From Clostridiaceae bacterium (GTDB taxonomy: Bacteria > Bacillota > Clostridia > Saccharofermentanales > DTU023): a stretch of DNA of 64,000 nucleotides. Positions 1 through 64,000 of the stretch are shown here, piece after piece. Below the pieces are notes generated by a model. It had not been told where the DNA came from and did not search any database. It saw nothing but the letters and a program-made list of their open reading frames with translations. Positions within the stretch are counted from its first letter, which is position 1, and every line of letters starts with the position of its first letter. Made by a program: the position numbers and the translations under genes. The stretch is taken from positions 3,953 through 67,952 of the forward strand of contig JAAZKK010000023.1 of NCBI GenBank assembly GCA_012799825.1. Reading direction: 5' to 3'.

Positions 1-1
1 A

Positions 2-358
2 TCGGCCAACAGGGAAGCGACACGACAGGAAATAGAGGCATTATCTCTTGTGATGGCAGACTTCGGCGTCAATTTCTCCGATGTTGCCGACAGTTCTCCC
101 AAGCAAGATCGAACACTTGCGGCTTGTGGCAAAGCGATACGTTATGCCGCCGAAAACAAAAACCTGTTGGATGAACTGTTGAGGACGAAGAAGCTGCCGA
201 TGGCAAAACTCGTTCGCGGTTCCGGTGTTGAGCGCAAAACTCTGGAACGCCATAGAAAATACATTCTTGCCATGCTTCTTATTCAGACGAACGGATATGA
301 GATTATTCGTGGCCATTTGAGGCGTGTGTTAAAACAGGAAGGGGGGATGTCAGCATGA
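2..358 (+). CDS. sigI: SigI-like RNA polymerase sigma factor, C-terminal part (5' end lies upstream of the window)
   Basis: The frame is open from nt 2, with no stop before the listed ATG at 50. The C-terminal KTLERHRKYILAMLLI segment resembles SigI-type region 4. The stop overlaps (ATGA) the start of an RsgI-type anti-sigma gene, which is the canonical sigI-rsgI arrangement. Confidence 0.55.
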   Translation, partial: SANREATRQEIEALSLVMADFGVNFSDVADSSPKQDRTLAACGKAIRYAAENKNLLDELLRTKKLPMAKLVRGSGVERKTLERHRKYILAMLLIQTNGYEIIRGHLRRVLKQEGGMSA

Positions 359-1404
359 AGTACATCGTCATGGAATGCTACCTAAGTTATGCTGTCGTTT
401 TAGATGAAGACGGTCGCTTTCTTAAGGTCGCAAATCGACAGTACGAAGTAGGACAGACGGTGACGGACGTCATCGAGATGCGTGTTCCCAAGTCAATCCC
501 TCAGAATAAGAAAATGAAGCGCTGGCTTGTTCCCGTTGCCGCGGTGGCCGCGTGCCTGATCATTGCACTGATATTTGTGCTTCAACTAGATCACCGTCCC
601 TTCGCTTCGATTTATATGAGCATTAACCCGGAGATCCGCATTGATGTCAATCGACACGATGTGGTTGTCGGATTGGAGGGTGTCAACGCAGATGGAGAGC
701 GCTTAATTGAATCATATAACTATAAGAAGAAGGATGTTGATACGGTTATAGGCGATCTGCTTGATCGAGCCATCGATATGGGTTATCTCCTTGAAGGGGG
801 ACAGATTGCATTCGTCTTTGATGCGGAAAGCGGCGAATGGGTCGTTTCCCGAAGTGATTCGCTTGAGAAATTCTTAAACGAACATCTCGGCAAAAAGATT
901 TCGGTAACCATCGTCCTGACCGATAAAAAGACCGATACAAATAAGGTTATTATTCCGGTCGTCCCGGGAGAAAGCGATCATAACGATTCAGAACATGGAG
1001 AAACTCAGCCGAGCAGCGCTCCTACTGTAAGCTCCGAAACGGATAACGGTGAAGACGATCCCGACGACATGGGTAATGATCCTGACAATGATGACGATCG
1101 CGACGACAATGACAATGATGATATTGATGATGACAATGACATCGATGATGATGACGACGGCAAGGATTCTGATGATGACATCGGTGATAACGATCCCGAT
1201 GACGATGATAACGACAATGGCAGCGATCCTGACGATGACGGCGATGATGACGACATCGACGATCCCGACGACATCGATGATGACGATCCAGATGACAATG
1301 ACGACGATTCCGATGACGATGATAACGACGATGACAGCGATCCTGACGACGATGACGATGATGACGACTTCGACGATCCCGACGACATCGATGATGACGA
1401 TTGA
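355..1404 (+). CDS. rsgI: RsgI-like anti-sigma-I factor with poly-aspartate C-terminal tail
   Basis: It has an RsgI_N-like cytoplasmic start (MKYIVMECYLSYAVVLDEDGRFLKVANRQYEVGQTV) and a single TM (WLVPVAAVAACLIIALIFVL). A juxtamembrane domain with Asn-Pro (SINPEI, nt 625-630) follows, then a ~120-aa D/N/P/I/G tail. The start overlaps the upstream sigma gene (ATGA). Confidence 0.75.
   Translation: MKYIVMECYLSYAVVLDEDGRFLKVANRQYEVGQTVTDVIEMRVPKSIPQNKKMKRWLVPVAAVAACLIIALIFVLQLDHRPFASIYMSINPEIRIDVNRHDVVVGLEGVNADGERLIESYNYKKKDVDTVIGDLLDRAIDMGYLLEGGQIAFVFDAESGEWVVSRSDSLEKFLNEHLGKKISVTIVLTDKKTDTNKVIIPVVPGESDHNDSEHGETQPSSAPTVSSETDNGEDDPDDMGNDPDNDDDRDDNDNDDIDDDNDIDDDDDGKDSDDDIGDNDPDDDDNDNGSDPDDDGDDDDIDDPDDIDDDDPDDNDDDSDDDDNDDDSDPDDDDDDDDFDDPDDIDDDD
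1030..1401. repeat. GAY-codon low-complexity tract with ~114-bp tandem duplication (encodes acidic tail of RsgI-like protein)
   Basis: The tract is nearly continuous gat/gac codons. The string cgacgatcccgacgacatcgatgatgacgat occurs at 1257 and again at 1371. The string ccgatgacgatgataacgac..cagcgatcctgac occurs at ~1195 and ~1309, so the period is 114 bp. Confidence 0.85.
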
Positions 1405-1674
1405 TATTTGAGTTTCATTAATTTCTACGGTTTTGATTTCATATTCTGTTTGCGCTTTTTTGCGTCTTTTCGCAAGTTATGTAAACCGAGATAACGGACT
1501 ATATGTGCGGCAAAGCACACGGAATGACGTGAGAAAACATACGGTAAACAGATGTTTAAAAATCCTTTTTCAGATGACCCCGGTTTTCAGAAAACTCGTC
1601 CGTAATCTATAAACGAAGGGTGAACAGAAGTTCACATCCGAACAACAAATGCTACAAAAGGAGAATCGTGCATT

Positions 1675-2619
1675 ATGAAAAAATCAATATTTAGAAGATC
1701 AACTTTCACAGTGGCTCTCGCCCTAGTTCTCAGCCTCTGCATGCTCGTTGGTTGTTCCAAGACACCGGCCAAGACAGATGGCAGTGAAAAAGTTGCCGGC
1801 GGCGGTGTACTGGTACTGAGCGTCAACCCGAAGATCGCCGTTCAATATGATGAAAATGGCAATGTAACCGCTGTGGATGCGCGTAACGAAGATGCAAAAG
1901 CGATCATTGAGAACTGTGGAGAGTTGGTGGGAAAAGAAACCCGCGAAGCAGTAGGGAAGCTAGTTGAAGCTATCGGTTCAGCAGGCTATTTTGTCGAAGA
2001 AATTGAAGGCGAAAATCGCAAGATCACGATTGAACTTGAAGAAGGTTCTAAGCTGCCGAGCGAAGCCTTTATAAAAGACATCGTCTCCGATATCCGAGAC
2101 TATATCAAAAGCAATGAATGGAATACTCTACTGGACGTTAAAGATGGAAGCGATTACGGTCTGACGGATGACGATGACATCAACGAAACAGACGACGACG
2201 ATGACATTGACGAAACAGACGACGATGACATTGACGAAACGGATGATGACGACATCGACGATGACGTTGACGAAACGGATGATGACGACATCGACGATGA
2301 CGATGATGACGACAAGGATTCCGATGACGACGATGACGATGACGACAAAGACGACGTCAAGGGTTCCAATGACGATGACGACGATGATGACGACGACAAA
2401 GACGACGTCAAGGGTTCCAATGACGATGATGACGATGACGACAAAGACGACAACAAGGATTCCGATGACGACGATGACGATGACGATAATGATGACGACA
2501 AGGATTCCGATGATGACGACGATGACGATGACGATAATGATGACGACAAGGATTCCGATGACGACGATGACGACGATCAGGATTCCGATGATGATGACGA
2601 CGAAGAAGATGACGATTGA
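1675..2619 (+). CDS. Lipoprotein with RsgI-juxtamembrane-like domain and poly-aspartate tail
   Basis: It has a signal peptide with lipobox LVGC (Cys27) and an aaggag RBS 11 nt upstream. The segment VLVLSVNPKIAVQYDENGNVTAVDARNEDAKAII..AIGSAGYF parallels IYMSINPEIRIDVNRHDVVVGLEGVNADGERLI..AIDMGYL of the neighbouring RsgI. The last ~150 aa are mostly Asp. Confidence 0.7.
   Translation: MKKSIFRRSTFTVALALVLSLCMLVGCSKTPAKTDGSEKVAGGGVLVLSVNPKIAVQYDENGNVTAVDARNEDAKAIIENCGELVGKETREAVGKLVEAIGSAGYFVEEIEGENRKITIELEEGSKLPSEAFIKDIVSDIRDYIKSNEWNTLLDVKDGSDYGLTDDDDINETDDDDDIDETDDDDIDETDDDDIDDDVDETDDDDIDDDDDDDKDSDDDDDDDDKDDVKGSNDDDDDDDDDKDDVKGSNDDDDDDDKDDNKDSDDDDDDDDNDDDKDSDDDDDDDDDNDDDKDSDDDDDDDQDSDDDDDEEDDD
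2160..2616. repeat. GAY-codon low-complexity tract with several short tandem repeats (encodes acidic tail of lipoprotein)
   Basis: An exact 38-nt copy, gacgacaaagacgacgtcaagggttccaatgacgatga, occurs at 2341 and 2392 (period 51 nt). The units IDETDDDD (x3) and DDNDDDKDSDDDD (x2) are also repeated. Confidence 0.85.
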
Positions 2620-2722
2620 GGAAGGATAACCTTTTAAACATTGTCATTGATTAATTTGCAAGATGATTGGACGATTTCAACTAGACTATGAAAGTTGTTC
2701 AATCAAGTTCCCCTCATGCTGA

Positions 2723-2757
2723 CTCACACGGTTTCTACCGTGTGAGCAGCTTTTTTT
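2723..2757 (+). terminator. Rho-independent terminator downstream of the lipoprotein gene
   Basis: The stem ctcacacgg / ccgtgtgag has a 6-nt loop and is followed by cagc and ttttttt. Confidence 0.7.
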
Positions 2758-2857
2758 GATACATTCCGCATCACATAGTCTCATGTGGTTGTCGCACTTG
2801 AAGGTGAGTTTTGCGGTATCAAGTTGTTCAAATGAAAAAAAAAGACTATGATGGACA

Positions 2858-2882
2858 AGAAATGCATAAGCATTTCTTTTTT
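2858..2882 (+). terminator. Second hairpin plus T-run about 100 nt after the first terminator
   Basis: The stem agaaatgc / gcatttct has loop ataa and runs into tttttt. It is preceded by an A-run, so it could act in both directions. Confidence 0.5.
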
Positions 2883-3088
2883 CTATGAAAGGGCGAGTAA
2901 CATCGGTCGGGCTGCAAATAAGATTTAATCTCATTCTTCCTGCCCGGAAGGGGCGAGGATATTCGTCGAGGATGGATGTTTATATCGAATCGATTGTTAA
3001 ATAATAGATGCCCTTACCGCATGAAGAGCAGAGATAGTGCGGTTCAGATCATTATTAACGTCATCGTGTAACAGAGGGGGGCTAGGCG

Positions 3089-4729
3089 ATGTCGATCATC
3101 AAGAAGCTTTTCTATAGAGTATTTCAGTTTTTACTGGTGGGTGTTGGCATGTCTTTTATGCCGCAGCCGAGTCCCAAATTGCTTACGGGAGTCGGTTGTA
3201 TCAAGGAGCTTCCTGCGTTTATCAAGGGGCGCGGTATTGATAAAGTCCTGATTGTAACCGATAAAGTGCTGTCTCAGATAGGACTTTTAGACAGCCTTTT
3301 TGAAGCATGTGATAAAGATAGACTATCGTATGTGCTTTACGATGAGGCGATCGTCAATCCCTCCATCGAATGCATTGAAAAAGCTTATGAGACGTATCGC
3401 GAACAAGGCTGTCAGGCTTTTATCGCTTTTGGCGGCGGCTCGGCGATGGATTGCGCGAAAGCGGCGGCTGCCCGTGTCGCAAGACCCAAGAAAAGTATTT
3501 CTCAGCTCGGCGGCACACTCAAAGTGCGGAGTTTCAAGGTGCCGCTGCTTTTTGCCGTTCCGACGACGGCCGGAACAGGTTCGGAAGCCACGCTGGCGGC
3601 AGTCGTGACCGACTACAGTACGCAACATAAGTATGCCATCCAAGATCCTTCGCTCTTGCCTAAATTTGCCGTGCTCGATCCCGAACTCACAGTCGGTCTC
3701 CCGCCGCATACGACAGCGACAACGGGACTTGACGCATTAACACACGCTATTGAGGCGTATACCAATAAATTCGCTCCAAGGTATACGCGACGTCTGTCAG
3801 AGAAAGCAACAAAACTTATTTTTGAGAATTTACCGAAAGTGTATCGAGACGGGAAAGATCATGAAGCACGTGCTAACATGCAGCTTGCCGCACTTTATGC
3901 GGGCAGGGCATTCAGTCGCGCCTGTGTAGGTTATGTGCATGCTATCGCCCATACTCTAGGCGGCCTTTACGGTACACCTCATGGCCTTGCTAATGCCGTC
4001 ATACTCCCTTACATCATGGAAGATTTCGGTTCTGCAGTGCATAAAAAGTTGGCACGCCTTGCCGATGTCGTCGGCATCGAAGGCAGCAATGACGAAGAGA
4101 AAGCAAAGGCCTTTATCGCAGCCATCAAGAAGATGGAACGCGATATGAACATCCCTGAAAAAATAGACGTCATCCAAGATGAGGACATTCCTAAAATGGT
4201 TCGATTTGCCATGAAAGAGGGCAACCCGCTTTATCCTGTTCCTGTTATCTGGGGGAAGGAGGAGTTTGTAAGAACCATAGAGCGCATTCGTTCGAAAGAT
4301 AGTAAGAGAGCTTATTTCATCAGCAAAAAATGTATAGGCTGCACCCTTTGCGCCAGAAACTGCCCCGTGTTTGCCATCGAGGGGAAACCGAAGGAAAGAC
4401 ACGTCATCAATCCGAAACGTTGCATTGAATGCGGTGTATGCGCCAATATGTGCAACGTGGGAGCCATACTTGATGCGGACGGGAGGGCCGCGAAGAAAAA
4501 ACCAAAGCAGGAATGGAAAAAACCTGTGATCGACGAAGAGCTTTGCAGCGCTTGTTCCATCTGCGTCCAAGCCTGCGGGAAGAATTGTATTCGTATTTCA
4601 TCTCCGAAGTATAAAGGTGACATTAATGTTCATGCTTATCTTGAAAATGAAAAACAGTGTGTCGGATGTGGCGTATGTGCCTTGCGTTGTCCGTTACACG
4701 CCATCACGATGAAGGGCGGTGAAGAATAA
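3089..4729 (+). CDS. Iron-containing alcohol dehydrogenase fused to a C-terminal 4x[4Fe-4S] polyferredoxin domain
   Basis: Residues ~25-400 match the Fe-ADH family (GGGSAMDCAK, HAIAHTLGG..HG). Residues ~410-546 carry four Cys motifs: CIGCTLCARNCP, CIECGVCANMC, CSACSICVQAC and CVGCGVCALRCP. A purine-rich RBS (gagggggg) lies upstream. Confidence 0.85.
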   Translation: MSIIKKLFYRVFQFLLVGVGMSFMPQPSPKLLTGVGCIKELPAFIKGRGIDKVLIVTDKVLSQIGLLDSLFEACDKDRLSYVLYDEAIVNPSIECIEKAYETYREQGCQAFIAFGGGSAMDCAKAAAARVARPKKSISQLGGTLKVRSFKVPLLFAVPTTAGTGSEATLAAVVTDYSTQHKYAIQDPSLLPKFAVLDPELTVGLPPHTTATTGLDALTHAIEAYTNKFAPRYTRRLSEKATKLIFENLPKVYRDGKDHEARANMQLAALYAGRAFSRACVGYVHAIAHTLGGLYGTPHGLANAVILPYIMEDFGSAVHKKLARLADVVGIEGSNDEEKAKAFIAAIKKMERDMNIPEKIDVIQDEDIPKMVRFAMKEGNPLYPVPVIWGKEEFVRTIERIRSKDSKRAYFISKKCIGCTLCARNCPVFAIEGKPKERHVINPKRCIECGVCANMCNVGAILDADGRAAKKKPKQEWKKPVIDEELCSACSICVQACGKNCIRISSPKYKGDINVHAYLENEKQCVGCGVCALRCPLHAITMKGGEE

Positions 4730-4731
4730 GC

Positions 4732-6645
4732 ATGGGACATCCGAAATTGAGATTGCCGAAGTATGCCATCATTGATTTAACGTCGGGAACAGCAGCCGAT
4801 TACCCCATCTCAGAGGAATTGTATAAAAAATATATCGGCGGCAAATCTCTGGGTTCAAGGCTTTTGTTTGATTTAGCGCCGCCACGTGTTGACCCGCTTT
4901 CGGCGGACAATGTGCTCATCGTCAACACAAGTCCTATGACCGGCACCGGAGCTGCCTCGACGAGTCGTTTCAATCTGTCATTTAAGAATGTCCTGACGGG
5001 CGGTATTGCGACGAGCAACTGCGGCGGCACATTCGGCATCATGCTCAAGGCGGCAGGCTATGACGGCATCATCTTAAAAGGGAAGGCGGAGCGTCCATCC
5101 TACATCGAAATTGTAGACGGTGCGATCAGTTTGAAGAATGCTGAACATCTGTGGGGTATGAATACAGAGGAAGTCCAGGAGCAGTTTGAACCGCATTGGG
5201 GCAAACTGGTAATCGGACCCGCTGGCGAGAACCTTGTGCGATATGCCAGTGCTGTTTCAGGCGAGCGTGTTGCCGGCCGCTGCGGCGCAGGCGCGGTAAT
5301 GGGTTCTAAGAAGATTAAGGCGATCATCGCTTTTGGCACGAAAAAGCCTTACATCTACGACAAGGAAAAATTTGATCAATATAACAAAAAATATATTCGA
5401 CTCCTAAGAGATCATCCTGTTACGGGGGAGGCGCTGCCAAAATACGGTTCCGCCTATTTTCTGAAAAATACGAATGCTTCGCATTCGCTGCCGACGAAGA
5501 ATTTTAAGATGGGGAAGTATGAGGACGCAGAGATGATAACAGGCGAAGCTTTAGCGGATACGTCTCTTACAAGAAATAGTGGCTGCGTCAGCTGCCCCAT
5601 TCGCTGCGAGCGCAGAGTGATGGTATACGGTAAAGAGGTTAAAGGTCCCGAATATGAAACGGTCGGCCTTCTCGGAGCCAATATTCTGAACAATGATCTT
5701 GATTTGATCAGCGAGTTAAATTACCTAGCCGACATATACGGTATGGACTCCATTTCGCTTGGCGGTACGCTCGCTTTTGCGATGGAATTGAAAGAAAAGA
5801 ATCTAGCCGATTTCGGTTTAAACTTCGGTTCGAAAGAGGGCATTATAGAAACGATTGACGCTATTGCTCACGGTGTCGGCACAGGGAAAGAGCTTGGACA
5901 GGGCACGAAGGTTTTAGCTGAAAAATATGGCGGAGATGACTTTGCCATTCACGCCAAAGGCTTGGAGTTGGCGTCTTATGAGCCGCGAACATCGGTCGGT
6001 ATGGGATTGGGTTATGCCACGTCGAATAGGGGCGGCTGCCATCTCAACGGCGGGTATCTTGCTCTCGTGGAAACCGTCATGCTTTCTGTTGATGCGCAGA
6101 CGCCCAAAGGAAAGGCGGAGCTCACCGTTCTTTTCCAAAACATGATCGAGGCGATTTCTGTTGCCGGGTACTGTCTTTTCACCGCCATAGCGGTCCTTCC
6201 AGGCCCTTTGCTTAAGTTGGGTCCAGCGCATCCTGTAAGTCGATTTGTCAACAAAATCCTGATTGGAGTCCGTTTTATTCTCGGGTCGCTGTGGAAGTTC
6301 ATGCCGAAATTGCTCCCTTTCAACATGCTCTATCTTTTGCCGCATTCAGAATCGTTGAAACTTGTCACAGGCATGCCGATAACTTCAGGCAAGTTCTTAC
6401 AAATTGGAGAGAGATGCTTCAATATCGAACGCCTTTTTAATCTCAGAGAGGGCTTAACAGCGGAAGACGACGATCTTTCTGCGAGGCTGACAAAGACACC
6501 TCAAGATCTGGATCGGCCCGACACGATCGTTCCGCTGGATAAGATGTTGCCGAAGTATTATAAGGTGCGTGGTTGGGATGAAAACGGCGTTCCTAAGAAG
6601 AAAAAACTAAGACAGCTTGGTATAGATATCGACATAAATATATGA
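4732..6645 (+). CDS. aor: Aldehyde:ferredoxin oxidoreductase (tungstopterin AOR family)
   Basis: The 637-aa protein has an AOR-family N-terminus (YAIIDLTSG..YIGGKSLGSRLL) and 4Fe-4S ligand region CVSCPIRC. It also has GLGYATSNRGGCHLNG and the C-terminal KYYKVRGWDENGVP. It starts 2 nt after the ADH stop. Confidence 0.85.
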   Translation: MGHPKLRLPKYAIIDLTSGTAADYPISEELYKKYIGGKSLGSRLLFDLAPPRVDPLSADNVLIVNTSPMTGTGAASTSRFNLSFKNVLTGGIATSNCGGTFGIMLKAAGYDGIILKGKAERPSYIEIVDGAISLKNAEHLWGMNTEEVQEQFEPHWGKLVIGPAGENLVRYASAVSGERVAGRCGAGAVMGSKKIKAIIAFGTKKPYIYDKEKFDQYNKKYIRLLRDHPVTGEALPKYGSAYFLKNTNASHSLPTKNFKMGKYEDAEMITGEALADTSLTRNSGCVSCPIRCERRVMVYGKEVKGPEYETVGLLGANILNNDLDLISELNYLADIYGMDSISLGGTLAFAMELKEKNLADFGLNFGSKEGIIETIDAIAHGVGTGKELGQGTKVLAEKYGGDDFAIHAKGLELASYEPRTSVGMGLGYATSNRGGCHLNGGYLALVETVMLSVDAQTPKGKAELTVLFQNMIEAISVAGYCLFTAIAVLPGPLLKLGPAHPVSRFVNKILIGVRFILGSLWKFMPKLLPFNMLYLLPHSESLKLVTGMPITSGKFLQIGERCFNIERLFNLREGLTAEDDDLSARLTKTPQDLDRPDTIVPLDKMLPKYYKVRGWDENGVPKKKKLRQLGIDIDINI

Positions 6646-6733
6646 GGCGGGGATGGCTTTATTCGGAATGGAAAGATTAAACGACTGCACCGGCTCGATG
6701 TAAAAGTGTGAGGCTAAGTGTGAGGGACATAAT

Positions 6734-6964
6734 ATGGCGAATATAAAATACTTTGGAAAATTGCGTACACTATGCGGCAAGAACGAAGACCGCATTGCCG
6801 CCAATAACCTCACGGAACTTTTGCGTGCGATTCAAAAGCTCTACGGCAAAGAGGCAAAAAAAGCTGCAAAGGCGGCTCTTATCACGGTCGATGGCGATAA
6901 AATCCTTTCAATCCGAAAGACAGCACTATCTGACGATTCAAAAGTCTCCTTTTACCCTGTTTAA
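6734..6964 (+). CDS. MoaD/ThiS-like beta-grasp protein lacking the C-terminal Gly-Gly
   Basis: This 76-aa protein begins IKYFGKLRTLCGK and ends DDSKVSFYPV-stop. That resembles the MoaD pattern (..FFA.LRE..G.., ..GDEVAFFPPVSGG), but the ORF stops before any SGG. Confidence 0.5.
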   Translation: MANIKYFGKLRTLCGKNEDRIAANNLTELLRAIQKLYGKEAKKAAKAALITVDGDKILSIRKTALSDDSKVSFYPV

Positions 6965-7338
6965 TTCTGTCATACAAGTCTTCGGTACAAGATTGCTCCG
7001 ATGATTTCTTTAATACATCGATATTATTCCTTTGATTAAGGTTGAATGCCTGATTAAACTGGACGACCCGCGATTCTCACTGTCCAAGTTACTTTGGCAT
7101 TCAGCTTTCCTTCGTTTAAGACGAGCTGCTCAAGGAAAGCCGCTCAGGATATGTGTAATCTGTGTTATGATATTTAGCGGTATTCTAGTTCGAATATCAG
7201 TCGTTTTTTTGCACAAACTGCTCTGAGCAGAGTATTGGCAAAGTTGATTTCTTGCACGCGTTACGTTGCAAGTAAAAAAGTTCAAATAGAAGCGTAAAAA
7301 AGATTAGCTTCAAAAAAATGTTACAAGGAGTTCACATC

Positions 7339-9456
7339 ATGAAAAAAGAGTCGCTAGATCGCCTTTTTAAACCCGATTCGGTAGCCATCATCGGTGCTTC
7401 ATCTAAGCCCGGCAAAATTGGTTATGCCGTTGTCGAAGCGTTAAACGAGGGAAAGTATGAAGGAAAAATCTTTCCCGTAAACCTCAGAGAAAAGGAGATA
7501 CTCGGTCATAAAGCCTATCCGGCTATCGGCGATATCCCGGAGAAGGTTGACCTCGCGGTTATTTCGATTCCCGCAAAATTTGTCCCCGATACAGTTGAAG
7601 AATGCGGTAAAGCAGGGGTCGGCGGGGTCAGTATCATCACATCCGGCTTCAGCGAGGTCGGAAACCATGAAGCGGAGCAGCGCATACTGGAAATTGTCAA
7701 ACGTTACGGAATGCGCATGATGGGTCCGAACATCATCGGCACGCTGAGCAATTCGCATAAGCTCAACGCCTCCTTTGCGCCGATGTTGCCGCTTCCCGGA
7801 AAGAGTGCTTTGATTTCACAGTCGGGCGCTCTTTTGATTGCGTTGGATGCGGGGACGTATCTTCGCGGCGTCGGCTTTGACAAATTGTTTTCTCTTGGGA
7901 ACATGGCTGATGTGGACTTTGCCGATATCGTGGAATGGTTGGACAAAGATGATTTTACCAACAGCATCGCACTTTATATCGAGGGGATGAGCAAGGGCCG
8001 TCGTTTCATGGAAGTCTGCCAAAAATGCAGCAAACCGGTCATCGCTTTGAAGTCCGGTGTTTCCTCGCACGGTGCCGCCGCCGCGGCCTCCCATACCGGT
8101 TCGCTGGCGGGTGCGGCGAAAGTATATGGCGCGGCTTTCCGTCAGGCCGGTGTTGTAGAAGCCGAAAGCTTGAATCACCTCTTTGACCTCACACAGGCCT
8201 TTCAACTTCAGCCGCCCATGCAAGGCGACAACCTTCTTATTGTTACAAATGGCGGAGGCGTCGGCGTTCTGGCGACGGATTCCGCTGAACGTTACGGCAT
8301 TCCGCTGAAATTCTTGCCGGATGATCTCCAAGTCGAAATGAAGAAATATATGCCCGATTTCGGATCTGCTAAAAATCCCGTCGACATCACCGGACAAGCA
8401 GGTCTTGAAGGTTATCAGAAGAGCATTGAATTTGGGCTCAAACAAGAGTGGGTCGATGGTTTGGCCGTGCTTTATTGCGAAACGGCCGTCACCAATCCGA
8501 TGGAGATCGCCGAAGGCATCTATAACGCTGTGAAAGCGGCCGGTCCTGTGATGGACTATAAACCCGTCGCCGTCGCTTTTGTTGGCGGCGAAAGAAGCGC
8601 TGAGGCGGTGCGCTGGCTTATCGACAACGGCATTCCCGCTTATGACGATCCGAATCGCGCTGTCAGCGCGTTGAGCGCTTTGCGTCATTACGCGCGGATG
8701 CAGGAAGAAAAAGTCGGCATGACACAGATGGTGCCGGCGGTCGATGGCGCTTATGAGAAAGCGCTCGCCATCATCAAAGGCGCGCGTGAAAGCGGTCGCG
8801 ACGCGCTCACTGAAGTTGAAGCGAAAGATGTCTTTGCCGCGTATGGCCTGAATGTTACCAAAACGACACTCGCGAAAACAGAAGATGAAGCGGTGGCCAT
8901 GGCTGAAGATATCGGCTATCCGATCGTGATGAAGATCGTATCTCCTGACATTCTCCATAAATCGGATGCCGGCGGCGTGGTCGTCAACATCAAGAACGAG
9001 CAGATGGTGCGTGACGCCTATAAGAGGATTCTCGACAATGCGATTGCTTATGATCCCGATGCCGACATTTATGGCGTCGCCGTACAGGAGATGGCGCCCT
9101 CGGGAACAGAAGTTATCTTAGGTTCTACAACGGATCCCGCGTTCGGTCCCGTGCTCATGTTCGGTCTTGGCGGCATTTTCGTTGAAGTGTTGAAAGACGT
9201 GACGTTTGCCGTATGCCCCGTGTCTGAAGCACAGGGGATGAAGATGCAATCACAAATCCGCGGTGCGGGTATCTTGAAAGGAGCTCGCGGTGAAGCGCCG
9301 CGCGATCAAGAAGCCATGGCGGAACTCATCGCGCGTTATTCAACGATGATGTACGATCTTCGAGATGAGATCAAGGAATCAGATGCGAACCCCGTTATGC
9401 TGTATGAGCAGGGGAAAGGCCTTAAAGTGGTCGATGCGCGCATCATTCTAACATAA
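7339..9456 (+). CDS. ADP-forming acetyl-CoA synthetase / acetate--CoA ligase (fused alpha-beta, NDP-forming acyl-CoA synthetase family)
   Basis: It has a CoA-binding N-terminus (LFKPDSVAIIGASSKPGKIGY) and a succinyl-CoA-synthetase-like ligase domain with SHTGSLAG. A C-terminal ATP-grasp domain follows (YPIVMKIVSPDILHKSDAGGV). I prefer the start at 7339 (aaggag RBS at 7325-7330) over the listed 7318. Confidence 0.85.
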   Translation: MKKESLDRLFKPDSVAIIGASSKPGKIGYAVVEALNEGKYEGKIFPVNLREKEILGHKAYPAIGDIPEKVDLAVISIPAKFVPDTVEECGKAGVGGVSIITSGFSEVGNHEAEQRILEIVKRYGMRMMGPNIIGTLSNSHKLNASFAPMLPLPGKSALISQSGALLIALDAGTYLRGVGFDKLFSLGNMADVDFADIVEWLDKDDFTNSIALYIEGMSKGRRFMEVCQKCSKPVIALKSGVSSHGAAAAASHTGSLAGAAKVYGAAFRQAGVVEAESLNHLFDLTQAFQLQPPMQGDNLLIVTNGGGVGVLATDSAERYGIPLKFLPDDLQVEMKKYMPDFGSAKNPVDITGQAGLEGYQKSIEFGLKQEWVDGLAVLYCETAVTNPMEIAEGIYNAVKAAGPVMDYKPVAVAFVGGERSAEAVRWLIDNGIPAYDDPNRAVSALSALRHYARMQEEKVGMTQMVPAVDGAYEKALAIIKGARESGRDALTEVEAKDVFAAYGLNVTKTTLAKTEDEAVAMAEDIGYPIVMKIVSPDILHKSDAGGVVVNIKNEQMVRDAYKRILDNAIAYDPDADIYGVAVQEMAPSGTEVILGSTTDPAFGPVLMFGLGGIFVEVLKDVTFAVCPVSEAQGMKMQSQIRGAGILKGARGEAPRDQEAMAELIARYSTMMYDLRDEIKESDANPVMLYEQGKGLKVVDARIILT

Positions 9457-9482
9457 GTTATTAAAAAAATTGAATGTCTTAA

Positions 9483-9520
9483 TCAAAAGGGGCAGTCTCA
9501 AATGAGGTTGCCCCTTTTGA
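9483..9520. terminator. Hairpin terminator after the acetyl-CoA synthetase gene (possibly bidirectional)
   Basis: The stem tcaaaaggggca / tgccccttttga flanks a 14-nt loop. Its GC core is flanked by an A-run and a T-run. Confidence 0.7.
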
Positions 9521-9649
9521 TGAATACAGGAAGTTACTTCTAACAGAATCATCAAAAAAGTGACTCTAAATGATCAAATCTAGGTTTTGGTATGAAAATC
9601 TGAAATCGGGTGCAGAATAGGGTGCAGAAATCTGACGATGAGTAGGATT

Positions 9650-9690
9650 AGAAAAACTTAAACCGCCGAGATGTTGTCGTACCGGCGGTT
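9650..9690 (-). terminator. Rho-independent terminator of the tRNA operon
   Basis: On the minus strand, the stem aaccgccg/cggcggtt is followed by tttaagttttt. It lies immediately after tRNA-Lys. Confidence 0.7.
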
Positions 9691-9696
9691 TCGTTG

Positions 9697-9772
9697 TGGT
9701 GATCCACCGGGGACTCGAACCCCGGGCCCCTTGATTAAAAGTCAAGTGCTCTACCGTCTGAGCTAGTGGATC
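9697..9772 (-). tRNA. tRNA-Lys (anticodon UUU)
   Basis: The reverse complement folds as a cloverleaf with acceptor GATCCAC/GTGGATC. The anticodon arm is CTTGA-CTTTTAA-TCAAG, the T-loop is GGTTCGAGTCC, and CCA is encoded. Confidence 0.93.
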
Positions 9773-9775
9773 GTT

Positions 9776-9851
9776 TGGCTGGGATGGCAGGACTTGAACC
9801 TGCGAATGCGGGAGTCAAAGTCCCGTGCCTTTACCACTTGGCTACACCCCA
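9776..9851 (-). tRNA. tRNA-Gln (anticodon UUG)
   Basis: The reverse complement begins TGGGGTGTAGCCAAGTGGTAAAGGC. The anticodon arm is CGGGA-CTTTGAC-TCCCG, the T-arm is GCAGGTTCAAGTCCTGC, and CCA is encoded. Confidence 0.92.
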
Positions 9852-9870
9852 ACGTCTTATAAGCCAAATA

Positions 9871-9948
9871 TGGGGTGGAATATGGGACTTGAACCCACGA
9901 CCTCCAGGGCCACAACCTGGCACTCTGACCAACTGAGCTAATTCCACC
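9871..9948 (-). tRNA. tRNA-His (anticodon GUG, with encoded G-1)
   Basis: The reverse complement begins G-GTGGAATTAGCTCAGTTGGTCAGAGT. The anticodon arm is CCAGG-TTGTGGC-CCTGG. The extra 5' G opposite discriminator C is typical of tRNA-His, and CCA is encoded. Confidence 0.92.
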
Positions 9949-9973
9949 ATCTCATTCAGAAAAGGCTCCATGT

Positions 9974-10002
9974 ATTCTAGCAAGCGATTTTGACGCTGTC
10001 AA
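9974..10002 (-). promoter_or_regulatory. Sigma-A-type promoter of the His-Gln-Lys tRNA operon
   Basis: The minus strand reads TTGACA, a 17-nt spacer, then TAGAAT. It lies ~25 nt upstream of tRNA-His. Confidence 0.7.
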
Positions 10003-10057
10003 GGATTTGACGGGAGGCGCCAAAACGTGGGAAACTTAGGAGGAAAGGGCAAGGTAT

Positions 10058-12034
10058 ATGAGTCAAACTTACGATAATACAAGCATTTCTCAACTTAAAG
10101 GTCCGGATCGTGTCAGACTGCGGCCGGGCGTCATGTTCGGATCCGATGATCTGCGCGGATGTCAGCAGGCGTTCTTTGAGATCTTATCGAATTCGATCGA
10201 TGAGGCGCGCGAGGGGCACGGCAAAGTGATCTCGATACGGCGCTATGAAGATTATTCGATTGAAATTACCGATCGCGGACGCGGCATTCCGCTCGATTTC
10301 AACCCGAATGAGAAACGTTACAACTGGGAACTCGTCTATTGCGAACTTTATGCCGGAGGCAAGTATAAGACCAACCTTGGCATGAACTATGAATACAGTT
10401 TGGGACTAAACGGCCTCGGCGCCTGTGCCACACAGTACGCGTCGCGCTGGTTTGATGTCTCCGTCTATCGTGACGGGTACCTGTATGAATTGCATTTTGA
10501 GCGCGGAGTCAATATCGGCGGACTTAAGAAAACAGAAACGAATCGAACGACGACCGGTACGACACAGCGTTGGCTTCCCGACGACGATGTCTTTACCGAT
10601 ATCGAAATTCCTTCATCGTATTTTATAAGCACGCTCAAGCAACAGGCCGTCGTGAATAGGGGCGTAACATTTGAGTTCACAGATGACGTCGAATCGATTA
10701 AGGAAACCTTCTGTTATCCGGAGGGCATTCTCGGCATGGTAGAGGAAATGAACGAGAATGGTCTCACTAAAGCTGCGTACTTTACCGGTGAGGGCAGAGG
10801 TCGTGATCGGAAAGATCGCGATGATTACAATGTCAAGTGCGAAGTGGCCTTTGCGTTTAACAATAATGTCAACAGCCTGACGTATTATCACAACTCATCT
10901 TGGCTTGAATACGGCGGCTCGCCTGATCGCGCGATTCGATCGGCATTTCTTTCGGAATTTGACGCTTTTTTGAAAGACGAAGGTAAATATCGCGCCAACG
11001 AACCCAAAATCACATTTGGCGACATTGAAGAAAGTCTTATCCTGATCACCAGCTCGTTTTCAACGGTCACAAGTTACGAAAACCAGACGAAGCGTTCCAT
11101 TAACAATCGATATATTCAGCGTTTCATGACGGATCTCATCCGTCGGAATGTACATGTGTGGTTTCTTGAGCATCGTGAGGATGCTCTCCGCGCCGCCGAT
11201 CAAGTGCTGCTTAACCGGCGAAGCCGTGAAAAAGCCGAGAAGACGCGTTTAACCGTCAAGAAAAATCTTATGCAGCAGCTCGATGTTTCGACTAGGGTGC
11301 GTCTCTTCGTCGATTGTCGTACGCAGGATGTCAGCAAGCGCGAGCTATATATCGTTGAAGGCAACTCCGCCTTGGGATCGGTTAAGATGGGTCGCGATGC
11401 GGAGTTTCAGGCTGTCATTCCCGTCCGGGGGAAGATTTTGAACTGTCTTAAGGCTGATTATCAGGCGATTTTCAAGAATGACATCATCATGGATCTTATC
11501 AAGATCTTAGGCTGCGGTGTCGATCTGCCGAAAAAGTACAGCAAAAATATCCTTCCATTTGACATTGAAAAGTTGCGCTGGAATAAGGTCATCATCTGTA
11601 CGGATGCGGATGTTGACGGTTTTCAGATTCGAACTTTGATCCTAGCGATGTTCTATAGGTTGACGCCCGAACTGATTCGCCAACAAAAGATCTTTATTGC
11701 CGAATCACCGCTTTATGAGATTACGCATCGATTAAAACATATTGATCGCACGTATTTCGTTTACTCCGATCAGGAAAAAAATGAGCTGCTTTCGTCGCTT
11801 ACTGACGGTTCCGTCCATATTCAGCGCTCCAAAGGTCTCGGCGAGAACGAGCCGGAGATGATGTGGGATACTACAATGAATCCCAAGACACGTCGACTTG
11901 TCGCCGTGATGCCGGAAGATGAAGAGACGATGGAGTCTACATTTAATTTGCTGCTTGGAAGTGACGTTTCGGGTCGTCGCACATGTATTGAGGAAACAGG
12001 ACATCTCTATCTTGAGATGCTCGATGTCGGTTAG
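10058..12034 (+). CDS. parE: Type IIA topoisomerase subunit B (topoisomerase IV ParE-like)
   Basis: It has a GHKL ATPase N-terminus (EILSNSIDEA, GLNGLGA) and Toprim motifs (EGNSALGS, PVRGKILN, CTDADVDG). I call it ParE rather than GyrB because the partner A subunit is short and shows no GyrA-box. Confidence 0.7.
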   Translation: MSQTYDNTSISQLKGPDRVRLRPGVMFGSDDLRGCQQAFFEILSNSIDEAREGHGKVISIRRYEDYSIEITDRGRGIPLDFNPNEKRYNWELVYCELYAGGKYKTNLGMNYEYSLGLNGLGACATQYASRWFDVSVYRDGYLYELHFERGVNIGGLKKTETNRTTTGTTQRWLPDDDVFTDIEIPSSYFISTLKQQAVVNRGVTFEFTDDVESIKETFCYPEGILGMVEEMNENGLTKAAYFTGEGRGRDRKDRDDYNVKCEVAFAFNNNVNSLTYYHNSSWLEYGGSPDRAIRSAFLSEFDAFLKDEGKYRANEPKITFGDIEESLILITSSFSTVTSYENQTKRSINNRYIQRFMTDLIRRNVHVWFLEHREDALRAADQVLLNRRSREKAEKTRLTVKKNLMQQLDVSTRVRLFVDCRTQDVSKRELYIVEGNSALGSVKMGRDAEFQAVIPVRGKILNCLKADYQAIFKNDIIMDLIKILGCGVDLPKKYSKNILPFDIEKLRWNKVIICTDADVDGFQIRTLILAMFYRLTPELIRQQKIFIAESPLYEITHRLKHIDRTYFVYSDQEKNELLSSLTDGSVHIQRSKGLGENEPEMMWDTTMNPKTRRLVAVMPEDEETMESTFNLLLGSDVSGRRTCIEETGHLYLEMLDVG

Positions 12035-12136
12035 TTGCAGCCGCTCCGAATGTAGCTTGAAAGTCCCTGTATAATTGATTTTTGGGTGTTTGCATGTCAA
12101 CACTCCCGTCTTGACGAAGAAAGGAACGAAGGCGTC

Positions 12137-14371
12137 ATGCCAGCTAAAAAACGCAAAAAAGAAGCCGGAGATCTAAAAGGCGCTTTCATCGAGCAGCCGG
12201 TTTCGACCACGCTTTACGATAACTATATGCCGTACGCGATGAGCGTTATTGTGTCGCGCGCGATTCCGGAGATCGACGGCTTTAAACCGTCACACCGAAA
12301 ATTGTTATATACGATGTACACGATGAATCTGCTCAGCGGCCACCGCGCAAAATCTGCGGACGTTGTCGGACAGACGATGAAGCTTAATCCTCATGGCGAT
12401 CAAGCCATTTACGAGACGATGGTTCGACTGACGAGAGGCAACGGCGCGTTGCTTCATCCTTGGATCGATTCCAAGGGCAACTTTGGCAGTGTGACATCGC
12501 GCGACATGCAGTACGCCGCGTCGCGCTACACGGAAGTCCGTCTTGACCCGTCTTGTGAGGCACTATTCTCCGGTCTTTCTAAGCAAGCTGTCGATTTCGT
12601 TGACAACTATTCCGGCACCATGAAAGAGCCGCTGTTGCTTCCGGCGACGTTTCCGACGATTCTAGTCAACAACAATCAAGGCATTGCGGTCGGTATGGCG
12701 AGTAATATTTGCTCATTTAACTTAAAGGAAGTCTGTGAGGCGACGATCGCGCTGATCGATGACCCGGAGGCCGATCTTTTGGATTATATGCCTGCGCCCG
12801 ATTTCTCAACGGGCGGTTATATTATCTACGACCGCGACCAGATGCGCGAAATTTATAAGACGGGAAGAGGATCGTTTCAGCTTCGCGGCGCGGTGGACAT
12901 CAATCGCAAAGAACGCAGGATTGAAATCAGAGAAATTCCCTATACGACGACGATCGAAGCGATCATTGAAGACATCGCTGACGGTATGAAGTCGGGACAA
13001 TATAACGATGTCGTCAACGTGCGCGATGAGACAGACCTGAACGGGCTTTGCATTACTGTCGAATACCGCGCTTCGACCGATGCCGATGTGTTGCTCCACA
13101 GGCTCTTTGAGAAGACGCCGTTGCAGAGTTCTTTTTCATGCAACTTTAATGTGCTGATCAACGGACAGCCGAAAGTTCTCGGCGTACGCGAAATTCTCAA
13201 CGAATGGATTCTTTGGCGCAGCGGCTGCATTGTCAGAGAGGCTAAATATGATGCGGCGCGCATGCGCGACAGGCTTCATCTTTTACGCGGTATGGAGAAA
13301 ATTCTGCTCGATATCGACAAGGCCATTGCCGTCATCCGCCTTACGGAATCTGAAAAAGAAGTGGTGCCGCGCCTGATGCAAGCGTTCGATATCGATGAGG
13401 TGCAGGCGGAAAACGTCGCTGATATCAAACTCCGTCACTTGAACCGAGATTACATTTTGAAGCGGCTCCGTGATATCGATATTTTGGAAAAAGACATCGC
13501 CGATCTTGAGCGCCTGATCGGAAGTAAAACGCGTATCCGAAATAAAATAAAAGCGCAACTTGCAGATGTGGCCAAAAAGTATGGTCGCGAGCGCAAAACA
13601 CAACTGATCGAGCCGGACGACATTGAAATACCGGAAGAGGAAGATTTGATTCCGAATTACAATATGCGCCTTTATTTGACGCAAGAGGGCTATATCAAAA
13701 AGCTTGCCTTGACATCGCTGCGCGGCAATTTTGAAATTAAAGTTAAGGAAGGCGATCGGCTCATCCAAGAGATTGAGTCGACGAACCATTCCGAATTGCT
13801 TTTCTTCACGGATAAGGCGCAGGTCTACAAGCTCAAAGCCTGGGAAATCGAGGATCACCGGCCGTCTTTGCTGGGTGAGTATTCACCCAATCTTCTCGAC
13901 CTCGATGAGGATGAACGTGTCGTGTTTATCCATTCCGTTGAGGATGATCAGTTTGTCGGCGAATTCCTGTTTGTATTTCAAAACGGCAAGGGTGTGCGCG
14001 TCGATGTGGTCCACTACGAGACGAAACAGCGTCGAAAGAAACTTGTCAACGCTTACAGTGACGCATCGTCCCTTATCGGCATGGCTTTTGTACCGCCCGA
14101 AGAGGATCCGATATTTGCCATTCGTTCGAAAAAGAATAAATTACTCGTCTTTTCATCGTCCTTGATCGTTCAGAAAGCGACGCGTCAAGCGCAAGGTGCG
14201 ACGATCTTGCGATCCAAGAATGACGTTGTGGTAAGTTTTCTGACCGAAGCGGATCTCCATTTTGTCGAGGATCTCCAGTATTACAAGATTGCGAAGATTC
14301 CGACAGCCGGCAGATATATTCGTGAAGAGACAATAGAAGCGCGACAATTGTCGCTTATGGACAATGTTTAA
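12137..14371 (+). CDS. parC: Type IIA topoisomerase subunit A (topoisomerase IV ParC-like)
   Basis: Motifs include AMSVIVSRAIPEIDGFKPSHRKLLY, NPHGD and the catalytic Tyr region AASRYTE. At 744 aa it shows no QRRGGKG GyrA-box. I prefer the start at 12137 (MPAKKRKK, gaagg RBS) over the listed 12086. Confidence 0.7.
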   Translation: MPAKKRKKEAGDLKGAFIEQPVSTTLYDNYMPYAMSVIVSRAIPEIDGFKPSHRKLLYTMYTMNLLSGHRAKSADVVGQTMKLNPHGDQAIYETMVRLTRGNGALLHPWIDSKGNFGSVTSRDMQYAASRYTEVRLDPSCEALFSGLSKQAVDFVDNYSGTMKEPLLLPATFPTILVNNNQGIAVGMASNICSFNLKEVCEATIALIDDPEADLLDYMPAPDFSTGGYIIYDRDQMREIYKTGRGSFQLRGAVDINRKERRIEIREIPYTTTIEAIIEDIADGMKSGQYNDVVNVRDETDLNGLCITVEYRASTDADVLLHRLFEKTPLQSSFSCNFNVLINGQPKVLGVREILNEWILWRSGCIVREAKYDAARMRDRLHLLRGMEKILLDIDKAIAVIRLTESEKEVVPRLMQAFDIDEVQAENVADIKLRHLNRDYILKRLRDIDILEKDIADLERLIGSKTRIRNKIKAQLADVAKKYGRERKTQLIEPDDIEIPEEEDLIPNYNMRLYLTQEGYIKKLALTSLRGNFEIKVKEGDRLIQEIESTNHSELLFFTDKAQVYKLKAWEIEDHRPSLLGEYSPNLLDLDEDERVVFIHSVEDDQFVGEFLFVFQNGKGVRVDVVHYETKQRRKKLVNAYSDASSLIGMAFVPPEEDPIFAIRSKKNKLLVFSSSLIVQKATRQAQGATILRSKNDVVVSFLTEADLHFVEDLQYYKIAKIPTAGRYIREETIEARQLSLMDNV

Positions 14372-16268
14372 GCGTTCCGACAAGAAGTCGGGCATCGCGA
14401 CCACGCCCCGTTCCGCTGCTCGAGCACGTCAACGGCGGACGATCGCGGTCGCCTTGGCGGCACTTGTGTTCGCCATCGCGTTGCTTTGGCTTGTCCTGAG
14501 AAAGAACGACCCTGTTGTGCCATACACATGGCGTGATTTCGAGAGTGTTTTCGAGCGTGGCGACGACGACCGGGTGATCGCAATGTATGACGAAGTGAGA
14601 CTTTTTCGTGCTCATCATATCTCTTTCGAGGAGTCTTCTGTTCAATCGGTGATCGCCGAGGCCGATCAGCTCATCGAACGTGTGGAAGATGAGGTTGCTT
14701 CGCGAGGCAAGGTTCTTCTATCAAAGGCGGCTCAAGGTGAGCGTTGGACGCCTAAAGAGACATACCGCATGGCGCGCTATTCGCCGATAGCGATGACCTC
14801 TTTTACCGAATATATTAACGGTGTTATCGCGGATTATCTTGAGGGCAATATCGACGAGAACACGATCCTCCGATTCGCAGACAATGTGCTCAGTGTCGTT
14901 CCTTTCCGACAAGAGTTCGGCTCTTTTTTTGGTGAAGAAGCCACGATGACAGCGGCGCGCGAAGTGATCGACAAAGTCCTCAAGGCGGGGGTCGATAAGT
15001 ATCGCGACGAACAGCTTACGCTGCTTGACGGTATGCGGAGCAACAATACATTCAAAACGGTAAAACCTCTTGTTCATTACGTTCGTGACAAAATGTGGGA
15101 GATCAAACGGATGTATTACGGGGAGCTCATGCCTGAGATTCGTGATCACATGTCTCATGAGCAAACGTACGATGCGGAGCAGCGAATCAAGCGCCTCATT
15201 CGGTGGTTTCCGGAAGATGAAGAACTGCTTTCGTTCCAATCCGTATGCAAAGAAGTGAATCCTGAGCGCGTCATTTTCTGGCGTGATCCGGTCGAGCACC
15301 TTTCAATCAAACCCCTGATCGCCGATCCTGACCGCGCGTTTGACGGCGATGTATTTCAGCCGGCGGCCGATAGGGATCTTGTTCTGATCTCGGAATTGGA
15401 ACGCGCGCTCGATACGCTCTACCAAAAAGATTACGTTTTAGTCGATGAACGATCGCTCGTGAACGAAAATGGCCAGTTGCGCCATGTGCCCGTTCCGGAA
15501 GGCAAAAAACCGCTCGTTTTGGTGTTGGAAGATTTCTATGCGTCAGGCCCGCGCACCGAGAGCGGTATCGCTCACCGGCTTGAACTCGACGATGAAGGTC
15601 GGATAATCGGTGTCGTACTCGATTTAGACGGTACGGAACGTCGTAATCGATCTTACACGGCGATCGGTGTCATTGAAGCGTTTATTGATCAGCATCCCGA
15701 TTTTTCATTCAATGGAGCAAGGGGAACGATCGCGATCGTGGGACAGTTCGGGTTGTTCGGTTACCCTGTGGCACAGGTCCAGGATCTTGCGTGGCAATAC
15801 AACGCCACAAACCAAGGATCAGAAGACATTAAACCTGTGTCTTCGGATTATGAAGGAAACCGTGGCGTCGTGACAGCAATCCTTGAGGCGCTTCATAGAA
15901 AGAACTGGAACATCGCTTCCGGGAGTTACCATCGCCTTTCTATTCCATTTTCGTCGGAGCAGGATATCTTCGAAGACTTCCAAATGTGGGAGCGCTGGAT
16001 CGAACCGTACACGGACGACGTGTGGGCCTTTTATTATCCTTTTGGCGAGCACGCCGAGCTTTATCCCAAAAGAACAGCTGTATTGAAAGAACAGGGGTTC
16101 ATTCTCCATTCCGGTTACGGACCGACGCCCTACCGGCATCAAAGCGATGGCTACCTCTACGTATCACGTGTACTGCTTTCAGGACATAACCTGCGTCATG
16201 CGAAAGCATCCGGCCTTGACCGGCTCATGAGCGGGAATGTGATCCTCGATACGGGTGCACGGCGTTAA
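14364..16268 (+). CDS. Hypothetical membrane-anchored protein (basic N-terminus, one TM, ~580-aa extracytoplasmic part)
   Basis: This is a 634-aa ORF with coding-like composition and a TM segment IAVALAALVFAIALLWLVL. Its ATG overlaps the parC stop by 8 nt. I recognised no domain. Confidence 0.6.
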   Translation: MFKRSDKKSGIATTPRSAARARQRRTIAVALAALVFAIALLWLVLRKNDPVVPYTWRDFESVFERGDDDRVIAMYDEVRLFRAHHISFEESSVQSVIAEADQLIERVEDEVASRGKVLLSKAAQGERWTPKETYRMARYSPIAMTSFTEYINGVIADYLEGNIDENTILRFADNVLSVVPFRQEFGSFFGEEATMTAAREVIDKVLKAGVDKYRDEQLTLLDGMRSNNTFKTVKPLVHYVRDKMWEIKRMYYGELMPEIRDHMSHEQTYDAEQRIKRLIRWFPEDEELLSFQSVCKEVNPERVIFWRDPVEHLSIKPLIADPDRAFDGDVFQPAADRDLVLISELERALDTLYQKDYVLVDERSLVNENGQLRHVPVPEGKKPLVLVLEDFYASGPRTESGIAHRLELDDEGRIIGVVLDLDGTERRNRSYTAIGVIEAFIDQHPDFSFNGARGTIAIVGQFGLFGYPVAQVQDLAWQYNATNQGSEDIKPVSSDYEGNRGVVTAILEALHRKNWNIASGSYHRLSIPFSSEQDIFEDFQMWERWIEPYTDDVWAFYYPFGEHAELYPKRTAVLKEQGFILHSGYGPTPYRHQSDGYLYVSRVLLSGHNLRHAKASGLDRLMSGNVILDTGARR

Positions 16269-16314
16269 CGGACGTTTCATACGCCTTGGTTGATCTGCAA
16301 AATTAACCCTTACT

Positions 16315-16339
16315 AGGTTCGTGCGCGCACGAACTCAAT
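16315..16339. repeat. Palindromic intergenic element, copy 1 (AGGTTCGTGCGCGCACGAACTCAAT)
   Basis: A perfect 18-bp palindrome, GTTCGTGCGCGCACGAAC, sits between convergent genes. A near-identical copy lies 61 bp downstream. Confidence 0.8.
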
Positions 16340-16375
16340 AAAACGTAACGCCTCGTTGAAATATGGACTTGAAAT

Positions 16376-16400
16376 AGGTTCGTGCACGTACGAACTCAAT
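16376..16400. repeat. Palindromic intergenic element, copy 2 (AGGTTCGTGCACGTACGAACTCAAT)
   Basis: It shares 23 of 25 positions with copy 1. The arms GTTCGT/ACGAAC are retained. Confidence 0.8.
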
Positions 16401-16464
16401 GCCTCTTTCTTCTTAGGTTAATAATGTCGGTCATCGATTGGGGCGGGCATGTGACCTCAACGCT

Positions 16465-17856
16465 TTACCGCATGAATTTTGATTTGTCGTCCAGGTTTTT
16501 CTTGAAAAAAGTGCGGTAAAGTGCCGACACGGCGCGCGTTTTGTCGTGAGCCCGTACCATAAATATTAAGCTGATTTCGAAATAGTCCAAGATAACCGTC
16601 TCGATATTGATACGTTCCTCAGCGAGTGCGCAGGTTGCCTCTGCCAGTACGTCGATGTTGTCGCGTATGCCTTCGCCGACCATCATGATGATGGCAAGAC
16701 CGCGTGTCACAATGACATCGCTGATATCGAGTTCTTCTTTGAGACGTTCACGGATCCTTTGTTCTTTCTCAAGTGTCAGATCTTCATCGCGCACGATGAT
16801 GCTCACGGAGTCTATTCCGGTGGGGACGTGATGGACGTTGATCGATTCATCTACGAAAAAGCGAAGAATGCGGTAAAGGATGCCGATCTCCTGATTGATG
16901 AGGACGCGGCGAAGACTTAACGCTACGAATTGGTCCGATGCGGCGATGCCAGTGATGGCGCGCTCAATATGCGTGCGCTCCGGAATAACCTTCGTGCCTG
17001 GAGCGGTAGGATTATTTGTGTTGCGGATGTGAACGGGAATGCTTTGTTCGATTACGGGTTCAAGTGCCTCGGGATGCAATATGGAAAAACCCATGTATGC
17101 CAGTTCGCGCATTTCGCGGTAACTGATTTCCAAGATGGGTGCTGTCGGCTCAATGATCTCCGGATTGACGGAGAATACGCTGTCACGATCCGTCCAGTTT
17201 TCGTATAATTTCGCGCCGGTCGCTTTTGCCAATACGGATCCGGTGATGTCAGAGCCGCCGCGTGAGAACAACACCGTACGCCCTTGTTCGTCAATGCCGA
17301 AAAAACCGGGGACGCACAGGATTTCTTCCGTCCACTTAAGATGTTCGAGATGAAGATACGTTTGAGGGAGGATGGACATTCTGCTATCGGATGAGGAGAC
17401 GAGGAGTCCCGCTTTTCTGGGATCGACCATGCGAGCCGGTATGCCCATGCTCCGAAGACAGGCGGTGGCGATGGTGGCGGATGCTATCTCTCCTGCCGCG
17501 ATGAGGTCTGCACGCGTCCAAGGTTTTTTGATATCCACGTTTTGCGCGAGTGTCATGATATCGTCGATCAATTGATCGGGCAATGTATCGGGAAGAGAAA
17601 GTCCGGTGCAGATAGAGCGAATCTGCTCATCGATCGCGTTTACGATGTCGGTGTCGACATGGCCTTCTTTTTCTATAGTATCGGCAAGGCCGATCAGTCG
17701 ATCCGTCAGCTTAATATCACCCGGAACGGATGAACGTTTGCCTGGGGCGGAGACGATCATGATTTTCCTTCTCGGATTGTCGCGCATAATGGCGCAGACT
17801 TTTTGAAATTGTGAGGCATCTGATAGTGACGATCCTCCGAATTTACAAACAATCAC
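16465..17856 (-). CDS. Aspartate kinase
   Basis: It has the N-terminal VCKFGGSSL motif, an amino-acid-kinase fold, and a C-terminal ACT-like region. I prefer the GTG start at 17856, which overlaps the upstream stop as GTGA and has an aaagga RBS. The longest ORF (to 17919) would overlap the upstream gene by 67 nt. Confidence 0.85.
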   Translation of the reverse strand: MIVCKFGGSSLSDASQFQKVCAIMRDNPRRKIMIVSAPGKRSSVPGDIKLTDRLIGLADTIEKEGHVDTDIVNAIDEQIRSICTGLSLPDTLPDQLIDDIMTLAQNVDIKKPWTRADLIAAGEIASATIATACLRSMGIPARMVDPRKAGLLVSSSDSRMSILPQTYLHLEHLKWTEEILCVPGFFGIDEQGRTVLFSRGGSDITGSVLAKATGAKLYENWTDRDSVFSVNPEIIEPTAPILEISYREMRELAYMGFSILHPEALEPVIEQSIPVHIRNTNNPTAPGTKVIPERTHIERAITGIAASDQFVALSLRRVLINQEIGILYRILRFFVDESINVHHVPTGIDSVSIIVRDEDLTLEKEQRIRERLKEELDISDVIVTRGLAIIMMVGEGIRDNIDVLAEATCALAEERINIETVILDYFEISLIFMVRAHDKTRAVSALYRTFFKKNLDDKSKFMR

Positions 17857-18467
17857 AAAGTTTGTCCTTTCTCTTTCAGGATTTTCCAATGGCGGTATCC
17901 GCCAAGCAGGATTAAGCATTTTTCGATATGGCGTTTCAGACGAATCTGAATAATTTCATGCTTTGCTCGCTGTTTTGTCAGGATAATATTCATTCCCAAG
18001 CGGCGGGCGCACAGGACATCTGTCAGGAGCTGATCGCCTACCATCAAGATCTCGTGCGGTTGCCAATTGTTTTCCGCGATGTAGGATTGGATGATAGCTG
18101 TCGAAGGCTTTTTTGCTTTAGGTATACAATCTGAAGGAACCGACGCGGCAAACGCGAGCGCGCGTTCAGACTCGGCATTAGAGACGATAACAGGCGTAAG
18201 TCCGGCCTCACGAATGCGGGCGACAAGTTGCTTCGTGTAAGTATCGGCTTGGTGCGATCCGTCGATAGCAAGCGTGTTGTCAAGGTCAAGAAACACGGCG
18301 CGTATCCCCGCGTCGCGTAATTTTTCATACGGGATGACATCCGGCGAGGCAACGATCGCGTCGGGGAAAAAAGAAGCGCGAACGCGCGCTCTTCCTTTTG
18401 GGGCAGCGCTATTCCCTGAAAAATGGTTTGCTCTCGAAGTCGTCGTCATCCTGCTGTTGTCACACAT
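17853..18467 (-). CDS. YqeG-type HAD-IIIA family phosphatase
   Basis: HAD motifs are present: FLDLDNTL, VSNA, KAKKPS and MVGDQLLTDVLCARRLGM. The exact start is uncertain (Met1 or Met7). Confidence 0.75.
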   Translation of the reverse strand: MCDNSRMTTTSRANHFSGNSAAPKGRARVRASFFPDAIVASPDVIPYEKLRDAGIRAVFLDLDNTLAIDGSHQADTYTKQLVARIREAGLTPVIVSNAESERALAFAASVPSDCIPKAKKPSTAIIQSYIAENNWQPHEILMVGDQLLTDVLCARRLGMNIILTKQRAKHEIIQIRLKRHIEKCLILLGGYRHWKILKEKGQTL

Positions 18468-18768
18468 CTTTATTGTTCTTTCCGCAATATTTACTCTTTT
18501 CCGTCTACTTTACCAGAAAAAGAATATACTCGTTTTAAAATGCGTTTTCGTTCGCCAAAGAAGCCCTGTCTTTTTGTCTTACGAATGGCAACGCTATGCC
18601 GTGATTCGAGAATATCTATCTAAATGTATCATCTGAAAAGCGGTGTCGCGATTTTGCAAGACAGCACATCATGTGACAGCTTTTACTTGCGGCATTCGGC
18701 GCATTGTCATAATATACGAAGTACAAGTTTACCTAAAATAAAGTTTCATACTGAACACGGAGGTATGT

Positions 18769-19326
18769 ATGATCAGTGCGGGCGATTTTCGAAATGGAAC
18801 AACTTTTGTGATGGACGGACAACCTTGTCAGGTTGTCGAGTTCCAACATGTGAAACCGGGGAAAGGCTCAGCGTTTGTCCGCGTTAAATACAAGAATTTG
18901 GAGACGGGCAGTGTCGTTCAAACGACTTTTAACCCTTCCGACAAATATGATCCGGTGTCCCTTTCCCGACGCGATATGGCGTACATATTCAAGGACGAGA
19001 ATCTCTACTATTTTATGGATCAGGAAACGTATGAGCAGATCCCTATCGGTGCCGACATGCTGGAAGAAGGTCTACCCTTCCTCAAAGAGGGTATGGTGGT
19101 ACGTGTGATGTTCTGGGAAGGGAAGATCCTTCAGGTGGAGTTGCCGAACATCGTGGAGCTGAAGATCACTGAATGTGAGCCGGCTGTCCGCGGCGACACG
19201 GCACAGAACGCTACAAAAAATGCTGTTCTGGAAACGGGTGCGGAGATTCGCGTGCCGCTGTTTATTAACCAAGGCGAAGTCGTGCGCATTGACACGCGTA
19301 CGGGAGCTTATCTGGAGCGCGCCTGA
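18769..19326 (+). CDS. efp: Elongation factor P
   Basis: The 185-aa protein begins MISAGDFRNGTTF and contains VKPGKGSAFVRVKYKNLETG and a C-terminal OB domain. A ggagg RBS lies upstream. Confidence 0.95.
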   Translation: MISAGDFRNGTTFVMDGQPCQVVEFQHVKPGKGSAFVRVKYKNLETGSVVQTTFNPSDKYDPVSLSRRDMAYIFKDENLYYFMDQETYEQIPIGADMLEEGLPFLKEGMVVRVMFWEGKILQVELPNIVELKITECEPAVRGDTAQNATKNAVLETGAEIRVPLFINQGEVVRIDTRTGAYLERA

Positions 19327-19373
19327 CCATGGATCATCACGGCAGGACGTATTCGATTAAAGGTGAGCGCGCG

Positions 19374-19760
19374 ATGTCGCAAGGTTTTATCGCGCAATAC
19401 GCCGCCAAAGCCGCCGTCCATACGGAGGGTGTTTGCTCATTGAATACGGGCATCGTGACGAGCATTAAAGAAGCGATCGGTCTCGAGCACGAAGGGCACG
19501 GAGTACGTGTGGTTTTTAGAGGTGATGATTCGGACGATGTTATCATCACCGTGTATATAGACGTACGGTTCGGCTATGTCATGCCGGAAGTGGCGTGGTC
19601 GGTACAAGAACGCGTTAAAAAGGACGTGGAACGTTATACCGGACTCAATGTCGACGCGGTCAATGTTCACGTCATGCGCGTGCTGGAGGATAAGACAAAA
19701 GGTGAAAGCCGCGATGCCGAAGAGGCTGTCGGTGACGTAACCGGGGAGGTGCGGCAGTGA
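19374..19760 (+). CDS. Asp23/Gls24 family envelope stress protein
   Basis: It shows the Asp23 pattern (IAQYAAKAAVHTEGV.. ; VQERVKKDVERYTGLNVDAVNVHV). I prefer the start at MSQGF (19374). Confidence 0.8.
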   Translation: MSQGFIAQYAAKAAVHTEGVCSLNTGIVTSIKEAIGLEHEGHGVRVVFRGDDSDDVIITVYIDVRFGYVMPEVAWSVQERVKKDVERYTGLNVDAVNVHVMRVLEDKTKGESRDAEEAVGDVTGEVRQ

Positions 19761-20308
19761 ACCGCTGGACACGATTTATACTCATTGTTTTTTCTTTTAT
19801 CCTCGCGGTCGTTTTTCTGCTGTCGCTTTCGATGATCGCGAGCAACAGAATCTTAGAAGGCGTCGTGACGCTGATCGTGGACATCGTACAGAGGCAACCT
19901 GCGCGCACGATTGCGCTGGTGGTAGGAATCGTCGGTCTTTTGATCACGGTGATCACACTGGTTTTGACGATTCTGTCAGGACGTTTGCGTCGGACTCGCG
20001 TTCGTGAGAACGAAATCGGTCAAATTGAAATCGGCGTCGAGGCGATTGAAAGCATTGCTCTGAACGCGGCAAAAGCGTCGCAATCTGGTGTAAAATCTTC
20101 CAGAGCTCGTGTTTCACCGTATAAGGATGGGAAACTTTCGATTCTTCTTGTCATTCAGGTGTATCCCAATGTCGAGATTCCTATCATGATGGCGCGTGTC
20201 CAAGATCGCGTTAAGAAGGATGTAGAAAAATATACCGGCATCGAAGTCGGTCAAGTGCGTGTCCGTGTGCATCGTGTCGAGGCGATTTCGCCGCGTGTGG
20301 AGCGCTAA
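19757..20308 (+). CDS. AmaP-like membrane anchor protein with Asp23-like domain
   Basis: Two N-terminal TM segments are followed by an Asp23-like C-terminus (VQDRVKKDVEKYTGIEVGQVRVRVHRV). It overlaps the upstream Asp23 gene by 4 nt. Confidence 0.6.
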   Translation: MNRWTRFILIVFSFILAVVFLLSLSMIASNRILEGVVTLIVDIVQRQPARTIALVVGIVGLLITVITLVLTILSGRLRRTRVRENEIGQIEIGVEAIESIALNAAKASQSGVKSSRARVSPYKDGKLSILLVIQVYPNVEIPIMMARVQDRVKKDVEKYTGIEVGQVRVRVHRVEAISPRVER

Positions 20309-20313
20309 CTTTC

Positions 20314-20556
20314 ATGGCTCTTTTTGACAACAAGCCGCCGCGACAGGATGACCGTCCTAACCTTACACCGGGCGTGATAGGAGCCATCATCGGTTTTTGT
20401 TTTGCGTTGCTTTGGGTCATTTTTGGCATTTGGAAACTCCTTTTTATTCTGATTCTCGCGGCGCTAGGTTACTACATCGGTTATCGCTTTTTCAGCGACA
20501 GGGAGTCGATACGCAAGTTGATCGATAAACTCTTTCCTCCGGGCAAGTTCCGCTGA
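20314..20556 (+). CDS. Small integral membrane protein (DUF2273-like, Asp23 operon member)
   Basis: This 80-aa protein has two TM helices. It sits where DUF2273 usually follows Asp23/AmaP genes in Firmicutes. Confidence 0.6.
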   Translation: MALFDNKPPRQDDRPNLTPGVIGAIIGFCFALLWVIFGIWKLLFILILAALGYYIGYRFFSDRESIRKLIDKLFPPGKFR

Positions 20557-20570
20557 AAGGTGGTTCGTTC

Positions 20571-21044
20571 ATGAGTCGTCATCATGCGCGCAAACAGGCG
20601 TTGTCGCTTTTATATCAGCTGGCCATTCGTCCGGATAGGGAGGAAGAGCAGCGTCAGCGATTCATCGAGGAATACCCGATCGAACCCGAAGATGACGCGC
20701 TATATTTTAATCGTCTGGTCGACGGCGTTCTTGAACATCAGGACGATATTCGATCGATTATCTCAAAATACCTTCGCGGCTGGACGCTCGATCGCCAAGA
20801 GATTATTGATGTTGCGATTTTGAGCATCGGCGTTTTTGAGCTTTTATTCGACGCTGAGGTGCCGACGGAAATTGCCATCTCCGAGGCTGTCATTCTCGCA
20901 GACACCTATGGCACTGACCAATCGCGCCCATTTGTCAACGCCGTGCTGGGCAATGTCGATCGATTTGAGAAAAAACGTGTGCCTCAACACGGTGAGGTCA
21001 AATCCGGCAAGATACGACAACGAAGTGAGGAAGCGCATGGGTGA
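20571..21044 (+). CDS. nusB: Transcription antitermination factor NusB
   Basis: It shows the NusB pattern (ARKQALSLLYQ.., W.LDRQEIIDVAILSIGVFELLF.., PFVNAVLG). A ~25-aa basic C-terminal extension is present. Confidence 0.9.
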   Translation: MSRHHARKQALSLLYQLAIRPDREEEQRQRFIEEYPIEPEDDALYFNRLVDGVLEHQDDIRSIISKYLRGWTLDRQEIIDVAILSIGVFELLFDAEVPTEIAISEAVILADTYGTDQSRPFVNAVLGNVDRFEKKRVPQHGEVKSGKIRQRSEEAHG

Positions 21045-22332
21045 GCCGCTTTCTGTTCTTGAGTTCAATACACGTATAAATCAGCTTTTTCGATCTGATC
21101 CAAACCTTTCTCGAGTGGCGGTGCGCGGCGAGATATCAGGCTATAAACGCTATCCTTCCGGCCATGCCTATTTCACATTGAAAGATAAAGAGGCCGCCGT
21201 GTCCTGCGTGTTGTTTCGAAGCAGGTCGGCTTACGCACCTGCGCGCATAACGGAGGGCATGAAGGTCGTCATTCAGGGCGCGCCCAACGTCTACGACAAG
21301 ACGGGGCGTTTTCAGCTCGTTGCTGAGTCTATCCGTGAGGAGAAGGGCGTCGGCGATCTGTATCGTCAATTTTTAGAGTTAAAAGACAAACTGGAGAAGG
21401 AAGGCCTTTTTGCTCAATCGAGAAAAAAACCGATCCCTTTTATTCCGAAACGCGTGGTCGCGGTGACATCGTCTCAAGGCGCCGTCATTCGCGATATGAT
21501 TCATGTCATACAGCGTCGTTTTCCAGGCATGCGTCTGATTTTAGTCGAAACACCCGTTCAAGGGGCGGGCGCGGAGCACGTGATCGCTTCTGCCATTGAA
21601 ACGGTCAACCGCCTTCGTTTAGGCGACGTGATCATTGTGGGGCGCGGCGGAGGCTCTTTGGGAGACTTGCAGCCATTTAATGAAGAGGTCACGGCTCGTG
21701 CGATTGCCGCATCGTCCATTCCTGTCATTTCGGCCGTCGGCCACGAGACTGACTACACGATCGCGGATTTTGTCGCCGATTTGCGTGCGCCGACGCCATC
21801 TGCCGCAGCAGAACTTGCTGTGCCGGTCAAATCGGAATTGCTTCAACGTTTGGATGAACGAGCGGCGGAGCTTGAGCAGGCGATGTTCAACCGGCTTCTT
21901 GTTGAGGAACGACATGTCACGTCGCTTGCCAATCGACCGGTATTGCAAAACCCTTGTGCTGTCGTCGATCGTCATGCTTTGCGACTGGACTATCTTTCGC
22001 GCGAACTTAGTCACGCATATGAAAAGCGTTTTACGCGGGAAAATCATATGGTGGAGCGTTTGTGCCGTCGACTCAAAGAAAGTGTTCGACAATACCTCAG
22101 TAGGGTTTTCTATCAACACACGGCGCTTCGCCGGGCGCTTGAAGCACTTTCGCCTTACGCGATTCTTTCCAGAGGATATGCTGTTTTAAAAAAGAAGGAC
22201 GGGGACTGGGTGACACGTGCAGCCGCCCTGCATACAAAAGACGCTGTCGAAGCGCTTTTCAGTGACGGATCTGTAGAACTTGAGGTGACGCGACCTCTCC
22301 CCGAAGGGAATATGGGGAACGATACGCCTTAG
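21037..22332 (+). CDS. xseA: Exodeoxyribonuclease VII large subunit
   Basis: It has an N-terminal OB fold (LSVLEFNTRINQLF.., GEISGYKRYPSGHAYFTLKD) followed by GRGGGSLGDL. The start at 21037 has a gaggaa RBS and overlaps the nusB stop. The longer listed ORF (20836) runs inside nusB. Confidence 0.92.
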   Translation: MGEPLSVLEFNTRINQLFRSDPNLSRVAVRGEISGYKRYPSGHAYFTLKDKEAAVSCVLFRSRSAYAPARITEGMKVVIQGAPNVYDKTGRFQLVAESIREEKGVGDLYRQFLELKDKLEKEGLFAQSRKKPIPFIPKRVVAVTSSQGAVIRDMIHVIQRRFPGMRLILVETPVQGAGAEHVIASAIETVNRLRLGDVIIVGRGGGSLGDLQPFNEEVTARAIAASSIPVISAVGHETDYTIADFVADLRAPTPSAAAELAVPVKSELLQRLDERAAELEQAMFNRLLVEERHVTSLANRPVLQNPCAVVDRHALRLDYLSRELSHAYEKRFTRENHMVERLCRRLKESVRQYLSRVFYQHTALRRALEALSPYAILSRGYAVLKKKDGDWVTRAAALHTKDAVEALFSDGSVELEVTRPLPEGNMGNDTP

Positions 22333-22468
22333 TCACTCACCGGTTTAGGCGCAGGGCTTGAAAAGGACGTGCCCGCGCATTAAGTTGCGAAGATTTGGGG
22401 AACAATACGGATTTGAAAAGCAAATGCGGGTAGTGAAGCGGTACGCCCGTTACAGAAAGGAAAACATA

Positions 22469-22762
22469 ATGACTTCAGGAAAGAAATCATCCAACGATCG
22501 TGTTATAGATGAACCAATAGTACAGGACACGTCGGAGCAGGCGGATTTTTCGTATGAAGAATCCGTCAAACGACTTGAAGAGATCGTGACTCTTCTCGAA
22601 CGAGGCGACGCGCCGCTCGAGCAATCGATGACACTTTTTCGCGAAGGCATCGCACTCGCGGATCAATGCGCCAAAACGCTCCAAGCGATGAAAGAGGAGT
22701 TGACGGCATTGGTTGGTGAAGACGGCCGTGAAGTGCCGCTGGATATTATGGAGAATGCCTAA
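22469..22762 (+). CDS. xseB: Exodeoxyribonuclease VII small subunit
   Basis: The segment FSYEESVKRLEEIVTLLERGDAPLEQSMTLFREGIALADQC is the typical XseB helix-hairpin. A gaaagga RBS lies before the ATG at 22469. Confidence 0.9.
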   Translation: MTSGKKSSNDRVIDEPIVQDTSEQADFSYEESVKRLEEIVTLLERGDAPLEQSMTLFREGIALADQCAKTLQAMKEELTALVGEDGREVPLDIMENA

Positions 22763-23728
22763 TTGATGAGATCCGACATGAAGTATAAAATTGAAGACGA
22801 ATTTGTTGAGTTTGAGCGCGCTCTGACGCGTTTTCTCACACCGGAGCACCGAAAGGACGATCCTGTTTGGCTGGCCGCGCGCTACAGTACGCTATCCGGT
22901 GGCAAACGCGTGCGCCCGCGCCTGCTGTTCATGACGTGCCGTCTTTTCAGCGACAATCTTCCGCCGGAAACGATGGCTTTCGCGGCAGCGATTGAGATGA
23001 TTCATACGTATTCTCTGATTCATGACGATTTGCCGGCCATGGATGACGATGATTTTCGTCGCGGCCAACCGGCATGTCACCGACAATTCGGAGAGGCTAC
23101 GGCGATTCTTGCCGGCGATCTTCTGTTAAATCGCGCTTTTGAGACGGCGTCCGCAAGTTGTATAGAAAGCGGTCGACCTGAGGCGATATCGGCGTTTTGG
23201 TGGATGGCGACGATGGCGGGCGGAGAAGGAATGATTCTCGGTCAATCGCTCGATCTTGCGATGGATGGGCGCCACCGCGAAGGGGAGATGAGAAGATACA
23301 CGTCTTCCGCCACGGTGTCGGAAAAAGATGATATAACGTCCATCGAACTGGTGCGGGAAATGGTCGCTCTGAAAACGGGGTGTCTGATCCGTGCCGCCGT
23401 GGGTGCCGGCGCTCGCCTTTCCGGTGCGTCTTCCGATGACATGACGCGTCTGGATCAATTTGCCTCGTCGCTTGGACTGTTATTTCAGATTCGCGATGAC
23501 ATCCTAGATGTCATTTCCGATCGTGAAATGCTCGGCAAGACGATCGGCAAGGATGCGCGCGACCAAAAGAAAACGTACGTGACGGTTTTGGGCGAAGAGC
23601 AAGCGCGACAGGCGCTCGATGAGGTGACGCGCGATGCGGAAGAAGTCTTGGACGCGCTTGAAGCTGAGGGGCACAAGACAGATGAACTTCGCGACTATAC
23701 GAGGGATCTTACAAACCGGATAACTTGA
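22763..23728 (+). CDS. ispA: Polyprenyl (farnesyl/geranylgeranyl) diphosphate synthase
   Basis: The first DDxxD motif is LIHDDLPAMDDDDFRRG and the second is FQIRDDILD. About 20 extra residues lie between GQSLDL and KTG. The exact start is uncertain (22763-22778). Confidence 0.88.
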   Translation: MMRSDMKYKIEDEFVEFERALTRFLTPEHRKDDPVWLAARYSTLSGGKRVRPRLLFMTCRLFSDNLPPETMAFAAAIEMIHTYSLIHDDLPAMDDDDFRRGQPACHRQFGEATAILAGDLLLNRAFETASASCIESGRPEAISAFWWMATMAGGEGMILGQSLDLAMDGRHREGEMRRYTSSATVSEKDDITSIELVREMVALKTGCLIRAAVGAGARLSGASSDDMTRLDQFASSLGLLFQIRDDILDVISDREMLGKTIGKDARDQKKTYVTVLGEEQARQALDEVTRDAEEVLDALEAEGHKTDELRDYTRDLTNRIT

Positions 23729-23824
23729 GTGTTGCCGGACTGACATCAACTGTTTTTCGGCAAGGCTTGAATAATAGATGGACTTTTGTCTTAAGCTTGC
23801 CATGAGAAGAAAGGGTAACGACGA

Positions 23825-25930
23825 GTGCAGCAGGATACGCTTCTCTCATCATTGAAATCTGTAGACGATATTGCTTCTTTATCGTACGACGATAAAGAGG
23901 TGTTGGCGGAAGATATTCGTTGCCAAATATTGGATACCGTTTCTAAAACGGGCGGACATTTGGCGCCCAATCTTGGCGTTGTCGAGCTTACGATCGCGCT
24001 ACTTTCCGTTTTTGATGTGCCGAAAGACACGATCGTCTTTGACGTCGGCCATCAGTGTTACGCCTGGAAAATATTGACCGGTCGCCTCGATGCGTTTTCA
24101 ACGCTTCGGCAAAAGGATGGTCTGTCCGGTTTTCCAAAACGCGAGGAGAGTCCGTATGACGCATTCAATACCGGACATTCGAGCACCTCGATCTCGGCTT
24201 GCGCGGGGATTGCCCGCGCGAAACGTTTGCGAGGTGATACGAGCCGTACTGTCGCGCTGATCGGAGACGGCGCGATTGAAAACGGATTGGCTCTTGAAGC
24301 GCTTTCGGATATTGGCGAGCACGAAGACAACGTATTGGTCATCTTGAATGACAATCAGATGTGTATTGATCGCGCTGCGGGAGGCATAGCGAATCATCTG
24401 GATCATCTTCGAACCTCAACGCGTTACTTGCGCATGAAACCGGTGTGGGAGAAGAGGCTCAATAAAATACCGCTTATAGGGCCTTCCATCGTGCGCCAAT
24501 TGGCTCGCTTGAAACGTCGCTGGCGCACATTTCATCGAGAAAGCGGCATTATTTTTGAACAACTCGGTTTTCGTTATTACGGACCTGTCGACGGCCACGA
24601 TTTGCGAGAACTGGAACGTCATCTGCAGGCTCTTTGTCTAGTGCGCGGACCGGTGTTGCTTCACGTTATCACGCAAAAAGGAAAAGGTTACGCGCCGGCA
24701 GAAGCGTGCCCGGAAGATTATCATGGTGTATCCGCCTTTGATCGGGAAGAAGGTGTAACATCCGGACGCACTGAGGATGCATTGAGTTTTTCCGAGGTGT
24801 TCGGAGATACGATGATGGATATCGCGGCAAAGCGTCATGAAGTGGCTGTGATTGTTGCTGCGATGACGCGAGGAACAGGTCTTTCGCTTTTTGCCGAGAC
24901 GTATCCCGATCGCTTCTGGGATGTCGGCATCGCGGAAGAACATGCTGTAACGATGGCTGCCGGAATGGCGACGGCGGGCATACGTCCGGTGGTTGCCCTT
25001 TACAGTACGTTCCTGCAACGCGCTTTTGATGAAATGTTGCACGATGTTTGTTTGCAAAATCTTCCTGTCATCTTTGCCGTCGATCGCGCGGGGCTTGTTG
25101 GTGGCGACGGAGCTACGCATCAAGGCCTTTATGACCTCGCATACGCGCTTACGCTTCCGAACCTCACGGTCTTTGCGCCTGCCACCGCGCCCGATTTGAG
25201 AAGAGCGCTTAAGTGGGCGGTCAAGCACGACGGACCGGTGCTGATCCGGTACCCGAAAAGCGCCGCGTCCTCAATTGACTTATCACAGACGGTCGATGTG
25301 GCAAGCGCGCGAAGGCAAACCATTGCTCTTAGACGCGAAGGTCGCGAAATAAGGTCAGCAGACGCTGCCGGCGTGCTGAAAAAAGGACATTTCGTCGCGT
25401 CGACGCCGTTTGATTTTTCAAGAGTGTTGACACAAACGAACGTTCGTCAAACCGATGTCAAAACATCCGTCGGAGAAGCCGACTCGCTTTTTACACTTCG
25501 TCGCGTATTTTCAGGAAGCGATCTTACCGTTGTCGCGTTGGGACCTTGTGTATTAGAAGCTCAGCAAGCGTGCCAACAACTCATGACGAGCAAATCTGCT
25601 TATACCGTTGAATTGTTTTCTTGTGTCTCAGCGATGCCGTTTGATTACCAAACTGTGATACACTCTATACATAAAACAAACAAACTGCTGATTATCGAAG
25701 ATAGTGTTGAACGCGGCGGATTTGGCTCAATGATCGCCGCGGAGCTTGCTAGATGCTGTCCCGGTTGTTTCGTTAATTATGCAGGTGTTACGCATCTCAC
25801 CCGAGGCGCAGCGTCGCGTGAAGAATTGATCACCTTGGAAAAGCTTGACGCGACGAGTTTGGAGAAACGTATGCGCCATCTCATCGAGATGGCAAATGAG
25901 GCCGAATCTCCGCTGTGCGCTTGGTCATGA
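23825..25930 (+). CDS. dxs: 1-deoxy-D-xylulose-5-phosphate synthase
   Basis: Dxs motifs are present: GGHLAPNLGVVELT, GHQCYAWKILTGR, GDGA..NG, GIAEEHAVT and DGATHQG. It has a GTG start and is 701 aa, with ~55 extra residues after IRYPK. Confidence 0.92.
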   Translation: MQQDTLLSSLKSVDDIASLSYDDKEVLAEDIRCQILDTVSKTGGHLAPNLGVVELTIALLSVFDVPKDTIVFDVGHQCYAWKILTGRLDAFSTLRQKDGLSGFPKREESPYDAFNTGHSSTSISACAGIARAKRLRGDTSRTVALIGDGAIENGLALEALSDIGEHEDNVLVILNDNQMCIDRAAGGIANHLDHLRTSTRYLRMKPVWEKRLNKIPLIGPSIVRQLARLKRRWRTFHRESGIIFEQLGFRYYGPVDGHDLRELERHLQALCLVRGPVLLHVITQKGKGYAPAEACPEDYHGVSAFDREEGVTSGRTEDALSFSEVFGDTMMDIAAKRHEVAVIVAAMTRGTGLSLFAETYPDRFWDVGIAEEHAVTMAAGMATAGIRPVVALYSTFLQRAFDEMLHDVCLQNLPVIFAVDRAGLVGGDGATHQGLYDLAYALTLPNLTVFAPATAPDLRRALKWAVKHDGPVLIRYPKSAASSIDLSQTVDVASARRQTIALRREGREIRSADAAGVLKKGHFVASTPFDFSRVLTQTNVRQTDVKTSVGEADSLFTLRRVFSGSDLTVVALGPCVLEAQQACQQLMTSKSAYTVELFSCVSAMPFDYQTVIHSIHKTNKLLIIEDSVERGGFGSMIAAELARCCPGCFVNYAGVTHLTRGAASREELITLEKLDATSLEKRMRHLIEMANEAESPLCAWS

Positions 25931-25942
25931 AGGGAGCCGATC

Positions 25943-26800
25943 GTGCGAATCGCACTTTATCCCAACCGTGATCGCGATCACGGTTATGAAATCACAAAAC
26001 GTCTTGCTCAACGTATTACAGAATATGGTGCTCAAGCGGTGCTTGAAAACGATGTCGCGCCGGATCTTTCGTGTAAAGTGCCCATAGAACGCGCTTCCTA
26101 TTCGACTTGCGATGTGATGATTGTCCTAGGAGGAGACGGAACCTTTCTGTCAGCAGCACATCTTGTCAGCGCGCTCCATATTCCGAAAACAGGCATTAAC
26201 TTGGGCAGTGTCGGTTTTCTTCTTGAAGCGGAGCCCGGTCAGATCGATGAAGTGGTCAAAAAGTTGGTGACCGGAGATTATCATATTGAGACTCGCTCGT
26301 TGCTTGCCTCTTATTATGAGCGATTGAACGGTACACCGCATGACGTCGAGTACGCTCTAAACGACGTAGTCCTCGCGCGAGGAAACATCGCGAAGACGAT
26401 TACAATCGAATTGTCTATCGATGGAGAAACAGTCGATCATATTCCGGGTGACGGCGTAATCATTGCGACGTCGACCGGTTCAACGGCTTATTCGCTTTCT
26501 GTCGGCGGTCCGATCCTCGATCCCTCATTAGAGGTGATACTTGTGTCGACGATTTGTCCTCACACTTTGCACGATCGATCGTTTGTGTTGAAATCGGACG
26601 CCGAAATTCGGTTGGCGCTTATCTCAAAAGAAGATGAAGCCTTTCTTACGGTAGACGGACGTGCGTTCTATGCCGTCGAACAAGGGGATAGTATTACGGT
26701 GCGAACAGCGCCGCACAAGTTGCCTATGATCAAGCTTTGGGAAGACGCTTTTTTCAAAAGTCTTCCCGATAAAATCCAGAAGAGAGGTGTGTCGCGATGA
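25943..26800 (+). CDS. nadK: NAD kinase
   Basis: It contains LGGDGTFL, NLGSVGFL and STGSTAYSLSVGGPI. Confidence 0.92.
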   Translation: MRIALYPNRDRDHGYEITKRLAQRITEYGAQAVLENDVAPDLSCKVPIERASYSTCDVMIVLGGDGTFLSAAHLVSALHIPKTGINLGSVGFLLEAEPGQIDEVVKKLVTGDYHIETRSLLASYYERLNGTPHDVEYALNDVVLARGNIAKTITIELSIDGETVDHIPGDGVIIATSTGSTAYSLSVGGPILDPSLEVILVSTICPHTLHDRSFVLKSDAEIRLALISKEDEAFLTVDGRAFYAVEQGDSITVRTAPHKLPMIKLWEDAFFKSLPDKIQKRGVSR

Positions 26801-27291
26801 AGAAAACGTCTAAAAAGCAACGTCAGGCACGAATTTTACGTATCGTAAATGAAGAGACGGTAGAGACGCAGTCAGACCTTGTCGAAATGCTGCGAAAATC
26901 CGGTATGGAAGTCACACAGGCGACGGTCTCAAGGGACATTAAGGAGTTAGGTATCGTCAAGGTTATGACGGGACGGGGAACGCAGAAATACGTCACACTC
27001 AGCCACAGCGGAGATGCTGCCTCAGGGCGTCTAAGGCGTGTCTTCGCTGAAGCGGTCATGTCCATCAAATGTGCCAATGCATTTGTCATCATCAAAACGC
27101 TGCCGGGTTTGGCGCAAGGTGCTGCTTCCGCGCTCGATTCAATGTATTTTGACGAGATCCTCGGCACGTTGGCAGGAGATGACACGATTTTTGTCGGCAC
27201 GCCGGACAATAATTCCGCTAAGGCACTTTGTTTGAAACTCTTGACGTTATCAAAGGCCGATGTGACTGAAGAACATGTTGGGGAGGCTTGA
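26797..27291 (+). CDS. argR: Arginine repressor
   Basis: It has an N-terminal winged helix (RQARILRIVNEETVETQSDLVEMLRKSGMEVTQATVSRDIKELG). The C-terminal oligomerisation domain contains GTLAGDDTIFV. Confidence 0.9.
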   Translation: MKKTSKKQRQARILRIVNEETVETQSDLVEMLRKSGMEVTQATVSRDIKELGIVKVMTGRGTQKYVTLSHSGDAASGRLRRVFAEAVMSIKCANAFVIIKTLPGLAQGAASALDSMYFDEILGTLAGDDTIFVGTPDNNSAKALCLKLLTLSKADVTEEHVGEA

Positions 27292-27302
27292 CCTGCTCAT
27301 CC

Positions 27303-28967
27303 ATGATTCAACGCGTTGAAATTGATACATTTGCATTAGCGGATCATCTGGGCATTGATTTTGGCCCGGGTTTTACCGTCCTTTCGGGAGAAACGGGCGC
27401 AGGAAAATCGATCCTCATTGATGCGCTCGAATTCGCGTCGGGCGGACGCGCTGATCGATCCATGATTCGATCAGGTGCCGATGAAGCATCCGTTTCGATT
27501 CTGTTTAAGGATGAAGAAGTATCCTGCGAAAGCAGTACCGACGGAGAGATTCTGTTTGTGCGGTCATTTCGCACGAATGGACGCGGCTATGCCCGTCTGA
27601 ACGGGCGGCTTGCGACGGTAGGAGAACTTCGTGAGGCGTCCTCATCGCGCCTTGCGATTCATAGCCAAAGTGATCAGCAATTGATTTTCAAAGAAAATGT
27701 CCATTTGGAACTTTTGGATTCATACGGCGGAGCGTCGGTGGCAGCGGCACTCGACGCGTACACGGCGTTATACGAGTCTTATAGTCGCGTTGAACAGCGA
27801 CTGAAAGCGCTTCATCTCGATCCGGAAACACGAGCGCGCCGACGCGATATTCTTCTTTATCAGCAGAATGAAATTGAACAGGCCGGCATCGCCAAAGATG
27901 AGGAAGAGACGCTCTTAAAGCGGATCAAGACTCTGACGGCCGTCCGTGACATCGTTGCCCACGTCAACCGGGCGCTTTATGAATTGGAATCCGACGATGA
28001 CCGCTCCGCATCAGGACATCTAAAGCGCGCTATCACCGAGCTTGAATCGGCCGGTCGCAAGAGCGCGCTTCTCAAGGAGCTGGCAGAACGCGCCGCTCTG
28101 GTTCAAACATCATTAAGAGAAATAATTTTTGAGCTCGATCGTCTGCAAGAAAAGTTAGACGACCGACCCGAGGCGTTAGAAGAAGCTAATCAGCGCCTCG
28201 TATTCCTTCGAAGATTGCAAGAAAAATACGGACAGGGGCTCGATCGCGTTCTTGCCTATGCAGATCAAGCACGTGAAGAAATCGATAAGATCGACGCGAC
28301 GGATCTTGAGCTTCGCCAATTAACGGAGCAACGTCAGGATTTGTCGCAGGCGATTATAGAAGCCGATGCGCGGCTTTACAGCGCGCGTGTTTACGCGGCG
28401 GAGAATCTATCGCGGGCGGTCAATCGCGAGCTTTCCGACCTCAATATGAACGACGCCGTCTTTGACGTTTCTATTGAATCGATCTCTCGGGAAGGGGGGC
28501 GTTTTCACCGAAAGCCCCACCTTGTCCGTTTTTTGATTCGTCCGAATCCCGGTGAGCCGATGATGCCTCTTGTGTCTATTGTTTCAGGTGGTGAGGCGTC
28601 GCGTGTGCTCTTGGCAATCAAGACGGTACTCGCTGCCGTTGACCGCGTGTCGACGATTATCTTTGATGAGATTGATACGGGAATCAGTGGGAAAACGACG
28701 ACCATGATCGCGAGAAAATTGACGTCGATTTCTCGTCATGCGCAGGTGCTCTGTGTGACCCACAGTGCGCAGATTGCTGCCGTGGCCGACGCGCACTTTT
28801 TAGTTGGCAAAGAGGAAAAAGAGGGGCGAACGGTCATGACCGTTCGGCAATTAAACCATAAGGAGCGTGTAGCGGAGGTCGCTCGCCTTTTGACCGGTAG
28901 ACCGGATGATCCATCATCGCTGGCACTTGCTTCGAAGATGGTTAAAGGAGGCATTCCATATGTGTAA
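27303..28967 (+). CDS. recN: DNA repair protein RecN
   Basis: MIQRVEIDTFALADHLGIDFGPGFTVLSGETGAGKSI aligns residue-for-residue with the canonical RecN N-terminus. A coiled-coil middle follows, and the C-terminus has SGGEASRV and IFDEIDTGISG. Confidence 0.92.
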   Translation: MIQRVEIDTFALADHLGIDFGPGFTVLSGETGAGKSILIDALEFASGGRADRSMIRSGADEASVSILFKDEEVSCESSTDGEILFVRSFRTNGRGYARLNGRLATVGELREASSSRLAIHSQSDQQLIFKENVHLELLDSYGGASVAAALDAYTALYESYSRVEQRLKALHLDPETRARRRDILLYQQNEIEQAGIAKDEEETLLKRIKTLTAVRDIVAHVNRALYELESDDDRSASGHLKRAITELESAGRKSALLKELAERAALVQTSLREIIFELDRLQEKLDDRPEALEEANQRLVFLRRLQEKYGQGLDRVLAYADQAREEIDKIDATDLELRQLTEQRQDLSQAIIEADARLYSARVYAAENLSRAVNRELSDLNMNDAVFDVSIESISREGGRFHRKPHLVRFLIRPNPGEPMMPLVSIVSGGEASRVLLAIKTVLAAVDRVSTIIFDEIDTGISGKTTTMIARKLTSISRHAQVLCVTHSAQIAAVADAHFLVGKEEKEGRTVMTVRQLNHKERVAEVARLLTGRPDDPSSLALASKMVKGGIPYV

Positions 28968-30489
28968 GCACGATCAACATTTAGTGCTTGACGGACATTC
29001 TTTGACGCCGGAAGACGTTCGACGCGTCGCGATCGATCGCGCGGTGACGTGTGTGATCGATGACAACGCATGCGCCAAAATGGAAACTTCTTACGCGCTT
29101 GTGCGCCGCATCATGGCGAGCAAAAAGCCGACCTATGGAATATCCACGGGGTTTGGCGAGTTTAGTCATGTTTATATTTCAGAATCTCAGAATAAAGCGC
29201 TACAGATCAACTTGATAAGGAGTCATGCTTCGGCGACGGGCGACCTGTTGCCGCGTCAGGTGGTGCGCGCAATGATGCTTTTGCGATTGAATGCGTTTGC
29301 TATCGGATATTCCGGCATCAATCCCGTTGTCGCCGATTTGCTTTTAGCACTTTTGAACAACGATATTGTTCCTGTTGTACCCTGTCAAGGTTCGCTTGGC
29401 GCGTCAGGCGATTTAGCCAACCTCGCGCACATGGCGCTTGTATTGGTCGGGGAGGGCGAAGCGGAGGCAGACGGGCGCGTCATGAGTGGCGCGGAAGCGT
29501 TGCGACAATACGGACTTCAGCCGGTCACGCTGACCGGCAAGGACGGGCTTGCGCTGATTAACGGCACCTCGATGATGTTGAGTCTGGGCATACGCGCGCT
29601 CTTGGACGCGGAACGCTGTCTTCAGGCGGCCAACGCGGCGGCGGCGCTGTCTCTTGAGGCGCTTCGCGGATTTCGCAATGCCTTTGACCCGCGCATACAC
29701 GAGCTTCGCTCGCAGAAGGGGCAGATCTTGGTTGCCCAAACGCTGCTTCATTGGCTTCAAGGTTCCGAATATGCTGATACGCGCGAAGAAGATGTGCAAG
29801 ACGCCTATACACTTCGCTGTGTTCCGCAAGTTCACGGCGCCACGCTTGACGCATTGTGCTATGTTCGCGATATCTTAAATCGGGAATTGAACGCCGTGAC
29901 CGACAATCCCCTCGTTTTTCCTGAGACGGGTGAAGTTATTTCCGGAGGCAACTTTCATGGGCAACCGCTCGCTCTTGCGCTCGATCTTCTCGGGATAGCC
30001 ACGGCGGAGCTCGCCAATATCAGTGAGCGCCGGACAGAGCGTCTCGTAAATCCTCATTTATCAAATGGACTTCCGGCTTTTCTTGTGCACGGCGGCGGCG
30101 TTTGCTCCGGTTTAATGATCCCGCAATACGTTGCTGCATCACTCGTATCTGAAAATAAAATTCTGGCTCATCCTGCGAGCGTCGATTCCATCACCTCATC
30201 GGCCAGCAAGGAAGACCACGTCAGCATGGGGGCGATCGCGGCGCGAAAGGCATCGACCATCGTCGATAATACACGACGTGTGATTGCCATTGAACTGATG
30301 TGTGCCGCCCAAGCGATCGATCTTCAGGAGCGCCGCCGGCTTGGGCGCGGCACGGAGGCCGTTTATCGAATGATTCGCGAGCACGTGGCGCCGCTCACTG
30401 AGGACAGACCGCCGTCACCGGATATTGAGGCGATTCAACGCGTCATCGGCGATGGCCTGTTAGAGGAGGCATTGAACGCACTTTTGTAA
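28960..30489 (+). CDS. hutH: Histidine ammonia-lyase
   Basis: It has the MIO-forming GSLGASGDL motif and the lyase family pattern (NGTS, NFHG, QEDHVSMG-like KEDHVSMG). The start at 28960 has an aaaggagg RBS and overlaps the recN stop. Confidence 0.92.
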   Translation: MCKHDQHLVLDGHSLTPEDVRRVAIDRAVTCVIDDNACAKMETSYALVRRIMASKKPTYGISTGFGEFSHVYISESQNKALQINLIRSHASATGDLLPRQVVRAMMLLRLNAFAIGYSGINPVVADLLLALLNNDIVPVVPCQGSLGASGDLANLAHMALVLVGEGEAEADGRVMSGAEALRQYGLQPVTLTGKDGLALINGTSMMLSLGIRALLDAERCLQAANAAAALSLEALRGFRNAFDPRIHELRSQKGQILVAQTLLHWLQGSEYADTREEDVQDAYTLRCVPQVHGATLDALCYVRDILNRELNAVTDNPLVFPETGEVISGGNFHGQPLALALDLLGIATAELANISERRTERLVNPHLSNGLPAFLVHGGGVCSGLMIPQYVAASLVSENKILAHPASVDSITSSASKEDHVSMGAIAARKASTIVDNTRRVIAIELMCAAQAIDLQERRRLGRGTEAVYRMIREHVAPLTEDRPPSPDIEAIQRVIGDGLLEEALNALL

Positions 30490-30563
30490 TTGCGTTTCGT
30501 TATAGAGTTTTTTACACTAAAGGTTCAGCTAATAAGCTGCCAATAAACGAGAAAGGCTAGAAG

Positions 30564-31205
30564 ATGAAGAAATATGCAGATTATTCCATTCGTGATTATG
30601 TCTCTGTCGCGTCCACAGACGCTCCGACGCCGGGAGGTGGCAGTGTTTCTGCTGTCGTTGGCGCGTTAGGCGCGGCTTTAGGTCAGATGGTCTATCATCT
30701 GTCAGTTCATAAGAAATCCTATCAGGCTCATGATGAAGCGACAAAAGCTGCTGTCGAATGTGATTTTCAAGCGTTGGAGTCACTTCAGGAAGATTTTATA
30801 CGTTTGATCGATGAAGATGTCGCCGCATTCAATACATTTATGGGGGCGCTCAAGCTTCCAAAGACAACCGAAGAGGAACGTAAAATTCGGCAAGATGCTA
30901 TGGAACAAGCCAGCATCGTGGCGACAAAAGCGCCACTGGAAACGGCGAAAAAAGCATATGAAACACTTGAGCGCATTGAGGATCTTGCGCGTTGCGGCCA
31001 CACGAACTGTATTTCAGACGCCGGTGTGTCGGCCTATTGCGCATTTGCCGCGTTACAAAGCGCTGTCATGAATGTGCGCATCAATCTGGGTGGTATTTCA
31101 GACGAGGCATTTACGTCTGAAGCGGAGGCTCTATGCGTCCGCCTCTTGGATGAAGCGGAGGTTAAAACGGAGAAAATCGTTAAGATTGTCTACGATCGAT
31201 TGTGA
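30564..31205 (+). CDS. Cyclodeaminase/cyclohydrolase family protein (FTCD C-terminal domain-like)
   Basis: This 213-aa all-helical protein contains SVASTDAPTPGGGSVSAVVGALGAAL, which is typical of the formimino-THF cyclodeaminase family. It lies next to hutH. Confidence 0.75.
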   Translation: MKKYADYSIRDYVSVASTDAPTPGGGSVSAVVGALGAALGQMVYHLSVHKKSYQAHDEATKAAVECDFQALESLQEDFIRLIDEDVAAFNTFMGALKLPKTTEEERKIRQDAMEQASIVATKAPLETAKKAYETLERIEDLARCGHTNCISDAGVSAYCAFAALQSAVMNVRINLGGISDEAFTSEAEALCVRLLDEAEVKTEKIVKIVYDRL

Positions 31206-31209
31206 TTGA

Positions 31210-31238
31210 TTGACATTTTTACGTTTGCCTCATAAACT
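31210..31238 (+). promoter_or_regulatory. Candidate sigma-A promoter upstream of rny
   Basis: The sequence reads TTGACA, a 17-nt spacer, then TAAACT. It lies ~115 nt upstream of the rny ORF. Confidence 0.4.
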
Positions 31239-31352
31239 GATCATAATGATTTGAACAATCAATAGAAAGCAGAATGAAGTGTTTCTGTGCTTTTTTCTGC
31301 TTTTCACTGTGATTAAGGCATTTCATAAATATTTATCATTGTAGCTTGATAA

Positions 31353-32936
31353 TTGAATACGGAGGTGATTACCATAGAATGGCTATACGGGGTAATCGGT
31401 TTACTTGTCGGCGTCATCATGGCGTGGGGTACGACCGCGCTATTTTACCATAGAGGTCTTAGTAAGAAAGCGAAAGAACTTGAAGACTCAAGGGTGAGGA
31501 CAGAAAACGAAGCCAAATCGATCATTAGTGAGGCGGTGCGTAAGGGAGAAAACCGTAGACGAGAGTTGTTGCTCTCCATGAAAGAAGAGGTTCAGACCGC
31601 GCGTCATACTCTGGAATGCGATGTGCGCGAAAAACGCCAAGAATTGATGCGTGAGCGCCAGCGTTTGGAGCAGAAGGAATCGACACTCGATCGCAGGATA
31701 CAAAGTCTCGAGGATCGCGAACACAACTTCAAAGAACGTGAAAGCGCTCTGAAGGAGAAAGAAGAAGAGCTCAACACTGTCGAAATCAAAAAGATGGAAG
31801 AGCTGGAACGAGTGGCAGGTCTTACTGTCGTCGATGCGAGAGCGCAAGTGCTTGAGGAAGCGGAACATGTGTATCGACACGATCTAGCGCTGAAATTCAG
31901 GGTCTTGGAAGAAGAAGCGGCCGCTTCTTGTGAAGAGAAGGCAAGAGAGCTGGTGGTCAGTACCATTCAGCGCTATGCCTGCGATTACGTGTCCGAAGCG
32001 ACGGTATCCGTTGTTGTGCTCCCGAACGAAGAGATGAAGGGGCGCATTATCGGTCGAGAAGGGCGCAACATTCGAACGATTGAACAGCTGACGGGCGTTG
32101 ACTTAATCATTGATGACACACCGGAGGCCGTCATCCTCTCCAGTTTTGATCCGATTCGTCGTGAAATCGCGCGGATCAGTATTGAAAAGCTGGTAAAAGA
32201 TGGACGGATCCATCCGACACGCATCGAAGAAATGGTGAAAAAAGCCACACGCGAAGTTGACAACGCTATTCGTGAAGCCGGCGAACAAGCGGTCTTTGAC
32301 ACCGGTGTCGTGGGGCTTCCGCAAGAGATTATTCGCTTGTTGGGCAGATTACGTTATCGCACAAGTTACGGCCAAAATGTGCTGCAGCATTCCATTGAAG
32401 TTTGCTGGATTGCCGGCATGTTGGCGGCAGAACTTGACCTTGACGTAAGCGCCGCGAAAAAAGCCGGTCTTTTACACGACATTGGCAAAGCGATCGACTT
32501 TGAGCGCGACGGCTCACACGTTCAGCTTGGAGCAGAGGTCGCACGCCGATATAAACTGGATCCCATAACATTGAACAGTATTGAATCTCATCACGGGGAT
32601 GTCGAGCCGGAATCGCTCATCGCGTGTCTGGTAGCGGCGGCGGACGCAATTTCCGCTGCGCGACCCGGGGCACGTCGCGAGAATATCGAAATGTACATTC
32701 AGCGAGTGCAGAAACTGGAAGACATCGCGAGCTCGATGGACGGCGTAGAAAAATCTTATGCCGTACAGGCCGGTCGCGAGATCCGTGTCATCGTTCTTCC
32801 TGAGGAAGTGGACGATGACTCGATGCCGCTTTTGGCACATCAGATCTGTAAGAAGATTGAAGAGGAGCTCAATTTCCCGGGTCAGATCAAAGTGAATGTG
32901 ATCCGAGAAAGCCGCTACAGCGAAGTAGCAAAGTAA
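31353..32936 (+). CDS. rny: Ribonuclease Y
   Basis: It has an N-terminal TM, a coiled coil, a KH domain ([12 protein letters not shown]) and an HD domain ([21 protein letters not shown]). The start codon is uncertain: ggaggtga lies inside the first listed codons. Confidence 0.93.
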
Positions 32937-32949
32937 AGTCATTTGAAAC

Positions 32950-32983
32950 GTTCCGGAAGGGTGTTGACGCATCCTTCCGGAAC
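32950..32983 (+). terminator. Strong hairpin after rny (no clear T-run)
   Basis: An 11-bp stem, gttccggaagg / ccttccggaac, flanks a 12-nt loop and lies 14 nt after the rny stop. Confidence 0.4.
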
Positions 32984-33177
32984 ACGCGTGAGAGTGTTTC
33001 TCGCTTACGTTGCGGGAAGCCTCTTTTTTATTTACAGGTTTCTTCGTTCTTATTCGTCGCCTGTCGAACGTCATCGTTACTTTTCTTTCGTTGCGGTTTA
33101 TCAAAGAGAAGTGGTTGGAAATCTCTTTTTATTTATAAATGAATCGGTGAAGGCTCGAGACATGTATAATATGTAGT

Positions 33178-33648
33178 ATGAAAAATCAAGACGAAAACCC
33201 TAAAACGAAAACAGATGTAGTGATTTATACTGACGGCGCTTGCAGCGGGAATCCGGGACCAGGAGGATGGGCCGCGATTCTTATTGCGATGGGCGTTGAA
33301 AAAGAGATCTCCGGCTTTGATCCGGATACGACCAACAACCGCATGGAACTTACGGCTGCACTAGAGGCTTTGAAGGAGCTGAATCGTCCGTGCAATGTCA
33401 CGGTATATAGTGATAGCGCTTATCTGGTATCTGCTTTTAATGAAAATTGGATTCAGAATTGGCAGAAAAGGAATTGGAAAAACGCTGCCGGTATGCCGGT
33501 GAGCAACCGCGATCTTTGGGAGGCGCTCTGGGAAGAGCAGAAACAGCACACCATGACATGGAAGAAAGTGCGCGGACATGCGGACAATCCATACAACAAT
33601 CGCTGTGATAAAATGGCTGTCAATGAAATCAAGAAAAACACGCCCTGA
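33178..33648 (+). CDS. rnhA: Ribonuclease HI
   Basis: It contains VIYTDGACSGNPGPGGWAAIL, NNRMELTA, SDS.Y and KVRGHA..N..CD. No Shine-Dalgarno is visible, and TATAAT lies 7 nt upstream of the ATG. Confidence 0.9.
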   Translation: MKNQDENPKTKTDVVIYTDGACSGNPGPGGWAAILIAMGVEKEISGFDPDTTNNRMELTAALEALKELNRPCNVTVYSDSAYLVSAFNENWIQNWQKRNWKNAAGMPVSNRDLWEALWEEQKQHTMTWKKVRGHADNPYNNRCDKMAVNEIKKNTP

Positions 33649-33701
33649 CGGAAGTGTTTGAGCAGAACAGAACGATCAATGATAAAGAAGAGGCTCTTGT
33701 T

Positions 33702-34466
33702 ATGCGAGAAAAACAACGTGATGTTTTATCGGATGAGTTGGAGGGAAGAATGTCAAGATCCATCGAACGCGAACATCGAATTCGTAGTCCTTTTGCGGGA
33801 AAAGAAAATGCCGTTTCTAAGACTGAGTCTTTAAGTGGCGATACGGAGGACGTATTCGCATCGCCTGAGGAACTTTATTTGGAGGAAGAGGGAGTTGTCT
33901 CCGATCGCCCTAATTTAGAGGCCTTCCAAAGTATGAATATTAAGGTGGTGTCGTCCGTGCCGCGTTTTATCGGGCGAGTTTTTTCGGTAGAAGTCCAAGA
34001 TGTGGTGCTTCCGGACGGACGCAAGTCCTTTCGGGAAGTTGTGCGTCACCCGGGAGGTTCTTCAGTCGTCGCTTTGGATGCCGATAACCGCGTTTTACTC
34101 GTACGGCAGCATCGCGTGGGTTGTGACGGCTTGATGCGTGAAATTCCTGCGGGCAAACTGGATCCTCCGGAAGATTCTTTGACGTGCGCGCGGCGCGAAT
34201 TGAAAGAAGAAGGCGGCATTGTTGCCGATCGCTGGGATCTTTTGACACGTTTTTATCCGTCGCCGGGGTATACCGACGAGGTGATCAGCATCTATCTTGC
34301 GCGCGATCTCATCCACGGCAAGACTTCACCGGATGAAGGCGAATGGTTGACGTGCGAGTGGATTCCTTTTCATGAGGCGCTTCAGCAAGTGTACGACGGG
34401 ACGCTCTGTGACGGCAAAACATGTCTTGGAATTCTCTTGACCGCTGATCTATTGGATCTTCGCTAG
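33702..34466 (+). CDS. NUDIX hydrolase (ADP-ribose pyrophosphatase-like) with ~90-aa N-terminal extension
   Basis: The Nudix box is GKLDPPEDSLTCARRELKEEGG. I prefer the start at 33702 (gaagagg RBS) over the listed GTG at 33654. Confidence 0.8.
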   Translation: MREKQRDVLSDELEGRMSRSIEREHRIRSPFAGKENAVSKTESLSGDTEDVFASPEELYLEEEGVVSDRPNLEAFQSMNIKVVSSVPRFIGRVFSVEVQDVVLPDGRKSFREVVRHPGGSSVVALDADNRVLLVRQHRVGCDGLMREIPAGKLDPPEDSLTCARRELKEEGGIVADRWDLLTRFYPSPGYTDEVISIYLARDLIHGKTSPDEGEWLTCEWIPFHEALQQVYDGTLCDGKTCLGILLTADLLDLR

Positions 34467-34486
34467 AAATTAGGAGGGCAATCGTA

Positions 34487-37429
34487 TTGTCAGATCAACG
34501 CGGATCCATCTCTAAACGCCAATGGAGCGATCTTTTCGGCACATTTTTTCTAGCATTCGGCTTGCTCTTTGCCTTTGCGCTTTACGCGCCTGCTTCTTGG
34601 ACGGGCTGGCTCGGATGCGCACTCTCAACGGTGAGTATGGGCCTTTTCGGTACGCTTGCGTATTTTCTTCCTCCCGTTCTCCTTGTTTTCTCGCTTTTAT
34701 ATTTCATGGAACGCGCTCATCACATTAAATCTCTAAGTGTGGGTGCTCTTTCACTTCTTTTTGTTCTGTTTTCTTCGGTAGTGTCTATCGCGTCGATGTC
34801 TTGCACGACGCTGCTGCAACGTCTGTCATTGGAAGGAGAGGGATTTGCCGGTTTTCAAGTCGTCCGCATGCTTTGGTTGGACGGCCGTTTTCCTGAGAGA
34901 ATTCGACCGGGCAACATATGGAGCGGCGGTCTGCTTGGCGGGCTGATTTCCAACGGTCTTGAGCGCGTGGCCGGCGTCACGGGAGCGTCCATTTTAATTG
35001 CGGCGGTGATATTGTCGGTGCTTGTTTACGCATTTGGCTTCTCAGTGCGGCGCCTTTCTCGGCGCAGGAAAGATGTTTCCTTTGAAGAATCTGCTGACGT
35101 CGATGCTATGTCAAGCGACGAATGGATGTCTTCGGAACAGCCGGAGCAAAGAAAGGGGCTATTTACTTTTCTTAAAAGACGGTTTGGAAAAAAAGGCGAC
35201 ACCAAACCTATAAATGACACGTCACATGACGTATCGCCTGATACCTACGTCCACGTCGCGGCAGCGCCAAACGCCCCGGAGTTTTCCGCAAATGAGGCGT
35301 CAAGAGAGGCGTCAAGAACGTCTGAAAATGGCGCGCAGTGGGCGAATGTCGATCAGAACTCAGTTCCTCTTTATACGTATACGCCTAGTCAACCGGATAT
35401 ATCACACGTTGCCGGAAGTCACAACGGTTCGGCAACGCCGCAGAACGGACAGGTGACTTCAGGACCTCAAGGCTGGGATACACTTCAGTACGATTCTATT
35501 TCTTCAACACCGCGTGACCCGCGGGAACAAGTCGGCACTCACATCACGTTTCCACAGCCTCCACCGGATCATGGCATCAACGATGCCACGCGGTTGCGCC
35601 CTGTTGGCGGACGTGGGCGCCCCTATCTTTTCGACACGGCCGGCACGGAACCGCAGAATCCAATTGAAGGATCCACGTCCTTAGCAAGTGGCGATGTCTC
35701 TCAAGAAAGTCTTGCCGACGTTCAACGGATACCTTGGTCAGACAATAGGGGAACGGATCATATCGCATCTTCCGAGTCGCACGGTGATTCTAAGCGTCCT
35801 TTGGTTCGCAGTCCGATTTCCGTTCAGCATGAGCCGTTTGACGGACGCGCTCGTTGGGAAGACCGAAATACGAAGAAGACACAGCTCGTCAAATCGTCTT
35901 CCAAAAAGAGACCGCGTCATGAGCAGATGAGCCTTTTGTCGGAGTACAAAACGCCTCCGTTAAGTCTTCTAAAAGAAGACCGAGGTATGAAGAAAACGCC
36001 TGAAGAGATCAAGGAAATTTGCGAACTCGGACGAAAACTGGAAAATACACTTTCCGATTTCGGTGTTGAGGCGCGTATTGTCAATTACACGACCGGCCCG
36101 ACGATCACGCGGTTTGAACTCGCGCCCGGACCAGGGGTCAAAGTGAGTCGCATTGTCAACTTGTCTGACGATATTGCGCTTTCACTGGCAGCTTACGGTG
36201 TTCGCATTGAGGCGCCTATTCCCGGAAAATCGGCGATAGGTATTGAGATTCCGAACAGACGCACTTATCCGGTTCTTCTTAGAAGCCTCCTGCAGTCAAA
36301 GGAATTTATCAGTACGGAAGGCGGTCTCGTTACGGCGCTTGGCCGCGATGTCGGCGGAGAGCCGATTTTGTGCGATTTGACGTGTATGCCGCACCTCTTG
36401 ATTGCGGGCGCGACGGGTTCCGGAAAATCAGTATGCATCAATGCGATTTTGATCAGTTTGTTGTATCGCTACGGGCCGGAACACGTGCGTTTCTTGATGA
36501 TTGACCCGAAGATCGTCGAACTGTCTGTTTACAACAGTATTCCCCATCTGCTACAGCCGGTCGTCACGAATCCGGAAAAAGCGTATGCCGTGCTCAATTA
36601 CGCCGTATCTGAGATGGAGCGCCGCTACAAGCTTTTTGCCGATGCTCGCGTTCGTGATATCTCGTCCTATAACGAGCAAAAGCGCAAGATGTCGGAAACC
36701 ATGACGTCGGGCGATGAGGACGAAGAATCGTCAGACGAGCCGTTGCCGTACATTCTAATTGTCATTGACGAGCTGGCCGATCTGATGGCAGTGACTCAAC
36801 ATCAGGTGGAGGACGCTATTTCCCGTTTGATGGCCAAAGCTCGCGCAGTCGGTATCCATGTGATCATTGCGACGCAGCGTCCCTCGGTTGATGTCATCAC
36901 GGGGGTGATTAAAGCCAACATTCCCTCTCGCGTCGCTTTTGCCGTCGCATCACAAGTTGATTCGCGCACCATCATTGACACGGGCGGCGCGGAAAAGCTT
37001 CTCGGCAAGGGCGATATGCTCTATTATCCAATAGGCTCCCTCAAGGCGATTCGTGGCCAAGGATCCTTTGTCACTAACAATGAGGTAGAACGCGTACTGT
37101 CGTTCATAAAAAGCTATTATCCTGAAAATTATGACGATTCTGTCGCGGAGGCGATTGAAAATCCGGACAAATCGACGGATAGCAAAGGTTTGGGAGGCGA
37201 AGGAGAGGACGAGCTCCTCGCGGACGCTCTCCGTGTTGTTGTGGAGACTGAATACGCCTCAGTATCGCTTCTTCAGCGCAAATTACAAGTCGGTTATCCA
37301 CGTGCGGCGCGCATGATTGACCGTCTTTGCGAAATGGGATACGTCGGTCCTTTTGAAGGCAGTAAACCGCGCGAAGTGCTCATCACTCCTGAGGCGTACG
37401 ATCAGCTGATGCGCGATCTCGACGATTAG
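34487..37429 (+). CDS. ftsK: DNA translocase FtsK/SpoIIIE
   Basis: N-terminal TM helices and a long low-complexity linker precede the motor domain. The motor has Walker A GATGSGKSV and Walker B VIDELADLM, and a C-terminal gamma winged helix follows (SLLQRKLQVGYPRAARMID). Confidence 0.93.
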   Translation: MSDQRGSISKRQWSDLFGTFFLAFGLLFAFALYAPASWTGWLGCALSTVSMGLFGTLAYFLPPVLLVFSLLYFMERAHHIKSLSVGALSLLFVLFSSVVSIASMSCTTLLQRLSLEGEGFAGFQVVRMLWLDGRFPERIRPGNIWSGGLLGGLISNGLERVAGVTGASILIAAVILSVLVYAFGFSVRRLSRRRKDVSFEESADVDAMSSDEWMSSEQPEQRKGLFTFLKRRFGKKGDTKPINDTSHDVSPDTYVHVAAAPNAPEFSANEASREASRTSENGAQWANVDQNSVPLYTYTPSQPDISHVAGSHNGSATPQNGQVTSGPQGWDTLQYDSISSTPRDPREQVGTHITFPQPPPDHGINDATRLRPVGGRGRPYLFDTAGTEPQNPIEGSTSLASGDVSQESLADVQRIPWSDNRGTDHIASSESHGDSKRPLVRSPISVQHEPFDGRARWEDRNTKKTQLVKSSSKKRPRHEQMSLLSEYKTPPLSLLKEDRGMKKTPEEIKEICELGRKLENTLSDFGVEARIVNYTTGPTITRFELAPGPGVKVSRIVNLSDDIALSLAAYGVRIEAPIPGKSAIGIEIPNRRTYPVLLRSLLQSKEFISTEGGLVTALGRDVGGEPILCDLTCMPHLLIAGATGSGKSVCINAILISLLYRYGPEHVRFLMIDPKIVELSVYNSIPHLLQPVVTNPEKAYAVLNYAVSEMERRYKLFADARVRDISSYNEQKRKMSETMTSGDEDEESSDEPLPYILIVIDELADLMAVTQHQVEDAISRLMAKARAVGIHVIIATQRPSVDVITGVIKANIPSRVAFAVASQVDSRTIIDTGGAEKLLGKGDMLYYPIGSLKAIRGQGSFVTNNEVERVLSFIKSYYPENYDDSVAEAIENPDKSTDSKGLGGEGEDELLADALRVVVETEYASVSLLQRKLQVGYPRAARMIDRLCEMGYVGPFEGSKPREVLITPEAYDQLMRDLDD

Positions 37430-37658
37430 CGATGTAGCATTTGCTGTTACAAGGACGCGCGGATAACGGATGTGCGGCGTTGGCTCTTGAACGTACGTTT
37501 GCGTGATGTGTCCGTCATTTTGAAAGCTTGCGTGAAAAGGATGCGTCGCTAAGACGATTTGGACGAATCATTTGGTTTTTGGAAAGTGAAGAGATTGACA
37601 ATTCGATCTTTGAAAATGAGGTCATGTGTTGGTGATAGGATCCGTTGAACACAACAGA

Positions 37659-38987
37659 ATGAGAATTCATTCGGCTGAGATTTTGTCGGTGGGCACCGAG
37701 CTGCTGTTAGGTGAAACGCTGGATACGAATGGGTATTTTTTGGCGAGACAACTTGCTGAGCTAGGCATTTCCACCTATCGTCACATCGTTGTCGGCGACA
37801 ATGCCAAGCGGATCGAGAAGGCTATAGCCGACGCGCTTGAATGTAATGATCTTGTCATCACAACGGGCGGCCTCGGCCCCACGGCTGATGATCTTACCTA
37901 CGATGTCGCCGCAAAGGTTGCCGGTTTTCGCCTTGTTTCGGATCCTGTAATTAACCGGAGGATTGATGAACGATTCGCTCTCCGTAAGAAGACACGCTTT
38001 GTTGCCTGTACAAGTATTTCCGAAGACAAACAAAATGTATCTGTTGTTGGATTGGCGAAATCTCATGTCGTGTATCCGCTTGTCCCCGAGGGGGCGACGT
38101 TGTTCATGAATGAGAACGGGACGTCACCCGGCGCGCTAATGACGTTTGATTGGCCCTTGCCCACAGGCGAATCGCGAAGGAAGGCGATTCTCCTCTTACC
38201 CGGACCGCCCGGTGAAATGGAGCCTATGTTCCTTCGTGAAGTGCGCCCGGTGCTTGAAAAGCTTTCGCCTGAACGCTTAATTAACCGGTACGTGCACTTG
38301 ACCGGCATCGGAGAGCCGGACGCGGAGGCGGCAGTGCGCGATCTTGTGGATCAACAGACGAATCCGACGATCGCCGTGTATGTAAGAGACGGAGACGTGT
38401 CCTTCAGGATCACGCAGCGTCTGGCAGAAGATGGAGATAACGAGGATCGAACGGGAACCTTAATCGACCTTATCAAAGAGCGTCTTGGTGTATATATCTA
38501 TGAGATCGGAACGCGAAGCCTTACCGAGGTGGTGTGCGACAAACTTCTTGAAAGCGGTGCCACCTGCGCATTTGCGGAGTCTTGTACGGGCGGTCTTGCG
38601 GCGTCTTTGATGGCACGTGTGCCGGGCGCTTCAAATGTGTTCAAAGGTGGCGTCGTCACGTATACGAATGCGATGAAAGCCGATGTGCTTGGCGTGCCCG
38701 ATCAATTGCTCCGGGAGGAAGGTCCTGTCAGTGAAGCCTGTGCGCGTGCGATGGCGGAAGGGTTGTACCGTCTTACCGGAGCCGACTACGCTGTGTCGGT
38801 GACCGGTTTTGCGGGACCAGCGGGCGGAACGATAAAATATCCTGTCGGCACGGTGTTTATCGCCTGCCGTTCGAGGCTAGGTACACGCGTCATTGAACGG
38901 CATTATACCGGCAGCCGCACAAATATTCAGGATCGATCGGCGTACGCCTCGATTGATCTGTTGTACAGGAGTATCGAGTCTTCATGA
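37659..38987 (+). CDS. cinA: Competence/damage-inducible protein CinA (MoCF-binding plus PncC-type NMN amidohydrolase domains)
   Basis: It contains AEILSVGTELLLGETLDTN, TGGLGPTADDLT and the C-terminal AESCTGGL..VSVTGFAGP. I chose the start at MRIHSAEI. Confidence 0.88.
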   Translation: MRIHSAEILSVGTELLLGETLDTNGYFLARQLAELGISTYRHIVVGDNAKRIEKAIADALECNDLVITTGGLGPTADDLTYDVAAKVAGFRLVSDPVINRRIDERFALRKKTRFVACTSISEDKQNVSVVGLAKSHVVYPLVPEGATLFMNENGTSPGALMTFDWPLPTGESRRKAILLLPGPPGEMEPMFLREVRPVLEKLSPERLINRYVHLTGIGEPDAEAAVRDLVDQQTNPTIAVYVRDGDVSFRITQRLAEDGDNEDRTGTLIDLIKERLGVYIYEIGTRSLTEVVCDKLLESGATCAFAESCTGGLAASLMARVPGASNVFKGGVVTYTNAMKADVLGVPDQLLREEGPVSEACARAMAEGLYRLTGADYAVSVTGFAGPAGGTIKYPVGTVFIACRSRLGTRVIERHYTGSRTNIQDRSAYASIDLLYRSIESS

Positions 38988-40711
38988 GAAGAGGCAGGCA
39001 GCGTCAGGATTGGTCGTCGTCTCTGTTAGAAGACCGCCGAGCAAGTGGCGGGCTTATTCCGTTGACGCCATCGAAAGCGGCGCGCGTTTATACGCGATCG
39101 ATGGTGCTTGTTGCGTTGATGGGTCTTTTCCATGCGGTCGCCTACGTTCCCTCTTTGGAGTTTGGTGTTCTTTCGGACGCTTGGGTCATCGCGCGCGAAT
39201 GGCCGCGTCTGTTGATCCGGTCACTTGCCGGTGCTGCGCTTGGCGTGTCGGTGGCGCTGCGCCTTAAAGCGTCGATTGATCGAAAGCAGCTGGCGCGTTT
39301 CTGGCGCGGTTTTTCTTCCGCGGCGACACTGCTTCTTCTTGTGACCATTATCGCCGTTCTCTTCGGAGAAGCGCTCTGCAATCCCTTGCTTTGCCTTTTC
39401 AATTCCGGTAAAGATGATGCTGTGATTGAGATGGCGGTGCCTTCGGCTCGCATTCTTCTTGTGCAAACGGCATTCTTGTTTCCGGCGGCGATTGCTGCCG
39501 GCGCGCTTATAGGAACGCGTCTTTACCATCGCGTCATGATTCCTGTCGCTTCTATTTTTGTTGTAGCGCAAGTTTGTTTTTTGATTCTGACAAGAAATAC
39601 ACCGGAGCACCTCATGGGCGTGGCACTTGTGTTGCTTTCCTGTGCAGCGCTTTTGTCGCTGGTTCTTCTTTTTCTGGCAAAGCGTGTCCTTCATTGGCGC
39701 ATCATGATCGATACGCGTGATCCCATGTACCGACAATTTATGCGTTTGGCAGTGCCGGGGATGGTGGCGGTCGCCTTGTTTCAACTGAACGTCCTTTTTG
39801 ACATCTCGTTTGTCGGCAAGTCGATCGGAGCGGTTACCGTGCTCGATCAGTCCAAATCCTTTGCACGTTTTCTGTTAATGGCATTTGTTATCCCGGTAGC
39901 CGGCGTGATGACACCTGTGCTGACTCAACTATTTGATGAGAAGAGATATTCTCGCGCTCGGACGCTTCTTACACGCGCGATGCGACGCGCGTTGTATATC
40001 ATTACCCCTTTTTCGATTATTCTCGCTGTGATGCCGGAAGATACTGCCGTCGTTTTCTTTCAGTGGCGTGGCGCTCTGCCGGAAGCCGCTTTGTCTGATG
40101 AAGCCGCTCTTTTGCGTCTGTATGCGCTGCCGCTCATTTTGGCGACGATTCTGGTCGTCTATTACCATGCTTTCTTAGCGCGTCGCATGACGCGAATGCT
40201 CTTGCTTGCAGGCGTGATAGCAGCAGTGGCGCATCCTCTGCTCTCCCAGCTTTTTATCCGGCGATTAAATTTCGGCATCAGGGGTATTCCGATCGCGTTG
40301 TCCGGAACACTGTTACTGCTCGTTATCACAATGGCTGTCCTATACCGAATCTACCTTCGCGAAGCGCGCCTTCGAAAGATACTGCCTTTTGCCATTCGTC
40401 TTATTATTTCAGCCTTTGCAGCCGGCATCGTGCTGATCGCGCTGAACACGTTGCCCGTCTGGAGTGAACACAAAGCGTGGCAGATTCTCATTTATTTTGT
40501 GAAATGTCTTGTGGTACTGTTGACCTATTATGTGACAGGGATCGTACTTCGATTCCGCGAAACCCTCGATACGCAAAGCGCTTGGCGAGAGAGGTTGAAG
40601 CTCGGACCCATACGTGGAGGTGATTTGCCTTTTCCCGGTCAAAAGCATCCGATGACAAAACCTATTCAATCACGCAGACGCCCTTTTCGGCGTCGCTCAC
40701 GCAGACGATAG
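38984..40711 (+). CDS. murJ: MurJ/MviN-like lipid II flippase (MOP superfamily)
   Basis: The 575-aa polytopic membrane protein has ~14 hydrophobic segments and an N-terminal FG..SDAW..A pattern like MurJ. It has a basic C-terminal tail and overlaps the cinA stop by 4 nt. Confidence 0.6.
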   Translation: MRRGRQRQDWSSSLLEDRRASGGLIPLTPSKAARVYTRSMVLVALMGLFHAVAYVPSLEFGVLSDAWVIAREWPRLLIRSLAGAALGVSVALRLKASIDRKQLARFWRGFSSAATLLLLVTIIAVLFGEALCNPLLCLFNSGKDDAVIEMAVPSARILLVQTAFLFPAAIAAGALIGTRLYHRVMIPVASIFVVAQVCFLILTRNTPEHLMGVALVLLSCAALLSLVLLFLAKRVLHWRIMIDTRDPMYRQFMRLAVPGMVAVALFQLNVLFDISFVGKSIGAVTVLDQSKSFARFLLMAFVIPVAGVMTPVLTQLFDEKRYSRARTLLTRAMRRALYIITPFSIILAVMPEDTAVVFFQWRGALPEAALSDEAALLRLYALPLILATILVVYYHAFLARRMTRMLLLAGVIAAVAHPLLSQLFIRRLNFGIRGIPIALSGTLLLLVITMAVLYRIYLREARLRKILPFAIRLIISAFAAGIVLIALNTLPVWSEHKAWQILIYFVKCLVVLLTYYVTGIVLRFRETLDTQSAWRERLKLGPIRGGDLPFPGQKHPMTKPIQSRRRPFRRRSRRR

Positions 40712-40772
40712 AGCAATTCGTCATTTTGACAGATAAAGGGTGCTGATAGCAGGTGAAAAGGGATAAAATACG

Positions 40773-40801
40773 TTGACGCGCGAAAACTCTTTCGATAAGA
40801 T
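40773..40801 (+). promoter_or_regulatory. Sigma-A promoter of recA
   Basis: The sequence reads TTGACG, a 17-nt spacer, then TAAGAT. Confidence 0.6.
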
Positions 40802-40814
40802 GGGAATGTCAAAG

Positions 40815-40828
40815 AGAACAAAAGTTCT
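40815..40828 (+). promoter_or_regulatory. LexA operator (Cheo/SOS box) in front of recA
   Basis: AGAACAAAAGTTCT matches the Firmicute GAAC-N4-GTTC consensus. It lies 14 nt downstream of the -10. Confidence 0.7.
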
Positions 40829-40945
40829 AATTGAACGTATGATAGACATAAGCCGCCTAGACTGTGAGGAATCACACACGTATAGGATCGGTTCGATGGC
40901 GGTTCATTCGATGAAAATTATTAAAGCCGGACGGGGAGAATACAG

Positions 40946-42091
40946 ATGGCAAAAGGATCTAAATCTAAACAACAAGTCAAGCCGATAGATGATAAAAATC
41001 GTCAGAAGGCCTTAAAAGCCGCATTAGATCGCATTGAGAAAGATTTTGGGAAGGGCGCCGTGATGACGCTTGACGAGGCTAATGTGGTCGAAGTCGACGC
41101 GATTCCGACAGGCGCGCTTTCACTCGATTTAGCGCTCGGCATCGGTGGCCTGCCGCGCGGACGAGTCGTCGAAATTTTTGGACCGGAATCATCCGGCAAG
41201 ACCACGGTTGCGCTTCACAGTATCGCGGAAGCCCAGAAGCTTGGTGGTATCGCAGCCTTTATTGACGCGGAACATTCGCTTGATCCGGTATATGCTAAGA
41301 ATCTCGGTGTCGATATTGACAACCTGATCGTTTCACAGCCGGACTACGGCGAGCAAGCCCTCGAAATCGCCGAGGCTCTGGCGCGTTCCGGCGCGGTGGA
41401 CGTCATCGTGATCGATTCTGTCGCTGCGCTCGTGCCTCGCGCGGAGATTGATGGAGAGATGGGCGATGCTTCGGTCGGGCTTCAGGCGCGGCTGATGTCT
41501 CAGGCGCTGAGGAAGTTGGCGGCTGTCATCAATAAGAGCAGAACGCTTGTTATCTTTATCAACCAGTTGCGCGAGAAGATCGGCATTATGTTCGGTAATC
41601 CCGAGACAACAACGGGCGGTCGCGCGCTGAAGTTCTACGCAAGCGTCCGTCTGGACGTGCGTCGCGGTGCTCGCATTGATCAGGGCGATAAGCAGATCGG
41701 CTCCAGGACGCGCGTCAAGGTCGTTAAAAACAAGGTTGCGCCTCCGTTCCGCGAAGCGGAGTTTGATATTCTTTTCGGTCGCGGTATTTCGCAGACAGGC
41801 TGCATCATTGACATGGGTTCGGAGGCAGGCATTATCAATAAGAGCGGTTCTTGGTATTCCTATGGCGAAGAACGGCTTGGGCAAGGGCGCGATAATGTGC
41901 GCGATTTTCTTGAGCTGCCGGAAAACAAAGCCCTCTTTGATGAAATCAACGAAGCTGTTCGCAGTTACTATCTTGAGTCGGACGACGATGTCGATGAAGC
42001 TGAGCAGGAAGATAGTGTTGCCGTCGCGCGAACAGATCAGGTTGACGATACCGTCGCCGACGTTGACGAGATACTGGGTCTTGATCTGTGA
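40946..42091 (+). CDS. recA: Recombinase RecA
   Basis: It contains [16 protein letters not shown] (Walker A), VIDSVAAL and [21 protein letters not shown]. An acidic C-terminal tail is present. Confidence 0.97.
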
Positions 42092-42549
42092 CAGATTTCG
42101 AATCGATCAGGGAAGCGGCGGTGACCTATATCGGCATCGATTTTTATAAATCATCCGGTGCTGTTCGCCGTAACTTGTTAAAGAAGGGAGCTCCGGAGGC
42201 ACTCGTCGAAGACGTTATCCGATATCTTCAGGAGATTGACTATATCGATGACCTTCGCGCCTCACGGCGTGTCGCCTCTCGCTACCGCGGAAAGAGGTTG
42301 CGTTCACGTCGTGCCATGATCGACGTTTTTCGTCGAAACGGTATTGAATATGAGGATGCCAAGCGAGCTGCGAGCGCGCTCGATGATGATAAGGATACGG
42401 CGTTTGAACTTCTCGTGGCGTCTTTTTCAACAACAGCCGATGCAACTGATATCAATACAATGCGCAGGTTGTTATATCGGCGCGGGTACAGCGAAAGTAC
42501 GGCTTGTCGCGCGATCGATTCTTTTTTCGAACGTTCTCACTTAGATTAA
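42088..42549 (+). CDS. recX: RecA regulator RecX
   Basis: This 153-aa protein has three helical repeats ([15 protein letters not shown]..). Its GTG start overlaps the recA stop, the usual recA-recX arrangement. Confidence 0.75.
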
Positions 42550-42555
42550 CGGAGC

Positions 42556-43953
42556 ATGCTTTTGAGCGCGAACTATTCAATACATACATTTTATCTTCTT
42601 TCTCTCGGATGTCCTAAAAATGAAGTTGATGCGGAATGCATGAGCGCGGCGCTTTGCCGCGCGGGATACAGTTCGACTGACGATCTCTACAAGGCCGACG
42701 TCCTCATCGTCAATACGTGTGCTTTTATCGCAGATGCGGTGCGCGAAGCCATCGATGCGATTCTTGATCTTGCGGACTATAAATACCCTGAGGGGCGCGC
42801 GCGGTTTCTCGTCGTCACAGGATGTTTGCCACAGCGCGTAGGGCGCGAACTGTTCTCCGAATTTCCCGAAGTTGATGCCATCTTAGGAACAGGCGAATAC
42901 GGCCTCATCGTGGATACGATAGATCAGCTTCGAGACGGTATCTCGCTCCGCGAACATCAGCCCGATCGTCCGGGTTGTTCCGGCGCGCTCGACCATCTGC
43001 GCTGTGACAGAATGCCCGCGTCGAAAAACGCCCGATGGGCCTACCTTAAAATCGCAGAGGGCTGTTCAAACACCTGTGCTTATTGTGCAATTCCTTCCAT
43101 TCGCGGACCACAGCGATCGCGTCCGATGGACGAGATTGTCGAAGAGGCACGACATCTTGAATCAATAGGTATCCGCGAACTCATCCTTGTCGCGCAGGAT
43201 ACGACGCGGTACGGTTACGATTTGACGAACAAGGAACAAAACACGCTGACAGCACTTTTGCGGCGCCTTTCCAACGAAACACAGGACATTGAGCTTATTC
43301 GCTGCCTTTATTTTTACGCGGACGCCCTGACAGAAGAGCTGATCCGTGAATTCGCCGACAATCCTAAGATCGCTCGATATATGGATATTCCCGTACAACA
43401 TGCGTCAGATGCTGTGCTGAAGAGGATGCGGCGTCACGAGACGAGGGCGATGATCGAAGCAAAAATCGCCTCGATCCGCGCCGCTATTCCGGATGTTGTG
43501 CTTCGCACGACGGTCATGGTGGGTTTCCCGGGCGAGACTGAAGACGATATTGACATACTTCTGGATTTTATGCGTTCTTTGCGTTTCGACCGATTGGGAT
43601 CCTTTATCTTTTGCCCGGAGGAAGGTACGCGCGCCGCATCGATGACAGATCAGGTATCATCCGACGTCGCTTTTTTGCGTTATAATCGCGTAATGGAACT
43701 CCAGCACGACCTTTCACTAGAGAAAAATCGTTCTCGAATTGGCACAGTTGTGCCGGTTTTGCTTGATGGAGTTGACCCTCATGGTATACTTTTTCATGGT
43801 AGAAGTTTTGGTGAGGCGCCGGATATAGATCCGATTATCCGTGTTGCCGCGACTTCTCCCGGTATAGGGATCGGAAGCCGCCCAATGGTACGCATTGTGG
43901 ATGCCGGAGCATACGATATGACGGGAGTAACGATCGATGAATATAGCCAATAA
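42556..43953 (+). CDS. rimO: Ribosomal protein S12 methylthiotransferase RimO
   Basis: It has an MTTase N-domain (LSLGCPKNEVDAE, VNTCAF) and the radical-SAM motif CSNTCAYC. A C-terminal TRAM domain follows. Confidence 0.9.
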   Translation: MLLSANYSIHTFYLLSLGCPKNEVDAECMSAALCRAGYSSTDDLYKADVLIVNTCAFIADAVREAIDAILDLADYKYPEGRARFLVVTGCLPQRVGRELFSEFPEVDAILGTGEYGLIVDTIDQLRDGISLREHQPDRPGCSGALDHLRCDRMPASKNARWAYLKIAEGCSNTCAYCAIPSIRGPQRSRPMDEIVEEARHLESIGIRELILVAQDTTRYGYDLTNKEQNTLTALLRRLSNETQDIELIRCLYFYADALTEELIREFADNPKIARYMDIPVQHASDAVLKRMRRHETRAMIEAKIASIRAAIPDVVLRTTVMVGFPGETEDDIDILLDFMRSLRFDRLGSFIFCPEEGTRAASMTDQVSSDVAFLRYNRVMELQHDLSLEKNRSRIGTVVPVLLDGVDPHGILFHGRSFGEAPDIDPIIRVAATSPGIGIGSRPMVRIVDAGAYDMTGVTIDEYSQ

Positions 43954-44554
43954 ATTGACGCTCTCACGGATTTTATTGATTCCGTTTATTTTGTTCTTTT
44001 TACTACCTTTGCCGTGGGCAGAGGATTCCGCTTTCTCCAAATTCATTCTGTCCTCACCGGGACGTTCGATCGCCTTTGTTTTGTTTGTTATTGCTGCGCT
44101 GACCGACGTGTTCGACGGTCTGCTCGCGAGAAAACAGGGTATCGTTTCCGATTTGGGGAAGCTGATCGATCCTATCGCGGACAAAATTTTGGTGATCAGC
44201 GTTTTTGCCGCCTTTGTACAGCTTGGTCGCGTATCCACGTACATTTTGACGATTATTGTCGCACGCGAACTGATTGTTACGGGTATTCGTCAGGTCGCTG
44301 CCATCAAGGGTACGGTCATCGCGGCAAGCTGGTTCGGCAAGATCAAGACGGTCATTCAGATGGCAACGCTTATTGTCCTCATTTTTGAGCCTATCGTCGC
44401 CAAATCGCTCGATCCCTCACTTCCTTTTTTGGGATACAGCGCACCTTATTCTTTACCTGGTGATATCCTCGTCGCTATATCGACGGTCATCACGGTGCTG
44501 TCCGGTCTCGATTATGCTGTCAAGAATAAGAAAATCTTTAAAGAAGAGCTGTGA
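43937..44554 (+). CDS. pgsA: CDP-diacylglycerol--glycerol-3-phosphate 3-phosphatidyltransferase
   Basis: It carries the CDP-alcohol phosphatidyltransferase motif DVFDGLLARKQG..DLGKLIDPIADK and is multi-TM. Confidence 0.9.
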   Translation: MNIANKLTLSRILLIPFILFFLLPLPWAEDSAFSKFILSSPGRSIAFVLFVIAALTDVFDGLLARKQGIVSDLGKLIDPIADKILVISVFAAFVQLGRVSTYILTIIVARELIVTGIRQVAAIKGTVIAASWFGKIKTVIQMATLIVLIFEPIVAKSLDPSLPFLGYSAPYSLPGDILVAISTVITVLSGLDYAVKNKKIFKEEL

Positions 44555-44671
44555 ACGGAAGAGTTCCTTATCTAAAAGATGAACCGCCATCGCGAATACT
44601 GATTGTCGCGATCGTGCGATCAGTCAATAAAAAATAATGCATGAAATGATTCGTGCCAATGGAGGATAACC

Positions 44672-44911
44672 ATGACGCAACAGGAAATTTTTATGAAAGT
44701 TCAGACCATTCTTGCTGATCAACTCAGCGTTGACATCGACTCGATCCAGATGACTTCCAATATTATTGAAGATCTAAACGCGGATTCACTCGATCTGGTT
44801 GAGCTTGTGATGTCCATGGAGCAGGAATTTGATCTTTCTATTCCGGATGAGGAAGCGGAGCGCATCCGCACAGTTGGCGACGCTGTCGCTTTTATTCGCC
44901 TAAATCTTTAA
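44672..44911 (+). CDS. acpP: Acyl carrier protein
   Basis: This 79-aa protein has the phosphopantetheine site LNADSLDLVELVM. A ggagga RBS lies upstream. Confidence 0.93.
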   Translation: MTQQEIFMKVQTILADQLSVDIDSIQMTSNIIEDLNADSLDLVELVMSMEQEFDLSIPDEEAERIRTVGDAVAFIRLNL

Positions 44912-44929
44912 TCTGGCAGGTCGTTTGGC

Positions 44930-45769
44930 GTGGGGCCCGATCTATCCGTCCTTGAAAATCGTATAGGATATGTTGCGCAAGACAAGCGAGGTCTTGTTCT
45001 TGCGCTGACACATCCTTCTTTTGCTCATGAAAAACAAGATCGTTCCGCAAGCGGTGAACCGAGCGGCAACGCGCGGTATCGCGGTCAGCAAACCGCGTCA
45101 CTGCCCGATGTAAAGAGCTTTCAAAGTGTACAGTGTGAGGATGTTTTTCTCTCTCAGAATGACTCTTTTTCTGCCTTACAACATCAGGTTGCTCATAATC
45201 AGCGTCTTGAATTTTTAGGGGATGCCGTTTTACAGCTTGCCGTTTCGGCGTATTTTTATCGTTTGTATCCGGAAGCATCCGAAGGTGAAATGACGCGTTG
45301 GCGGACAGAAATCGTCCGAGAGGAGACACTTGTCCGTGTGGCGAAATCGCTTGACTTAGGCGCCTTTTTGCTTCTGGGGCGTGGCGAATCACTTTCGGGG
45401 GGCGCTGACAATCCTTCCAATTTGGCGGACGCCATGGAAGCGGTGCTGGGCGCTATTTATCTGGACGGTGGCTTTCAGGCGGCATCCGAGGTCGTTCGAC
45501 GTCTGTTTGAGCCCTATTTCAAGCAGGTACTTGAAGGCGGATTGTCGCGTGATTTCAAGAGTCGCGTCTATGAATGGGCGCAATCGAAATCAGGGATATC
45601 CATCACTTTTAGCGTGTTGGAGGAAACGGGACCTGAGCATGATCGCCGTTTTACAATAGGTCTTTTCGTGAACGGTGAGCTTCAGTCACAAGGTGAAGGT
45701 CATTCTAAGAAAGATGGCGAGCAACAGGCGTCGCGCATTTTTTTGATTCAAAAGCTGGAAACGGAATGA
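44930..45769 (+). CDS. rnc: Ribonuclease III (with ~45-aa insertion before the catalytic signature)
   Basis: It contains LALTHPSF, then NQRLEFLGDAVL, and a C-terminal dsRBD (DFKSRVYEWAQ.., GHSKKDGEQQAS). The rnc-smc-ftsY order is conserved. Confidence 0.88.
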   Translation: MGPDLSVLENRIGYVAQDKRGLVLALTHPSFAHEKQDRSASGEPSGNARYRGQQTASLPDVKSFQSVQCEDVFLSQNDSFSALQHQVAHNQRLEFLGDAVLQLAVSAYFYRLYPEASEGEMTRWRTEIVREETLVRVAKSLDLGAFLLLGRGESLSGGADNPSNLADAMEAVLGAIYLDGGFQAASEVVRRLFEPYFKQVLEGGLSRDFKSRVYEWAQSKSGISITFSVLEETGPEHDRRFTIGLFVNGELQSQGEGHSKKDGEQQASRIFLIQKLETE

Positions 45770-45776
45770 GATTGAT

Positions 45777-48700
45777 ATGCTGAAATCAGTAGAAATTCAA
45801 GGTTTTAAGTCTTTTCCGGATCCAACGTTGATTGAATTTCATGACGGTATCACAGCCGTTGTCGGTCCTAATGGCGCCGGCAAATCGAATATTGCCGATG
45901 CGATACGTTGGGTGCTGGGTGAACAAAGTGCCAAAACGTTGCGCGGCAGTCGGATGGAAGATGTGGTGTTCAACGGAACGGCGCAGCGCCGGCCCGTCAG
46001 CTTCGCAGAAGTGACGCTGACCTTGGACAATCAATCAGGCATCCTTCCGATCGAATATCAGACTGTTTCCATTACGCGCCGTTATTTTCGTTCAGGTGAA
46101 AGCGTTTATATGATCAACAAAACGCCTTGTCGTCTTAAAGATATCACTCGTTTAATCATGGATACCGGTATTGGCGTAGAAGGTTATTCGATTGTCGGTC
46201 AAGGCCGTGTAAATGAGATCTTGAGCGGCAATGCAGATGATCGCCGCGCCATTTTTGAAGAGGCGTCAGGTATCGGGTTGTACAAGACACGGAAATCGGA
46301 GTCCCTTCGTCGGCTTGAGCGAAGTGAGCAAAACCTCGTCCGCGTCGATGATATTTTGAATGAGTTGCACCAGCGCGAAGTGCCGCTTAGAAAACAGGCG
46401 GAGGACGCGCGGCATCATCTTGAACTTCGCAACCGCTATCGCGATATCGATGTCACGCTGACGTTGAAGCAACTAGAGAAGTATGAGCTTGAACGCGCCA
46501 AGGGTGAAGATGACGAGGCGATTCTCCATCTTGATCTCGAAGAAGCGTGGAAAGAGCGGGATGATGTTCGTCTGGCACAACGTGCGGTCATCGATCGCAG
46601 TGCCGCACTTGATAAAGCGCTTGAAGAAGCACAAGCGACCATCGCCGCGTTTTCGGTAGAAAAAACGCGATTGGCCGGAGAGGATGCGCTCCTCCGCGAA
46701 AAACTGGAATCCTCAAAAACGACGTCACAGCGGCTCCTCGAAGAAAAGAATCGTCTGACGCTTCGCCTTGTAGCGGTGGATCAGGAAATGGCGGAGCGCA
46801 AAAAACAAAAGCATTCTCTTGATGAGCGCAAGGTATCGCTTGAGGCAGCGTTTCGTGAAGCTTGTCAGGCACTCGACGCAGTCGACGCGGATTATGTCGT
46901 TTTAGGGCAACGTCTGCAAGAATCAATGCAAATGCGTGATGCGTTAAGTGAACGCATTGCCGCCTCTCAGGCGCTTTTGCAGGAGAGGCGCGGTGAAAAA
47001 CAAGCGCTTTCTGAACGTCTTCAGCAATTAGAGCGTGAGAAAAAAGATCTTGATGCCGATTGTCTGGAAAGACGTGATGATCTTCTTAAGCGCGATGAAG
47101 CGATTGAACAGCTCAGGACGCGCATTGAGAGTGACGAGCAGCGTGCCGATGATGCGCGCGCGCTGACTGAATCACTCCAAGACGAAGCTTCCGTCATCGA
47201 TCAGAACATTGCGTCCATTAGGAACAAGATCGATAAACTGACCTATGAAGCCGATACGCTTGATCGTTTGGAGGAGGCTTTTGAAGGTTACAACCGTCCC
47301 GTTAAACTCGTGATGGATGAAGTTAACCGGAGAGAAAGGCGACATGAAGTATTAGGTCCTTTGGCCTCACTGCTTGCCGTGCCGGAAGAACTGACGTTTG
47401 CGATCGAGACGGCGTTGGGCGGTGCCGCGAATGATCTTGTGTGTGACACGCGCGCAACAGCGGAGCGCTGGATTAACTGGCTCCGCGAGACGCGCGGCGG
47501 TCGCGCGACGTTTCTTCCGCTGGATGCGCTGAATCCTTATACGTTGAATCGTGAGACGCTCCTTTTGGCGGAGGGTGCGCAGGGATATCTCGGTGTAGCG
47601 GCCGATTTGGTGTCCTGTGACGACTCTGTTGTGCCCGCTCTGCGCATGGCGTTGGGACGTACGATGGTTGTGGAAACGCTTCGCGATGCGACCTCTTTGT
47701 CGGATCGCATTCATCGCGGATGCCGTATCGTGTCGCTTCAGGGAGATATTGTGCACCCTTCCGGTTCCATGACGGGAGGCTTTATGCCGACGAAGCCGAG
47801 AGGTCTTCTGGGGAGACCGGAACGCATTGCGGCAAAGCGCGCGGACATCAAAAGTTTAGAAGATCAACATAGGATCGAAAACGAGGCGCTTGATCGCGCA
47901 CGTCAAAAATTGAATGGTGTTGCGCGCGACGAGGAGCGTCTGCTACAAAAGCTGGCGGATGATCGGCGCCGCCTCATTCAACAATCTTCCGAGAAAGAGG
48001 GACTTACGGAGACGTTGCGTCGACTTGAGGCGCTACTTGACACGCGTTGCAAAGAGACATCGCTGACCTGCGAGCGCATTAAGAAGATCGAAGAAGCGGA
48101 AACAGCGCTTGTAGCGACGGTTGCTAGTGATCAGAAAGAACGCGATCGACTCGCTCAAGATATCGAGATACACAGTGAAGAAAGCCGTGAAAAATCCGAT
48201 TTGCGCGACGAAAAACGTGACACTCAGATCCGCCTTTCGGCATCCCTTGATGTCCTTGCGGAGCAGATTGCGTCTTTTGAGACGAGGGCACTGGAAAGCG
48301 ATCATGAAAAAATGGAAGCGACAGTACGATTGACCTCCATTGATCGTGAATTTGCGTCTCAGAGCGAAACGCTTGATCGCATGCGCAGGAATCTTGAAGA
48401 GAACGCGGTCAGACGCGAGAAGTTGGTAATCGATCACAGCAAAAAGGAGTCGGAATATAAAGCGTTGTTCGAAGAACGTGAGACGGTGACAGCGCGTCAA
48501 CAAAATCTCCTTGATGCGTATGAAGCGGCCAATGAGCGCGCGACGACGCTATTTGCCGCATACGAAAAACATCGCTCGGACATGACACGTTTAAGAGAAC
48601 AAAACGATGATTTGCTGAATCGACTTTGGGAGACGCATGGTCTGACAAAAGATGAATCGAAAGCGCATATCGTTGAAGTTGATTCCATCCGTCAAGCTAC

Positions 48701-49352
48701 CATAGAACGCAATGCGCTCAAAAAGGAAATCGATGCTTTAGGCCCCATCAATCAGAACGCGGTGGCAGACTACGAAGCGCTGATGGCGCGTCTTTCCCAT
48801 ATGGAAGAACAACGGAATGACATTGAAAACGCCGCGGAGAAGTTGCGCCTCATCGTCGAAGAACTTGATCAATCGATGCGTGAACAGTTTTCGAAGACAT
48901 TTCGCGATATCAATGAAAATTTCAGCCAAGTGTTCTCCGATCTTTTCTCCGGAGGACAAGCGGAGCTCATGCTGGAAGGCGATGAAGATGTATTGGAGGC
49001 CGAGATAGGCATTCGCGCACAACCGCCGGGCAAGAAATTGCAGCGGTTATCGCTTCTTTCGGGCGGTGAACGCTGCCTGACCGCCATCGCTTTGATTTTT
49101 GCGATTCTGAAACTAAAGCCGACACCCTTCTGTCTTTTTGACGAAGTTGAATCGGCGCTCGACGATGCCAACGTGGATCGATTTGCCGCTTATGTTCGGC
49201 GCTATGCGTGGAAAATGCAGTTTATTCTGATTACGCATCGCAAAGGCACCATGGCAGCTGCCGATCGACTTTACGGTGTTACCATGCAAGAACGTGGCAT
49301 CTCGCGCGTGCTTTCTTTGCAGCTTTCCTCCGCGCTGTCCTACGGCGACTGA
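45777..49352 (+). CDS. smc: Chromosome segregation protein SMC
   Basis: It has Walker A GPNGAGKSN, long coiled coils, a hinge, and the signature LSGGE. Walker B is LFDEVESALD. Length is 1191 aa. Confidence 0.96.
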   Translation: MLKSVEIQGFKSFPDPTLIEFHDGITAVVGPNGAGKSNIADAIRWVLGEQSAKTLRGSRMEDVVFNGTAQRRPVSFAEVTLTLDNQSGILPIEYQTVSITRRYFRSGESVYMINKTPCRLKDITRLIMDTGIGVEGYSIVGQGRVNEILSGNADDRRAIFEEASGIGLYKTRKSESLRRLERSEQNLVRVDDILNELHQREVPLRKQAEDARHHLELRNRYRDIDVTLTLKQLEKYELERAKGEDDEAILHLDLEEAWKERDDVRLAQRAVIDRSAALDKALEEAQATIAAFSVEKTRLAGEDALLREKLESSKTTSQRLLEEKNRLTLRLVAVDQEMAERKKQKHSLDERKVSLEAAFREACQALDAVDADYVVLGQRLQESMQMRDALSERIAASQALLQERRGEKQALSERLQQLEREKKDLDADCLERRDDLLKRDEAIEQLRTRIESDEQRADDARALTESLQDEASVIDQNIASIRNKIDKLTYEADTLDRLEEAFEGYNRPVKLVMDEVNRRERRHEVLGPLASLLAVPEELTFAIETALGGAANDLVCDTRATAERWINWLRETRGGRATFLPLDALNPYTLNRETLLLAEGAQGYLGVAADLVSCDDSVVPALRMALGRTMVVETLRDATSLSDRIHRGCRIVSLQGDIVHPSGSMTGGFMPTKPRGLLGRPERIAAKRADIKSLEDQHRIENEALDRARQKLNGVARDEERLLQKLADDRRRLIQQSSEKEGLTETLRRLEALLDTRCKETSLTCERIKKIEEAETALVATVASDQKERDRLAQDIEIHSEESREKSDLRDEKRDTQIRLSASLDVLAEQIASFETRALESDHEKMEATVRLTSIDREFASQSETLDRMRRNLEENAVRREKLVIDHSKKESEYKALFEERETVTARQQNLLDAYEAANERATTLFAAYEKHRSDMTRLREQNDDLLNRLWETHGLTKDESKAHIVEVDSIRQATIERNALKKEIDALGPINQNAVADYEALMARLSHMEEQRNDIENAAEKLRLIVEELDQSMREQFSKTFRDINENFSQVFSDLFSGGQAELMLEGDEDVLEAEIGIRAQPPGKKLQRLSLLSGGERCLTAIALIFAILKLKPTPFCLFDEVESALDDANVDRFAAYVRRYAWKMQFILITHRKGTMAAADRLYGVTMQERGISRVLSLQLSSALSYGD

Positions 49353-49379
49353 CAACAGACATTTTTAGAAAGGCGCCTT

Positions 49380-50291
49380 ATGAGTTTTTTCCAGAAGTTT
49401 AAAGAAGGACTTTCCAAAACGCGTGATTTCATTACGGCCCAGATCAATCGCATGGCTGCGGGGTTTGGCGTCTTCGACGATGATATGCTCGACGAACTTG
49501 AAATGACGCTCGTACAGGCGGACTGCGGTGTCACAGCGTCCATGGAAGCCATTGACGCCGTGCGCGAATACATCCGATCAACTGGTGATACTTCACGCGA
49601 AGGTGTGCTTCAGACGCTTGCCGAAACACTTCGCGCCATGATGGTCGAAAAGCATCTTGATCCGAAGCCCGGAGAATTGACCATTTTTCTCATGGTCGGC
49701 GTCAACGGAACAGGGAAGACGACGACATCGGCGAAAATGGCGCAACGCGCGAAAAATAACGGGCTTCGTGTCATTATGGCTGCCGCCGACACGTTTCGCG
49801 CTGCCGCCGTTGAACAGCTAAAAACATGGGGTGAACGCACTCAGACGGCCGTGATCGCGCATCAGACGGGATCCGATCCTGCAGCTGTTGTTTTTGACGC
49901 AATCAAGTCGGCACAGGCGCGAAATGCCGATATTTTGATAATCGATACGGCCGGTCGTCTTCACACAAAAAAGAACCTCATGGAAGAACTGGCAAAAATT
50001 CGTCGCGTTATAGGTCGAGAAGCGCCGGATGCCGTCCTTGAGACGCTTTTGGTCATCGATGCGACGACAGGTCAAAATGCAATTACGCAAGCGCGCGCCT
50101 TTCACGAGTCAACACCTCTTACAGGGCTCGTAATCACGAAACTCGACGGCAGCGCCAAAGGCGGTGTGGCCGTCGCTGTTGCTCGAGAAACCGGACTTCC
50201 GATTTGTCTTGCAGGATTCGGAGAACAAGTCGATGATCTGCAAGATTTTGATGCCGACCTTTTTGTCAAAGCGCTGTTGCCCGAATCTTAA
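49380..50291 (+). CDS. ftsY: Signal recognition particle receptor FtsY
   Basis: The NG domain contains GVNGTGKTTT, DTAGRL and TKLDGSAKGG. Confidence 0.95.
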   Translation: MSFFQKFKEGLSKTRDFITAQINRMAAGFGVFDDDMLDELEMTLVQADCGVTASMEAIDAVREYIRSTGDTSREGVLQTLAETLRAMMVEKHLDPKPGELTIFLMVGVNGTGKTTTSAKMAQRAKNNGLRVIMAAADTFRAAAVEQLKTWGERTQTAVIAHQTGSDPAAVVFDAIKSAQARNADILIIDTAGRLHTKKNLMEELAKIRRVIGREAPDAVLETLLVIDATTGQNAITQARAFHESTPLTGLVITKLDGSAKGGVAVAVARETGLPICLAGFGEQVDDLQDFDADLFVKALLPES

Positions 50292-50307
50292 CTGTCAACT
50301 TTTTTGC

Positions 50308-50336
50308 TTGACAGACGTCCTTGCCGTCGTTATACT
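50308..50336 (+). promoter_or_regulatory. Candidate sigma-A promoter of ylxM-ffh
   Basis: The sequence reads TTGACA, a 17-nt spacer, then TATACT. The -35 lies inside a small hairpin, ctgtcaa..ttgacag, just after the ftsY stop. Confidence 0.55.
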
Positions 50337-50343
50337 TGGCAAG

Positions 50344-50715
50344 ATGAACGAAGTACAAGTACAAATGCAAGACGATCGCACACGATGGTGTCTATTGCTT
50401 GATTACTATGGCGCTCTTTTGAGTCGACAGCAACATGAGGCTCTAAAGCATTACGTCGAGGATGATTTGTCTCTTTCGGAGATCGGCGATTTGTTAAAAA
50501 TCTCGCGACAGGGTGTGCATGATCTCATCCGGCGCGCGACGTGTCGCCTGTCATCCTATGAGGAACGTTTAGGCCTTGTACAGCGCGATCAAGAAATGTA
50601 CGACACGCTCTGCCACGCATCAAGGGCATTAGATGAAGGTGAGCATGATGTCGTAGAAAGAGATCTCCAAACCCTTGCCCATATCATTGGACTTGGCACT
50701 CTTAAATTAATTTAA
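50344..50715 (+). CDS. ylxM: YlxM/UPF0122 putative DNA-binding protein (sigma-70 region-4-like HTH)
   Basis: It contains LLDYYGALLSRQQHEALKHYVEDDLSLSEIGDLLKISRQGVHDLIRRA and sits in the conserved position upstream of ffh. The listed longer ORF (50164) overlaps ftsY. Confidence 0.85.
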   Translation: MNEVQVQMQDDRTRWCLLLDYYGALLSRQQHEALKHYVEDDLSLSEIGDLLKISRQGVHDLIRRATCRLSSYEERLGLVQRDQEMYDTLCHASRALDEGEHDVVERDLQTLAHIIGLGTLKLI

Positions 50716-50778
50716 ATGACATATTTTTCTAAGATTGAAGTGTACGGTTCAACCATTACTAAAAGATAAAGAGGCTCT

Positions 50779-52134
50779 ATGGCGATTTTTGAGAATTTAA
50801 GCTCGAGACTTACCAAAATTGTTGACGGTATGCGCGGCAAAAGTCGAGTGACGGATAAAGACATCACAGATATGATGCGCGAGATCCGTCTCGCTTTACT
50901 CGAAGCGGACGTCAACTACGAAGTCGTCCGCGACCTTTCGAAGGATATTCGTGAGAAGGCGCGCGGCGCAGACGTGATGCAAAGTCTGACGCCGGGTCAG
51001 CAAATTGTCAAAATAGTTCATGAAACGATCATTCAAATCCTCGGTGAACAGGAAAAACTGATCGTTTCTCCGACAGGTTTTACCGTAATCATGTTGTACG
51101 GCCTTCAAGGTACCGGCAAAACGACGACGGCTGCCAAACTGGCGAATTTCTTAAAAAAAGAGGGCAAAACCCCCATGTTGGTCTCTGTTGACGTGCATCG
51201 TCCTGCCGCGCAAGAACAGTTAAAGATTCTTGCCGATCAGGTGGGTGTTGAATGTTACATTGACCCTGACGAAAAGAGTGCCGCGAAAATCGCGAAAGAC
51301 GGCCAAGCGCGTGCGCGTTACATGATGTGCGATACGCTCATCGTGGACACGGCCGGCCGCATGACCGTTGACGAGGATCTGATGGCGGAACTGAAAAAAG
51401 TCAACGATGTCATAAAACCGGATGAAAAATTGCTGATTGTCGATGCCATGATCGGACAGGAAGCCGTCAGCATCGCACAATCATTTGAAGAGGAAATCGG
51501 CGTAACAGGATTTATCATGACGAAAGTCGACGGCGACGCGCGCGGAGGCGCAGCGCTTTCGATTCGCCGCATGACCGGCAAACCGATCAAAATGCTCGGC
51601 ACCGGTGAAAAAATAGAAGATCTCGAAGTATTCCATCCGGATCGTCTCGCTTCGCGCATCCTCGGCATGGGCGACGTTCTTACGTTGATTGAGAAAGCGT
51701 CGCAGGCCATCGACGAGGAGCAAGCTCGTAAAACGATGGAGAGTCTGCGCGCGAACCGTTTCACCATGCAGAATATGTTGGATCAGCTCGAACAAGTGCG
51801 CAATATGGGATCGATGAAAGATATGCTTGCCATGATGCCCGGCGTCGGAAAACAATTAGGAAATCTCGACGTCGATGAGACGGCACTTGACAGGACACGT
51901 GCCATCATTCAGTCGATGACGGTACGCGAACGCAATAATCCTAAACTTCTCAATGCTTCTAGACGACGCCGTGTCGCCGGCGGCAGCGGCGTAACAGTAC
52001 AGGAGGTCAATCGTGTCGTTCGGCAATACGACGACATGGTGAAAATGATGAAGCAGTTTGGTATGCTTGGCGGAGGCAAAAAACGAAAACGCCGCTCAAA
52101 GCGAGGTATGCCTTTTGGCGGATTCGGCTTTTAA
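50779..52134 (+). CDS. ffh: Signal recognition particle protein Ffh
   Basis: It contains GLQGTGKTTT, DTAGR and TKVDGDARGG. The Met-rich M domain and a basic C-terminus follow. Confidence 0.96.
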   Translation: MAIFENLSSRLTKIVDGMRGKSRVTDKDITDMMREIRLALLEADVNYEVVRDLSKDIREKARGADVMQSLTPGQQIVKIVHETIIQILGEQEKLIVSPTGFTVIMLYGLQGTGKTTTAAKLANFLKKEGKTPMLVSVDVHRPAAQEQLKILADQVGVECYIDPDEKSAAKIAKDGQARARYMMCDTLIVDTAGRMTVDEDLMAELKKVNDVIKPDEKLLIVDAMIGQEAVSIAQSFEEEIGVTGFIMTKVDGDARGGAALSIRRMTGKPIKMLGTGEKIEDLEVFHPDRLASRILGMGDVLTLIEKASQAIDEEQARKTMESLRANRFTMQNMLDQLEQVRNMGSMKDMLAMMPGVGKQLGNLDVDETALDRTRAIIQSMTVRERNNPKLLNASRRRRVAGGSGVTVQEVNRVVRQYDDMVKMMKQFGMLGGGKKRKRRSKRGMPFGGFGF

Positions 52135-52207
52135 TTTACGAACTTACATCAGGCTACAACCGGATGAAAGCATAAATATTAAAAAACATCCTTAGTGGAG
52201 GAAAAAA

Positions 52208-52453
52208 ATGGCAGTAAAAATTCGACTCAAACGCATTGGCAAGAAAAAACAGCCTTACTATCGCGTCGTCGTCGCGGATGCGCGTTTTCCGCGCGATGGC
52301 CGCACAATCGAAGAGATCGGCACGTACAACCCTCATACCGATCCATCAACTCTGACGGTAGATGAACAGAAAGTAAAAGACTGGATCAGCAAAGGAGCTC
52401 AGCCTACCGATACCGTCAAAAAGCTGTTAAAGTACAACGGCATTTTGGAGTAG
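52208..52453 (+). CDS. rpsP: 30S ribosomal protein S16
   Basis: The protein begins [38 protein letters not shown]. Confidence 0.96.
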
Positions 52454-52456
52454 TCT

Positions 52457-52687
52457 ATGGAAGCATTATTGCGATCCGTCATTGAACCGCTCATTCTGAA
52501 TCCTGAAGAACTTGAGATTCGTATGGATGTTCGCGGCCACGAGGTCAATCTGACTGTTTCTGCCAACCCGGATGATGTCGGAAGGATTATCGGCCGCGGC
52601 GGCCGCCGTGCGCAGTCCATCCGTTCGATCATGAAAGCCAAGGGCGCCATGGAGAATAAGCGCGTCAACGTTGAGATTCTTTCGTAA
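52457..52687 (+). CDS. KH-domain RNA-binding protein (YlqC family)
   Basis: This 76-aa protein has the GRIIGRGGR KH motif. It sits in the conserved position between rpsP and rimM. Confidence 0.88.
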   Translation: MEALLRSVIEPLILNPEELEIRMDVRGHEVNLTVSANPDDVGRIIGRGGRRAQSIRSIMKAKGAMENKRVNVEILS

Positions 52688-52703
52688 CAAAAGGAATAAA
52701 ACG

Positions 52704-53270
52704 ATGAGACAGCCGTATCTCATTATTGCGCGCGTTAAACGAGCTCACGGTGTCAGAGGAGAAGTGTACGCGGACATTCTCACCGATGACGACGAGCGCT
52801 TTTATCCCGGGCTTCAGGTTTTTCTGTTTTCTCATGAACGCATTGGGAATCAACGGCCGGTGGGCAAATTGACCATCGAACAGGTTCGCTACGGTCCGTC
52901 CGGTTTGCTTCTATTCTTTGAGGAATGTGACAGCAGGGAAGAGGCCGCGAAATACAGCGGACTTTATCTTGCCGTGCGCCGTGAAGACGCGCTCCCGTTG
53001 CGTGACGAGACTGAGTTCTATGTCGGTGAACTCCTCGGCGCATCGGTTTATGATGACGTCCGAGGATTCTTGGGCGTCATTGCCTCGGTCGATACCATCG
53101 GCTCTTCCACCGTTATTGCTGTGCGAGATCCCGGGAAAAGAGACTTATACATTCCCTTCCGAGAAATATATTTTCGTCAAATCGATATCGATGCCGACCG
53201 CATCGACGTCACCCTTCCCCCGGATCTATACGGGCTTTACCGTGGAGAGAACAACGAGAAGGAGACGTAG
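52704..53270 (+). CDS. rimM: 16S rRNA processing protein RimM
   Basis: It contains IARVKRAHGVRGEV and a C-terminal PRC barrel. The start at 52704 has an aaaggaa RBS. Confidence 0.9.
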   Translation: MRQPYLIIARVKRAHGVRGEVYADILTDDDERFYPGLQVFLFSHERIGNQRPVGKLTIEQVRYGPSGLLLFFEECDSREEAAKYSGLYLAVRREDALPLRDETEFYVGELLGASVYDDVRGFLGVIASVDTIGSSTVIAVRDPGKRDLYIPFREIYFRQIDIDADRIDVTLPPDLYGLYRGENNEKET

Positions 53271-53275
53271 ACGAG

Positions 53276-53359
53276 ATGATCGCGATCACTCTTTTATCGT
53301 TTTCTCATGAACACATTGTGAATGTGTTGCGGAGCAACATCATCGGGCACGTTGCGTGA
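53276..53359 (+). pseudogene. Degenerate duplicate of the first ~85 nt of trmD (27-codon ORF MIAITLLSFSHEHIVNVLRSNIIGHVA)
   Basis: By-eye alignment of 53276-53362 to 53372-53460 gives roughly 70% identity with 2-3 indels. Shared blocks include ATGATC.CG, CTTTT.TCG, GAACA, CATCA.CGGGC.CG and CGTGAAGG. Confidence 0.6.
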
Positions 53360-53371
53360 AGGGGGAATGAC

Positions 53372-54325
53372 ATGATCACGTTTACGCTTTTGTCGCTTTT
53401 TCCGGAACAGGTATTGGACGCATTGCAACACAGCATCACCGGGCGCGCGTTACGTGAAGGCCATATCAAGATTCGTCCTGTCCAAATTCGCGATTTTGCG
53501 ATTAATGACTACGGTCAAGTCGATGACGCTCCTTACGGCGGCGGACGCGGCATGCTCATGATGTGTGAGCCGATCTATCGCGCTTGGGAAAAAGCGCGCG
53601 CCGATATTTTGGAAGAACTGAATGCGACGTACATGAACTCGACACGCACGGACGCGCAGTTCGCACCCCAAAATAGTATTGAGACGAAAGGAACGCCGCA
53701 GAACGTATCATGCGACAGCGACTCGAATCATTCCCAGGCTCTTGCTGTTTTTCAAGATTTGTCAAAAGAAGTATCGTGTAGGAACGGTTCGATCGATGAC
53801 TGCGACGCGGCATCTTGTCCAAACACTCAAAGCTTTCGAACGATATTTCTTTCACCGAAAGGGCGAGTGTTTAATCAGCATATAGCGCTCGAACTTTCAA
53901 AGACATCGAATGTGATCTTGCTCTGCGGTCATTACGAAGGCGTTGATTGTCGAGTATTGGACGCGATCGGCGCCGAGGAAGTGTCGATCGGCGACTTTAT
54001 TTTGACGGGCGGAGAGCTTGCCGCCGCCGTCATCATTGATGCGATCACACGCTTGATCCCTGGAGTCTTGCCCGATGAAGACGCTTGGCAGCGTGAATCA
54101 TTCGCTTCTCATTTCCTTGAAGAGCCTCAATATACACGTCCTTCAGAGTGGAGAGAGCGTTCCGTGCCGGATGTGCTCTTATCAGGACATGCTGCGAATA
54201 TTGAAAAGGCTCGGAGGCGTATGCGCCTTTTGGAGACACTCAAAAAGAGACCTGATCAACTGCAGGGAAAAAAGATTGACGCGTCACTTTTAGAGGATCT
54301 TGCCGCAGCTCTCCTAGACGAGTAA
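53372..54325 (+). CDS. trmD: tRNA (guanine37-N1)-methyltransferase TrmD (with ~65-aa insertion)
   Basis: It contains LLSLFPE, DDAPYGGGRGMLMM, FLSPKG, LCGHYEGVD, SIGDFILTGGE and LSGHAANI. At 317 aa it is longer than the usual ~245. Confidence 0.92.
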   Translation: MITFTLLSLFPEQVLDALQHSITGRALREGHIKIRPVQIRDFAINDYGQVDDAPYGGGRGMLMMCEPIYRAWEKARADILEELNATYMNSTRTDAQFAPQNSIETKGTPQNVSCDSDSNHSQALAVFQDLSKEVSCRNGSIDDCDAASCPNTQSFRTIFLSPKGRVFNQHIALELSKTSNVILLCGHYEGVDCRVLDAIGAEEVSIGDFILTGGELAAAVIIDAITRLIPGVLPDEDAWQRESFASHFLEEPQYTRPSEWRERSVPDVLLSGHAANIEKARRRMRLLETLKKRPDQLQGKKIDASLLEDLAAALLDE

Positions 54326-54409
54326 GGGTCTGACTGCGTTAAATTGCGCCGTGCCGTACCGCTGGCGTGCTCTCCCAGACGAGTAAGGTTCTGCCGCGCG
54401 CTTTAAATT
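54308..54409. repeat. Imperfect ~40-bp direct repeat (period 61 bp) duplicating the trmD stop region
   Basis: Copy A is gctctcctagacgagtaagggtctgactgcgttaaatt at 54308-54345. Copy B is gctctcccagacgagtaaggttctgccgcgcgctttaaatt at 54369-54409. Confidence 0.75.
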
Positions 54410-54477
54410 CGTCTGAATCGTACTCATTCTCTATTAACGGCTCAAACGGCTCAGCGAGAAACTCTCGGGGGGCGGCG

Positions 54478-55329
54478 TTATGTCCTTCTCTTTCTTGGTA
54501 TGGCGCTTTCACAGGGGACACCGGTTTGGCATAGGCCGCAACCGTACCGTGGTTTAAATAGATTGCCCATTTTACTTAGCCAAGCACCGCATAGATTATG
54601 ATCTTTCCCTTCAGCGAGACTGATTGCCTGTGCCGGACATCTTTTAACACAAGCACCGCATCTGTTGCAATGATCGTAAATACCGGTATAGGGGCGCGGA
54701 TCGGCAGCTAATTCTTTGCTGACAATGATGGATATGAAGCGACCGGCCATTCCTTTTTCAGTGATAAGACCTTTTGACAGACCGAACGTGCCCAAACCGG
54801 CTATATAGGCCACGTGGCGTTCAGACCAATTGCTGCTAAAGGTGTCCGCCGTGACACAGGAATACTGTTTAAAGTTATTTCCGGCTACGACGACTTCAAA
54901 TCGCTGATCGGTGATGGGCACACAGGTCTTGATGTCGTTGTCGTCAAACCATTTTTTCAAGCTCTCGATAAGTTTTAGGAGATAGGCTTGACCTTCAATT
55001 CTGCCGTGTAACCATTCCGCCGCAGGATGCGTCGTTGCTTTCCGGTTCGCTGATTTTACGGCTTCTGTATAGGGAAAGAAGAGCGATATCACGGTCTTTG
55101 CTTCCGGCAACCATTCCGTGGGGCTTAGAAACCAAGGTCCTACAATATCTGAGTTTTTGAATGCTTCAAACAGTTCGTCTGTTGCAGAAGCAAACCCTAC
55201 AAGCGGCTCGCCGAAGATGTTGAGGCCAATCAGCTCAGGTGAAATGGCCTCTTTTTCTGTAACAATATTTCCGGGGCAGGTCTCATGCAGCGCGCATATT
55301 CTGTGAATAATTCTTTCTTTGTCCATCAT
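54478..55329 (-). CDS. QueG-like / reductive-dehalogenase-like 4Fe-4S protein
   Basis: The C-terminus has CNRCGACVKRCP plus a second Cys cluster, CGLCQTGVPCE. Overall it resembles proteins annotated as epoxyqueuosine reductase. I prefer the start at MMDKER (55329). Confidence 0.5.
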   Translation of the reverse strand: MMDKERIIHRICALHETCPGNIVTEKEAISPELIGLNIFGEPLVGFASATDELFEAFKNSDIVGPWFLSPTEWLPEAKTVISLFFPYTEAVKSANRKATTHPAAEWLHGRIEGQAYLLKLIESLKKWFDDNDIKTCVPITDQRFEVVVAGNNFKQYSCVTADTFSSNWSERHVAYIAGLGTFGLSKGLITEKGMAGRFISIIVSKELAADPRPYTGIYDHCNRCGACVKRCPAQAISLAEGKDHNLCGAWLSKMGNLFKPRYGCGLCQTGVPCESAIPRKRRT

Positions 55330-55526
55330 CTCTCGCCTTACTAAAAAGATTATATTTGGAGATTCGGAGCGTGAGAATTTTACGTTGCTCATTATTATAT
55401 AAGCTCATATAAAATTGTCGATCTTTTGACATTTATTGTATCTCTGCGTTGTCATCTCCTTTGTTCGTTTTCATTAACTGAGCAGAGGTTATTCAGCATT
55501 ATCGCAAGATCGAGCGGCGCCTAACC

Positions 55527-55555
55527 TTGACTTTTCGGCAAGTTCCATGTAGTAT
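55527..55555 (+). promoter_or_regulatory. Sigma-A promoter of tRNA-Pro
   Basis: The sequence reads TTGACT, a 17-nt spacer, then TAGTAT. It ends 11 nt before the tRNA 5' end. Confidence 0.65.
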
Positions 55556-55566
55556 CAGTTTCGCGT

Positions 55567-55642
55567 CGGGGTGTGGCTCAGGTGGTAGAGCGCTTGGTTC
55601 GGGACCAAGAGGCCGCAAGTTCAAGTCTTGTCACTCCGACCA
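55567..55642 (+). tRNA. tRNA-Pro (anticodon CGG)
   Basis: The sequence begins CGGGGTGTGGCTCAGGTGGTAGAGCG. The anticodon arm is CTTGG-TTCGGGA-CCAAG, the T-loop is TTCAAGT, the acceptor 3' strand is CACTCCG-A, and CCA is encoded. Confidence 0.92.
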
Positions 55643-55649
55643 AGACTTC

Positions 55650-55685
55650 GCCGCTGGGATCTCATTGTTTCAGCGGCTTTTCTTG
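55650..55685 (+). terminator. Terminator after tRNA-Pro (overlaps 3' end of convergent glpP)
   Basis: The stem gccgctg / cagcggc flanks a 14-nt loop and is followed by ttttctt. Confidence 0.6.
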
Positions 55686-56278
55686 TCTCTTTTTTCTTGA
55701 AAGATCGTATTGATCTCGCCAAGCGAAAAAGTACTGGCGGAGATAGCGACGGCGCCGCCTTCCAATGCATCCAAAACATCTTGAGGCGTCTTGATGAGAC
55801 CGCCTGCGATCACCGGACATTGGACAATTTTCGCGACCTCTCGAAAATAGCGTGTAACAATACCTGGCAGGACTTCGACTAGGTCGGGTTCGCACTGATT
55901 AATTGTATGTTTGACGTTGTCCAGTGCCATGGAATCCAACAGAAAGAAACGGAGGATGGTGAATAGTTTCAGTTCCTTACCCCGCTTCAATAGTTTTGGG
56001 CGTGTAGAGATGATGCCGTCTGCGCCAACTTCTTTTTTTATATAATCCACGACTACCTCGCGCGGCGCGAATCCGTCGATTAAATCAACATGTACGATGG
56101 CAATTTTGTTGCGCTCATGGATTTTTTTAACGATATTGGGCAGTGTACAGATGTTGCCTGATAAAATAAAGATGACATCGTGACTGCCGCCAAGAAGTTG
56201 ATCGAGGCGATCTGTATCCTTTACAGCAAGGATGATGGGTGAGCGCTCGATATGTTCGATGATGGAGAGAGGTTGCAT
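55670..56278 (-). CDS. glpP: Glycerol-3-phosphate responsive antiterminator GlpP
   Basis: It shows the G3P_antiterm family pattern (PIILAVKD.., VIFILSGNI..L..IVKKIHE..K.AIVHVDLIDG, GIISTR, IQRFFLLDS-like LRFFLLDS, VEVLPG, PVIAGGLI). I prefer the start at MQPLS. Confidence 0.8.
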   Translation of the reverse strand: MQPLSIIEHIERSPIILAVKDTDRLDQLLGGSHDVIFILSGNICTLPNIVKKIHERNKIAIVHVDLIDGFAPREVVVDYIKKEVGADGIISTRPKLLKRGKELKLFTILRFFLLDSMALDNVKHTINQCEPDLVEVLPGIVTRYFREVAKIVQCPVIAGGLIKTPQDVLDALEGGAVAISASTFSLGEINTIFQEKRDKKSR

Positions 56279-56627
56279 AAAGACCTTGCCTTTCTTCAAC
56301 GGCGGTCGGCTTTCTAATGGTTAGTATGTTTGTCAATGGCGACAAAAACAGTCAATTACAAGTTACATATGCTCATTATAACAGGGTATGCCATATTGTG
56401 CATCTTTTTGTTAGATTTTAATAATACATTTAACTATCGGTATTCATTGAAGAAATGTATGTGGTACATAGGGTAAAACAATTGATTAAAAGATGAAAAT
56501 ATGATGTAATAGCAAAGCAGGGCAATAATATCGGTCAAGCCCAAACTCTACACGTATCATTTCAGACTCGGATGAATGGTTGATACCATCACTAGAGCAC
56601 ATAGCTAGAGATGATTGAGAATAAAAA

Positions 56628-59600
56628 ATGGCTATAGGAGGCTATATGTCTGGAGTTATCTATTGTGAACAGTGCGGCAAAATGTTAAGGGCGGACAATA
56701 TCTATTGCACATCCTGTGGCAATAAGTTACGTCATGTACCAAAGAGTCTCATTGAGACTAGCGATTACACTGAACCAAAGAGTCTCAGTGAGACGAGTGA
56801 TTACACTGAGACAAAGAGTGAAGAGAAGATTGTACAGATACGGCAACAAACACGGGAGCAAAAGCCTAACTTGCTACAAGAATCTGACGCAATTTCTCAG
56901 GACGATATGCACGATACGCTTGAGCCAGAGGGTTCAGCTCAAGAGGTCCTCTCTTCGATTGTTAACGCAGCGTTAGAAATGGATGATGAGGGAAAATATC
57001 CCGGTTCCCTTCTTTCCGTTCTAGATGAATACATCGCGCAGTATCCCGAGAATACCGGAGAGGCACTGTACTATAAGGGTATTATTTTGAACCATCACCT
57101 CAATCCTGCTCCGGACACGACTGAGATTTTCTCTTGTTTTAACCGCGCTCTTGATATGGGTGAAAAACGTGCCGCTGTCCACTTAATGAGATCAGTTTAT
57201 AATCACGGGGATGAAATCACTGTGCCGCATAAGCCTTGGGAAGATTATGCCAGAATTTCCGTTTATGAGGCAGGCGATTTACAAGCGGCCACCTTTCTTG
57301 CTTTGATCATAGTGCAGGGCGAAATTGAGGAAAAATTTGAAAATGAGGGACATAAGCTGCTCGTTCTTACTTCAGTAGAAGGCGATGCAGTTCTTCCCAG
57401 AGTGTTACAAGGTGAACTGATTAAGATCTCAGATGACGTTTTTGATTTATTGGTAGACTCCTATTCTTCGACCTTATCCGGTCTTCCGCAAGAGAATGCA
57501 AAGTTCAAATTATTGTCAGAGAGTCTCTACGATTTCGCCTGCACTTACATCGATACTACCGGTGATCAGTGGAAATCGAGAATATTGAGAATCGCTGATT
57601 TGCTCTCGGCGTATGATTGCGCTCCCGCCTACAATCTCCAAGGTCTTGTTTTAGAAGAAGGAATGACCGGAGAGCGAGATTTACAAGGGGCTAAGGACTA
57701 TTATAAAAAGGCGATAGAACTCGGGGATGCAGAGGGCCTTTTCCGTCTAGGATATCTATATTTAGGTGAGAGCGGGGAAACACCCAACCCCGTAGCAGCA
57801 GCATCCTATTTTCGTAAGGCAGCAGATAAAAATCATGGTACCGCCACTAATAGTCTAATTGTTTTACTGAGAACTGAAAGAGTTCCCATGGAAGACGACG
57901 GGGAGCTGGTTCGTTTGTTGCTTAATGCCTTAGAAGAAGGAATAATTACCGAAGACAATGCTTTCTATTTGGCATCACTATATGTTGAGGGCACCGATAA
58001 TTTAGCAAAGGATGAGCAGAAAGCAATTTCAATTCTTGAAGCTATTAGTGAAGACTTTCTAGATGCGCGTGTATATTTAGCGTACCGTTACATAGAAACA
58101 GAGACAGAAATAGAAAAAGTTACTGAAATCTTGGAAAGGGCAGTAACAGCAAATCACCCCATGGGTCTCTATACTTACGGTGATTTTCTGCTTGACAAGA
58201 AAGACATCACTCAAAAAGATGAAATTCGTGCTCTAGATTTTCTCGAACGAGCTTATGACCTAGGTATTGGCCTAGCTGCATTATCTTTGTCTACCTATTA
58301 CCTGCAGAGATGTAAAGACCCTCTCAATTATCCTCGAGCCATTATCTGGTCTCTGAGGGCTCTCGCTATAGGTTTTTCTTCTGAGGTTACAAAAATTGCC
58401 ATTGACGCTGTCATTGAAAAGGCCTGTTCGGAAAATATTGACCCTCTTACGGGTCATGCTACGACGGAACCACAAGTTTGGCTTAAACTGGATGGAGGCA
58501 AGATAGGAAATAAAATCGCCATAGAACGTGGTGTTGTTAATTCAATGCCTCTTCTTTCTTTACCATCCCCTGATGTCGCTAAACAACGACCAAGCAAGAT
58601 AGAAGAGGAGCATGAGCAGATTACTGAAGGGTCCGGTCTCATAAAGGACGAGCCCAAACATCCTAAGATAAATGAGACAGCTAAGTTGGACTCTTTACCT
58701 ATCGAACCACAACAACAATTATGGATCATAGAGCACAATAACATTAGAAATACCGGAGACAAGACGAAGGCTCTTGTCTATGCAACTCAGAAGCAAGAAG
58801 CCTATCCAAATAGTTATTTTGCCAATTACATGTTGGGCGTGAGTAAAATGGATTTTGGCGAGATCGATGATGCTGTCGGTTGCTTCAATCGTGCACTTAA
58901 TGCCGAACCTCGACCTGCTGAGTCTTACGAGAGAGTTTCTGGCATATTGTTTGATAACGGTCACCATATGCACGCTTCTGTCTTTGCTGGTGTTGGTTTA
59001 GAAAAGTACCCGGATAGTTTGCCTTTATTTTGCATACGCTTCGAATCGCTTCGATTGACAAGCACCCCGGACACTCTCAGGAAACAATTTGCCATCGAGG
59101 GTAAATTAGTTCCTAAGGTTTGTCGTGACGTATACTTGGCTTTTTCATATTATGATGATTTGTTTCAATTGGTTGACAATGTTGTCATTGACGGGGAAAC
59201 GGATCAACGTCTCCTTGGCGAAGAAAAAATCAACAAGGCAAAGGTGCTCGTAACGAAGTTAAATCAGACAATTCCGACAGACGTGCCTGCGGAAGTAACA
59301 AAAATCTATCCAATATTTGCAAAGTACCTGAAAGAAGATATCGAGAATCTTCGTGCTGAAACCAAAATCGTTGAGGATCTGATTGACTTTGAATGCAAGA
59401 GAAAGTTTATCTTTGAGTATGCCAAGATACCGTTGATTGCCCTTGGAGCATCTATTTTCTTATTCAAATACGCTGGTTTCTTGGCCTTTATTCTCTTTAT
59501 CTTCGGGCTAATTGGAGTCTTAGCATCCCGAGTGCCTCGGTGGAGATTATTTGCACATCACTATCCCGGAACCTCATTGCCTGAATATAACCTCTTTTAT

Positions 59601-59645
59601 GCTTATCGTGACTTCTTCCGCGACATATCAAGCTCAGGAGACTGA
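56628..59645 (+). CDS. Large Zn-ribbon / Sel1-like repeat / TPR-like protein with C-terminal TM hairpin
   Basis: It has an N-terminal CEQCG..CTSCG ribbon and Sel1-type repeats (GAKDYYKKAIELGDAEGLFRLGYLYL.., AASYFRKAADKNHGTATNSL). A TPR-like block follows (AVGCFNRALNAEP), then the hydrophobic hairpin IPLIALGASIFLFKYAGFLAFILFIFGLIGVLA. An alternative start lies at 56646. Confidence 0.7.
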   Translation: MAIGGYMSGVIYCEQCGKMLRADNIYCTSCGNKLRHVPKSLIETSDYTEPKSLSETSDYTETKSEEKIVQIRQQTREQKPNLLQESDAISQDDMHDTLEPEGSAQEVLSSIVNAALEMDDEGKYPGSLLSVLDEYIAQYPENTGEALYYKGIILNHHLNPAPDTTEIFSCFNRALDMGEKRAAVHLMRSVYNHGDEITVPHKPWEDYARISVYEAGDLQAATFLALIIVQGEIEEKFENEGHKLLVLTSVEGDAVLPRVLQGELIKISDDVFDLLVDSYSSTLSGLPQENAKFKLLSESLYDFACTYIDTTGDQWKSRILRIADLLSAYDCAPAYNLQGLVLEEGMTGERDLQGAKDYYKKAIELGDAEGLFRLGYLYLGESGETPNPVAAASYFRKAADKNHGTATNSLIVLLRTERVPMEDDGELVRLLLNALEEGIITEDNAFYLASLYVEGTDNLAKDEQKAISILEAISEDFLDARVYLAYRYIETETEIEKVTEILERAVTANHPMGLYTYGDFLLDKKDITQKDEIRALDFLERAYDLGIGLAALSLSTYYLQRCKDPLNYPRAIIWSLRALAIGFSSEVTKIAIDAVIEKACSENIDPLTGHATTEPQVWLKLDGGKIGNKIAIERGVVNSMPLLSLPSPDVAKQRPSKIEEEHEQITEGSGLIKDEPKHPKINETAKLDSLPIEPQQQLWIIEHNNIRNTGDKTKALVYATQKQEAYPNSYFANYMLGVSKMDFGEIDDAVGCFNRALNAEPRPAESYERVSGILFDNGHHMHASVFAGVGLEKYPDSLPLFCIRFESLRLTSTPDTLRKQFAIEGKLVPKVCRDVYLAFSYYDDLFQLVDNVVIDGETDQRLLGEEKINKAKVLVTKLNQTIPTDVPAEVTKIYPIFAKYLKEDIENLRAETKIVEDLIDFECKRKFIFEYAKIPLIALGASIFLFKYAGFLAFILFIFGLIGVLASRVPRWRLFAHHYPGTSLPEYNLFYAYRDFFRDISSSGD
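56739..56810. repeat. 36-bp tandem repeat x2 (plus partial third) inside the 1005-aa gene
   Basis: The units are ccaaagagtctcattgagactagcgattacactgaa and ccaaagagtctcagtgagacgagtgattacactgag. They encode PKSL(I/S)ETSDYTE twice. Confidence 0.9.
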
Positions 59646-59866
59646 TACATAATAGAAATATTGCAAGACTTGATCACTGGAGAAGTGCTAGTTTTAACTA
59701 TGAGTTAAGAAACTTTACAATACTTACAATACAACTATGATAGTATAGAAAAAGTATTCTACGACCTGACGCGGCAAAAGGAAACGCTTCAGCTGTTTTT
59801 TGTTGCCGGAGATAATAGCCACAATTTTATAAAAGAATATACTGTGAAGTAACAAGGAGACTTACT

Positions 59867-61099
59867 ATGGCAATAGCAGAAGTAGTTAAGTTTGAAGGTT
59901 CTCCGGATGCCTTGGTGTGGAAATACCCACTCGAAAATTTTAACGCAACATCTCAGCTAATCGTGGATGAGACTCACGAAGCCTTGCTCGTTGTAAATGG
60001 CAACGCTGCGGATCTTTTTACGGCAGGACGCCGGACACTATCTCTCCCTAACATTCCTCTTGCCCGTGAGTTGATAGAAATTCCTACAGGCGGGGAATCT
60101 CCTTTCCCGTGCAAGGTGTTTTTTATCAACAAGGTTCATCAGATGAACCTATTATGGGGTACGCAAGGGCCTATAGCTTTAGAAGATCCAATGTATGACA
60201 TTTTTATGCATGTGATGGCCAATGGCAGCATGTCAGTCTCCGTTGATAACTCCCGAAAATTCATGCTAAAAATGGTTGGATTTAGGGATAGCTTCAGTAA
60301 CGATGAGATGATCACAAAATTCCGTGGCATTATATCATCTCAGGTTAAAGACTCCATTTCAAAAATCATGATTAACGGCATGCTCAGCTACTTCGTTATG
60401 AACGCACACCTGTTTGAGTTAAGCGGTGTGATCAAAGAGCGCCTTGATTCTGTTTTTGACGAGTATGGAATTAACATTCAGTACTTTAACATAGAAACCA
60501 TAGAAGTTCCTGAAGATGACTACAGAAAAGTAAGCGATGCCAAAGACCGCAGAACAAGCCGAATGATCGAAGGCTATACTTGGCAGGAAGAGCGTCAAAT
60601 GATGATCGCCGAGAAGTTTGCCGGCAACGAAGGCACGATGGGCAACGTTGGCGGCGCAGTTGGTGGTTTCATGCTTGGAGGTGCCCTAGGTGGTTCTGTT
60701 GTTGACATAGCAAGGAACGCGCTTGACCCGGCGAGGATCCCTGATGGAAATCCACCAAAGGATGCTGACGGAACACATGTTTACCCCGGGCAAGAACGTA
60801 CTGGTTTTGACGTCAATAATTTTTTCAAACCCAAAGAAGAATCCGGGGAACTTACAAAATCAGAAAAATGCCCTAGATGTGAGGCAAAACTGCCGGCGGA
60901 CGCTAAGTTTTGCTCGAACTGTGGTTGGAGTATTGATAGTAATAAAAACACAATCGTTTGTCCTAACTGCAACAATGAAGTGCCCAAGGGTAAGTTCTGC
61001 TCGAAGTGTGGCAGCGTACTCCAAAATCTCTGTCCTAAGTGTGGTACAAAATTGCACGCAGAAGCAAATTTTTGCCACGAGTGCGGCGAAAAATTATAG
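59867..61099 (+). CDS. YdjI-type SPFH (band-7-like) protein with three C-terminal zinc ribbons
   Basis: The N-terminal ~270 aa resemble the COG4260/YdjI family (VVKFEGSPDALVWKYP.., SQLIVDETHEALLVVNG.., GGESPFPCKVFFINK..LWGT). A Gly-rich linker follows, then CPRC..CSNCG, CPNC..CSKCG and CPKC..CHECG. An aaggag RBS lies upstream. Confidence 0.7.
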   Translation: MAIAEVVKFEGSPDALVWKYPLENFNATSQLIVDETHEALLVVNGNAADLFTAGRRTLSLPNIPLARELIEIPTGGESPFPCKVFFINKVHQMNLLWGTQGPIALEDPMYDIFMHVMANGSMSVSVDNSRKFMLKMVGFRDSFSNDEMITKFRGIISSQVKDSISKIMINGMLSYFVMNAHLFELSGVIKERLDSVFDEYGINIQYFNIETIEVPEDDYRKVSDAKDRRTSRMIEGYTWQEERQMMIAEKFAGNEGTMGNVGGAVGGFMLGGALGGSVVDIARNALDPARIPDGNPPKDADGTHVYPGQERTGFDVNNFFKPKEESGELTKSEKCPRCEAKLPADAKFCSNCGWSIDSNKNTIVCPNCNNEVPKGKFCSKCGSVLQNLCPKCGTKLHAEANFCHECGEKL

Positions 61100-61112
61100 G
61101 GGTGAATAGACA

Positions 61113-61814
61113 ATGAATAAGACAGATAGAAAGACGAAAAGTGTCGTTGGAATTGCTCTGATCTACGTGATCATTTTTGGGGTGCTTAATCTCCTCATCT
61201 TCACAATCTTTAAAACGCGGACGAATGTGTTTTGGCTGAGCTATGCTTTTATGGCTCTGGCCTTTGTCGTCCAGATTGTCAGTATGTTTCTTTCGTTCAA
61301 GAAGGCCGACGTTGAGACTGCCTTCTTTGGTATCCCTTTGGCGTCATTCTCGGTATTCTATCTCGGAGCTGCCATCGTCGTTGGGGCACTGTTTATGATT
61401 TTCCAAGCTGCAAGTTTTACTCTGGCTTTGGTCATTCAGACTCTTGTTCTTGCTACTTTCTTGGTAATCGCCATTATCTCATTGCTTGCCCGCGACACTG
61501 TACAACAGGTTATCGAAGATCAGAAGAAAGATGTCGCCAGTCACAAATCTGTGCTTGTCGACATTGAAATGATGAGTGAAGCTGTTGCCGATCCTGAACT
61601 AAGGAAGGCGCTTTACAGACTCTCCGAAACGGTTAAATACTCTGATCCAATAACAAATGAGGCTGTTGCAGGTATTGAGCAACGTATAAAGCATAAAGTC
61701 AAAGAATTAGGGTTTTGCATTGAAGATAATCAGATTGCAGACGCAATGCATACATGCGGTGAGCTCGAACAGATGTATCTCGAAAGAAATAAGCGGCTTG
61801 CCATCTCTAAGTAG
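61113..61814 (+). CDS. Four-TM membrane protein with ~100-aa helical cytoplasmic tail
   Basis: This 233-aa protein has four hydrophobic segments in residues ~10-125, followed by a charged helical region. It starts 13 nt after the SPFH gene stop, with a ggggtg RBS. Confidence 0.6.
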   Translation: MNKTDRKTKSVVGIALIYVIIFGVLNLLIFTIFKTRTNVFWLSYAFMALAFVVQIVSMFLSFKKADVETAFFGIPLASFSVFYLGAAIVVGALFMIFQAASFTLALVIQTLVLATFLVIAIISLLARDTVQQVIEDQKKDVASHKSVLVDIEMMSEAVADPELRKALYRLSETVKYSDPITNEAVAGIEQRIKHKVKELGFCIEDNQIADAMHTCGELEQMYLERNKRLAISK

Positions 61815-61832
61815 TCGTAGAGAGGTGCATAG

Positions 61833-63827
61833 ATGACGGTTCGTTTTGTAGCACGAAAATGCGATCAATGTGCCGGAAGGTTACAGTACATAAGAGAGAA
61901 GAAAATTTGGAAGTGCCTTTACTGTGGAGCAGAAATTGAGAGACAAGAGCAATACAGTGCTCTCTTTACCATAAAAAATGTGGTTAGGCAGTCTCTCCTA
62001 GATAGTGCCTATAGGCGTCTTGAAAGTGCGGCGGATAATCTCCTTGAGTGCAAAAAAATTGACTCACACTATATTGGAACACTTATTGCCGGCCTTACCT
62101 ACGACATTATCCGAGTAACAACTCCGGGTGCATGTGAGCCTCGGGAAGTCAGTCCAATTTTGACACAGGTCGCAAAGAACTATAAGCAGCTCAAAGCCTT
62201 CAGCACGACCGTAACCGAAGAGGAGGAAGCTCTTTATGAGTTTCTCGAAGAATCGGATATACTTGCGACCTTGGTTTTGGTGTATGACTCGCTAGGTGAT
62301 GCGATTCGTCGGGATTTTGTTACACAAATGATTGATGCCCGCGAGATATTCTCAATACCCGTGAACACGAACCTATTAAGGTATGCAATAAAAAACGAGC
62401 TCATTGACCTTGCAGACCAAATTATCGCTAATGTAAACAACATTGATGTTAAGACGGCGCTGATTGAGGTGATGGAAAAGTACCCGGATAATGGTAGCAA
62501 GGGCGACAGGATCACAACACTCCTATCGACGAATGAATTGAAGTATGAAGACCGAAGGCTGATAGAAACTTATTTGAGCAAGTCTCCCGACACCGTCTCA
62601 ACGAAGAGCAAGGTCGCATCTGCCGCTATTAATCAGGGTTTATTAGTAAATCTAGATGTTTTGATGGATCATGTCATACGACAGGCAGACGTTGCTATTG
62701 TGCAAGAGGCCTTATCAGCCTTCTGTAAAACAAAGATCAGCGATGAGGATGTTGTAAAAATCCTCTCTTTTGCCTACGAGTGTGGGAATATTGAATCTGC
62801 AAAGGTCGCACTGGACTGTTTGAAAGATAGCGAGCAATATGTTCTCATTCCTACAAAACTGCTCATATCAATGCTTTCAGACAGCAAAATCAACCAAAGC
62901 GACAAAATTGCCCTGCTCGACAAATCATTTGAGTTTAGGATAGATGATAAATCCTTCGAAGCCTTGCTGAAGCACTATCTCTGTTTTAATGACGACTCGA
63001 CGGAGAAGCGAAAGCCTATCGTTGACTATTTGCTTGAGCGAGCTGTAACCATCTCATCCGCAACAGTAAATACATATGTTTTGCAGACCTCTATTGATGG
63101 TGAAAATAAACCGTCAATAGTGGAAAAGATATTCAGTAAAGAGCTGATTCTTAGCTTTTTCAATGACCTGCTTTCTGATTATATGGCAAGTGATACTGAT
63201 ACAAGTGAGGTTAAAACCGCTATTGTTGAGATACTGTCTCAGAAGGGTTTAAAGGTTAGTCCCGGAGATCTCATTGAATACATCTGTGACTCTCCAGATG
63301 ACTTGCCCACGAAGATTCGGTTCATCCAGAAGATGGTAGCAAACGGTTCGCAACTCAGAGCGGATGCGGCAAGCACTTATCTGGAACGAATGACACCGGA
63401 TTCGTTCAGTTCAGAGTTGTTTTCCTTGATTTTTACGCCAGTGAGTTTGTTTTCTTTACGTGCTGCAGAAAACTATCTCCTTTGGATTAAGGATAACGAA
63501 ACTGTAAAAGGAGCCAATGTAAAGTCTATATTAGATCGCTGTACTGGTGACATCGCCAGCGTAAGATGCCATGTAAGCCACCTTGGGAATACCGTAACTT
63601 GTAATATGTTACAAGCCTACACACTCGTTACGACTGATTCACAGACAACAGCTTTGGAAGTGGCAAACTTCTTGATTTCAGGCAAAAAACTAAAACTGAA
63701 CGATGTCGTTCAAGTTTCCGGTTCAAATATGCGGCTAAAGAAGTACGTTATGGCAAACAGTGTGAGTTTAAGCACAGCCACTAACGCTATTTGTGAACAA
63801 TATAGGATGTTCTCGCTATTTTTCTAG
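61833..63827 (+). CDS. Zn-ribbon protein with large helical-repeat (ankyrin/HEAT-like) body
   Basis: An N-terminal ribbon, CDQCAGRLQY..WKCLYCG, is followed by ~620 aa of repetitive amphipathic helices. The gene starts 18 nt after the upstream stop, with a gagaggtg RBS. Confidence 0.6.
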   Translation: MTVRFVARKCDQCAGRLQYIREKKIWKCLYCGAEIERQEQYSALFTIKNVVRQSLLDSAYRRLESAADNLLECKKIDSHYIGTLIAGLTYDIIRVTTPGACEPREVSPILTQVAKNYKQLKAFSTTVTEEEEALYEFLEESDILATLVLVYDSLGDAIRRDFVTQMIDAREIFSIPVNTNLLRYAIKNELIDLADQIIANVNNIDVKTALIEVMEKYPDNGSKGDRITTLLSTNELKYEDRRLIETYLSKSPDTVSTKSKVASAAINQGLLVNLDVLMDHVIRQADVAIVQEALSAFCKTKISDEDVVKILSFAYECGNIESAKVALDCLKDSEQYVLIPTKLLISMLSDSKINQSDKIALLDKSFEFRIDDKSFEALLKHYLCFNDDSTEKRKPIVDYLLERAVTISSATVNTYVLQTSIDGENKPSIVEKIFSKELILSFFNDLLSDYMASDTDTSEVKTAIVEILSQKGLKVSPGDLIEYICDSPDDLPTKIRFIQKMVANGSQLRADAASTYLERMTPDSFSSELFSLIFTPVSLFSLRAAENYLLWIKDNETVKGANVKSILDRCTGDIASVRCHVSHLGNTVTCNMLQAYTLVTTDSQTTALEVANFLISGKKLKLNDVVQVSGSNMRLKKYVMANSVSLSTATNAICEQYRMFSLFF

Positions 63828-63849
63828 AATTCGAGGAAGGAGCTTATGC

Positions 63850-64000
63850 TTGATCAAAACGCTTGAATTGGCCAATGGCATGTTTGTCAGCAAATCAATT
63901 GCTGAAGTAACCTCTGTTCCTCACTATTCATTATTATCTGATGAACTTGACCGCGCCAATTATTTAAACCAAGTTTTGTTCACTCAACTTCTTCAAACTG
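63850..64000 (+). CDS. 5' part of a further ORF running off the window (hypothetical)
   Basis: The frame is open from the TTG at 63850 to the window end (LIKTLELANGMFVSKSIAEVTSVPHYSLLSDELDRANYLNQVLFTQLLQT). A ggaaggag RBS lies 7 nt upstream, 22 nt after the previous stop. Confidence 0.35.
   Translation, partial: MIKTLELANGMFVSKSIAEVTSVPHYSLLSDELDRANYLNQVLFTQLLQT

Follow-up and report, generated by a model that had tools for sequence, protein, structure and literature searches.

Poly-aspartate tails in a SigI/RsgI locus reduced from a six-gene module

What does an anti-sigma factor do with an extracytoplasmic tail that consists largely of aspartate? The question is raised by a sigI-rsgI pair at the left end of a 64,000-nucleotide stretch of clostridial DNA, analysed here as a whole and called the window. 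The initial annotation, made from the sequence, had read the tail as a polyanionic stand-in for a folded sensor, which might report on divalent cations, cell-wall charge or porosity, or cationic peptides.

The SigI/RsgI pair and the RsgI tail

Only the 3' part of sigI lies in the window (2-358, + strand; the last 118 codons and the stop), the gene start being upstream. This 118-aa fragment fits the C-terminal half of 10 NCBIfam SigI models (E 1e-23 to 1e-11). The full protein of 242 aa was taken from a metagenome contig, L004, identical to the window over 7404 bases, and aligned end to end with all SigI models (E 3e-53 to 9e-27). These matches assign to it a sigma-70 region 2 combined with a SigI-type C-terminal domain instead of sigma-4, as is typical of SigI. 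The score is below every NCBIfam equivalog cut-off (nearest TIGR02895, 175.7 bits versus 185; the rest further below). Judged by these profiles, SigI is a member of the family, yet not an equivalog of any curated subgroup.

The sigI stop codon overlaps the rsgI ATG (ATGA). The rsgI gene (355-1404, + strand) encodes 349 aa, with PF12791 and PF23750 both above their gathering thresholds, and 546 homologues of its product were found. Together with the NCBIfam SigI matches, these two profiles uphold the assignment of the pair as SigI/RsgI. The RsgI_N cytoplasmic anti-sigma domain occupies aa 4-37 (364-465, + strand; PF12791, E 5e-7, 29.9 bits versus a cut-off of 25). A single transmembrane helix was located by hydropathy scan at aa 58-76 (526-582, + strand), with NKKMKR just before it, and the AF2 model predicts a helix at 58-80. 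It is followed by the SEAL, or RsgI_M, autoproteolytic domain at aa 84-193 (604-933, + strand; PF23750, E 1e-20, 74.8 bits versus a cut-off of 25.3), modelled with a pLDDT of 86-94 (AF2 model of aa 1-204). Its best Foldseek match in the PDB is the SEAL domain of B. subtilis RsgI, 8T9N (E 5e-7, TM 0.80), and 8HER, 8HEP and 8HDJ are also among the top matches. The predicted autocleavage site, Asn91-Pro92 (625-630, + strand), lies within SINPEI (aa 89-94), in a turn between modelled strands 84-89 and 93-98, and is unchanged in 18 homologues; cleavage at such an Asn-Pro site has been established by experiment (PMC10328401, PMC10556640). The domain order that had been proposed by eye, an RsgI N-domain, one transmembrane segment and a SEAL domain with the SINPEI Asn-Pro pair, is thus borne out by profiles, hydropathy and model.

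The tail extends from aa 227 to 349 (1033-1401, + strand): 123 residues, 65% Asp, no Tyr and a net charge of -80. Counted over residues 230-349, 80 of 120 are Asp (66.7%; net charge -79), in agreement with the two thirds estimated earlier, and the others are N (11), P (8), G (6), I (6), S (4) and five singletons. Hydrophobic residues are rare, which makes the composition incompatible with folding, and no Pfam model matches. The tail, as had been suggested, occupies the place of the disordered region of B. subtilis RsgI, without a folded sensor module.

A low-complexity tract of this kind could have come from misassembly. Its DNA is made of imperfect repeats (a 114-bp unit present twice at 88%), the frame is open throughout, and GAT and GAC codons are mixed (42 and 38). 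The exact 349-aa RsgI is present on 13 contigs, four of which come from different samples (one JGI, three ENA), and this recurrence in at least four independent assemblies rules out an artefact of assembly. A search of the window in six frames gave two tracts rich in D/E and no more, the RsgI tail and the tail of the next gene. Long ORFs that cross these tracts in another frame or on the opposite strand (poly-Ser, Met/Thr-rich) were rejected as by-products of the GAY repeats.

The same gene pair, with the same order of RsgI_N, transmembrane helix, SEAL and tail, is found in B. subtilis (Brunet 2022, PMC9732909; Brogan 2023, PMC10556640). RsgI of the window resembles its B. subtilis counterpart in having the Asn-Pro site and no folded C-terminal module, and 8T9N is its best structural match, at a sequence identity of only about 22%. 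The tails differ, that of the window being 65% Asp, whereas those of B. subtilis are described as a mixture of charged and polar residues (PMC9732909). With the RsgI1-9/SigI1-8 systems of C. thermocellum (Chen 2023, PMC10328401) the locus shares the periplasmic domain of the autoproteolytic type with Asn-Pro, a sigma-I partner and a clostridial host. The structural match is weaker there (TM about 0.45), and, unlike the carbohydrate-sensing RsgI proteins of that species, the window RsgI has no carbohydrate-binding or other folded sensor module.

A lipoprotein with the same kind of tail

The next gene (1675-2619, + strand), which the initial annotation had missed, encodes a protein of 314 aa that again combines a SEAL domain (PF23750, E 1.4e-11, 45.5 bits) with a poly-aspartate tail, and such a gene adjoins rsgI in most loci analysed. 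As read from the sequence, the protein starts with a signal peptide (1675-1755, + strand; N terminus MKKSIFRRSTFTVALALVLSLCMLVG-C27) that has a hydrophobic segment at aa 9-27 and ends in the lipobox LVGC. The SEAL domain covers aa 43-156 (1801-2142, + strand; pLDDT 76-94) and has 8T9N and the C. thermocellum RsgI2 PD (8HDJ) as top Foldseek matches. Both Cys27 and Asn51-Pro52 (1825-1830) are unchanged in 16 homologues. The tail, aa 162-314 (2158-2616, + strand), has 153 residues, 70% of them Asp, and a net charge of -104; in the predicted model it shows no secondary structure (pLDDT 41-53). In one assembly it is 35 aa shorter, in frame. The SEAL domains of the two window proteins are only 23% identical, yet their tails match. 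Thus the poly-aspartate tail is not peculiar to the sensor, since the adjoining lipoprotein with its sigma-I-type promoter has the same kind of tail.

The predicted promoter of the lipoprotein gene lies at 1577-1608 (+ strand; ACCCCGGTTTT-N13-CGTAATCT), and fits the Bacillales sigma-I consensus ACCCCC--AA-N15-CGAA (PMC4711584). It is the sole match to the sigma-I-type motif in the 64 kb, where 0.01 would be expected by chance. On the identical contig another sigma-I-type sequence (ACCCCGCTTTTT..CGTATTCT), predicted to be autoregulatory, precedes sigI. Across the loci surveyed the motif precedes the lipoprotein gene in 68 of 72 cases and sigI in 67 of 76, and 140 of the 141 strict matches in 1.18 Mb stand before one of these two genes. 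The promoter is of the Bacillales type (ACCCC...CGWA), as in B. subtilis. Autoregulation from a promoter that has CGWA as its -10 element, predicted here, is also shared with C. thermocellum, where the -35 region is of the A-tract type rather than ACCCC. A second SEAL-plus-tail protein as an apparent sigma-I target is a difference from B. subtilis.

Matches in a sigma-70 promoter scan were no more numerous than in shuffled sequence. No riboswitch or leader RNA was detected in positions 1-3200 (Rfam, E up to 1), the only matches being sub-threshold snoRNA and miRNA models, most of them on the GAY repeats. A consensus scan placed a terminator-like hairpin with a T-run after the lipoprotein gene (2723-2756, + strand; 10-bp stem, 6 GC pairs).

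The six-gene module and its reduction in the window

Relatives were surveyed by a genome-contig scan with the RsgI head, which gave about 79 distinct loci from about 80 related species. A word-index search with the lipoprotein head returned 24 clusters only, and the window's own protein was not among them. Of these roughly 79 loci, 49 have the order sigI-rsgI-SEAL lipoprotein-VTC-DUF4956-CotH, and conservation in the surroundings extends to no further gene. The GntR and ABC genes upstream, present in the window lineage, were considered as members of the module and rejected, as only 11 of 79 loci have them. Acidic tails proved to be the rule, not the exception, in this RsgI subfamily.

In about 50 species the tails of both RsgI and the lipoprotein bear [ST]-D-Y repeats. 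Cultured species with CotH include Intestinimonas butyriciproducens (An565), Faecalibacterium sp. An122, Traorella massiliensis, Clostridium sp. MCC353 and Merdimmobilis hominis. There the lipoprotein operon runs on into VTC, DUF4956 and CotH, with genes overlapping or nearly abutting: VTC, with its start inferred by alignment to the sister-species locus L001, begins about 31 nt before the end of the lipoprotein gene, and the following gaps are 18 nt (VTC to DUF4956) and 5 nt (DUF4956 to CotH). The VTC-like polyphosphate polymerase has no transmembrane helix, DUF4956 has three to four, and CotH has an N-terminal membrane anchor. The CotH of the cassette is matched by PF08757 (E 3e-59) and by B. 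cereus CotH (5JD9). Two Asp residues that are essential in B. subtilis CotH, D228 and D251, have aligned Asp counterparts in it, each offset by 4.

The same three families stand beside Gram-positive pel operons (Whitfield 2020, PMC7112168; bioRxiv 10.1101/2024.04.20.589940), where CotH is likewise secreted or anchored and the VTC-like enzyme cytoplasmic. In the relatives the cassette is joined to the sigI-rsgI-lipoprotein unit and not to Pel synthesis genes, and in the window it is deleted. No paper linking RsgI with the CotH cassette was found in the literature searched, and the presence of this cassette in the ancestral module is a further difference from the B. subtilis SigI/RsgI system.

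Of the cassette the window retains a stub of the VTC-domain (polyphosphate-polymerase-like) gene, at 2650-2763 (+ strand). A tblastn search with VTC of the sister species detected it, over aa 26-63 of that protein and at 45% identity (E 1e-5); no + strand ORF of at least 40 aa is listed across it. By blastn, window positions 1550-2757 correspond to 7118-8306 of L001, and 2823-3399 to 11154-11728. The 65 bp in between (2758-2822) are a deletion scar, in place of 2,847 bp in the sister species that hold the rest of VTC, DUF4956 and CotH. In the whole window, tblastn for VTC, DUF4956 and CotH genes found only the 38-aa VTC stub. On this sequence comparison, the window lineage lost three genes through a 2.85-kb deletion, and its locus is a reduced three-gene derivative of the six-gene module. 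A second locus, L030, has a deletion scar and VTC stub as well. Following the loss of the cassette, both heads have a dN/dS of 0.06-0.10 (0.063 for RsgI and 0.099 for the lipoprotein, versus the sister species).

Tail composition was compared between loci with CotH (n = 51) and without (n = 11), where absence means absence from the 1.8-9.6 kb downstream of the locus, with in-situ deletion visible in the window and L030. In the lipoprotein tails the fractions with and without CotH were 0.138 and 0.023 for Tyr (p 5e-7), 0.16 and 0.01 for Ser+Thr (p 6e-7), and 0.26 and 0.67 for Asp (p 8e-7); in the RsgI tails they were 0.083 and 0.002 for Tyr (p 6e-6), and 0.36 and 0.64 for Asp+Glu (p 4e-6). These Mann-Whitney p-values ignore phylogeny, and the independent evidence consists of about six separate losses, CotH having disappeared in at least six separate clades of the SigI+RsgI tree. 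Lineages that lack CotH have all but lost the [ST]DY motif. Asp makes up 33-79% of their lipoprotein tails (median 67%), and most of their RsgI tails are rich in Asp/Glu. Both tails also contain less Ser/Thr and Gly, and that of the lipoprotein less Asn and Pro as well. Among the poly-Asp lineages are those of L051 and L063.

At loci with CotH, lipoprotein tails carry 9-32 [ST]DY motifs and RsgI tails 1-16; in the window the numbers are one and zero. Tail tyrosines stand within [ST]-x-Y in 93% (lipoprotein) and 85% (RsgI) of cases, mostly spaced by 5 or 10 residues, and the commonest decapeptide is GPNNDG[VI]TDY, followed by DD. The peptide DDTDYGPNNDGVTDYDD is a candidate CotH substrate. The Tyr contents of the two tails are correlated (rho 0.66, 62 loci), the coupling to CotH being looser for RsgI than for the lipoprotein: two loci with CotH have Tyr-free RsgI tails (L022, L079), and one without CotH has an RsgI tail with 21% Tyr (L028, Candidatus Scatomorpha AnMBR.bin363). 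At two loci CotH occurs in the absence of both VTC and DUF4956; the lipoprotein tails there are rich in [ST]DY nonetheless. Between window and sister species the stretch SDYDDSDYGE to SDHNDSEHGE could be aligned reliably, the residue alignment being unreliable past the first 25 or so tail residues. From this comparison poly-Asp is a derived state that accompanies the loss of the CotH kinase cassette. Lipoprotein tails have a net charge of -0.26 per residue; a single phosphate on every motif would bring this to -0.52, compared with -0.64 in the poly-Asp tails. The repeated origin of acidic tails, together with purifying selection on the genes, makes the negative charge of the tails look selected.

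Possible roles of the polyanionic tails

The explanation that we favor, and to which we give an even chance, is a SEAL/disordered-tail switch of the B. subtilis type, in which a polyanionic tail has been genetically fixed in place of the charge that relatives probably obtain by phosphorylation. By analogy with B. subtilis and C. thermocellum, RsgI would keep sigma-I at the membrane, and its SEAL domain would cut itself at Asn91|Pro92, the halves staying together. A pull on the tail inside the cell wall would, as in those systems, part the two halves; a site-2 protease would then cut the RsgI stub and free sigma-I, which would transcribe its own operon and the lipoprotein gene. A crude scan (HExxH plus LDG motif, ORFs of at least 150 aa) revealed no M50 site-2 protease in the window. 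Since sigma-I would transcribe the lipoprotein gene, the proposed response would bring further copies of such a polyanion to the membrane surface, and, because the lipoprotein would hang on a self-cleaved tether, we propose that it could be shed. In relatives, CotH would multiply phosphorylate the [ST]DY repeats outside the membrane, and poly-Asp would be a hard-coded, phosphate-free replacement for the phosphate charge. The circuit would then monitor and adjust the negative charge of the envelope, and so its cation-binding capacity.

Two precedents concern CotH. Sigma-I6 of C. thermocellum drives a secreted CotH-dockerin protein. In B. subtilis, where the CotH gene likewise lies beside genes for low-complexity repeat proteins, CotB and CotG (Freitas 2020, PMC7821199), CotH multiply phosphorylates such Ser-rich repeats on Ser/Thr. 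That kinase works on the spore coat, in the mother cell and without a sigma/anti-sigma pair, and its substrates are basic Ser-Lys-Arg repeats, in contrast to the acidic [ST]DY repeats whose phosphorylation we infer here. For the tether there are parallels in MUC1-type SEA-domain mucins and microbial MAIN-domain surface proteins (PMC10556640; bioRxiv 10.64898/2026.05.12.724683), in which a chain that is long, extended and either negatively charged or bulky is likewise borne on a self-cleaving, non-covalently held domain, from which force can shed it. There is no homology to these proteins, the charge here is Asp, or putative phosphate, and not glycans, and shedding of the lipoprotein is a proposal. 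Scrambled and foreign disordered tails still signal in B. subtilis RsgI (PMC9732909), so that tail composition may matter less than we argue.

The favored explanation has a wider form, which we advance tentatively and would not call probable. Many Clostridia and Erysipelotrichia may have sigma-I-controlled hyper-phosphorylation of [ST]DY repeats by CotH, perhaps fuelled by polyphosphate, with poly-Asp as the phosphomimetic version. An extracytoplasmic kinase requires a phosphoryl donor outside the cell. Our guess at this donor is polyphosphate, made by the VTC-like enzyme, which would pass outward via DUF4956; the two loci with CotH alone have neither gene. RsgI would read the charge state of the envelope, closing a feedback loop, and poly-Asp tails would have evolved repeatedly after loss of the kinase.

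The initial annotation had in effect proposed a dedicated sensor, its RsgI tail collapsing or extending with Ca2+ or Mg2+, wall charge or porosity, or cationic antimicrobial peptides. This overlaps with the explanation that we favor, except that ligand sensing would be primary and the CotH history unneeded, and we consider it rather doubtful. A net charge of -80 over 123 residues with no folded module behind it, the retention of acidic charge in independent lineages, and the need for the disordered tail in signalling by B. subtilis RsgI (PMC9732909) all suit a sensor. However, the same tail is present on an output lipoprotein that has no signalling domain, and acidic tails are general in the RsgI subfamily.

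Alternatively, only the disorder and length of the tail would count: once the [ST]DY motif had lost its partner, slippage of GAY repeats would have filled a generic spacer with Asp by drift, and the charge would be functionless. The imperfect tandem repeats in the tail DNA, the 35-aa length difference of the lipoprotein tail between assemblies and the activity of scrambled and heterologous tails in B. subtilis (PMC9732909) would fit such a spacer. We nevertheless find it unlikely. At least six independent lineages converge on acidic, mostly Asp-rich tails and not on varied compositions, with losses of Ser/Thr and Gly shared by the two paralogous tails, and of Asn and Pro in the lipoprotein tail as well; the tails remain long and in frame, at a charge density close to the value predicted for phosphorylated ancestors, and their mixed GAT/GAC usage speaks against simple runaway slippage.

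It is also conceivable, if quite improbable, that both types of tail bind Ca2+ to a high degree and that the module builds or handles calcium-polyphosphate at the surface, with VTC/DUF4956 as exporters of the polyphosphate. Poly-Asp proteins bind Ca2+, and a poly-Asp tail would be a calsequestrin- or aspein-like binder needing neither polyphosphate nor kinase. The operon does contain a VTC-like polymerase and a membrane protein, and GPNNDG[VI]TDY-DD loosely resembles the EF-hand/dockerin Ca loop (x-x-N-x-D-G-x-x-D-x-x-D). This likeness is imperfect, with Gly at position 1, and Tyr in the tails follows CotH, not VTC/DUF4956. Finally, a mis-assembled repeat or a pseudogene decaying after the deletion, which the low-complexity GAY-rich DNA and the scar right behind the locus might have suggested, is practically discounted by an identical 349-aa product on 13 contigs from at least four different samples, open frames, a dN/dS of 0.06-0.10 and an intact promoter.

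For RsgI proteins of the B. subtilis type, the question is by what means a disordered tail exerts the force needed to open the SEAL domain, and whether the composition of the tail plays a part. The window locus and its relatives form a natural series in which the same switch bears either [ST]DY tails beside a surface kinase or acidic, mostly poly-Asp tails; charge density therefore becomes an explicit, testable variable. The CotH/polyphosphate-polymerase/DUF4956 cassette, which is also found beside the Pel biofilm operons of streptococci and clostridia, gains a candidate substrate and a candidate regulator. If the proposed phosphorylation is real, it would be a widespread instance of regulated phosphorylation of proteins on the outer side of the bacterial membrane, in common anaerobes of guts and digesters.

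The SigI/RsgI pair and its neighbouring lipoprotein

The window opens inside sigI and contains the last 118 codons of the gene (2-358), which match SigI models in their C-terminal half (E ~1e-23). The sigI stop overlaps the ATG of rsgI, a 349-aa open reading frame at 355-1404. The full SigI is 242 aa long and was read from a contig that matches the window without a difference over 7404 bases. All SigI models align with it along its whole length (E 3e-53), with scores below the equivalog cut-offs; it is not an equivalog of any curated SigI subgroup. The locus is a SigI/RsgI family member of the B. subtilis type, with a SEAL domain (the autoproteolytic juxtamembrane domain RsgI_M) and a probably disordered tail. 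The domain assignment made in the initial annotation was borne out by profile search, RsgI_N (aa 4-37) and RsgI_M (aa 84-193) both exceeding the Pfam gathering scores, and the single transmembrane segment and Asn-Pro pair described there correspond to one hydrophobic helix (aa 58-76) and to Asn91-Pro92 within SINPEI. The tail, which begins at about residue 227 and runs to the end of the protein, is 65% Asp; of the 120 residues at 230-349, 80 are Asp, and their net charge is -79, in agreement with the two thirds seen by eye.

The initial annotation described the tail of the sensor; a second tract in the adjoining gene (1675-2619) was overlooked. This gene encodes a 314-aa lipoprotein with a signal peptide that has the lipobox LVGC (Cys27) at its end, a SEAL domain (PF23750, E 1.4e-11; SVNPKI with Asn51-Pro52), and a tail of 153 residues that is 70% Asp, net charge -104. 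In AlphaFold2 models, the SEAL domains reach pLDDT 86-94 (RsgI) and 76-94 (lipoprotein), and the lipoprotein tail has no secondary structure (pLDDT 41-53). For both SEAL models the best PDB match is 8T9N, the B. subtilis RsgI SEAL structure, followed by C. thermocellum RsgI periplasmic domains. With only 23% identity between them, the two SEAL domains are old paralogues, their tails being alike nonetheless.

An assembly artefact is ruled out for the RsgI tract by its codon mix (GAT and GAC alternate, 42/38), by the imperfection of the underlying DNA repeats (a 114-bp unit present twice, 88%), and by its recurrence across contigs: 13 carry an identical 349-aa protein, the four shown being drawn from one sample of JGI and three of ENA. 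The lipoprotein tail differs in length, in frame, among assemblies of the same organism (giving a protein of 279 aa in L007, 5639-6478, versus 314 aa in the window), the RsgI protein being identical across them. Over the six frames of the 64-kb window, these two genes hold the only D/E-rich tracts. Other long open reading frames over the tracts (1005-1418 and 2154-2549, minus strand; 1049-1411 and 2168-2629, plus strand) read as poly-Ser, Met/Thr-rich or His/Arg-rich; they arise from the GAY repeats and are not genes.

Probable sigma-I promoters and the six-gene module

A sigma-I-type promoter, ACCCCGGTTTT-N13-CGTAATCT, is found at 1577-1608, between rsgI and the lipoprotein gene. It is the sole match to its pattern in the window (0.01 expected by chance) and fits the Bacillales consensus ACCCCC--AA-N15-CGAA (PMC4711584). 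Related loci share this motif (CCCC-N19-CGWA): 67 out of 76 have it about 53 nt 5' of the start of sigI, and 68 out of 72 have it 5' of the lipoprotein gene. These two positions account for 140 of the 141 strict matches counted over 1.18 Mb of such loci. Because the motif is conserved at both places, the most likely targets of sigma-I are its own operon and the lipoprotein gene. About 91 strict matches were counted in about 70 loci, which means two tandem sigma-I promoters in part of them. The lipoprotein leader 3' of the -10 (window 1609-1674, and the same region in the related loci L001-L087) carries a conserved TCTATnnnTGTAAGG stretch and, at window 1620-1635, a small hairpin (GTGAAC/GTTCAC); Rfam gave no match in this leader.

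A search with the RsgI head (aa 1-225) returned 546 proteins. Among the best 120, an acidic, Asp-rich tail is the rule, punctuated in most by SDY, GQSDY or DDSDY. The window RsgI is the extreme, Tyr-free case within these 120.

The sister species, a Saccharofermentanales MAG with the same flanking genes and 84% RsgI identity, has three more genes behind sigI, rsgI and the lipoprotein gene. The first encodes a VTC-domain protein (PF09359) without a TM helix, the second DUF4956 (PF16316) with 3-4 TM helices, and the third a CotH kinase (PF08757) with a single TM helix at its N-terminus. Where that species has 2,847 bp, the window has 65 bp (2758-2822), and a 38-aa VTC stub is left at 2650-2763. 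Judged from this alignment, scar and stub mark a 2.85-kb deletion that removed the rest of VTC, DUF4956 and CotH.

Scanning one genome per species with aligned RsgI heads gave 80 loci from Clostridia and Erysipelotrichia. All six genes occur together in 49 of them (tblastn), the last three at 54-81% identity to the sister-species proteins, and clustering of all neighbouring ORFs revealed no further conserved gene around the locus. Packing is operon-like: the lipoprotein stop overlaps the VTC start, inferred via alignment to the sister species, by about 31 nt, and gaps of 18 and 5 nt separate VTC from DUF4956 and DUF4956 from CotH. A second VTC stub is present in a CotH-less lineage (L030, 11840-11959, E 0.006). 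This and another CotH-less locus (L041, 12030-12137, E 0.33) have weak remnants of the VTC 5' end behind the lipoprotein gene, which suggests independent in-situ deletions. Two loci have CotH directly after the lipoprotein gene, without VTC or DUF4956 (L079, 11041-13761; L087, 11217-13999). In some CotH-less loci (L064, L065, L066, L081) the lipoprotein gene is also lost or truncated, sigI-rsgI being kept; in L066 the RsgI tail is 420 residues long, rich in Glu, Pro and Asp, and contains PEPPFEE repeats.

Downstream of the module, the window encodes at 3089-4729 an iron alcohol dehydrogenase with fused 4Fe-4S ferredoxin domains. An aldehyde:ferredoxin oxidoreductase follows at 4732-6645, and at 7318-9456 a protein resembling ADP-forming acetyl-CoA synthetase, with Pfam labels taken from the identical contig. 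These genes are unrelated to the module and their adjacency is not conserved. The stretch directly 5' of sigI, upstream of the window (3060-5088 of that contig, L004), encodes a GntR regulator, an ABC ATPase and a protein of 263 aa that has no Pfam match; only 11 of the 79 loci have a homologue of this ABC ATPase nearby.

Tail composition and CotH

CotH was scored as absent, in a local sense only, when none was found in a locus with at least 1.8 kb of downstream DNA. Median lipoprotein tail composition in loci with CotH (n=51) versus without (n=11) was 0.138 versus 0.023 for Tyr (p 5e-7), 0.16 versus 0.01 for Ser+Thr (p 6e-7) and 0.26 versus 0.67 for Asp (p 8e-7). For RsgI tails (n=50 versus 15), the medians were 0.083 versus 0.002 for Tyr (p 6e-6) and 0.36 versus 0.64 for Asp+Glu (p 4e-6). 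These p-values ignore phylogeny, so that the independent evidence amounts to about six separate losses: in a neighbour-joining tree of SigI plus the RsgI head, CotH-less loci fall in at least six separate clades, and the window's sister is CotH-positive. The rule holds less strictly for RsgI than for the lipoprotein, L022, L079 and L028 being exceptions among the RsgI tails. Tail Tyr content of the two proteins is correlated over 62 loci (rho 0.66).

In CotH-positive loci, 93% (lipoprotein) and 85% (RsgI) of tail Tyr lie within [ST]-x-Y; the consensus is [DG]-[DV]-[TS]-D-Y-[GD]-[DP], with successive Tyr mostly 5 or 10 positions apart. The motif tracks CotH itself, since the two loci lacking VTC and DUF4956 (L079, L087) keep [ST]DY-rich lipoprotein tails. 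Net charge per residue of the lipoprotein tail is -0.26 with CotH and -0.64 for poly-Asp; computed with one phosphate per motif, the former becomes -0.52. In the one tail stretch that aligns reliably, SDYDDSDYGE is changed to SDHNDSEHGE. With dN/dS against the sister species of 0.063 (RsgI head) and 0.099 (lipoprotein head), rsgI and the lipoprotein gene are evidently still under purifying selection after cassette loss.

The commonest lipoprotein repeat in CotH-positive loci, GPNNDG[VI]TDY followed by DD (for example in P0132, P0139 and L027 downstream of 11309), bears a loose resemblance to a calcium loop of EF-hand or dockerin type. Poly-Asp lipoprotein tails (L038 from 11006 onward; L056, L060, L063) often show a periodic non-acidic residue (I, V, L, W, H or Y) every 4-8 positions, as in DDDWDDVYDD, DDDKDDLDDLH and DDDDIDETDDDD.

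A polyanion as proposed sensor and output

In B. subtilis and C. thermocellum, SEAL is autoproteolytic: it cleaves at Asn-Pro, and its two pieces remain together until parted by force through the C-terminal region, upon which a site-2 protease frees sigma-I; the disordered B. subtilis tail is needed for this signalling switch (PMC9732909, PMC10556640, PMC10328401). By analogy, the window locus would use the same switch with a polyanionic tail. Its output would be more of the same polyanion, on a lipid-anchored tether that would be self-cleaved and hence could be shed; there is a precedent for force-releasable autoproteolytic tethers (bioRxiv 10.64898/2026.05.12.724683). B. subtilis RsgI tails tolerate scrambling (PMC9732909), a weak point for the argument from composition.

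In the relatives, membrane-anchored CotH may phosphorylate the [ST]DY repeats. This proposal is made because B. subtilis CotH, a Ser/Thr kinase, phosphorylates at multiple sites the repeat proteins whose genes lie next to its own (PMC7821199), because the cassette CotH keeps two Asp positions aligned with the essential D228 and D251, and because in C. thermocellum a secreted CotH-dockerin protein is under the control of sigma-I6.

The searchable literature yielded no paper that connects RsgI with the CotH cassette; in it, the CotH/polyphosphate-polymerase/DUF4956 cassette appears so far only as a Gram-positive pel operon accessory of unknown function (PMC7112168; bioRxiv 10.1101/2024.04.20.589940). 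New relative to those papers are the polyanionic tail common to sensor and target lipoprotein, the six-gene module joining sigma-I signalling to this cassette, and the repeated replacement of [ST]DY repeats by acidic, mostly poly-Asp tails after CotH loss. If CotH does phosphorylate the repeats, poly-Asp would be a phosphate-free, kinase-free way of keeping charge, and our preferred guess is that the signal sensed is envelope charge or divalent-cation status.

Follow-up and report, generated by a model that had tools for sequence, protein, structure and literature searches.

A foreign gene island in a Clostridiaceae bacterium encodes a candidate membrane-anchored, two-ATPase biological conflict system

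What is encoded by the low-GC gene cluster that runs off the end of a 64,000-nt stretch of Clostridiaceae DNA (the window, as the whole of the analysed stretch is termed here)? The original prediction, made from the letters alone, described five same-strand ORFs that combine Zn-ribbon, SPFH, repeat and membrane proteins. These ORFs, their spacings, ribosome-binding sites and domains were all confirmed: every window ORF of the cluster lies on the + strand, with gaps of 221 nt between genes A and B, 13 nt between B and C, 18 nt between C and D, and 22 nt between D and E, and a purine-rich ribosome-binding site precedes each downstream gene. While the cluster is real and tightly packed, the window showed only the first third of what proves to be a 12-gene unit. 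The island that carries it encodes a candidate membrane-anchored, two-ATPase biological conflict system that is undescribed so far and most likely serves in immunity or in the delivery of toxins.

The island is clearly foreign, horizontally acquired DNA, as evidenced by a shift in GC and a break in tetranucleotide usage from the backbone. Overall GC is 0.430 in the island, compared with 0.502 in the backbone and 0.523 in the downstream DNA, and the window profile of 0.41-0.44 beyond ~56 kb, against ~0.50 over 8-55 kb, bears out the low GC first noticed at 56.3-64 kb. Against the backbone, tetranucleotide usage correlates at 0.36-0.45 within the island and at 0.91-0.97 outside it. Likewise, GC3 is 0.40-0.47 for genes A-D as opposed to 0.51-0.56 for trmD, rimM and glpP, the last of which (55670-56278, - strand) forms the left flank and is backbone-like at 0.507. 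The suggestion of horizontal acquisition is thus upheld. Both the GC and the tetranucleotide shift begin in an AT-rich spacer between glpP and gene A (56279-56645; GC 0.351), which marks the left border of the island.

The sequence beyond position 64000 was read on two near-identical contigs (L001 and L069; 1 mismatch against the window in 12,168 nt), where 12 co-directional genes, B to M, are followed 3' by glpA-like, glpK and glpF genes as GC returns to 0.51-0.55. With glpP on one side and the glp operon on the other, the island spans ~20.2 kb, from 56.3 kb in the window to the equivalent of 76.5 kb, with 13 genes (A-M) of which the window holds the left third. No repeats of at least 11 nt common to both borders were found. 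The psp or lia genes that had been raised as a possible continuation are absent past 64000 on these contigs, where the glycerol operon ends the island.

Gene A (56646-59645, + strand) encodes a Zn-ribbon, Sel1/TPR repeats and a C-terminal two-TM hairpin. The probable start is ATG 56646 (999 aa) rather than ATG 56628 (1005 aa; 56628-59645); an AGGAGG at 56636 suits the former better, and several gene callers chose it. The Sel1 match to Pfam is clear (3e-13), the Zn_ribbon and TPR matches are weak, and two hydrophobic helices occupy residues 934-971. This layout resembles that of accessory Zn-ribbon proteins at other loci. Among 59 species loci compared, gene A is restricted to contigs L001-L006, all of the source species. 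Judged by this occurrence in one species only, gene A is a species-specific accessory or passenger outside the conserved core; of the five genes originally grouped together, B, C, D and E stand as a conserved unit and the Sel1/TPR gene does not. Gene A probably also has its own transcription unit, apart from B-M, as suggested by the 221-nt gap and by a promoter-like site within it (TTTACA-16-TATGAT; 59714-59741, + strand). Between 55.6 and 64 kb, no + strand site matches better than this candidate promoter of the B-M operon, which is a consensus match only, at 10 of 12 positions; promoter-like sites overall are no more numerous than in shuffled sequence.

The system is found in ~60 species of gut and digester bacteria, with Hungatella hathewayi WAL-18680, Roseburia hominis and Ruminococcaceae bacterium P7 among its cultured carriers. 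The order B-C-D-E-F-G-H-I-J-K-L-M is kept in ~30 species-level genomes of Clostridia and Anaerolineae (Oscillospiraceae, Lachnospiraceae, Ruminococcaceae, Christensenellaceae and Anaerolinea), with 45-76% identity for E, and a second clade of ~28 species retains only B, C, one or more Zn-ribbon proteins, and E. Co-occurrence across genomes, which the prediction had left to be checked, is strong: among the 50 species loci whose upstream sequence reaches far enough, the HerA-like gene E is adjoined by B in 44 and by a D-like gene in 40, and C keeps its position in 39. By these neighbourhoods, the conserved core in the window is B, C, D and E. The distribution is sporadic and crosses phyla, with a distant version carried on a mobilisable Priestia plasmid. 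The flanks of the loci vary in kind, housekeeping genes among them, and a minority of loci lie near mobile-element or conflict genes (IS110, TraG/VirD4, FtsK_SpoIIIE, a TIR-Sel1 protein and DUF3990). Phage collections yielded no relatives.

Gene B (59867-61099, + strand; 410 aa) encodes a soluble SPFH protein of the YdjI/SamI type, with a Band_7_1 domain (1.3e-35), a Gly-rich linker and three Zn-ribbons of the CxxC...CxxC kind (DZR, 3e-18 in three stretches); hydropathy reveals no TM segment. Gene C (61113-61814, + strand; 233 aa) encodes a 4-TM protein, with hydrophobic helices at residues 10-33, 39-62, 71-97 and 101-126 by hydropathy, followed by a soluble, cytoplasmic helical tail of ~105 aa; it has no Pfam, NCBIfam, PADLOC or PDB match. 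It is proposed that B acts as a membrane-proximal scaffold and C as its membrane anchor. The likeness to YdjGHI noted at the outset holds to this extent, with B sharing both the family and the architecture of YdjI/SamI and adjoining a membrane protein.

The product of gene D (61833-63827, + strand; 664 aa) comprises an N-terminal Zn-ribbon, an α-solenoid of ~520 aa and a small C-terminal α/β domain, as seen in an AlphaFold2 model (pLDDT 89.9) for which Foldseek returned only generic solenoids (TM 0.1-0.25). It has no family or PDB sequence match, and relatives are few, with 187 representatives of the family in 1.84 billion. At 26-64% identity, compared with 45-76% for E, D diverges faster than most conserved operon families. 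Long relatives of D carry a Zn-ribbon-TPR-TIR region fused N-terminal to the D-type solenoid, and these N-terminal parts are 41-58% identical to operon proteins of the second clade. The Zn-ribbon proteins of that clade contain TIR_2 in 19 of 35 cases (best 3.5e-14), and also TPR, LRR_5 (1e-101) and ankyrin repeats. TIR proteins thus occur in this sister clade, and the operon in the window is without TIR. A role as adaptor or sensor is proposed for D, which, like B and C, matches no PADLOC model.

The best-conserved marker of the system is gene E, whose first 50 codons, from a TTG start, lie within the window (63850-64000, + strand) and translate to the N-terminus of a 902-aa product on L001 and L069. 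This ATPase of the HerA/FtsK superfamily matches PADLOC mad8 (1e-17) and HerA (3e-13), Pfam DUF87/HerA_C, and the PDB entries for HerA 4d2i (1e-7), 9x1l and 8xau. The Walker A (GxPGSGKT) and Walker B (LIDEAH) motifs are invariant. Similarity to HerA is confined to the ATPase core (residues ~410-770), flanked by a unique 400-aa N-terminal region and a unique, Cys-rich C-terminal region of 130 aa. The best NCBIfam matches are CedD (4e-17) and CedB (2e-6), DNA-translocating ATPases of an archaeal DNA-exchange system, although these cover the ATPase domain only and fall far under the family cut-offs (62 vs 600 bits). The score against HerA_antiphage is 29.7, with a cut-off of 800. There is just one HerA-like domain in E, TM helices are absent, and no FtsK_SpoIIIE or VirB4 match rises above noise.

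Genes F-M lie beyond the window in the same direction. F combines a polyacidic tandem-repeat region (net charge ~-195) with a papain-like or other toxin domain, and G, directly after it, co-varies with F and is interpreted as its antidote. Among the other products, H, I and M are three paralogous helical proteins with C-terminal TM hairpin anchors, and J and K are two small proteins. Gene L encodes a Cdc48-type AAA unfoldase (Cdc48/VAT-type, 3e-55) in which the Walker motifs, the Arg fingers and the KWVGESE pore loop are all intact. It is also hit by NF042959 ('IteA'; 5e-24), a model for an anti-phage ATPase, and is similar to Vps4/CdvC-type AAA proteins (8e-27). Across loci, the toxin slot alternates nuclease, deamidase and peptidase domains, each with its own matching downstream partner: Gln_amidase (3e-10), Endonuclea_NS_2 (9e-25), Colicin-DNase (1e-12) or WHH (5e-11), and elsewhere an HExxH peptidase-like or a papain-like Cys/His domain. 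In one example, G gains an HD_4 hydrolase domain exactly where F has a C-terminal extension, and a search for close relatives of G outside the operon recovered just eight, all within it. The order in F is repeat region, papain-like peptidase, linker and toxin in some species, and the toxin domains are N-terminal to the acidic repeat at two loci (L048 and L054). In ~35 of 59 loci, the sole long polyacidic ORF of the locus lies within 50 nt of E, and the pairing persists in the 31%-identical Priestia plasmid version, which is without SPFH. Nine families of the system have no Pfam, NCBIfam, PADLOC or PDB match.

The best reading of this gene content, held tentatively at a little under an even chance, is a membrane-anchored immune machine of the abortive-infection type, to which the earlier idea of a membrane-acting anti-phage module comes close. 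We infer its interactions, trigger and outcome as follows. B would dock on C at the inner membrane face, and this platform would recruit the E hexamer together with Zn-ribbon-tagged partners (D here, the TIR-repeat proteins in the sister clade). E might hold the polyacidic, DNA-like arm of F, so that the G-neutralised toxin is parked at the membrane; such gating by a DNA mimic is purely inferred. Sensing of the trigger might fall to the fast-evolving solenoid of D; alternatively, incoming foreign DNA that competes for E might itself be the trigger. E and/or L would then spend ATP on releasing or unfolding the F-G complex, and the freed effector would kill or arrest the infected cell. As sequence-level indications, the TIR/repeat Zn-ribbon proteins, the D-type TIR chimeras and the rapid divergence of D favour this reading, as do the resemblance of E to the HerA of anti-phage systems and to DNA-translocating HerA/Ced ATPases, the NF042959 match of L, effector variability, the pairing of E with a polyacidic protein, and mobility. 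The absence from phage collections is neutral. Counted against the immune machine are the want of any link to phages or of PADLOC matches for B, C and D, and the occurrence of TIR in the sister clade instead of the operon in the window. In addition, F and G have the appearance of a classical polymorphic toxin followed by its immunity gene, a papain-like domain ahead of an extra toxin domain resembles a releasing peptidase, which is typical of exported interbacterial toxins and not of suicide effectors, and five membrane proteins with an FtsK/HerA-class and an AAA ATPase are also translocon-like.

These last features belong to the main rival, considered rather unlikely, in which the island encodes a novel apparatus by which monoderm anaerobes export proteins or deliver toxins, with a logic comparable to type VII secretion. 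Here E would be the translocation motor or coupling protein, L would unfold or load cargo, H, I, M and C would form a membrane conduit, and B would scaffold assembly. F would be exported. Its polyacidic repeat would act either as a signal for export or as a stalk across the wall, and its papain-like domain would release the toxin or be the toxin itself, while G protects producer and kin. The classical polymorphic-toxin domains of the F slot with a small co-varying gene directly after, the acidic protein adjoining E, and the conservation of five membrane-anchored proteins, three of them paralogous, all fit such a machine. Flotillin promotes assembly of the type VII system in S. aureus, and the Dot/Icm coupling complex reads Glu-rich signals. 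The repeat-papain-linker-toxin order also agrees with the tripartite organisation and releasing peptidases of exported polymorphic toxins, type IV and type VII secretion are driven by FtsK/HerA-class ATPases, and AAA ATPases accompany T6SS, PVC and ESX systems (PMC3482391). However, no known trafficking domain (WXG/LXG, signal peptide or PAAR) is present, the island is without a cell-wall hydrolase or surface component, and E, with its one HerA-like domain, has neither TM helices nor FtsK_SpoIIIE/VirB4 similarity above noise. Every membrane anchor except C is a hairpin that leaves the bulk of the protein cytoplasmic, and the TIR-repeat proteins that replace the downstream genes in the sister clade fit sensors or effectors rather than a translocon. 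The toxin-first order at L048 and L054 is atypical of exported polymorphic toxins, and orphan toxin or immunity arrays are absent within ±10 kb of the loci.

A function for a mobile element, improbable on balance, would make E a pump that moves DNA across the membrane in transfer or uptake, or F and G a toxin-antitoxin addiction module. The CedD and CedB matches, the acquired nature of the island, the TraG/VirD4, FtsK_SpoIIIE or IS110 genes near some loci and the Priestia plasmid speak for it, but those matches stop at the ATPase domain, mobile neighbours occur at a minority of loci only, the island borders share no repeats, and genes for a relaxase, integrase, pilin, replication or partition are missing from the island. 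Very improbable is the lead idea of the original prediction, that the cluster senses envelope stress or repairs the envelope in the manner of PspA-YdjGHI (SamGHI). Membrane and Zn-ribbon proteins would then recruit the SPFH protein so that damaged membrane is stabilised or repaired, and ATPases would remodel the assembly. B does belong to the Pfam family of YdjI with the same soluble SPFH, low-complexity and Zn-finger layout (PMC8581546), it adjoins genes for a membrane and a Zn-ribbon protein, and L resembles Vps4/CdvC. Nevertheless, Pfam scans found no PspA, LiaH or ESCRT-III among the 13 island genes, homology of C and D to YdjH and YdjG is unproven since they match no known family, and foreign DNA with a sporadic, cross-phylum spread is unlike a housekeeping stress system. 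The conserved partners are instead of conflict type (toxin/antidote cassettes, a HerA-like ATPase and sister-clade TIR proteins).

Comparison with known systems places the island beside several without merging it into any. Like B, YdjI/SamI of B. subtilis is a soluble Band_7_1 SPFH protein with a low-complexity stretch and C-terminal Zn finger(s) (PMC8581546; bioRxiv 10.64898/2026.02.06.704340); unlike the pspA-ydjGHI (samGHI) operon, the island adds a HerA-like ATPase, a Cdc48-like AAA protein, three paralogous membrane proteins and a toxin/antidote cassette. HflK/C-FtsH is likewise a membrane pairing of SPFH proteins and a classic-clade AAA ATPase, although B is TM-less and of the Band_7_1 type, and L, closest to Cdc48/VAT D2, is without the TM segment and protease domain of FtsH. 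With type VII secretion (EssC/EccC and EccA), the island shares an FtsK/HerA ATPase, an AAA ATPase, small-TM proteins and a polymorphic toxin with an immunity-like gene (PMC3482391). It differs in the one HerA-like domain of E, as opposed to two or three FtsK domains, in the lack of WXG100, LXG, EssB, EsaA and YukD, and in a toxin N-terminal region made of polyacidic tandem repeats. A conserved N-terminal part, swappable C-terminal toxins, a small co-varying gene after them and, in some versions, a papain-like domain ahead of the toxin recall polymorphic toxin systems (Zhang et al. 2012), whereas no described trafficking domain is present and two second-clade toxins have the repeat C-terminal; a link between a polyacidic repeat and a HerA-like ATPase is not among the export modes listed for such toxins (PMC3482391).

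Sister-clade operons and D chimeras join TIR to TPR, LRR, ankyrin or solenoid regions, the effector-plus-sensor layout of TIR-repeat immune sensors (Thoeris ThsB, TIR-NLR-like). Unlike these, D in the window has no TIR, a ThsA-like or STAND NTPase partner is missing, and the sister-clade TIR proteins begin with a Zn-ribbon, often have a TM hairpin as well, and are encoded beside SPFH and HerA-like genes. Finally, E shares a HerA-clade ATPase domain with the HerA anti-phage systems (Sir2-HerA, DUF4297-HerA and, as mad8, MADS), although the flanking regions of E are unique, the island has no Sir2, DUF4297, NurA or other mad gene, and its system is membrane-associated and much larger. In such anti-phage systems, the HerA hexamer serves as scaffold for a toxic effector and keeps it under control, and it is this logic that is proposed for the island.

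The original prediction placed five open reading frames between 56.3 and 64 kb of the window, and all are present as described. Gene A (56628-59645, with a likelier start at the ATG at 56646, behind an AGGAGG, giving 999 aa) encodes a Zn-ribbon, Sel1 repeats (3e-13), weak TPR matches and, at the C terminus, two hydrophobic helices; across the loci mapped by BLAST and iterated HMMs it occurs in the source species alone. Gene B (59867-61099) encodes an SPFH domain (Band_7_1, 1.3e-35) and three Zn-ribbons with no TM segment, and gene C (61113-61814) four TM helices followed by a soluble tail. The product of gene D (61833-63827) combines a Zn-ribbon, an α-solenoid of ~520 aa and a small α/β domain (AlphaFold2 pLDDT 89.9), and gene E, which starts with a TTG at 63850, is truncated by the window end. 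Each of genes B to E is preceded by a purine-rich ribosome-binding site, and the intervals of 221 (A-B), 13 (B-C), 18 (C-D) and 22 nt (D-E) bear out the tight packing that had been noted. Gene C has no match in Pfam, NCBIfam, PADLOC or the PDB, and gene D none in Pfam or NCBIfam; the model of D retrieved only generic solenoids from the PDB with Foldseek. A PADLOC-DB v2 scan of the core proteins returned nothing for B and only noise for C and D (E 0.012-0.03).

The genes past 64000 were read from two related contigs (L001 and L069). E is a HerA/FtsK-superfamily ATPase of 902 aa with a single ATPase domain, invariant Walker A and B motifs and no TM segment; its matches to PADLOC mad8 (1e-17) and HerA (3e-13), PDB HerA 4d2i (1e-7) and NCBIfam CedD (4e-17) are all partial. 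F, of 687 aa and net charge -195, is polyacidic from residue 1, with ~470 residues of acidic tandem repeats that arise from 120-nt DNA repeats, and ends in a domain with a conserved Cys (GTCGPTS) and His (DHW) that weakly matches Peptidase_C39_2. It is followed by G (164 aa), by H (581 aa) and I (533 aa), by the small J (63 aa) and K (166 aa), by L and by M (578 aa). H, I and M are helical paralogues (hhalign probability 100%, E 4e-60 and 1e-39), each with a C-terminal TM hairpin, and no structural relatives of them were found. L, of 511 aa, is a Cdc48/VAT D2-type AAA ATPase (VAT match 3e-55) with intact pore loop and Arg fingers; it matches PF00004 only and has no peptidase M41 domain. Nine of the twelve families, namely C, D, G, H, I, J, K, M and the N- and C-terminal parts of E, have no Pfam, NCBIfam, PADLOC or PDB match, and when B, C, D, G, H, I, K and the papain-like domain of F served as profile queries against PDB sequences, the matches were no more than coiled-coil or Zn-ribbon noise.

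Public annotation of these unmatched families is hypothetical, with the exception of a spurious name on gene I (L069 10001-11602, window-equivalent 70988-72589; NMA18206.1), which NCBI lists as "type VI secretion system contractile sheath protein TssC". That name is supported by neither NCBIfam, Pfam nor Foldseek, and the protein carries a C-terminal TM hairpin; it looks like a mis-annotation that could propagate. The model of I (pLDDT 75) retrieved nothing significant from the PDB or BFVD. Its similarity to the pore toxins ClyA, AhlB and NheA or to SMC-like proteins (E 0.2-0.6, TM <0.27) was rejected as helical-bundle noise.

This operon recurs in other genomes. Relatives of E number at least 775 in public protein collections, many 56-76% identical over their full length, and occur in Clostridia and Chloroflexi; among GTDB species representatives, 59 loci that carry them were found. 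By BLAST and iterated HMM mapping, the order B-C-D-E-F-G-H-I-J-K-L-M is unvaried in ~30 species, among them Hungatella hathewayi, Ruminococcaceae bacterium P7 and Anaerolinea metagenome-assembled genomes. In a sister clade of ~28 species, referred to here as clade 2, E is 36-41% identical and B, C, at least one Zn-ribbon protein and E are kept, and the DNA downstream of them often holds unrelated or opposite-strand genes. The neighbourhood survey that had been proposed found B in 44, C in 39 and a D-like gene in 40 of the 50 loci with enough upstream DNA, and H, I and L in 24 of the 41 with enough downstream DNA. These counts define a four-gene core (B, C, D and E), which is the portion visible in the window. 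The D family is itself rare, with 187 representatives among 1.84 billion.

The surroundings of the operon vary from locus to locus, with different extra proteins beside it that carry a Zn-ribbon and TM segments in some cases and TPR or Sel1 repeats in others. One locus (L022, 181-5640) has a 775-aa protein with TIR, Sel1/TPR and acidic repeats and a 305-aa TPR/Sel1 protein, another (L059, 5013-7976) a 987-aa Tubulin_2 protein, and a third (L027, 3-6145) a 1204-aa FtsK_SpoIIIE protein and a DUF3990 protein. A gene for a TetR-family regulator (TetR_N, 2.6e-10) lies directly upstream of B in several Oscillospiraceae (L010 1540-2124, L011 5427-5975, L012 5084-5929 and L014 5360-5944), and is not found in the island of the window; it is possibly a dedicated repressor of the operon. 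Searches of plasmids gave only distant HerA-like matches, of which a three-gene version on Priestia megaterium plasmid pN447-3.1 (L082, 11102-18027) was retained as a distant relative. Its HerA-like ATPase has 963 aa and is 31% identical to E; of the other two products, one is 141 aa long and the other, of 1135 aa, includes ~750 aa of acidic tandem repeats. An SPFH gene is absent.

Several features of these loci, namely the polymorphism of the F position, the TIR proteins of clade 2 and the pairing of a polyacidic ORF with E, point to biological conflict. The domains found at the F position include Gln_amidase (3e-10), Endonuclea_NS_2 (9e-25), WHH (5e-11)/Colicin-DNase (1e-12), an HExxH peptidase-like domain and the papain-like domain, and every one of these toxin domains is joined to a polyacidic region. 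The small gene that follows co-varies with the toxin type (G of 160 aa, a 75-aa form termed G7, a ~97-aa form, or G with HD_4), lies directly 3' of the toxin and is a putative immunity or antidote gene; G matches no known Imm family. In one locus (L017), F has a C-terminal extension with a hint of RelA_SpoT (E 0.039), and the matching G gains an HD_4 hydrolase domain (7e-9). A search for orphan copies of G returned a small set of 8 close relatives, all within the operon. F has neither a signal peptide-like segment nor a known N-terminal trafficking domain. The sole long polyacidic ORF of the locus lies within 50 nt of E in ~35 of the 59 loci, and the pairing of a HerA-like ATPase with a polyacidic protein recurs in the Priestia version, which suggests a new mechanism in which a relative of DNA pumps handles a polyanionic polypeptide.

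Of 35 Zn-ribbon proteins in clade 2, 19 bear TIR_2 alongside TPR, LRR_5 or ankyrin repeats, often with a TM hairpin as well, and the D family includes chimeras in which a Zn-ribbon-TPR-TIR segment is fused to the D-type solenoid. As the Zn-ribbon, present three times on B, recurs on D, on A and on the TIR proteins, it would, on its distribution among the sequences, be a docking module common to the system. Two clade-2 loci also encode proteins of ~1100 aa between C and E (L048 6674-9979 and L054 6752-9961). In the latter, a WHH/Colicin-DNase domain precedes a (D/E)-P-rich, PT-type repeat of ~450 aa, and the former has the same sequence layout, the domain matches being known for the L054 protein alone; the N-terminal 'GGRHRIAAAQELG' motif of both may be ParB-like.

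The operon lies on a foreign island. In a composite of the window and contigs that show a single base difference over 12 kb, the island starts at 56.3 kb and ends at a point equivalent to 76.5 kb (20.2 kb). The compositional deviation reported from spot counts is real, as GC falls from ~0.50 to 0.41-0.44 from 56 kb onward; GC is 0.430 in the island, 0.502 in the backbone and 0.523 downstream, and tetranucleotide usage correlates with that of the backbone at 0.36-0.45 within the island, against 0.91-0.97 elsewhere. The island was thus horizontally acquired. It is flanked by glpP (G3P_antiterm, with backbone-like GC3) on one side and by glpA-like, DUF1667, glpK and glpF genes on the other, and so splits a glycerol regulon. 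The island contains no integrase and no att-like or border repeats, a search for an empty site found none (the island is present in all 23 contigs with an identical GlpP), and searches of INPHARED and IMG/VR gave no relatives that would indicate a phage or viral origin. At 55567-55677, 640 nt left of the island, there is a tRNA-Pro(CGG) gene with a terminator-like hairpin behind it; because glpP separates this gene from the island, it is not the insertion site itself.

Elsewhere in the window, positions 1-7500 are also atypical (GC 0.467, tetranucleotide correlation 0.75 vs 0.91-0.97), and approximately the first 7.5 kb may be another acquired segment. A cluster of tRNA-Lys, tRNA-Gln and tRNA-His genes lies on the minus strand at 9697-9947. 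TrmD (53372-54325, 317 aa) has a low-complexity insertion of ~75 aa, at approximately residues 80-155, inside its tRNA_m1G_MT domain. The neighbouring Fer4-like gene (54478-55392, minus strand) is intact at 304 aa; several metagenome contigs that are otherwise nearly identical have it broken into 283/282 + 49 aa, owing either to a frameshift at strain level or to a difference in assembly.

The reading we tentatively prefer, at a little short of even, is that of an immune machine anchored at the membrane and acting by abortive infection. On the observed gene content, homology, paralogy, conservation and horizontal transfer of the operon, this reading builds interactions, a trigger and an outcome that we infer. 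The YdjI-like SPFH protein B, docked on the membrane protein C, would form a platform on which Zn-ribbon-tagged adaptors or sensors such as D and a hexamer of E would gather. E would grip F by its DNA-like, polyacidic arm, with G keeping the toxin neutralized, until a trigger led E, the unfoldase L or both to set the effector free. The original prediction had proposed a PspA-like logic serving either envelope-damage sensing or repair or a membrane-acting anti-phage module, and the latter is close to the reading preferred here. The envelope role is very improbable, as the resemblance is limited to B; the psp genes sought past 64000 did not appear, with no psp, lia or ESCRT-III gene in an island that stops at the glp genes.

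The same parts could compose a new type of protein secretion in monoderm anaerobes, exporting polymorphic toxins tagged by the DNA-like polyacidic repeat, with which bacteria of gut and digester communities would antagonize one another. E would then be a HerA-class motor, L an unfoldase or loader, H, I, M and C the conduit, and B a scaffold. The toxin/immunity layout is textbook-like for such a role, but the trafficking domain is missing, the hairpin anchors face the cytoplasm and clade 2 has TIR-repeat proteins; we consider export somewhat unlikely. A role in DNA transfer by, or addiction to, a mobile element is improbable. Both the immune and the export readings can be put to a direct test in cultured carriers, namely Hungatella hathewayi (in strain WAL-18680 the locus is NZ_JH379027.1:823509-846184), Roseburia hominis, Pseudoflavonifractor and Ruminococcaceae P7.

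The carriers of this operon, ~60 species-level genomes, are abundant anaerobes of the gut, rumen and digesters, and the operon itself has no name and no literature, with most of its proteins outside any Pfam family. It joins a YdjI-type SPFH protein, a HerA-like pump, a Cdc48-like unfoldase, TIR-repeat proteins and polymorphic toxins, a combination not previously seen working together. Were the immune reading true, the operon would represent a new membrane-based defence architecture and tie SPFH proteins to a definite immune function; were it a secretion system, it would provide a new route of toxin export in Gram-positive commensals.

For membership in any known system, none of the family cut-offs was reached, and full-text searches of the literature found no description of the operon. 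Compared with PspA-YdjGHI/SamGHI, B resembles YdjI in its Band_7_1 match, three Zn-ribbons and lack of a TM segment (YdjI features from PMC8581546), but none of the 13 island proteins matches PspA_IM30 (ESCRT-III/IM30). E scores 29.7 bits against the NF042943 HerA_antiphage model, for which the cut-off is 800, its PADLOC HerA matches cover only residues 572-772, and Pfam and PADLOC scans of the operon proteins found neither the Sir2 nor the DUF4297 effector of Sir2-HerA and DUF4297-HerA. From MADS (mad1-mad8, including a methyltransferase), only mad8 is matched, partially, by E (1e-17). Unlike EssC/EccC of type VII secretion, E has a single ATPase domain, no TM segment and no FtsK_SpoIIIE match, and F, G, J and K have no Pfam match to WXG100 or LXG substrates. 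Likewise, B lacks the TM anchor and L the M41 protease domain of HflK/C-FtsH, and I matches no Pfam or NCBIfam model and, with Foldseek against the PDB, no sheath protein of the TssC/VipB kind. With polymorphic toxin systems the operon shares variable C-terminal toxin domains on a common N-terminal part, here polyacidic, but F has no recognized trafficking or export domain. The nearest known pieces are therefore YdjI/SamI for B only, the HerA of Sir2-HerA and MADS for the ATPase core of E only, Cdc48/VAT for L, polymorphic toxin systems for F and G, and TIR-repeat sensors for clade 2, and we rate the whole as an undescribed system assembled from partly known parts.
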